This document shows positions 1-34,976 of a stretch of 34,976 bases of DNA, piece by piece. The DNA is from Macrostomum lignano. Taxonomy: Eukaryota. How positions within the stretch are numbered: position 1 is the first letter of the stretch; each line of letters begins with the position of its first letter. The stretch spans positions 1-34,976 of the forward strand of contig NIVC01004793.1 of the NCBI GenBank assembly GCA_002269645.1. Direction: 5' to 3'. Below the pieces are notes generated by a model. It did no database searches and was not told where the DNA came from. It worked only from the letters and a program-made list of their open reading frames with translations. A program made the translations under genes and the position numbers.

Positions 1-2
1 CG

Positions 3-700
3 TACAACCGCGTCTGGATCAGAGCCTTGTGCATCAAAATGAGGGACCTGGGGGTTCCCCACGTTTCGTGCTCTGGATCCACCGCTTCCTGAGCGACCGC
101 CGCGCGAGGTCAAATGGCCAACAGAACTAGCGCGAACGGGTTTTCGAGGACGGCCTCCCGCAGGGCAGTGTCCTGGCCCGCCTCCTCTGGCTCATCTTCG
201 CTAACGACCTCCCGGCTGCCATCAGGGCGTTAGCCCAGAATGCGGCATCAATCTGTATGCAGACGACAGCAGCCTCCTCGCCAACCAACGCCGCCTAACC
301 GAGTGCGCTCGCAGCATCCAACCAGCCCTCGATGCCACAGCGGCCTGGTGCGCCCTCTGGAAAGTCCTCCTCAGTTACGACAAATGCGAGTATTCGACCT
401 TCACCCTTTGCCCGTCCGAAACGAACGGCAAGGTCCGCCTCCGGCTCGACATCAACGGCCACGATATCGCCTAAAACCAATACCCCGCCTGCGTCACCCT
501 TGACGGCCAGCTCAACTTCGCCAAGCAGGGCTCGGAGGTCCGCCGGAGGATGGCTCGACGCCGTAGCGCCCTCAACGCCCTTGCCATCGCAGCACGGGCG
601 CCGACGCCAGAGTCCTGCGCACTGCCTACATTGCCACCATCCGGGCCTGTGCCGACTACGGCAGTGCTATTTGGGTTAACGGGGCTGCGCCGAGCACCCG
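3..700 (+). pseudogene. Reverse transcriptase C-terminal half of the Ingi/I-like LINE
   Basis: YNRVWIRAL...GLPQGSVL...LIFANDLP...INLYADDSSLL...LWKVLLSYDKCEY; broken by indels and a stop. Confidence 0.8.
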
Positions 701-1179
701 TCGCGGTATTGAGAGTCAGCAGGCAATCTGTGTGCGGCTGATCACTGGTTGCTGCAGCACGACGCGAATCTCCCCCCGATAGCTTCTGTCGCCGTGGAAC
801 GCGCCGCCAACCTCTTCGAGCGCATCGCCAGGCTCCCCTGAATGCCCGGCTCACGGCATTGCTATGCGCACGACCCGTGCCCGCCTCAAAAACCGGAGTT
901 TCGAAGAGGCCCCTGCGCCGACGACACCCGCCTCGAGCTCGACCGAGCAAGGCCCTTCCGAGGCTGCTGGCGCCGCGCCGCTTCGGAGCTCCCGGTCTGC
1001 GCCTCCACGCTAAGAGAATCTGACCGCGAGACCCCGCTCGCCTCGCTCCCTGGCTCGACTTCTGCCAGGCCCGCGTCAGCTTCGACATCCAGGCCTGCAG
1101 TGCCCGCAGGGACGCCCCGCCGAGGTCCGGGCAGCCGCCGCCTAGGCCGGCATCGCGCGAGCCCGCGAGTGCTCCGTCA

Positions 1180-1982
1180 TCGCCTGGACGGACGGCTCCA
1201 CTGAGGAGGGTACCAGCAACGGGGGCAGCGCCGCCGTCATCGAGTTCAGGGACGGTCGCCCCGCGTCACCGTCCGCGCCGCGGCCGGTGCCCTGTGCAGC
1301 AGCTTCCAGGCCGAACTCGTCGCGATCCAGACCGCCCTGTCCTACTGCCTCCGCGAGGGCCCGGCCCTGACCCCCAGCATGGCGGTTCTCACTGACAGCC
1401 TCAGCGCTCTGACCGCCCTGGAGCAGGGGCCCGCCCGCCAGTCCACCGCTACTGGTGCGACCTGCTGGCAGCTCATCGGCGGCTCCTCCGGCCGCACAGA
1501 TTTCCGTTTCTGCTGGGTCCCCGGACACGCCGGCATCGACGGCAACACCGCTGTGGACCTTGCGGCCGCCGAAGCCGCCACTCTCGCGCAAGCGCACGGG
1601 CCTATCAGTATCACCTCGGCCCGCGCCGCCATCCGCCACGATCGCCGCGTCCTCGATGCCCGCATTCTCGGCCCTCCTATTCACCATACCCATTCCTTCC
1701 GCAATTGCCGGGAGTTTGTCACTTTCAACCAACTCCGGGCCGGCGTCAGCACCCTGTGCGGTTCCACCAGACACCGCCTCGGTATGCAAGACGACGAGGC
1801 CTGCCCGGACTGTGGCGCCCCGGACACGGTGGACCACGTCCTCCGCCGCTGCCCCCGCGAAGATGCGCCGCGGCTCTGCATCTTCAGCGGGGACGACCCC
1901 TGGACGGCCCGCCGGAAGGTTATTCGCGTTGCTCCGCGGGATGGGGCGATGGCCCCCGCCTATATTAGCGCCGCAGCGCTAA
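1180..1982 (+). pseudogene. RNase H and C-terminal zinc-binding region of the LINE ORF
   Basis: ORF 1379-2056 contains TDSLSAL, FCWVPGHAGIDGNTAVD and CPDCG..HVLRRC; the upstream WTDGS and QAELVAI motifs are in other frames. Confidence 0.8.
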
Positions 1983-2010
1983 TGGCGCGCTGGGAAAAAG
2001 AAAGAAATAA

Positions 2011-2890
2011 AGTACCTCCTGCACCGGCTGTGGGCAGTACGACTCGGCGCGGATGAGATGGCCTGCGAGCTGGAGTCGCCGACGGCGCAGTAGATCACTT
2101 GGACGTGGCAGGCCAGCGCGGCGATAGAGTGCCGCGTTGTTGACTCGCTCGACGCCGATGTTGAAGGCGGCGCGCAGCAGGCCAGCGTGCGCCGCATCGA
2201 CTTGCTGTTCGAGTGAGTCCGTCAACGTCCAGGTCTCGGCGTCGTAGAGCAGGACGGTCTCGATTACCGCCTGGAACAGCGCCGCCCTCTGGCGGTCCAA
2301 TAGGGCCTCGGACTGCAGGACAGAACGAAAGGCAGCCCAGGCAAGCCCGCGGCGGCGTCGCAGGTCCTTGCGAGCGTCTGGAACCAGACCGCCGAGGTAG
2401 ACGAACTGCTGACATCGCGGGAGCTCGGTCGTCTGCCCGTCAGCGCCTCGGCAGAATATTACAGCCTCGATGTCGTCCGGCACGCAGAGCACAACGGTCT
2501 TCTGCGTGTTGACCACCAGGCCGACGCTCGCCGCAACGGCAACTAGCCTGTCCAGCTGCCGTTGGGGGCCCTCGACGGTCGAGGACAGCAGGGCGAGGTC
2601 GTCGGCGTAGCCAAGCACGCTGAGCCGCTTCTCGGGTTGATGTCGACCCATGCGTCGCCGCAGCAGAAAGCCGTCGTCCTCGGTAGGAAGAGCAGTCCGC
2701 AGCACCCAGTCAAGCACCAGGACGAAAAGGAACGGCGCCAGCGTATCTTCCTGAAGCACTCCGGAGGATGTCTCAAAGGAGTCCGATGGGCCGTCCTGTG
2801 TTGTCACAGCAGCTGTCGTATCACGGTACATCGCCATGATGGCGGAGATCAGCTGCTCAGGCACGTTGTACGCGCGGAGCACCATTGGAT
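2011..2890 (-). mobile_element. RTE-like non-LTR retrotransposon fragment (RT domain), truncated at both ends
   Basis: ORF 1965-2906(-): GVLQEDTLAPFLF, LGYADDLALL, GLVVNTQKT, FVYLG, LLYDAETWTL, RRLQLAGH. Homology stops at QEVL (~2011), abutting the tail of the plus-strand LINE. Confidence 0.85.
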
Positions 2891-2914
2891 CCATACGCTG
2901 TTCCAACAGCTTAC

Positions 2915-2978
2915 GAGCTCAAATTTACGCTCGTAGCGAGAGGCGCTGGCTGTCGTCTGGGCAGTTAAATTTTGCACG
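2915..2978 (+). pseudogene. pol: Tiny Gypsy RNase H relic
   Basis: cgagaggcgctggctgtcgtctgggcagttaaattt translates to REALAVVWAVKF. Confidence 0.55.
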
Positions 2979-3534
2979 AGAAAGACAATAAACCATTGCA
3001 CTGTATTTTCCGGAAAGTCAGGAAAATGAAAGCAAAGGCGAACATTCGCATTTTATCTTTGATAATACGAACTTACGAAATTATAATTTTTAATTTCGTA
3101 TAATATAATTTCGTAATTGTAGTGACTCAGACAAAATCGGAGGGTTTGCGAGTGCACGAAGAATCTTAGAAATGGGCCGACTTGCCCTGCAAGTATATGT
3201 GAAGAGTAAGTGCGCGTGAGTCTTACGTAATACATTGCAACACGTGACTAATACTATTTGCGCGCCAATATTGTACATCGCACTGAACTACACTACATCT
3301 CTCCTCAAATACGGCATAAAAGCAAAATTTTAAAGTTGGGTTTAAAAAATCTGTTTTTGTTAAATTTCATTCTGTTACAATTTTAGCAAAAGTCCAGCAA
3401 AAAATACAAAAAATCAGATGCTCAGATATTCCATTTTTTAGTCTATGGCCAAGCCATTCCTGCAGCCAAGACTGGGCATGCTCTGGCCGTGGCTAGCCTG
3501 GCCTTGCTTGCGATCCTATGCAGTCTTGTTTTGA

Positions 3535-6125
3535 ATGTCTAAAGTCTTATCTAGAGCGTCAAAAGCGATAAGACCAATGAAGGGTGAAGCATTTTCGATC
3601 AAGCTTCCTAAAGACGCTCAACCTTTCTCCATTAAGACACCAAGGAGGATACCGTTCCCATTGTACGAGCGACTTAAAGCTGAGCTGGACTCGTTGGAAG
3701 CCCAGGAAATAATCTGCAAAGTCACTGCTTCTACGCAGAGGTGTGCACCGATAGTGGTGGCGCCAAAGAAAGACAATGGGATACGGATGTGCGTCGACTT
3801 TCGGGAATTAAACAAATATGTTATTCGACCAAGGTATCAGTCTAAGACGCCATTGGAAGTCGTTGCAAGCACAGATGCTAGTCGCGCCAAGTATTTCTCT
3901 GTAGTTGACGCCTTGAAGGGATACCACCAAATACCGCTGGCTAAAGAAAGTATGCACCTGACAACGTTCATCACGCCGTTTGGTCGTTATATGTTTAGGA
4001 TGGCACCATTCGGTATAAGCTCTATTTCTTAATATTACAACCAGAGACTTGACGAAACTTTTCAAGGACTCAAAGAAGTTTGGCATGTCGTTGATGACTG
4101 TCTGGTCGCAACTTCTGACGAGGAATCACGCGTACAAGCGGTTCGTCAGTTTCTGCAGCGCTGTCAAGACAATGGGGTAGCATTAAATAAAAAGTTTGCA
4201 TTTTGCAAGACTCAAATTGATTTTGCCGGATTTCGATTGTCAGCTGATGGCTACAGCATTGATCCGGAGCTTATGAAAGCGGTCAGAAAATTTCCCACTC
4301 CAAACAATATTACCGACCTACGCGCGTTCTTTGGCCTAGTCAACCAAGTCGGCACGTTTACGTCAGACATAGCAGAAGTCACAGCCTCGTTAAGGCCGCT
4401 GCTGTCCGAGAAGAATTTATTTCAATGGGGAGACGAACATCAAACGGCATTTGAAGAAGCCCGTCGCCGCCTGGCAATTGCTCCTACACTGGCCTATTAT
4501 GACCAACGCAAGCCAACAGCCCTGCACACGGATGCATCTCGACTTAAGGGAATCGGATTCTTGCTCAAACATCAGCAGACCGATGGAAGCTGGCGTGTGG
4601 TTCAAGCTGGCTCGAGATTCATTTCAGAGACCGAGTCACGCTATGCCATGATCGAGTTGGAACTGTTAGCTGTAATCTGGGCGACTCAGAAGTGCAGACT
4701 CTTCCTTGAGGGCCTTCATGAGTTTGAAATTGTAACCGACCACAAGCGGCTGATACCAATCCTGAACAGTTACCAGCTGGATCAAATAGAAAATCCCAGG
4801 ATTCAGCGTCTTTGAGCGAAACTGAACCGCTACGTATACAAGGCGCGATGGGTAAAAGGCAAGGACAATGCCGACGCAGACGCTCTGTCGCGAGCACCAG
4901 TGGACAATCCGACTGCACAGGATGAACTGGGCGAGTCTGCAGATTTTCAACTTACCAATCAGCTCTTAATGCACCTCGAATCAGCAGAGCTGGATCCTAT
5001 TCTGCAAAGCGTGCGACAAAGCACAGCTTCTGATCAGGAGTTGCAAGACCTGATGCAATATATTCGGGATGGCTTTCCCAATGACAAGGCAAACTTACCT
5101 CTTTGCATTCGGTCATTTTGGCATGTAAGAGACAAGCTCTCAGTCGACGACGGCATCATTCTATGCGGATGTCGTTGCGTCATACCACATGCAATGAGGA
5201 AGCAGATTTTGACGGACTTACACGCAAGTCACCAAGGTCTGTACAAGACAAAGCAGAGAGCAGGGATGGTCGTCTACTGGCCTGGCATCGATCGGGACAT
5301 TGAAAATACAGTCAAGAAGTGTCAGTCCTGTCGGGAACATCTACCATCGCAGATCAGGGAGCCGATGACAACCCAGGACCAACCGGATCGATGTTTTCAA
5401 CACATACATGCAGATTTTTGCGAGCATGCCGGCAAGAAGTTCCTTGTGCTCGTGGATGCATACTCAGGCTGGCCAGCGTTCTCTCATTTCGGTGATCGAG
5501 CACCCACATACAAGCTGATAAACGCTTGCCGCGAATTCTTTTGCCAAACAGCTGTACCGGAGAAATTTTGTGCAGACTGTGGGCCACAATTTAAAGCACA
5601 GCCGTTCGTTAATTTTCTACGTCGCTGGGGTGTGAACATCAAATACTCATCTCCGTATTACCATCAAAGCAATGGAAGAGCAGAAGCTGCCGTGAAAAGT
5701 ATAAAGAAGATCATTCGAGGAGCATGGGACAGTCGCTTGAATGACTTGGAGAAAGACAAGATGGCTCAGGGTTTGCTGCAGCTGCGAAGCACGCCCATGT
5801 ACGATGGCAGAATTCCATCTGTAATGGTCTATGGACACACAGTCAGAGACACGCTGCCCGCGCATAGGAAGGTTTTGCAAAGGAATGGAAGGACAAGGTC
5901 TGGAAAATGGAGGAAAAAGCTGCCGAAATTCACGCTAAAGTTCATCAACACTACAATGCCTCGAAGCGACAACTGGAACCTCTCCGAGTCGGCAGTCACG
6001 TTGTTCTTCAATACCCTGTCACAAAGCTTTGGAAAAAGAAGGGCGTCGTAGTAGAAGTTGGTCGGCACCAGGACTACATGGTCAAGTTAGTAAGCGGCCG
6101 AATTTTCCGTCGCAATCGCGTGTAA
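3535..6125 (+). pseudogene. pol: Gypsy pol (RT, RNase H, integrase)
   Basis: ORFs 3535, 4237 and 4900 share one frame, separated by TAA 4030-4032 and TGA 4813-4815. Motifs: VDALKGYHQI, HVVDD, TDASRLKG, ELELLA, TDHK, HASHQG..CQSC, HADF, SNGRAE. One frameshift near 5875. Confidence 0.9.
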
Positions 6126-6346
6126 ATCCGCCGATGTCTACCACAAGAACAGCTCTCTACTACTGGTGCATCTCAGAAGCAAGGTGAAGCACAAGACGCC
6201 CCGGACAAGCCAAAGACCGCACAGCCAAGGCGAAGTCAACGGTCGAACAAGAGAGTCCCGGCACCCAAGTTGCATTACAGGAAGTTGGGTGAACCAGTTA
6301 ACGCTTAAAAGGGGAGATGAGGAAGAAGGAACTATAAAACTGTTTT

Positions 6347-6361
6347 GCTTAAAAGGGGAGA
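6347..6361 (+). promoter_or_regulatory. Polypurine tract (second of two copies)
   Basis: GCTTAAAAGGGGAGA immediately before the LTR TG; identical 17-mer GCTTAAAAGGGGAGATG also at 6303-6319. Confidence 0.75.
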
Positions 6362-6506
6362 TGTTGTGTTCGTATGCGAATTATTCGTCTATGTGCGAAA
6401 CCATCTGCCCCCGTTTATATATGTCGACCCCAAACAAGCGACCAAATATATTAACTCATTTTCGGCCTAGCACCGATTACTGTGGCTTAATGCCAAGAAC
6501 ATAACA
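6362..6506 (+). repeat. LTR (145 bp)
   Basis: TGTTGTG...CATAACA (6/7 terminal inverted repeat), preceded by a PPT and followed by a PBS-like GGGTGACAGCGG. Confidence 0.7.
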
Positions 6507-6579
6507 GACGGGTGACAGCGGAGCCACAGACAACAACGACACCACGGGAAAGGCTGCAAGCGCTCCTGCCGCTCAGACC

Positions 6580-7415
6580 GCAGAGGCAAGCATCAGCCGC
6601 ATCGCAGTGCTCCCAGCGCCATTCTACCAAAAAGTGGTTTGTGCAACTGGGGCCAACTTTCTAAAGCATAGATAACAGATATTTAGCCACGGGAAGCAGC
6701 TAAAAGACGCGTGGGTTTTATAAACACACTGGTAGCAAACTAAGATGAAAAATCAATGGTCTATGGTCAGAAATGCCAGTCGTGAGACCCAAAATCGGTT
6801 TTAGCTGGTATAAAGCTATCAGATGGCTAGTTAGAGTATATATATTTACCAACTAACCGCTATCCAAGTCTGACATGGATTTTTTACACATACATGGGCT
6901 GCTAAAATCAGAACAAACCGATCGTAGCGTGTTTTTTTGGAAAGGAGGAACTTTCTTGTCAACGCGGATTTCAAAAAACGCTTTCGGGTAAATCCCGCTA
7001 CTGCTGAGGCGCTGCTGCAGCGAATTGAAGAACAACTGGCACCGGCAAGCAGGCGAAACTGTGAATTAGCTCGTATCCCCAAGAGAACAGCTTTCAATGA
7101 CACTTCGATATTACGCCACCAATGGCTTCTACCATCTGTTGAGAGATGCCCACATGGACCATCTAAAAAGCTGCTGCGTGTCAAGTCGTTCGAAAAGTCA
7201 CGAGGGTTGTGAATGAACGGAGCAGCTGACATAGATTAGTGTTTATAAAATTGGCCCCTGGAGTCACAGTTAGTTTTGGCCGGCATCATCTCTGCGAACA
7301 CTAAGTTCCACTACGCGCAATCCGCCTTGCGTTGGATGTCGTTTGCGACATAACCGACGTGGGTGACAACTACGATGCGTTAAAAACGGCGGTGACGGAT
7401 ATGCTGCGTTGGAAC
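6580..7415 (+). pseudogene. gag: Gypsy gag N-terminal relic interrupted by a Harbinger insertion
   Basis: Removing 6650-7257 and one CTG restores WFVQLESQLVLAGIISANTKFHYAQSAL, preceded by ISRIAVLPAPFYQ and followed by DVVCDITDVGDNYDALK. Confidence 0.8.
6650..7257 (+). mobile_element. PIF/Harbinger internal-deletion derivative (608 bp)
   Basis: TIRs GGGCCAACTTTCTAAA / GGGCCAATTTTATAAA (14/16), TSD CTG at 6647-6649 and 7258-7260. Internal DFKKRFRVNPATAEALLQRIEEQL resembles the Harbinger transposase N-terminus. Confidence 0.85.
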
Positions 7416-7514
7416 CACTATCAGCACATCGAAGAGACACCTGCTCAAATAACTTCTTACCGCTTTCCATTGTATTATGCCGTAAAATTTGCTCAGCCTT
7501 ACAATTTTATTTAT

Positions 7515-7720
7515 TAGTAGCTGACGCTACAGCAGAGCGGTACAAGTTCAACCTTGGAGTCAGGACTATCAGGAGTCAGCCATGGATTTCGAAATCCGGT
7601 TGCGAGCGATGTCAGATGCCGACAGATGTCAGTTCGCGGACTTTCTGAATTAATCCCTGAGAGACAGATTTGTCAGCGGATCTCAGCAGCAGAGACTATT
7701 AAGCGACTTCGCTGCAAATT
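7515..7720 (+). pseudogene. gag: Gypsy gag relic
   Basis: ERYKFN...QESAMDFEIRLRAM...CQF...LRDRFVSG with indels and a stop. Confidence 0.6.
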
Positions 7721-7734
7721 CGCATAGGAAGATG

Positions 7735-8015
7735 TGCCTGACACCATTGTTTCAATAATGGACCTCAGCTGGTGGGTCAAGAGCTCTCACAACGGCTTCA
7801 CCAGATAGAGTGCAGACACGGTCGACCGCCGCAATATCACCTTGAAGCGAACAGGTGTAGAGAGATTTGTGCGAACTGTAATAAACCACCTGAGAGCATC
7901 CGATTCCAATGATATACAGGCCCATGTCGATCGCTTTCTAATCTAGTATCGCAACAGAGGACATCCTTCAACAGGACTGGCTTCAGCACAGGTGATGAGA
8001 GGACGACGCGTACTG
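7735..8015 (+). pseudogene. pol: Gypsy integrase core relic, similar to the integrase at ~25300-25550
   Basis: VPDTIVS...RFVRTVINHLRASDSNDIQAHVDRFLI*YRNRGHPSTG. Confidence 0.6.
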
Positions 8016-8726
8016 AAGTCCCCAAATGTAAAACTGCAGCGCTACAGCGTATGGATCAAGAAGTCTAGCGACAAGCGAGACGTTTTCAGACGTCGATGCG
8101 AGAACTGATGATGGCATTGAGAAGATGTGTCACAAAATTGAAACCGCCAAAGTCGTCAACCTATAAAATCTCTATAAAACCTATAAAAAAAGCAACCAAA
8201 AGATCGTTTAGATTCTACGGAGGCTGTCGGATCAGAGCAGCCTGGAGATCCGCAAGACGAACCCGTGGAACACGGAGGATTTGCTGATGCAGCTCAATTG
8301 CCGAGTGGGAATTTGGACGATTATGAGCAGGGATCCTGGATCGGCCAAAGCAAATTCACCAACCTCTCTAGAGACTCAAGTACAGGACTTTGGGAAGTCC
8401 ATGTTATCCTGGGCGAGTGTTGTCTTTTTACACTGTAGTATATTTAGCTCGTATGTGTGTCTAATTTACTTTAATTGAAATTAAAAATTAATTTACTTTA
8501 AAAGCCAATACCTTTAGGAGCAGAATAAAAGTTAAATAATTAAAAATTATTACACACCTCGTCCTCTTCTGTTCAAAACACTCGAAGGCTTCCAAAAAGG
8601 CATTTTTCCGAAAGAAAGCGGATCCGTCACACAGAGTTAAGGATACGACTTTGTTGAAAATGTAATGTAAACTTTAGGTAGTTCTATTTGCCAGTGCCAA
8701 TTATAGTAACGAGAGAAATTCTCGCA

Positions 8727-10110
8727 ACAGAAACAGGACTCAGGATCAAAGCATTGCGAACTGACGGCGGCGGAGAATATAAATATCTCAGACTTCAAAT
8801 CTCAAAATTCCTAAAGCAGAAAGGCATTTGGCATTAGAGACTACTGTTATTCAGTAAGAGCCTGAAGTTGGTATCGTCGAAATCAGTGTTGTGTTGCAGT
8901 CGTTGTCCGTTCATCGCGCACTCTTTAGTTTCGTTTTTACTAGCACTAGCATTGCTGCTTTATTTTATCGTCTCCGCTCCAACCTGGTGGATCCCTTTAA
9001 GCCTAGAACTCACGCTCCATAGGAATTCTGGTTGCCTTAAGCAATACAAGCTGCAAGCCGGCCTTGACTAATCAAGGCTAGAGCGCTTCCTTATTCTGAC
9101 AAAATTTAAGTCAATTGACTACACTTCATATTTATGACAACTACGTGGCTTATGTACCACAGCAAAATGGTGTTGCCGAACGGATGAATCGCACCCTTGA
9201 TGAATCAGCTTGCACAATGATAACCCATGCCGGAGGAAGCAACTCGCCGTACCAGCGTTGGTATAAGCGCGAACCAACGTTGCGCACTTTCGAATTTTCG
9301 ACTGCGTAGCCTATGCCCACATACCGGATGTACAGCGAGAGGCTGGACAAGAAGGCCGAAAAGCTACGATTTGTTGGCTACAATACGGATGAAAGAAGCT
9401 ACAGACTGTTGGATCAAAGGTTGAGAAAGACAGTCATCCGCTACGATGTGATGTTCAACGAGACTTATTTTGGAATCTCAAAAAATAGCACAAGAGACAA
9501 CAAGGTACCAAGTTGGTTCAGCTTGGAAGTTGATGAGCCCAAGGTGACATAGGAGACACCAAGTCAATTCAAAAAGAACAGGAACAGTTGGTGTCAACAG
9601 AAGGATCAGATGCAATATTCTTTACGTGAAAGGAGAGCCCCTGACCGTCTCAAATATGAAGGTGCAAAAGTTTAACCCGAGACGGAACACTTTGCGTTCA
9701 GAACGACAGAAATTATGATTGAAAGATTACTAATAACCGAAAAAATGATCGGCGAAGCCCTGAAAGGTGACTTTGCAAAGCAATGGAAAGCTGCCGCCTA
9801 CTCAGAATACAATTCCTTGATGGAGAATGAAACCTGGAATCTGGTAAGACTACCTGAAGGACACAAGGAAATCAGATGAAAATGGATCTTTAAGGCCAAA
9901 TATCGTTTTAGGGGAGGACTTATAGCCAAGGACTAATCACAGAAGTTCGGCGTTAATTGTGAAGAGATTTTATGCAAGTTAAAAATTGAAACAATTGCTT
10001 TCGCTGAAAATTCTGCTGGAAGCCGACGGACAAGGCAACTGGCGATCTGGTTGCAGATGCGCTTAGTAACTCGTTACCCAATGGCAATTTCATGCACTGC
10101 GAATAATATT
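8727..10110 (+). mobile_element. pol: Ty1/Copia relic (integrase, RT start, RNase H end), internally deleted
   Basis: IKALRTDGGGEY; PQQNGVAERMNRTL; LDKKAEKLRFVGY; WKAAAYSEYNSLMENETWNLV..*KWIFK; DLVADAL. INT lies before RT, the Copia order. Confidence 0.85.
8845..9139. mobile_element. Solo LTR (295 bp) inserted in the Copia integrase
   Basis: TGTTAT...ATGACA termini; 5-bp TSD ACTAC at 8840-8844 and 9140-9144; Copia coding homology resumes on both sides. Confidence 0.85.
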
Positions 10111-10439
10111 TTAAGTTTTAAGAATGTGACAGAGGAGTGTTAGCTAACTGAAATCTTATTCAGAACTGTGTGAAAGCTTGAATAATTTTCTTAATCGCAT
10201 ACATGAACAGTTTTCATTTAAGGGAAGCGTTAAAAAGTAATATAAAGTTTTGGCTAGTTTTACTTGTATACCGGTAGAATACGCGTTTCTAACGTAATTT
10301 TATCTCCCATAGACACTGCTATTGCAACCGACCAAATTTCGTCCGATTGAATGCGCTTCTAAATGCGCTACTTTAGAAAGACGCTGAGTTTCTATCGGCT
10401 GACCAGTAGCTTGCAAGTCAGCGCTTACTTTTAATGGAG

Positions 10440-10883
10440 TGTTGGTTCACTATGACCCAATCAAAGAGTTGGTTGTTCATACCCATGCATCACGGAGGGG
10501 CACATTGTGAAGACTCTCAACCCAATGCTTGAAGCCTTACACTATCACAATGAAGGTCAATAGCACAGTGCCAGTGACCTTTGACATTGAAAGCGGTACT
10601 AGCCAAACCATCATCAACGAAACCACAGACAGGAAGCTGGAACTGAAGCTGTTCAACTCAAGTTCTGCAGATGCAAACCGATACCTTTCGCCATCAAGCC
10701 GTTAGTGGAGAAGGAGCTGAAGAACTTAGAGAAGCGGGGAGTTATTGATATAACAAGGGTTGCCACTTCCGAATTCGCTTCCCCAATTGCCCCGGTTGTC
10801 AAGCAAGACGCCAAGTCAATCCGAATTTGTGCTGACTACAAGAAGACTCTCAACCCAATGCTTGAAGTTGATTAGTACCCGCT
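10440..10883 (+). pseudogene. pol: Scrambled Gypsy pol relic (RH fragment, protease, RT start)
   Basis: LVHYDPIKELVVHTHAS; VTFDIESGTSQTIIN; EKELKNLE..SEFASPIAPVVKQDAKSIRICADYKKTLNPMLEVD*YP. Continues after 16471 (YPLPK once the TSD is removed). Confidence 0.7.
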
Positions 10884-10894
10884 TGTTGTATATT

Positions 10895-11109
10895 TGTAGA
10901 CTAAGGCAGAGAGATACAACTGAGAGTTGACGAAGCCTCTTGGCGTTTATTAGATCGATACGCAGGTTAAATACGATACAACGATTGTTACATAACTGGG
11001 TATAAAAGATAGAGACAGGGGTGGGTGAAAAGCACGTACATGCTGTACAATAGCAACCCCCACCCGCTCTAGCGACTGGCGCATACAAGTACACTTGCAA
11101 CTCACTACA
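10895..11109 (-). repeat. 3' LTR
   Basis: TGTAG...CTACA termini; direct repeat of 16152-16367. Confidence 0.95.
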
Positions 11110-11118
11110 ATCCTCCCC
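11110..11118 (-). promoter_or_regulatory. Polypurine tract
   Basis: GGGGAGGAT on the minus strand abutting the 3' LTR TG. Confidence 0.8.
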
Positions 11119-11264
11119 GGCGAAAAAGATCAATAACATTCGAACGAATAATTCGAAGGAAACATAAGAACAGTAAAACATTCGAACAATATTGTTATAA
11201 AGAATTTCTCGCTTTCAAATAATTCGCAACAGTCAGTCGAACAGTCACTGAGTCAATCAAAAAT

Positions 11265-14200
11265 TCAACCGGCCACATAGCGATCCACCGGCATCCGCCT
11301 ACGCACCGGGTAGCGTCTCGGGGGCGGCTCCTCGTCCGCCTCATCGCCGCCGTGCGCCGCGTGCGCAAAGCGCGGCTGCAGGAAGCGCTCTCCGTCAGGG
11401 ACTGGCAGGATCCGCGGCCGCAGACGATTCACATTCACCCTGCGGGTCCGGCCGTTCTCGATCTTTTGGATTTCGACTACCAGATCCCGCTGCGACAGCA
11501 CCTACCACCCCGGCTCCCAGTAAGGCGCCAGCTTGGAGCCCCTCAGCTCGATGCGCAGCAGGACCTCGTCTCCAGGACTGAACATGCGCAGCTGCCCGGT
11601 CGACCTGTCGTAGCCGCTCTTTTGCTCGCCAGCCGCCTGCACCAGATGCTCCTCGACAAACTCTCGAATTCGCAGCAGGTCGCCTTCGAGCTTGTCGGCG
11701 TAGGTGCGCACGTCATAGAATCGCCTGGACTGCTGGCTGATGACCGGCAGGCTCGGATCGCGCCCGGTGAACACCTTCAGTGGCGGCAGCTGTGTTGAGC
11801 AGTGCACCCGGGAATTGTAGGACAGCAGGATCAGTGGCAGCTTGTCCTCCACTCGCTCTCTCGCTCGGTGAAACACCTGAGTAACTGCAGCACTGACTTG
11901 TTGCCCGACTCCGCTAATCCGTTGCCTTTGGGATTGTAAGCCGTTGTTCTTGTCTTCGTGACTCCCAGGCCTCGCAGAGTGTCTTGAAAAAGCTGAGACT
12001 CGAAATTCGGTCCTTGATCGGAGTGGATGACTCGGGGAAGTCCAGTCTGGGAGCAGATGGAGAGGAAGGCGCGAGCAGTAGTCTCAGCAGTCTGGTCAGG
12101 AATCGCCACGGCCGTCAGGTACTTGGAAAACTGATCCTGAGCCACCAGCAGGTATTTGTTGCCGCGCGATGATGGCGCCACCTTGACGATGTCGATAGCC
12201 ACAGAATCCCACGGCGAGCCGATTGGCAGTTCTCCGAGTGGCGCGCTGGTCCGCGAGCCCGCTTTCTTCTCCTGACAGACAGAACAACTCTGGCAGTGTT
12301 GCACGATGTCTTCAGCCATGCCGGGCCAGTAGGCGGTCAGTTTCAGTGTGCGGTAGCATTTCTCGGCTCCGAAATGACCTCCCAGACCTTCGTGAGCGTT
12401 GGTCAAAAACTGTTGTCGAAGCCGCGCTGGCACCACTGGAACCTCCCGCAGGCCGTCCGGGTCATTGAACTTGCGCAGTAGAACACCGTCATCATCCAGC
12501 TTCAGCTTCTTCCAGATTCTGCCGAGTTGCTGCAGTGGTCCTGCTCGCCATCTGGGTGCAATTTCTGCGTCCTTGTCCATCGCCTGAATCACCTGGCTGA
12601 GCTCCGGGTCATGTCGCTGCGCAGTTTTGAGCTCTTCAGTGTCGATTTCCGGAGTCAGCTGCGTAGCTGCGACTTCTTGGCCGTGCAGTCTGGACAGCGC
12701 GTCAGCATCTGAGTTCTCAACGCCTCTTCGGTACTTGACGGTGAAGTCGAACTCTTGAAGCAGCAGACGCCATCGTCCTAGCCTGCCGTAGCTGTCAACT
12801 CTCTGTGAATCGATGTAGGTGAGCGGGCAGTGATCCGTGTGCACCGTGAAATGCTTGCCGAGAAGATAGTGGCGAAAAACTTTGAATGCGTGCAGGATGG
12901 CCAGGCACTCCTTTTCTGTTGCAGAGTATTTCTTCTCAGCTGAATTGAATGCGCGGCTTGAGAACTCGATCACCGCCTCGCCTTGCTTGAGAATTGCACC
13001 GACTCCGCTGCCACTGGCATCCGTGAAGACTGAGAACTCCTTAGTTAAATCCGGGTTCACCAGGATCGGAGGACTAATTAGGCACCTTTTGAGCTCGTCG
13101 AAGGCCGTCTGGCATTCCGAAGTCCAGTCAAATGGAACGCCCTTGCCAGTCAGATGGTGCAGCGGTGCGGCGATGGCAGCGAAGTTGGCTACATGGCGTC
13201 GGTATTGGTTGCACAGGCCGATGAACTGACGCACCTCCTTGGCTGACCTCGGCTCTCTCCACTGCTGAATTGCCTCCAGCTTCTCCTGGCTGGGCTGGGC
13301 AACATCCTTTGAATACCGTGTGCCGAGAAAGGTCACTTCGGGTACCGCGATCTTGCACTTGGAGCCTTTTAATGTCAGTCCGGCTGCTCGAAGTCGCTCG
13401 AAGGTCTCTCGAAGTTGCCGCAGATGATCCGACTTGGTCTTTGAGAAGCACAGGCTGTCATCGAAGAACGTGAAGATGAAATCGCAGCCGTTGAAAACTT
13501 TTGACATTAGCATGCAGAATGTGCTTGGGCCCCCCGACAGACCTTGGGGCATTCTCTTAAATTGGTACAGCGGCATCCCTGGTCCCGGACAGAAAGCAGT
13601 TTTTAGCTTGTCTTCTTCTGCCATCGGAATTTGAAAATAGCCTCCATTGAGATCCAACACAGAGAACACTGAACTGCCTGCGATTCGATCTCTTGCCTCC
13701 TCCATCAACGGAATTCCCTGTGCAGAGCGAATAGTCTTCTTGTTGATCTCTCGACAGTCTATGGTCAGGCGGAGACTGCCATCCTTCTTTGTCACGTACA
13801 CCGGTGGGGCCACGTACGGACTTTCGCTCAGCTCTATCACGTCGTTCTCCAGCAGTTCCTGAATCAGCTGCTCTACCTTCTCCCGGTAATGCACAGGCAT
13901 TCGGCGCGGTGGCACTCGGACAGGTACTTCATCCGAGAGAACAATTCGGTGCTGTTGCAGATGAGTTAGTCCCGGCTTTTTCTTGAACAAGTCTTTGAAC
14001 TCCACCAGCAGCCGTTGTACATCAGGGTCGTCGGTAGTCGGCAACTCGAACTCTTCACAGCTGAACTCGGGGACGAGTGCGTCTTCGATGTCAACTGGAT
14101 CGTCGGTGTCAGCCTGGAATCTGGTGCTGCAGACTTGGCCGGCTTCTTGTGAAGATCCTGTGAAGTCCAGTTGCAAATTATGCTTGCCGATGAAGTCGAC

Positions 14201-14599
14201 TCCAACAATGACAGGGCAGACCAAACCTGACACAACGAAAAACAATTGCCGGGCTGTCACTCCACCGACTGTAAGTGGCGATTCAATTTGCCGTTCTATG
14301 CTAATTGGCTGCTTGTTCACTGAATGAAGTTGCACTCTGGCTGCAGTTGCCTGTCTGAGCTGGGATTTTGTCAGGATGCTGGACTCAACTAGTGAGCACT
14401 GGCTTCCGGTGTCTAACAGCGCCTTCACACTTCTGCCATCAAGCTTGCACTCACACTGCGATAGTCGGTCGGGCGCGACGCTGCATCCGTCGAAGATCCC
14501 GCCGACTGTGAGCGCCGGCCTTGAAGCCGCTGCTGCTGGGCCCGCAGTTACTGCTGGCCGGGGTTGCGGGCCCGCACACCCCAGCCTCTGGCGTTTCCC
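11265..14599 (-). pseudogene. pol: Gypsy pol (protease, RT, RNase H, integrase); one 1-nt deletion (~11850) and one TAG (11502-11504)
   Basis: 929-aa ORF: LLDTGSQ, LDLNGGYFQI, FFDD, TDASGSG, EKECLAI, TDHCPL, HEGLGGH..CSVC, SDQGPNFE, NGLAE; C-terminus continues in ORFs 11502-11876 and 11265-11501. Confidence 0.93.
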
Positions 14600-15357
14600 G
14601 GCTGTCGCCTGTTGTAGCAATCTCTGGCAATGTGGCCGGCCTTGTGGCAGTTGTAGCAGATGATGTCAGACTTCGAACAGTGCTGCGGTCTCGTTGTGCT
14701 ACTCGTCCTCACTCCACAGGCTGCCAGCTGCTGCAGCTGGGAACTCAGGGTGCTCACCGATGCCTGCAGACTCTGCACAGTGTCCCGCAGCTCCTGAACT
14801 TCGCTGGATTGGCTCGACTGAGGTTGCACCGCTGCTGCTGGGATGCTTGGCGAGCTGTGCTGCATCAGTAGCTGGGCCTTTTGAAGCGCTTGCTCTGAGG
14901 TCTTAACGCTGGAGTCCGCACGAATCTGCCAGCTCACGGATTCGGGAAGGCCACAGACGAACTGATGGAACAGCAGAGCCTCTTGAGCATATTTGTTGTC
15001 CACGGAGGAGCTTTTGAGCATCTTCTTTAACTCGTAAAGATACATGCGTGGAGTCTCATTCGACAAAATCTTCCTTGATTTGAACGCCTCCATGACGGCG
15101 AAGTGCTCGCGGTTCGGGTGGAATGCATCATCCAATGCCTGGACTACTTTGTCCTAGTCTGCCTGATCTCCTGCCGACAGTTCCAAATAAACGACGAGAG
15201 CCTCGCCATCCAAAAATGTGGCCAGTCGCTCCGCTTTGCACGTGTCCCACTTGTTGACTTTTGCGCATACATTGAAACGCTGCAGCCATTCCTTAAAGTT
15301 GCCGGTACTGAAAACTCTGGGCAGCGCTGCACTGGCGGTCAAACCTTTCTCAGCCAT
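14548..15357 (-). pseudogene. gag: Gypsy gag with CCHC knuckle; one in-frame TAG at 15154-15156
   Basis: ATG at 15357 (MAEKGLT..FKEWLQRF), QAD*DKVVQAL continuing in frame to CYNCHKAGHIARDC and a stop at 14548. Confidence 0.9.
14557..14599 (-). promoter_or_regulatory. -1 programmed ribosomal frameshift signal (G GGA AAC plus downstream hairpin)
   Basis: Heptamer GGGAAAC (14593-14599) in the gag frame, 7-nt spacer, then stem GCTGGGGT-g-TGCG/GGCC/CGCA-ACCCCGGC (14557-14585); pol is in the -1 frame. Confidence 0.8.
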
Positions 15358-15371
15358 TCTAGAATAATTTG

Positions 15372-15382
15372 CTCTGCTACCA
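15372..15382 (-). promoter_or_regulatory. Primer-binding site copy 2 (gag-proximal)
   Basis: TGGTAGCAGAG, complementary to the 3' end of animal initiator tRNA-Met; part of the 13-bp TSD. Confidence 0.85.
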
Positions 15383-15412
15383 GGTAATAGTAAGACAAAA
15401 CTCAATATTATT

Positions 15413-15450
15413 TGCGACGCGTTTCGGCTAAAACTAGCCATCTTCAGGCA
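15413..15450 (-). ncRNA. Type I minimal hammerhead ribozyme (left arm)
   Basis: Minus strand TGC-CTGAAGA-T-GGCTA-GTTT-TAGCC-GAAA-CGCGTC-GCA; predicted cleavage after GTC (between 15416 and 15415). Confidence 0.8.
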
Positions 15451-15597
15451 CTATCGAACAGAATTTATTTCAACCTATTAAATACTGTGTAGACGACAAA
15501 ATCAGGTATTGAAAAGATATAAAAGGACTAAAGGATCAATGTACAGTATAGCAATGTTCATAATATTTTTTTGTGGAATGACAGGACAGAGAAAAAA

Positions 15598-15600
<3 letters not shown>

Positions 15601-15648
<48 letters not shown>
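15601..15648. repeat. (AG)24 microsatellite; its mirror (CT)15 is at 15865-15894
   Basis: Read directly; accounts for nearly all of the length difference between the two arms. Confidence 0.95.
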
Positions 15649-15654
<6 letters not shown>

Positions 15655-15720
15655 GCGTATGCGCCCCAAATGTACTCTAGCTTAGAACACTAACATAGAC
15701 ATAGACATAGACAACAACAA

Positions 15721-15831
15721 AAATGAGCATAAACTTAACATTCTTGAAGCTCTGCAATTAAGTTACACAAACCCACTCTCAATGTCCAACTATCTGGAGG
15801 AGGTGCGAGTGAACAGCTGTTGGTGTTCTAA
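15721..15831 (+). pseudogene. C-terminus of a Penelope GIY-YIG endonuclease
   Basis: NEHKLNILEAL-(1-nt indel)-IKLHKPTLNVQLSGGGASEQLLVF*, matching the LEALxI..KPxLNxQ..LxLF end typical of PLE ORFs. Confidence 0.75.
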
Positions 15832-15858
15832 GCTAGAGTACATTTGGGGCGCATACGC

Positions 15859-15897
<39 letters not shown>

Positions 15898-16045
15898 TTT
15901 TTTTCTCTGTCCTGTCATTCCACAAAAAAATATTATGAACATTGCTATACTGTACATTGATCCTTTAGTCCTTTTATATCTTTTCAATACCTGATTTTGT
16001 CGTCTACACAGTATTTAATAGGTTGAAATAAATTCTGTTCGATAG

Positions 16046-16083
16046 TGCCTGAAGATGGCTAGTTTTAGCCGAAACGCGTCGCA
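16046..16083 (+). ncRNA. Type I minimal hammerhead ribozyme (right arm)
   Basis: CTGAAGA 16049-16055, stem II GGCTA/TAGCC, GAAA 16071-16074, palindromic ACGCGT stem III, GTC cleavage triplet ending at 16080, short stem I TGC/GCA. Confidence 0.8.
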
Positions 16084-16138
16084 AATAATATTGAGTTTTG
16101 TCTTACTATTATCTGTTAAGAGTGCTTCTCTACCGCAG

Positions 16139-16149
16139 CTCTGCTACCA
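16139..16149 (-). promoter_or_regulatory. Primer-binding site copy 1 (LTR-proximal)
   Basis: TGGTAGCAGAG 2 nt downstream of the 5' LTR end on the minus strand; iMet-tRNA complement. Confidence 0.9.
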
Positions 16150-16151
16150 GT

Positions 16152-16367
16152 TGTAGACTAAGGCAGAGAGATACAACTGAGAGTTGACGAAGCCTCTTGG
16201 CGTTTATTAGATCGATACGCATGTTAAATACGATACAACGATTGTTACATAACTGGGTATAAAAGATAGAGACAGGGGTGGGTGAAAAGCACGTACATGC
16301 TGTACAATAGCAACCCCCACCCCGCTCTAGCGACTGGCGCATACAAGTACACTTGCAACTCACTACA
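16152..16367 (-). repeat. 5' LTR
   Basis: Direct repeat of 10895-11109 with 2 differences. Confidence 0.95.
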
Positions 16368-16559
16368 TATTGACAGAGAACATACTTGGCGCAAAGACAC
16401 AGTAAGCCCCGAACCGATTGTTTTGTTGTCTAGGGCACAATCTATTATTTTATAATAAAGTAGTTACGACACGCATCCCAAGAGGAGTTAATCAAGCGGA
16501 GCAATACGATAGCTCGAACCGCTTAAGAGAACCATTGCCTTCCTTACTTAAATGTAGTA

Positions 16560-16985
16560 GCTCCAGGTCGGAGCAGAAGACGAAACACCGCTTGGCAATC
16601 AGGAAGAGATGCTGTGCTCCTTAAACAACAGTACGAAGTACTTATCCTAGCTGGATGTGTCGCAAGACACTGACACCCATTACAACAGATCCAGACCGGA
16701 AGCAATTGCGACCCCAACAGAGACGGGTTCGAGAGCGGTCAAGAAGCGTCAGGTCAACAAGACAACCTGGCAGTTGGACCGGCACCACCCCGAACTGAGG
16801 AGCCGACTCCGCAAGAACAAACGCACCCCATGCAGCTGCGGGATCGGTCAAAGCACCGAAGAGGGTTCAAGCCACCAGGGGAAGGAGATGATACGTATTA
16901 CCATTTGCGTTGACGAACTTAAGAGCGAACTTATATTGTTTTAACTCATATTGTTTTATTTGTCCCTTTCCCCGCTGTTACATCT
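16560..16985 (+). mobile_element. 3' tail of a Gypsy pol, PPT and start of an LTR
   Basis: Low-complexity integrase-tail-like coding sequence, then AGGGGAAGGAGA (16877-16888) followed by TGATACG; LTR end not defined. Confidence 0.45.
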
Positions 16986-17018
16986 ATGGCTCAGAGTGTG
17001 AAAGAACTTTTGTGTATA

Positions 17019-18370
17019 CTTCGGCTGTCAGGAAAGTCGTGAGAATGTGTCGATTAAGCAAGAAAGCAGCAAGCTGTTGACGTGGCACACAGAAATTTTC
17101 AATAATAGACTTATATATGTCTCTGGTGAAAATTCTTGTTATTCTAGTAGCAAAATTGGGGGCAGGGGCGAGCTCAGTATAAAGTGCTCAATAGCAAATG
17201 CAACGCGGTGATCAAGCTTGAAAATTTTGACAGCGAGTTCTTCAAAATGGAAGACTTCCAGGGTTATGCCTATGCTAGATACCGTCTTGGAATCTCCGCT
17301 CTCAGCTGCCATGACGAGCTGCTCAAAGTTTATGGAGATGCTGCACCAGGTCAGTCAACGGTTTACAGATGGTATTCGAAGTTCCGTGACGAAGCATTTC
17401 CCCCGGTCTCAGCTCCTCGGACTGGCCGGCCACGGTCAACAAGGACAGCGGAACTGATCGAAACCTGCCGAGCTCTTGTTGAAGAGGATCCAAAAGTTTG
17501 TGTCCGAGACCTCGCTGACTTTTTGGAAGTTGGAAAAACAACAGTGCACGAAGTTTTGACTGAGGATTTGCACCTTCGAAACGTTTCTGCTTTCTGGGTT
17601 CTGCATGCTCTATCCGAGGAGAAAAAGTCTGCTCGCATCAATTGTGCCAAGCAAATTCGCAGGCTTTTTTCAACGAGAGCATGGAAAACTTTTGCGACAA
17701 GTACGTAGTGGGGGATGAGACATGGGTGTACCTGAAAAACACTGGCACAAAGCAAAACAACAGGTGCTGGCTTGGCCAAGGGGATCATCGGCCCCAGGTT
17801 GTCAGGCACTCAGTCGGCAATGCAAAGACAATGCTTCTGGTTGCTTTTACTCCAAACAAGCGCTTCTCCATTGAATCCACAGCCCCAAAGCAGACTGTTG
17901 ATGCAAATGGCATAGTTGAGTTCATTCGGCACACCGGAGACCTATGGCGTACTCTCAGGTCAAGGCCAATTCATCTGTCGGATGTTCTTTGGCAGTGGGA
18001 CAATTGCGCGACCTCACGTGGCTCGTTCTGTGCAGCAGTACATGGAGTCCCGTGGAGTTCAGCTGGTGTTTCAGAGTCCTTACAGCCCAGACTTTAATTT
18101 GTGCGACCGTTTTTTGTTCAGTTGGATGAAGACTGATTTCTCCAGGCGAGTGTTCAGCGACCACAATCAAGTTCGAGAAGCTGCGTTGCAATGGGCAAGA
18201 GGCCTTGACGAAGATTGCTTGAAAAGAGAGGTTCAGCGACTCGTTGACCATTGCTAATCTGTAATCAACGCAAGGGGAGATTACATTACCAACTAGTACA
18301 GTTATCGTGTTTTCTGATAGTTCTGACTGGTTTTTTAAATACATTCTCACGACTTTCCGGACAGCCGGAG
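17019..18370 (+). mobile_element. Complete mariner (Tc1/mariner, DD34D) element, 1352 bp
   Basis: 30-bp TIRs 17019-17048 / 18341-18370 (2 mismatches), TA on both flanks, transposase motifs. Confidence 0.93.
17247..18296 (+). pseudogene. Mariner transposase with two frameshifts and one stop (18255-18257)
   Basis: TVYRWYSKF, PRTGRP, WVLHAL (WVPHEL-like), GDETWV, WDN-ARPH, YSPDFNLCD; 34 residues between the second and third Asp. Confidence 0.9.
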
Positions 18371-18599
18371 TAAAATTACTTGCTAGTTTATGTCAAAGAC
18401 CTCGCAGTCTTGCCCAGTTGAATAGCTGAGAATCGCAAGAGTTTTTATTTTTATCACTGCTACGCTCTAGCCTCACGGGCATCAATAAGCAAGTACAGCT
18501 ATTCAAACGCCGGGGCTTCCGTCTTCTTACAATCACAACACAGGGAGCGGTCCCGCAAACCGATTTGAGTAGGGCTCAGCGGAGCCGAGCAGAGAAGGT

Positions 18600-18905
18600 A
18601 AGCCTTGGCCGGGAGCAGTGTGTAAATAGCAGCAGCTCATTAAATTAGACCACGTTCGTCCTCTGGGACTGGAACTCTCGGACGTTACACAAGTGAAAGC
18701 CCATTTTAGTGCGTTTGCAAGTGGTGAAATCCGACCGCTCTTTTGCTTTGCTGGGACGAGATTGTAGATAACATCGAGATGGACAGTGTCGCTATCGGAC
18801 ACACACAGGCGCATATCCAGACGGGATTCAAAGCTACTGTGGGGCTTCGAAATGACGCAGTGCCGAAACACATCAAGGCGCACCTAGTTCTATTTGCTCT
18901 TCGAG
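18600..18905 (+). pseudogene. Highly decayed Gypsy gag-pol relic
   Basis: IQTGFKATVGLRNDAVPKHIKAHLVLFALR resembles the protease-RT linker (FKA.I.L..DA.P...AR.VPFALR). Confidence 0.45.
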
Positions 18906-18920
18906 ATTGACTCCGAGGGT

Positions 18921-19012
18921 ATTCTCATTTCGCCGATTCTCGTTTCGCCGAATCTCATTTCGCCGATTCTCGTTTCGCCGAAATTCTCATTTCGCCGATT
19001 CTCGTTTTGCCG
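18921..19012 (+). repeat. Six 15-17-bp tandem units ATTCTC(A/G)TTTCGCCG, alternating A/G
   Basis: Read directly; forms three ~30-bp dimers. Confidence 0.9.
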
Positions 19013-19499
19013 AAATTAATTTCATAACCATCTGGACACTAGACCATAGACAACTACACTAATGCAAATGTGATTTAGATGCGAATGTGATTTCATTGCG
19101 CGCTATATCTTGTTAGTCAGCAAAATGTCTAAAACACCCCAGAGATCGCCATTAATGGCACACCCCCGCCACAGATGTCACCATCAAGAGCATCAAGGAT
19201 ACCGCCACCAAGCGGAAGCAGCGAACCAGGTCGCCAAGGGTTAGCCAAATGGGCGGCGACGCCTCCCCGCTGTATTCGGATTCCCGAAACCCCTGCAGCT
19301 AAGTCAAAGTAATTCAATGTCATACCTATCAAAGAACGAACGTCGGACACGTTACTTGGTGTTGGTGCTTCATGAATAGCCAGAACTTTCTCTTTCGAGA
19401 GATGTATTCCGAATATACCGGTAAATTCGGTAAAATACCGGTAAAAACCAGAAATTCGATTCTGTTAAGACGGAATTACCACTTTTCATACTTGAAATC

Positions 19500-19620
19500 T
19501 CACTATTGGGCTAGGAGACGTTCCAATACAGCTTTACTGTTTTCGTTGTCATTCAAGCAACTGCCGGATACAAGAATGTCGTCTATAAGACAAAAACTTC
19601 CAAGCCATGTAAAATCTTCT
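19500..19620 (-). pseudogene. pol: Gypsy RT relic
   Basis: CLIDDILVSGS..NDNENSKAVLERL in ORF 19503-19685(-). Confidence 0.55.
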
Positions 19621-19679
19621 CCATCGGATCTTAAAATTTTTGCAGATGCTAATACCAGACCCATTGTTAGACTGCTGCC

Positions 19680-20512
19680 ATGCACAACGGTAAGGAGGAC
19701 CTGGACGACGAGCTCCGCACTGGAAGACCAATGAGTGCTCGGACCGCCGACCTGGTGAGTCTGGTGAAGGACGCTGTGCTGCAGGACCGTCAGTTGACCG
19801 CGCGGAAGCTCGCTGGTGAGATTGGAATGTCCGATGGTTCAGTCCACAAGATCCTGATTGAGGACCTTGGCAAGGTCTGTGATAAGAGGGTCTCACATCT
19901 TCTCACCGATGACAAGCGGAGTTGCCATGTGCACCTCCCACCTGCAGCGGTATTTGCGAGAGGGCATGGTTGCATGCGAGGAGGCATGGGTTATTCGTGG
20001 GAGGCTAAGCTGAAGCGGTAAAGTGGCAAGTGGAGTCGCCCTGGTTCTCCCCGACCCCAAAAGGTCGTCAGATGCAATAGGCAGCTAAAAGTCATGCACA
20101 AGACGTTCCTTGACCACCATGACCTGCTGTTTGACAAGCCGGTGCCAGCAGGACATAGAGTTAACAGCGAATTTTACCTGACGGTGCTTGAAAAAATCGC
20201 CGGGCCATTCACAAGCCCTATTGTGCTCTAAGACAACGCAGCTATTCATCAAAAGTAGAGCGTGCTGACTGCATCGAGTCATGGGGGTGGAAAATTCTTC
20301 GCATTCGCATTGCTTCCTGAACCTAAGCCCATGCGACTTCTACTTCTTCCCCGGCATTAAGGAGTCCAGGCAGGGCCAGCGTTTCGGCACGGAGGAATTG
20401 AACCGGGCCTACAAGGCGGGAATCGCGACTGTTGCGAACAATCCCATGAGTGCTGGCATCGAGGAGGTGGCGTTGGCAGAAATGCACGGAGGCTGAAGGT
20501 GCTAGTTTGAGT
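19680..20512 (+). mobile_element. Second mariner transposase relic (different subfamily), 5'-truncated and decayed
   Basis: DDELRTGRP, ARKLAGEIGMSDGSVHKIL, RPGSPRPQK, VNSEFYLTVL, *DNAAIH, LSPCDFYFFPGIK, WQKCTEAEG; TIRs not resolved. Confidence 0.8.
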
Positions 20513-20754
20513 GAAAAAAAAACAAAACGAATAAGTGTGTGTCGTTTTTTCGCTGTTCATCGTTTTGTTGTGTATAAATTTATTCAATTTAGAACCGGCC
20601 TCTTCGATTTCAACGACGGCGGTCCAACGAAGAATTACACAAATTTGCACATAACATAAGCCAGGTTGAGTCATAATGCAGAAATTTCAAAAGGCGTTTG
20701 CTTTTCCTGCGGCAAGTAGTCAAGACACTTAAGATCTACCTAATTTTGGTAAGT

Positions 20755-21020
20755 CAACGTGCAACAAGTGCGGCAAGCAAGGTCAAATTGCGACGGTGTG
20801 CCGATCTGGAGTTACGAAAATGCAACTGTAACGAACTGGAAAATTCCAACAGTGAGACCGATAAACTACCCAGACTCTTTCTATAGGAATCGCAGTTTAC
20901 AGCAGTCATTCATGGTACAAGAAGTTTAAGATTGGGAATCTCCGCTCAAGAATGTGTATCGACACTGGCAGCCAAATATCCGCATTATCAGAAGAGCTTG
21001 CAATCAGGACTTTTGGGAGC
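20755..21020 (+). pseudogene. Gypsy gag knuckle and aspartic protease relic
   Basis: STCNKCGKQGQIATVCRS followed by MCIDTGSQISALSEE. Confidence 0.7.
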
Positions 21021-21893
21021 CGCCTTGGGAGGTACATCCGGTGGAGCGGCCCGATCAAAGTCAACCCCATCGGCGCCCTTCCCAAGTCCAATGGGCGGGT
21101 CCGCCTGATCCATGATCTGTCCTATCCGACCGGCCAGTCAGTCAACGACTTCTACGACCAACAGAAGCACATCAAGTACTGCACTGTCCAGCAGCTGGTT
21201 CGTCATCTCCGTCCGGGACACTACATGGCCAAAATTGATCTCAAAAGCGCTTACAGGTCCGTGCCAATCAGGCCTGCTGACTACCGGCTCGTCGGCCTCG
21301 CCTGGCGGTTTGACTCGGACAGCCAGGACAGTCTGCTCTGCGACACCAGGCTTCCATTCGGTGCAAAAGCTGCTTGCGAAGTTTTTCACCGTCTTTCAGC
21401 CACCGTTACCCGGCACATGCACCGGCTTGGCTTTTCTGCTACAATGAACCACTTGGATGACTGGGCAGTCGCTGGGAAATCCGAGTCCGAGGCTTTCGCT
21501 GCTTTCAATAGCCTGCTGGACATCTTGCAGCGCCTCGGCTTTACCATCAACTGAGACAAGGTTGTCAGGCCTACGCAATGCATCGACTTCCTTGGCGTGC
21601 GCATCAGCACCGCTACCAGCACCAAGTCGCTGCCCGAGGAGAAAGCTCTCGAGACGACTAAGCTGCTGACTCAAACCTGCTCGGAGACTCGGGTGCACAT
21701 GCGCTCTGCTCAGAAGCTGATTGGCAAGCTTGGCTGGTTCTGTCAGATTGTCCCTAATGTCAGAGTTTTCCTGCGTCCGCTCTTCGACTGGCTGACAACT
21801 GCTGTTGACTGCAAGCTTTGGGTGACCGATGAGACCCGCGCCAACCTGTCCTGGTGGCTCAGAGCCCTGGCTTGGCTCCACCCGGTGGCTTTG
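21021..21893 (+). pseudogene. DIRS/Ngaro-type reverse transcriptase (one in-frame TGA at 21552-21554)
   Basis: NPIGALPKSNGRVRLIHDLSYP, AKIDLKSAYRSVPI, RLPFG, NHLDDW, IDFLG, LIGKLGW, NLSWW. Confidence 0.88.
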
Positions 21894-22143
21894 TGTGAGT
21901 TATCGAGCTCTTAGCTATAACTGAATTTACTTTGTGGCTGTATGTCTATGGTTACAAACTCGTTCCGTTTGATACAGACCACGACATCGAGAAGCATAAA
22001 CTATGCTCGTAAGCGGTATAAAATAAAAGGTTCCAAAACACCTCGCTTATAGAGCGAGGGAACGTTATAGAAAGTAGCAAGCCAAGGGCTGCTCATAAAA
22101 GTTGTCTTTGAATTTGTTATCATTCTTCGGCCAAAACTTAACA
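21894..22143 (+). repeat. 5' LTR (250 bp)
   Basis: TGTGAG...TTAACA; repeat of 25841-26047 plus an extra 41 bp and an extra 2 bp. Confidence 0.9.
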
Positions 22144-22152
22144 CTGGCGACG

Positions 22153-23310
22153 ACGGCTGGTCAAATCGAGCCCTTGGAGACCGACTCTCCAGTGGACATC
22201 GGGCGATGGTTTTAAAGGTTCGAGGCGGTGGAGAAAATCAACAAATGGGAGGACGACACCATGAAGTTCGCCCTCATCGCACAGATGGGCAAGAAAGCCT
22301 TCGGCCTGCTGTCTGATGCGACTCTCCCGGGAAAGCCCGAGGACAAGAGCTACGACGAGTTAAAGGATCTTCTCGTCTTGGAAACTCTAGCAACAAAGTC
22401 CGAGATCGCACACCGATGCGCCTTCCATCACCTGAAGCAAGACAGCGGTGAGGACGCACCTGCGTACGCCAGACTACTGCGTCACATGGCGGAGAACTGC
22501 AACTTCTCAGACCAGAACGAGCGGCTGAGAGATCAGTTCGTGTTTGGCCTGGCGAACAAGAATATCGTCAGGAAGCTACTGATCGAAAAGGCGTCAGATC
22601 TCACCTTTGAGAGGGTAATCTCGCTCGCCAGCGCCTGTGAAGCGGTCAGCCGAGGAGAAAAACAAATCGCTGGAGGCGAAGTGCTATTCGTGAGTCAAGG
22701 GCACGCGGGTCATGGGAAACCTACGAAGACAACTCGACATGAAAACGGTTCTAAAAGCGGCAAAAAGGGCGGACGATGCGAGGTTAAATGCTTTTGCTGT
22801 GGACACTCAAAGCAAACCTGTCAGCATCGAACAAAGTCCTGCTTGAACTGTGGCAAGCCAGGACACCTCAAAGCAGTCTGCAGGTCCAAGGGGCCTGGAT
22901 GCGGAACGGACAAACAAGCAGGCGTTCGGCTGATAGACGACGCTGATGACCAAGATGATCGCATCTTTACACTTCAGTGCTGCAGACTCCCGCACTCTGG
23001 GCCTGAGGGTTCCAGGATCGTGAGGAGCCTAATAGTCAACGGATTAGAGGTCAAGATGATTCTGGACACTGGATCTTCTGCATCATACATGTCCAACAGT
23101 GCCTTTGAGCGACTCCCAGCCGAAGCGGAGCTGAAGCCAACGCCACGACGATTCGCCGCCTACCAAGGAGACCAAGTAAGCCTACGTGGGGAGGCAGAAG
23201 TAAGCGTCGAACACAACGGGCAACATGCAAGGCTACCGCTTTTCGTGGCGGACCGGCCAAATTCCGAATCAATCTACGGTCTCGACTGGTTGTCCGTACT
23301 ACGAGCGTAG
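22153..23310 (+). pseudogene. gag: gag-protease (single frame)
   Basis: GQIEPL..WF*RFE, LRHMAENCNF..LRDQFVFG, CLNCGKPGHLKAVC, ILDTGSS; no ATG (ACG at 22153) and a TAA near 22216. Confidence 0.85.
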
Positions 23311-23419
23311 AACCCGAACTCTACAATTGTCTCTGCCGAGTTAACGGTCCAGTAAGCAGCATAAATGATAACAGTGCCAATGGCAAGAACCCGTGTGCGT
23401 CTCTAGAGATCGAAAGCGG

Positions 23420-25819
23420 AACGCAACCGATTTTCGTGAAGCCCAGACAGATCCCTTTTGGCTTAGCAGACGACGTCAAGGTGGAGCTGCACCGCATGGA
23501 GCGGGAGGGCCAGTTGAAGAAAGTGGAATCGAGCGACTGGGCGACTCCTATAGTCTGCGTGCGCAAGCAATCCGGGAAAATCAGGATCTGCGGAGACTAC
23601 AAAGTGACCTTGAACCCCAGACTCAAGGACATGATTTCTTCAACGCCTTCGATTGACGAGGTACTGTCCCGGCTGGGCAAGGCTAAACGGTTTTCCACCC
23701 TAGATCTCACCAATGCCTATCTGCAGGTTCCAGTGGAGCAGCGTGATGCAGACCTGGAGCACCCCATTTGGCTTGTACAGGCCGACTGCTCTGGTATACG
23801 GTGTGAAACAGGCTCCTGCCATCTTCCAAACTTTCATGGACAAGCTTCTGCTTAACCTTGACGGAGTTATCTCGTACCAGGATGACATCCTAGTGTGGGG
23901 CGCCAATCAGGCTGACCATGATAAAAGACTGTCAAAAGTTCTTCAAGTTATTTAACAGAACGGTTTAAACATCAATAAGGACAAGCGCGTTTTCAATCAG
24001 CGGTCAATAGTCTTCCTTGGTTTTGAGATCAGCGACAACGGAATCAGACCTCCAAAGAAGAAAGTCGAGGCGATTGCTGGCTTGGGCGAACCGACGGATG
24101 CAAAACAACTGATGTCCTTCATCGGAATGGTGGAGTTCTACGCTCGATGCATCCCTAACCTAGCGAGCTTGAAGGAACCCTTGACCAACCTGACGAGAAC
24201 CGGCGTCAAATGGTCCTGGGGGAAGGGGAGAAAGAAGCATTCAACAATATCAAAGAGCGACTCCTTAACGCAGTGCACCTGAAGCCGTTTGACCCGACGG
24301 GAAACATCTGGCTCACGACTGATGCGTCACCTTCAGGATTTGGAGCCGTGTTGGAACAAGAAGCAGGACCAGTGATGTTCATTTCTAAAACACTGACATC
24401 AGCAGAGCGAAACTACGCACAGATTGAGAGGGAAGCACTCGCTATAGTATAGTCAGTTAAGCGGTTACACAAGTATCTCTTTGGCCGCAAGTTCATACTG
24501 CGCACCGATCACCACCCGTTAAAGTTCATATTTGATCCGAAGCGAGCACTTTCTACCGTCGCAGCAGCTCGAGTGCAACGGTGGGCGGTAGCACTGATGG
24601 GATACGACTACTCTATAGAGTGCAAACGATCTGAGGAGATACCAGTGGCGGATGCTCTATCTCGTCTCAAGACTAGCACCGCAGAGCAAGAGCAATTCGA
24701 CGTCAGCTCCGTACAAGAATGCATCGTAGCAATACCGATCAACAAGAACCGACTAAGGTGGCAATCCAAGGGTGATAGGGAAACAAGAAAGCTTTTCGGT
24801 TTAGTAAAGCACGGTTGGAAAACACCTGTATCGGAAAAACTTCAGCAGTACCACTCGTATCGGAACGAGCTGGTGATTGAAGATCGACTACTCTACCGAG
24901 GAATTCGCCTGTTGGTACCGAGTCAAGAGCGACAAGCGGTTCTACGGCTGCTTCATGACGGTCACATCGGGCCTGACAAGATGAAGTCGATAGCCAGGCA
25001 GTGTGTCTGGTGGCTGAAAATTGATCGCGACATCGTCGAGTTCTATAAGCGATGCTCTTCGTGCCAACAAAACAAAGACCACGGCATTACTCGACACTGG
25101 ACTTCTTGGCCAGACGAGACTGAAAGGTGGGCACGAGTCCATGTTGACTACGCCGGACCTCTACCCAGAGGCAACTACCTTCTAGTGATGCTAGACGCCT
25201 ACAGCAAGTGGGCCGAGGTTCATGTCACCAGGAGTACTTCGAGCACAGAAACAATCAAGCGACTACGGCGGACATTCGCCCAGGAGGGAGTACCAGCGAC
25301 TATCGTGTCAGACAATGGACCTCAGTTCATTTCTGCGGAGATGGAGGGCTGGCTGAAAGGAATTCAGTGCCACCACGTGCTCGCCCCTCCATACCACCCG
25401 AGATCAAATGGACTGGCTGAGATATTTGTGCGCGATTTGAAAAACCATGTAAGAGCTTCTAGTGAGACTGATCTTCAAACGTGCATTGACCAATATCTCT
25501 TGCAGTACAGAAATGCGAAGCACGCAACTACGGGAAAATCTCCTGCGAGACAGCAAAATGGAGAGAGGGAGAGATCATTTCCCGCAAAGACAACGTGGTT
25601 GTCGACGTGGAGTTTAGCGATGGACGACAATGCCGACGCCACCTGAAGCAGGTGAAGCCAAGGGTGACGGAGGACCCAACACCGGCAGCAGATGTTTCAG
25701 CTCCGATTGACGAAGACCCGGAGCCCCAAGACATTGAAGCACCAAGGGTTCGACGGAGTCAGCGAGCTAGACGAACACCTGACAGACTGCAATACCGATT
25801 TCTAGGTGTACCTACGTAA
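23420..25819 (+). pseudogene. pol: Gypsy pol (RT, RH, INT) with many frameshifts
   Basis: WATPIV..IRICGDYK, LDLTNAY, YQDD (23875-23886), TDASPSG, EREALAI, TDHHP, LHDGHIG..CSSC, HVDYAGP, SDNGPQF, SNGLAE. Confidence 0.88.
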
Positions 25820-25840
25820 ACTCTATCTACCGTGGAGGAG

Positions 25841-26047
25841 TTTGAGCTATCGAGCTCTTAGCTATAACTGAATTTACTTTGTGGCTGTATGTCTATGGTT
25901 ACAAACTCGTTCCGTTTGATAGACCACGACATCGAGAAGCATAAGCTATGCTCGTGAGCGAGCGAACGTTATAGAAAGTAGCAAGCCAAGGGCTGCTCAT
26001 AAAAGTTGTCTTTGAATTTGTTATCATTCTTCGGCCAAAACTTAACA
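25841..26047 (+). repeat. 3' LTR (207 bp)
   Basis: Matches the 5' LTR with about 4 substitutions and two deletions (41 bp and 2 bp). Confidence 0.9.
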
Positions 26048-26052
26048 CTTTG

Positions 26053-26520
26053 TGGCCGCGCGTTGATGAGGAGTTTGCCATGGAGACTGACAGCAGCCGG
26101 TCAGGCGCAGCCGCAATCATCTGGGGTGCCGAGAGTTTCTGGAGTGTCATCGACTGGGAGCTGGACTGCGGTGGTGTATTCACGAATGTTCATATCAACT
26201 TCAAGGAGGCTCTGGCACCTTTTCGGATCATCCTGCACCGTCGCTCTCAGCTAAAGAACTGCAAAAAGTCATCTACGCCGACAGCACCACATCGGCTGGC
26301 ATGATCAATCGGCTGAGCTGTCGTGACCCGCGGTTCCTGCAGGTGTACCAGACTGTGGCTCTGCTGTGCATCAGGAACAGCATCAGTTTGGAGGCCTTTC
26401 ACCTTCCTGGTCGCATGCAGATTTTTGCTGATGCCGCCTCCCGCATGTTTGCCTCGCAGTCTGAGCTCATTAACTTTTGTTGCCGCAACTACCGTACGCT
26501 CGTGATCTGCCCGCTTGAGT
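26053..26520 (+). pseudogene. DIRS/Ngaro-type RNase H
   Basis: METDSSRSGAAA, HINFKEALA, LEAFHLPGRMQIFADAASR; frameshift near 26270-26300. Confidence 0.8.
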
Positions 26521-26599
26521 TCACGTCGCACGCGCTCTCTGCCGCTTCCCAATCTCGTCTCCTTTTGCAGGTCGCCCTCGCCCTTCGGAGAAGCCGCCC

Positions 26600-27573
26600 G
26601 CCCCCCGCGCTGTGTCCGACGGACACCTGTGCCGCCTCGGCCTGGCGGAGAACTCCTGGCGATCCTACCTCAGCCAGCTGCGCTCCTGGGAAGCCTTCTG
26701 TGTTAGGCAAACCGCCCTTCATCTCCAGCTGACGGTGACCTGCTCTGCCGCTACATCGCGCACCCGGTGAGCACTCGGCTCCGGTCCTTCTCCAGCCTCA
26801 GATCCTACGTCCATGCTGTCTCTTTTCTGCACCAAGCCACCGGCGCCCCCGACCCAGCGAAAGACTTCGCCGTGCAGCTGGCCCTCCGCGGCGCCAAACG
26901 TCATCTGGGCCTGCGATGCAAACAGGCGAAGCCGCTGACCATCGAGCACCTCAAGAGCATCCATCAACAGCTCCCGCGCTCCATCTCAAGCGCAGATCTC
27001 AGGGCCGCCTTCTGGGCGGCTCTTTTGGTGGGCTGGTGGGGCATGTTGCGCCTTGGCGACTTCCTATCGACCCGCGGCAGCCGATCTGTCTCCTGTCTCG
27101 CGGGCCTGTCTGTCGGCTTCATCTGGCTGCTGGAAGTTGGCCCTCCCTAAGTCCAAGACCAACCAGTTCGGGTCGACGCCGCATGTCGTTCTTCTGCCAC
27201 CTGTTCAAGAGTCACCACTCTGCCCTGTGCGCGCTCTGCGGTCTCAGCTGCACCTGTCACCAGCCAGCGACCCAAGGGCGCCACTCTTTGGCTACGGCCT
27301 CGGAGGCGAGCTCTCAGCCAGCCAGTTCATCAGCTGTCTTCGCGCGTGTCTGGCTGCGTGCGGCCTTCCAGCTGCTGGTTTCTCCGGCCACAGCATCCGG
27401 CGTGGGGTGCCAGCTTCTGCCATCAAATCGGCTTGTCAGATTCGGACGTTCGGGCTCTTGGGGGCTGGAGATTGGACGCTGTTCTTCGCTACTTTTCTGC
27501 CAGCTCTACCCTGTCGCGCCGCCAGCGCTCTGCTTCTTTCATGGCTTCGCAGCTGCAGGCTGCGTCCACCTGA
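26600..27573 (+). pseudogene. Tyrosine recombinase (YR), frameshifted
   Basis: GLAENSWRSYL..FC, MLRLGD (catalytic R), KSKTNQ, LCPVRAL, SGHSIRRG (HxxR), LGGW, VLRY (catalytic Y). Confidence 0.9.
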
Positions 27574-27615
27574 CTGCCTTCCCGCTTTTACTCCTTCCCT
27601 TTCCCATCATTGGGT

Positions 27616-27996
27616 TGGGATCCGCTTTCTCGGCCGCTGCCTGCTTTTCGCAACTGATTTGTCTCGTTTGGCTCCTTCCGGCGTGTTTAATGCAATCGTT
27701 ACTCTCTGCGTAAGGTGTGTTAAACGCGCCGGAGGGTGCCGCTGTACATATCGCTGTACTTTGGCGGGGGGTCGAGGTGTGGGGGTGTTGGCCGCGCCGG
27801 CCAGCTTAAAGCCTCTACACCCGGCCGGGCTTGGCTCCGCCGCAATTTCTCAATTTTTTTATTCTGCTTTTTACGAACCAATAAATATTAACTCGTTAAA
27901 ACTAATAAACAAACGCTTCGCTTGATCCGCTGGGATCCGCTTTCTCGGCCGCTGCCAGCTTTTCGCAACTGATTTGTCTCGTTTGGCTCCTTCCGG
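27616..27996 (+). repeat. Split direct repeat: B1 27616-27681, A2 27682-27930, B2 27931-27996
   Basis: Two 66-bp copies TGGGATCCGC...CCTTCCGG with one mismatch; AATAAA motifs in the intervening block. Confidence 0.85.
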
Positions 27997-28125
27997 TTTA
28001 ACCAGTGCTAAACGCACCTGTACGAGCATCTCTTGTTCAATTGTACCTCTTCTGAAGTTCGTGAAAAAAATTGTTAACTCCCTGTACGCTTTTTCTTTCA
28101 AGATCGCATCTTAATAAAATAGTAT

Positions 28126-29935
28126 TCAGATCACGGTTCCTCGAGGCCTCAATCGCGTTTCAGTTAGTGGCACGTCCTCATGCTGATAGCGTCGTCGACG
28201 CACTAACGGCTTGACGATCTTGGTAGCTTGATCCGGTTGTGGAACAGGTTGACATTTTTCCAACTGTGTTGCCTTTTCTCCGGGTTGAGGCTGGCCGATT
28301 AAATGTTCCAGTACCTCGTCCGTAATCATCTGGGGTTGCTCTGCAGCACTAGCAGGCAGTATGTGGTCCACATGTCGCTTCCAGACCATGGGGCCCACCT
28401 TCACTAGATATGATAGCGGGGCTCGGCGTCGAAGGATTGTTCCCACAGCCCATTTGTCCTCCGCTTGTCTTCTAAAGTCCAACGTTAGCACGTTGTCGCC
28501 TTGCTTGAACTCTCTGATCTTCGGACTGGCTCTTGCATCATGCTGCATTTTCTGTTGATGCTGCTTCTCGGCGACTCGCTGATCCGTGTCTGGATTAAGT
28601 ATGCTGAGTTTGGTTCGTATTGAGTATTTGAGCATCATTTCAGCAGTTGACTTCCCGGTAGTAGAATGGGGCGTCATGCGGTATCGTGCCAAGAAGGCAT
28701 TAATACTTTCTATAGCATCATGGCTGCTCTTCATCTCAGCCCTCAAGGCTCGCTTTGCTGTTTGCACCATCCGTTCGGCTTGCCCATTTGAGCGTGGATG
28801 CCCAATTGATGTTAGAACTTGTACAATTCCGCGACTCCTTAAGTAGTCCTTGAACTCCTTTGCAGTAAATTGGGATCCGTTGTCTGTAAGGATCTGCTTC
28901 GGATATCTGTAGCGAGCGAACGTCTCTTGGAGTCTATTGATGGTGTTATAAGTGGTCGCCGATCTCATTGGGAAGATTTCCACCCATTTTGTTGTGGCGT
29001 CCACGAGCAACACCCAAGTATATCCGTAGCATGGGCCGAAAAAGTCCAAGTGCAGTCGAGTCCATGGCTTCTCTGGCCAATTGAGAGGCTGTAGCGGTGC
29101 TTGTGCAGGCAGGTTTCGTTGCGATTGACATCCTGTGCATCTAGCCAAGCAATTTTCTGTATCATTATCAATGCCTGGGTTACCATATGTGCATTCTTGC
29201 CAGCGACTTTTCGTGCCCATAATTCCGGGGTGTTCTTCATGCAGCAGCTGCAGAAGCTGACTTCTTAATACTGATGCAATTATTCTCCGAATTCCCCAGA
29301 ATAGAACTCCATCTTCCACGCTCAGTTCATGCCGCCGGCTATGAAATGGCCTTAACTCTGCCTCCATTTATTCTGGCCAACCAGCTCTGCAGTAGTGAAG
29401 AACTCGCGACAGCAAGGGGTCATTCGAAGTGGCTCTTTTTAAGTCATTGGAGTCGATCGGTTGCGCGTCTATCCTATTCTGGAACACGGCATCATCTGCT
29501 CCTTGAAATTCGGAAGTGGGCAGTCTGGATAAGGCATCCGCATTCCTGTGGTCTTCCGTTCGTCGGTACCGAATTTCAAAGCTGTAGGCTGAAAGAATTA
29601 CTGCCCATCTTTGTAAACGGCTGGCGGCAATGCTAGGTATGTTGTTCTTAGGCCCAAAAATCGTGACCAGAGGCTCATGATCAGTTACCAGGATAAACGG
29701 GCGCCCATAGAGATATTGATGAAATTTCTTTACCGCGAACACGATGGCTAAACCTTCCTTCTCAATCTGAGAGTAGTTCCGGTCCGCTTTGGACAAACTT
29801 CGAGATGCATAGCATATAGGCTTCTCTTCCGAGTCTTTAAGCGTGTGTGACAGAACAGCACCTACTCCATAGCATGATGCGTCGGTCTGTACTACGAGTG
29901 GCTTGCTGGGGTCATAATGCGTTAGGACCTTGATG
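28126..29935 (-). pseudogene. pol: Gypsy pol fragment (RNase H and integrase), nearly intact
   Basis: THYDPSKPLVVQTDAS, EKEGLAI, TDHEPL, ADALSR; GWPE*; LHEEHPG..CTGC, HLDFFGP, TDNGSQF, SNGQAE; single stop at 29368-29370. Confidence 0.9.
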
Positions 29936-30142
29936 TGGATGGACTCTTATTAGTACATCCATGTCTATGGCCCTGACCTCCACCGCCTACGTGCTAAGAG
30001 GCAGGGCGATTAAATATATTGTTTTAAGCTCCTTGGCTCGCCACCAGAGCAGCCCAAGTTACATTATACCAAAGCATATAACATGGCATCGCAAGCAGGC
30101 ACTGAAACCGTGTGCTAAAGCTTCTGGCAAAAAAACCACAAA

Positions 30143-31100
30143 ATGCCCCCAAAGCAGCAGCGCTCTACGTCGGCATCGCCTTCAAGGCAGAAGCCAGAAA
30201 AGTCGGAACGATCATCAGCAGCATCAGCAGCATCATCAGCAGCAGCATCAGCAGAAAATATCTCACCAACTGGACAAGCTGAGCTGAAACTATCTCTGCC
30301 TAGTTTGCACATCTCTCGACTAGACCTATCAGTGGATACGATCGATGATTTCGACGCTTGGAGAGCGACTCTTGAGGCATACTTCGATGCAGTTAACATC
30401 CAGCACGAGGAATCAGACAGCATCCACGTAACTAAGAAGAAAATGGCAGCTCGACGAGCTTGCATGTTGAACGCATTTACATCTGCTACCTTCTCGAAGG
30501 ATAAGAATCTACCTCTGACGGATCAACAATTCAAGTACCCTGAGGTCGTCATGAATTCCATCAGAGATCACGTACTCCGACAGGTTAATATCATCGTAGA
30601 GAGGAACAGGTTCTGGAAACGGCAACAAAATGTCGGAGAAAATTTTAACGACTATGTCATGCAATTGAGGGACCTGATGCGAACATGTAAGTTCTGTAAG
30701 CATTCCGACGACCTACTGAGGGATAAACTTGTGCTAGGAGTACGAAATGGAGACAATCAAGCGTCTATTAGCACAGCCAGATCTCTCTCTCGCTGACGCG
30801 CTGACAATATGCAGATCAGAGGAAGCCTGAGAGATCCAAAAAATGAAATCTGCACAGCTTCACAGGTGTCCATAGTGCGCAAACATCGAGGAAAAATTCC
30901 AGGTGGGGCTCGATCAAAGACTCCAGAAGCAAAGAAATGCACTGCCTGTGGTAAAGGGCGATATCAGCGCTCAGAATGTCTCGCCAAGGACAAGAAGTGC
31001 TTTAACTGCGGTCGCATTGGACATTTTGGTTCCATGTGCCGGTCCAGTCGCAGCACTGGTCATCCGGATAAAAGGCAACCACCGAGAATGTCAACTTTGA
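30143..31100 (+). pseudogene. gag: Gypsy gag with double Cys knuckle
   Basis: FDAWRATLEAYFDA, ERNRFWKRQQ..DYVMQLRDL..CKF..LRDKLVLG, CTACG..CLAKDKKCFNCGRIGHFGSMC; disrupted near 30780-30850. Confidence 0.8.
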
Positions 31101-31109
31101 ACCCGCAAC

Positions 31110-34050
31110 CCCAACAGTAGTAGTCTCGATAAATGGGGAGCAGCTGGAAATGATGCCCGATACGGGATCCAATATCGATGCAATCCGAGAATGCGATTTC
31201 AAAAAGCTCCGCATCCGTATTGCACAACTAAGGCATGACGCCATATTTCCTAAATCAGCCAGTGGACAGTTCATTAAGAGTAACGGCAATTTCTCCGCCA
31301 CAATAATGCTGAACGGGAAGCACGCAGCGACAAGGATTCATGTGCTGAAGAACTTGGTCGCGCCAGTGCTGTCCTGGCAGAGCTGTAGAAAACTGGGAAT
31401 CCGAATGACGGAAGAAAGCATACAGAACTGGATTTGATCCAAGAATTCCCGAGGGTCTTCGACGGAGTAATTCGGCCGATGAAGGGCGAAAAATTTTCAA
31501 TTGTGCTCAAAGAGGACGCGATCCCATTTTCCATGGAGACGCCACGCCGGCTACCACTGCCACTGCATGAAAAACTTAAAAACGAACTCGATGCCTTGGA
31601 AAGACAGCAAATTATCTGCAAAATAACAGAGCCGACACCCTGGTGCGCTCCAATAGTCGTAGCCCCGAAGAAGGGCACTGACCTAATTCGTCTTTGCGTG
31701 GATTTTATAGAGATAAACAAATACGTTCTGAGACCTCGATACCAATCACCAACACCACTGGAAGTTGTGGCCAGCACCAATGTATCCAACGCAGAATGGT
31801 TTACAGTTGTTGATGCATTGAAAGGATACCATCAAGTATCACTCCACGAGACAGTATGCCACTGACAACATTTATTACTCCTTATGGAAGATACATGTTC
31901 AGAATGGCACCTTTCGGGATCAGCTCTATCTCAGAATATTACAAAAAGAGACTGGATAGTGTTCTACAGGGCTTGAAAGATACTCGCCACATTGTGGATG
32001 ACTGCGTAATCGCAAGCGCCGACTACGAAAGCCAAATCCAAGCTGTTCGCGAATTTCTTTATCGGTGTGACGAGAGTGGAATATCATTGAATAAAAAAAA
32101 TTGTCTTCGCCAAGAAAAATGTAAAGTTTGCTGGATTTATCCTTACACTAAAGTGCTATCAGGTAGACCCTGACATGACAGCAGCCATTGCTCAATTCCC
32201 TGAGCCATCAAATATTACAGAATTACGCGCATTTATGGGCCAAGTGAATCAAATAGGACCATTCACAGATTCGATCGCAGAATGTACCTCGATATTAAAA
32301 CCTCTACTGAGCGCGAAGAATTCATTCATCTGGAACGAGGAGCACCAAAAAGCCTTCGATAAGGCACGAATCCATCTGTCTAAAGTCCCATCATTGGCAT
32401 ACTACGATCACACGAAGCCAATCGCACTGCACACCGACGCATCAAGGTTGAAGGGACTCGGATTTGTTCTCAAGCAGCAACAACCTGACGGCGCCTGGCG
32501 AATGATTCAGGCGGGCTCACGGTTTCTGGCTGACGCGGAGACGCGAAATGCTATGATCGAGCTCGAGTTGCTAGCAATTGTGTGGGCTTCGCAAAAATGT
32601 CGCTCGTTTTTAGAAGAACTCGATTCATTTTAAATCGTGACTGACCACAAGCCACTTATTCCGATATTAAACGGCTACAACTAGACCAAATCGAAAACCC
32701 GAGGTTGCAGCGCCTTCGTGCCAAGCTTAATCGCTACAACTATGAAGCAAAATGGGTACGAGGTAAAGACAATGTAGATGCCGATGCACTATCAAGAGCT
32801 CGATTGCAAATGCAACTGAAGAAGATCAGATTGATTAGAATCAAGCTCTAAGTAGTGTGAATTTGTTGACCATGGTAATGGAAGATACGGAAATGGACTT
32901 TAACATGAAGAGAATACAAGAACACGTAAAGAAAGACACAGAAATGCAAGAGCTCATCCAAGTAATAGAGAATGGATTCCCGAACGATAAAGCTAATCTT
33001 CCAGTTAATCTAAGACCGTACTGGCACATTAGACATAAGCTTGTCGTCGAAAACGGAGTCGTTCTCAATGGATGCCGGTGTATCATCCCTAAAGAAATGC
33101 GAAAAGAAGTTTTGAGAACATACATTCAAGTCACCAAGGTGCTACTAAGACCAAAGCAAGAGCAAGAATGGTCGTCTATTGGCCCAGCATGGAACGTCAG
33201 ATCGATGACACTATAAAGCAATGCAAAGCATGCCAAGAAACCCGTCCAAATCAGGTTAGAGAACTGATGTTGCCGAGAACTTCACCAGCAAGGTGCTTCC
33301 AGGAAGTTCATGCCGACTTTTGTGAACACCGCGGCAGGCAATTACTAGTGATAGTGGACGGATACTCTGGATGGATCAACGTATGGAACTTCGGACAAAA
33401 TGCTCCGATTTACAAGCTGATTAACGCGTGCCGTGAGCTATTTTGTCAGACAGCTGTACCGGAATTGTTCTGGTCAGACTCAGGTCCTCAGTTCAAGGCC
33501 AGCGCATTTGGTAACTTTTTGAAGAGATGGGGAGTCGAGTCCAGATTCTCATCCCCATACCCCCACCAAAGCAACGGGAGAGCCGAAGCGGCAGTCAAGT
33601 CAGCCAAAAAGATCATCAGAGGATCGTGGGATTATCGCAACAATGACATAAACAAGGACAAAATGGCGGAAGAAATACTTATCTATAGAAACACACCTAC
33701 AGTGTATGTATGATGGACGCATTCCTTCTATTATGCTGTATGGACAGCCAGCAAGAGATTCACTTCCTGCTCATCGAAGAAGCTTTAATCCCGAATGGTA
33801 CAACACGATTAAACAAACGGAGGACACAGCATCAGAAGTTCACGAGGCTGTGGAGCAACAGTACAACAAGTCCAAGAGAAGCCTCGATGGAATCCGAATA
33901 GGGTCGACTTTAGTTCTTCAATAGCCAACAACGAAACTGTGGCAACGGAGAGGAGTAGTGGTAGAGGTCGGAAAAGACCGCGACTACCTGGTAAAGTTGG
34001 CGAGCGGCAGAATACTACGGAGAAACCGCATTTACGTACGGCCAACAATG
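31110..34050 (+). pseudogene. pol: Gypsy pol (PR, RT, RH, INT), multiple frameshifts and stops
   Basis: MMPDTGSN, VDALKGYHQ, HIVDD, TDASRLKG, ELELLA, HADF, SDSGPQF, SNGRAE, ILRRNR. Confidence 0.88.
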
Positions 34051-34071
34051 CCACTGACCGCCGACAACTGG

Positions 34072-34329
34072 TGTTGCATATTCTGCATGCTATGCTGCAT
34101 TATTCATAGATTTATTTGTGGTATATGCGCATTTAAGTATATTTCATTTCACACACATTGGCCATAGACACTGCCCCTGTTAACCCTGCGTTCTAAAGCT
34201 AATATAAGGAGAGCAAATATAAAGGAAATGAATGTTAACATCGGCATGGCAAGAGCCCGCTACCAAGCTTGAGATTACTAACCATAATTCACCTGGACTT
34301 CGAGTTGGTAACGGAAGTCGGATGTAACA
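34072..34329 (+). repeat. LTR (258 bp) of a further Gypsy element
   Basis: TGTTGCAT...ATGTAACA (7/8 inverted), followed by a PBS and gag; partly repeated at 34845-34976. Confidence 0.85.
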
Positions 34330-34330
34330 T

Positions 34331-34343
34331 TGGCGACGAGGAT
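34331..34343 (+). promoter_or_regulatory. Primer-binding site (tRNA-Ser GCU type)
   Basis: TGGCGACGAGGAT is complementary to the 3' end ATCCTCGTCGCCA of eukaryotic tRNA-Ser(GCU). Confidence 0.8.
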
Positions 34344-34361
34344 TCTTCAGAAGAAGACAAA

Positions 34362-34830
34362 ATGACCGCGCCAAATACTACTTCGAAAATCAGCACATTT
34401 GATCCGGCACGACCTGAAAGGTGGACTGTATACGAGGAGCGTCTGGAACAATACTTCATCGCTAAATCCATCACCAAAGAGGAGATTAAGCGAGCCGAGC
34501 TCATCACAGTAATTGGTGAAGACTGCTATACGTTGCTCAGAGACTTACTGTCTCCAGACTCCCCGAAGGACAAATCCTACGATGATTTAATTGAAAAGTT
34601 ACGAACGCATTTCACCCCAACGCCGAAAAGAATCATCGAGAGATACAACTTTCATCACCGAAGCCAGCAGGAAGGCGAATCCATTGCAGAGTACGTCGCG
34701 CAGCTACGGAAGTTGGCGGCGACCTGTTCGTTTGGAGGCTTTTTGTCGGAGGCGATCAGAGACAGACTGGTTTGTGGACTACGAAGCAAGCTGACACAGC
34801 AAAGGCTGCTGCAGGAGGACGATGTTTCAC
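34362..34830 (+). pseudogene. gag: Gypsy gag N-terminal half, truncated by an LTR copy
   Basis: MTAP..ISTFDPARPERWTVYEERLEQYF, IERYNFHHRSQQEGESIAEYVAQLRKLAATCSF..IRDRLVCG..LLQE. Confidence 0.88.
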
Positions 34831-34844
34831 TGGACTTCGAGTTA

Positions 34845-34976
34845 TGTGGTATGTGCGCATATAAAGTATATTTCATTTCACACACATTGGCCATAGACAC
34901 TGCCCCTGTTAACCCTGCGTTCTAAAGCTAATATAAGGAGAGCAAATATAAAGGAAATGAATGTTAACATCGGCAT
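34845..34976 (+). repeat. Partial second copy of the 34072-34329 LTR (offset 729 bp), runs off the window
   Basis: Matches 34116-34247, identical over the last ~110 bp. Confidence 0.9.

Follow-up and report, generated by a model that had tools for sequence, protein, structure and literature searches.

A putative Penelope-like element fragment nested at the primer-binding site of a Gypsy retrotransposon in Macrostomum lignano

The stretch of Macrostomum lignano DNA analysed here (34,976 bp, referred to as the window) carries a Ty3/Gypsy retrotransposon on the minus strand, the leader of which is interrupted by a 754-bp insert. The insert is bounded on both sides by copies of a 13-bp sequence containing the primer-binding site (PBS) of the Gypsy. 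The features of the host element and the two bounding repeats are as follows.

10895-11109, minus strand: 3' LTR, with the PPT GGGGAGGA just inside it and the host target-site duplication (TSD) TATT at 10891-10894
11831-15357, minus strand: coding region, with gag from 15357 to 14551 and the pol ORF from 14665 to 11831 (945 codons)
15371-15383, minus strand: gag-proximal copy of the 13-bp TSD with its PBS, CTGGTAGCAGAGC, 13 nt upstream of the start codon of gag (15357)
16138-16150, minus strand: LTR-proximal copy of the 13-bp TSD with its PBS, with a single A between it and the 5' LTR
16152-16367, minus strand: 5' LTR (216 bp, TGTAG...CTACA), with the host TSD TATT at 16368-16371

The host element has the LTR termini (TG..CA), PBS, PPT, PR-RT-RNaseH-IN domain order and short TSD (4-6 bp) of Ty3/Gypsy retrotransposons. 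Its two LTRs are separated by one substitution and one indel in 216 bp. This copy is defective: gag is interrupted by a premature TAG at 15156-15154, a position at which Tyr is encoded in the paralogue, and the end of pol is frameshifted. The pol product is 99% identical to Macrostomum lignano BOX15_Mlig009944g1, which is encoded at the locus of a second copy of the same Gypsy (contig NIVC01002320.1, locus L001). The M. lignano DNA examined comprised the window and 22 kb of L001.

The window contains the 13-mer GCTCTGCTACCAG at exactly two places, 15371-15383 and 16138-16150, which enclose 754 bp (15384-16137). Its expected number of chance occurrences in the window is 0.06, and two matches were obtained in none of the 100 shuffled sequences. 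The exact repeat on either side of the insert had been pointed out in a sequence-only reading of this DNA, and these are its only two occurrences in the window. On the minus strand the 13-mer reads CTGGTAGCAGAGC, and both copies include the 11-mer TGGTAGCAGAG, which within the window is confined to them. We take TGGTAGCAGAG, the complement of the 3'-terminal 11 nt of the eukaryotic initiator tRNA-Met, to be the PBS; no tRNA gene permitting a direct check was present in the window or in L001. The 13-mer is then composed of the 11-nt PBS and one non-tRNA-complementary base on each side. The whole initiator-tRNA PBS thus lies inside the repeat, and the host Gypsy now has two PBS copies, one next to the LTR and one 13 nt before gag, both of which the sequence-only reading had stated correctly.

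The second, independent Gypsy copy at L001 is ~99% identical to the one in the window and has different flanks. It contains the 13-mer once, in an empty site reading LTR-A-CTGGTAGCAGAGC-AAATTATTCTAGA-ATG. The junction is ...TCTACAA-CTGGTAGCAGAGC-AAATTATTCTAGAATG or, in a longer form, ...GTCTACAA-CTGGTAGCAGAGC-AAATTATTCTAGAATGGCTGAG. This is exactly the sequence that had been predicted to result from removal of the insert, which restores the LTR-PBS-gag leader. Since the 13-mer is single in the empty site, its repetition in the window represents a genuine duplication generated by the insertion, and by this comparison of sequences the 13-bp repeat is a true TSD. In a chimeric UniRef gene model (P0010), the peptide STTGSRANYSRMAEKG runs uninterrupted across the LTR end, the PBS and gag, which indicates a further Gypsy copy lacking the insert. 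The insert is therefore absent from at least two other copies of its host (L001 and P0010). No other PBS was found to be occupied in the window or in L001.

Within the insert, the following features were distinguished; the Penelope-like element (PLE) sense of each arm is given as its strand.

15384, no strand assigned: extra G at the left junction, unmatched in the other arm, where an A would be expected
15385-15696, minus strand: left arm, tail-less, ending 57 nt into the PLE ORF
15416-15447, minus strand: hammerhead motif of the left arm, with C3 at 15447 and predicted cleavage after 15416
15697-15813, no strand assigned: unique central segment of 117 nt with no detectable protein homology, around which the 5' ends of the arms meet
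15814-16111, plus strand: right arm, identical to the left arm save for the lengths of the (CT)/(T) runs
16049-16080, plus strand: hammerhead motif of the right arm, CUGAAGA-U-GGCUA(GUUU)UAGCC-GAAA-CGCG-UC, with predicted cleavage after the C at 16080
16112-16137, plus strand: tail of 26 nt, TCTGTTAAGAGTGCTTCTCTACCGCA, present at the right end only and without a left counterpart

The insert is best read as two 5'-truncated PLE 3' ends arranged head to head, with their 3' ends pointing outward; each includes the terminal part of the pseudo-LTR (pLTR), a hammerhead and the initial ORF codons. No substitutions separate the arms over ~290 nt, and they differ only in the microsatellite run ((GA)25 at 15600-15649 in the left arm versus (CT)15 at 15865-15894 in the right arm) and in the adjacent T-run. 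The lack of substitutions between the arms, compared to the two differences between the host LTRs, fits a single recent event. The central segment presumably belongs to one of the two copies, which would reach further in the 5' direction, and the G at 15384 may be either an untemplated base or a polymorphism of the template. The GC content of the insert is 37.5%, in comparison to ~56% for the host interior. No other units of the insert were found in the window, and the two present are inverted rather than tandem.

Each arm carries a hammerhead motif overlapping the start of the PLE ORF. The descriptor used to search for it required the core boxes, no more than one bulged base (0-1), at least 4 bp in helix II, A15.1...U16.1, H17 and a 3-bp helix I. 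Composed after the sequence had been seen, this descriptor matched only two sites when applied to both strands of the 35-kb window, one in each arm, and had no match in 300 dinucleotide-preserving shuffles. A relaxed version yielded no additional sites in the window or L001. With the same parameters, the descriptor recovered the hammerhead of Poseidon_Ac, which served as a positive control and showed a C3-to-ATG offset of 6 nt. In both arms, the 3-bp helix I brackets the core on both sides. In the right arm, A9, the bulged U and G10.1 make up the ATG at 16055, located 6 nt after C3; the corresponding start codon of the left arm lies at 15441-15439. The ORF start, which thus falls within the ribozyme, extends over 19 codons in the arm, lengthened to 27 codons by the tail. 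The traits tabulated as specific for PLE hammerheads, which in their minimal form escape standard descriptors (PMC4209133), are all present, namely a nucleotide that separates position 9 from 10.1, a G10.1-C11.1 pair and a helix III that is palindromic. The bulge after A9, the palindromic helix III and the ATG placed 6 nt after C3 are common to the insert and to Poseidon_Ac, the consensus of which (CUGAGG-AUG-CC...GGGC-GAAACGUC) represents an experimentally validated ribozyme (PMC11167929, File S1). The Rfam hammerhead models gave no match at the gathering score or at E<=10, either in the window or in small slices of it (including one of 131 nt); the Rfam matches obtained were restricted to microRNA-model artefacts produced by the (GA)n/(CT)n hairpin. 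The monomeric hammerhead fold had a z-score near 0 and was not thermodynamically favoured. Both results would be expected for minimal, dimer-type PLE hammerheads.

The insert shows no capacity to encode a PLE protein. Neither the window, including the insert, nor L001 yielded any sequence coding for an RT or a GIY-YIG domain in a tblastn search with the Poseidon_Ac protein, and the ORFs of the insert had no match in Pfam. The absence of an RT/GIY-YIG ORF implies that the insert is only a truncated or non-autonomous derivative and not an autonomous PLE. The 60-aa ORF of the central segment had no match among 1.84 billion representatives. This segment was also considered as the C-terminus of a PLE endonuclease; the BLASTP alignment to Poseidon_Ac was colinear but had an E value of 6.7, Pfam and the representatives gave nothing, and the assignment was rejected. 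In a collection of 5.8 billion proteins, none was found that starts with the predicted N-terminus of the PLE (MASFSRNASQIILSFVLLLSVKSASLP, used in doubled form to attain a length of 40 aa), and the hammerhead core had no exact match in the DNA of the metagenome and GTDB collections. Exact-protein look-ups of the window ORFs retrieved no record. When a 4,650-aa concatenate of the transposable-element ORFs of the window was used as a query, the matches were very long Cordylochernes polyproteins only. The start codon of the left arm is in frame into gag, by chance, giving MASFSRNASQIILSFVLLL-PGSRANYSR-MAEKG...

The architecture of the insert corresponds to that of PLEs in several respects. Arkhipova and colleagues have described PLE copies that are 5'-truncated and adjoin an inverted copy placed head to head, an optional tail of ~30 bp at one end only, and TSDs of 8-10 bp checked against empty sites (PMC3846280, PMC8557442). 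The pLTR of A. vaga Pen2a covers the initial 12 amino acids of the ORF, or 22 with the tail (PMC3846280, PMC8557442). In Schistosoma, also a flatworm, pairs of hammerheads that lie on opposite strands at distances of 100-700 bp have been read as truncated PLEs (PMC4209133). Like the EN+ Penelope/Poseidon PLEs, i.e., Poseidon_Ac of Anolis, Pen2a_Av of Adineta vaga and Perere-10/Cercyon of flatworms, the insert has inverted pLTRs formed by a 5'-truncated copy adjoining head to head, PLE hammerhead traits and a one-sided tail. The position of the ATG inside the ribozyme equals that of Poseidon_Ac, and the first ORF codons lie within the pLTR. The TSD is short and variable in length (13 bp here, as checked against the empty site at L001, versus 8-10 bp in A. 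vaga PLEs). Unlike the EN+ PLEs, the insert lacks an RT/GIY-YIG ORF and consists of just ~300-440 nt of the 3' end, present twice; its tail, although likewise found at one end only, is slightly shorter than published (26 nt versus 30-40), and a (GA)n microsatellite lies within the repeat. These data support well the derivation of the insert from a Penelope/Poseidon-type PLE as a truncated non-coding fragment, with membership of this family assigned on architecture. The PLE origin put forward in the sequence-only reading is supported by the hammerhead and its PLE traits, the Poseidon_Ac-like ORF start, the head-to-head inverted pair and the one-sided tail.

The possibility that the insert is not a PLE but a foldback or MITE DNA transposon, or an assembly palindrome containing a hammerhead-like sequence by chance, is improbable in our opinion. 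Such an origin would account for the long near-perfect inverted repeats, the internal microsatellite and the lack of coding capacity, as well as for the failure of Rfam to see a ribozyme and of the protein search to find a PLE protein nearby (window and L001). However, the 26-nt tail at one end makes the termini asymmetric, so that the inverted repeats stop 26 nt before the right end, whereas a foldback element or MITE would have terminal inverted repeats reaching both ends and a TSD fixed for its superfamily. We know of no cut-and-paste superfamily with a 13-bp TSD. The combined layout of hammerhead and start codon also occurs in Poseidon_Ac and was not reproduced in any of the 300 shuffles. 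An assembly palindrome, in turn, would also have inverted host sequence and would not have left a clean TSD matching the empty site.

There is also a resemblance to the metazoan non-LTR retrozymes, which have been proposed to be non-autonomous derivatives of PLEs; the insert is likewise short, AT-rich and non-coding, with a type I hammerhead and a TSD exceeding 4 bp. In retrozymes, hammerhead units of 170-400 nt are repeated in tandem, head to tail, and yield circular RNAs, whereas the insert is a single inverted pair. The ribozymes of the insert are located on opposite strands, so one transcript contains just one of them in sense. As in the case of retrozymes, the insert was probably mobilised by PLE machinery.

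We propose the following course of insertion. A PLE GIY-YIG endonuclease would have nicked both strands 13 bp apart, the minus strand at GAGC^AAATTATT and the plus strand at CCAG^TTGT, leaving 3' overhangs. Each 3'-OH would then have primed reverse transcription at one of two adjacent internal starts of the PLE RNA. The minus-strand 3'-OH (...GGTAGCAGAGC-3', nick before AAATTATT) would have primed at the distal start, 83 nt into the ORF, giving rise to the right arm and its 26-nt tail; the plus-strand 3'-OH (...GCTACCAG-3') would have primed at the proximal start, 57 nt into the ORF, giving rise to the tail-less left arm. The two incomplete cDNAs would have been joined centrally, and fill-in would have produced the 13-bp TSD. 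The AT-rich nick site beside the PBS and a partial complementarity between the overhang and the tail RNA may have helped. Frangieh et al. (PMC11167929) showed that both strands of the DNA are nicked and extended by the Poseidon_Ac protein, and that it favours AT-rich sites. Its reverse transcription begins at two adjacent internal starts, both within the initial ~110-120 nt of the ORF; the stretch between them constitutes the tail (PMC11167929).

The inverted, TSD-flanked structure of the insert is also reminiscent of L1 twin priming, in which microhomology can guide the second priming. In that process, which Ostertag and Kazazian reportedly described in 2001, both 3' overhangs of a staggered break prime, resulting in an inverted structure with a TSD. 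In L1 twin priming, however, the second primer anneals at an arbitrary internal position of the RNA, so just one end is the 3' end of the element. Both outer ends of the insert instead correspond to the same specific internal start region, as would be expected from the defined initiation sites of a PLE RNP. Taken as a whole, the account of a PLE fragment inserted by two-strand nicking and double priming, with the PBS hit by chance, is in our judgement quite probable.

The location of the insertion within the PBS is most likely a coincidence. Targeting of the PBS by a PLE subfamily, another possibility raised in the sequence-only reading, is not supported by these data; it appears unlikely a priori, and the single insertion event available does not prove it. 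We consider it improbable, about as much as a non-PLE origin of the insert, that this PLE lineage prefers the initiator tRNA-Met PBS or sequences resembling tRNA 3' ends. On such a reading the nicked plus strand, whose overhang ...CTCTGCTACCAG-3' resembles the 3' end of tRNA-iMet, might for example anneal to a degenerate PBS-like region of the tail RNA and prime there. A 13-bp TSD containing the whole PBS is possible at just 3 of the ~4,700 positions of the element. The left-junction 13-mer matches the reverse complement of the tail at 16113-16125 in 9 of 13 positions, including the 3'-terminal CAG, a score attained by only 0.1% of the window 13-mers (p ~0.001, post hoc), or by 0.05% when the terminal 3 nt are required to match. 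The last 12 nt of the tail additionally resemble the TSD in direct orientation (p ~0.02; joint p ~0.005, both post hoc). PLE lineages with biased insertion do exist, as exemplified by the microsatellite-biased Naiad, Chlamys and Neptune, which provide a precedent for sequence bias. Against targeting, only one insertion is at hand, and the PBS coincidence, like the microhomology, was spotted post hoc; the PBS is unoccupied in two other copies of the host Gypsy (L001 and P0010). The microhomology also conflicts with the report that PLE priming requires no homology. The published preferences of PLEs are for AT-rich sites or microsatellites, and one of the nicks here abuts AAATTATT; no PLE has been reported to target the PBS of LTR elements. 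The similarity between target and tail amounts to a weak hint and is regarded as a lead.

Slightly less probable still is a specific form of such targeting, in which the tail region would itself be a degenerate PBS, and a nick beside an initiator tRNA-Met PBS would expose a DNA 3' end identical to that of tRNA-iMet (...CTCTGCTACCA), which would anneal to the tail over 9 of 13 positions and prime reverse transcription of the PLE. If this were true, the PBS of iMet-primed LTR retrotransposons would be preferred landing sites, and one retroelement would be parasitising the priming site of another class.

The least likely explanation, which we judge very improbable, is that the cassette was gained during reverse transcription of the Gypsy itself, through a template switch at the PBS within the virus-like particle that captured PLE RNA or cDNA: the PBS is the site of the second strand transfer, two PBS copies bound the insert and the tail is somewhat similar to the PBS region, but both 13-mers are genomic sequence. 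They have a C on the 5' side of TGG and another C at the position for which tRNA-iMet, if copied, would specify G, and therefore neither was made by copying the tRNA primer. Moreover, outward PLE 3' ends, one tailed and one tail-less, are characteristic of target-primed insertion by a PLE, the arms (0 differences) look younger than or of the same age as the LTRs (2 differences), and the cassette is missing from the other Gypsy copies (L001 and P0010). Joining during reverse transcription, one of the origins suggested in the sequence-only reading, is consequently disfavoured by the non-tRNA bases of the 13-mer, the presence of both PLE start sites, as is typical when insertion is mediated by an endonuclease, and the Gypsy copies lacking the insert.

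Chance insertion into the PBS by PLE machinery, the reading preferred here, makes this a real but ordinary nested insertion, and the mechanism agrees with the known behaviour of PLEs. The predicted folding energy of the insert is -559 kcal/mol, compared to -188 for shuffled sequences. A read-through transcript initiated in the 5' LTR would carry a perfect hairpin of ~300 bp between the two PBS copies in its leader. Such a hairpin would be expected to impair severely the translation or reverse transcription of this Gypsy copy, which is defective in any case, and could feed small-RNA pathways.

The empty site, the 13-bp TSD, both outward 3' ends and both reverse transcription start sites are available here for one event, which resolves the anatomy of a PLE insertion in a flatworm. 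This anatomy agrees with recent in vitro work, in which PLEs cut both strands and prime on both. The insert also documents an un-annotated family of PLE hammerheads in M. lignano, known here from one insert. If a preference for PBS or tRNA-like sequences held genome-wide, it would constitute a new kind of target specificity among PLEs and would bear on the question of whether PLE reverse transcription starts without homology to the target.

The host Ty3/Gypsy copy (minus strand), which carries the 754-bp Penelope-like element (PLE) fragment, was found to be defective, with or without the insert, because of a premature TAG codon in gag (15154-15156) and a frameshift at the end of pol relative to the sequence P0001. 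The position of the premature stop is occupied by tyrosine both in the insert-free Gypsy copy of the Macrostomum lignano locus NIVC01002320.1 (L001) and in the insert-free UniRef gene model A0A1I8IVY6 (P0010). The start codon of the left-arm PLE 3' end lies in frame with gag through the target-site duplication and the leader, generating a 95-codon ORF (15154-15441, minus strand) with the predicted peptide MASFSRNASQIILSFVLLL-PGSRANYSR-MAEKG... The in-frame fusion of the PLE start codon with gag is probably fortuitous. At the junction, the only adjacent base breaking the symmetry of the two inverted arms was the G at 15384, where A was predicted from the T at 16112. This G may represent an untemplated addition or a difference in the template.

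P0010, a gene model carrying a protein-tyrosine phosphatase annotation, is chimeric: an N-terminal part with fibronectin and phosphatase-like sequence is joined to the primer-binding site (PBS), gag and pol of the host Gypsy family. The splice point corresponds to the TTAG of the LTR, leading into the PBS. In the L001 locus, the region upstream of the Gypsy copy (1-6807) consists of a complex of large direct and inverted repeats, including an inverted match between 1-2436 and 6460-4027 (99.7%) and further repeat units at approximately 91%; neither PLE coding sequence nor a hammerhead was detected within this complex. The L001 Gypsy copy departs from the window copy approximately 90 bp short of the 3' LTR (approximately 12300 in L001, equivalent to 11200 in the window), and no 3' LTR was found for it in the 22 kb of L001 that was covered. 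This copy is truncated or interrupted at approximately 12300.

The following additional features were identified in the window:

1379-2056, plus strand, weak RNase_H match within the GC-rich stretch 1-3000
1968-2918, minus strand, weak RVT_1 match within the same stretch
3535-6051, 28126-29946 (minus strand) and 33093-34925, additional Gypsy fragments (RT, RNase H, IN, gag)
17151-17705, ORF with a Mos1/mariner-type HTH

Two further pairs of direct repeats were recorded, namely 27616-27681 and 27931-27996 (98% identity over 66 nt, 315 bp apart), and 34135-34247 and 34864-34976 (100% identity over 113 nt, 729 bp apart), the latter reaching the window end.

Both strands of the stretch 1-3000, which has a GC content of 62-70%, contain long ORFs. 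This stretch is possibly a LINE-like element whose composition is very unlike that of the remaining window. ORFs encoding PR and IN domains (22216-25643) are located between direct repeats (21893-22145 and 25840-26049; 98-99% identity, approximately 3.9 kb apart), an arrangement suggestive of a second Gypsy element, a short one, of which the repeats would be the LTRs. The window is a transposable-element nest.
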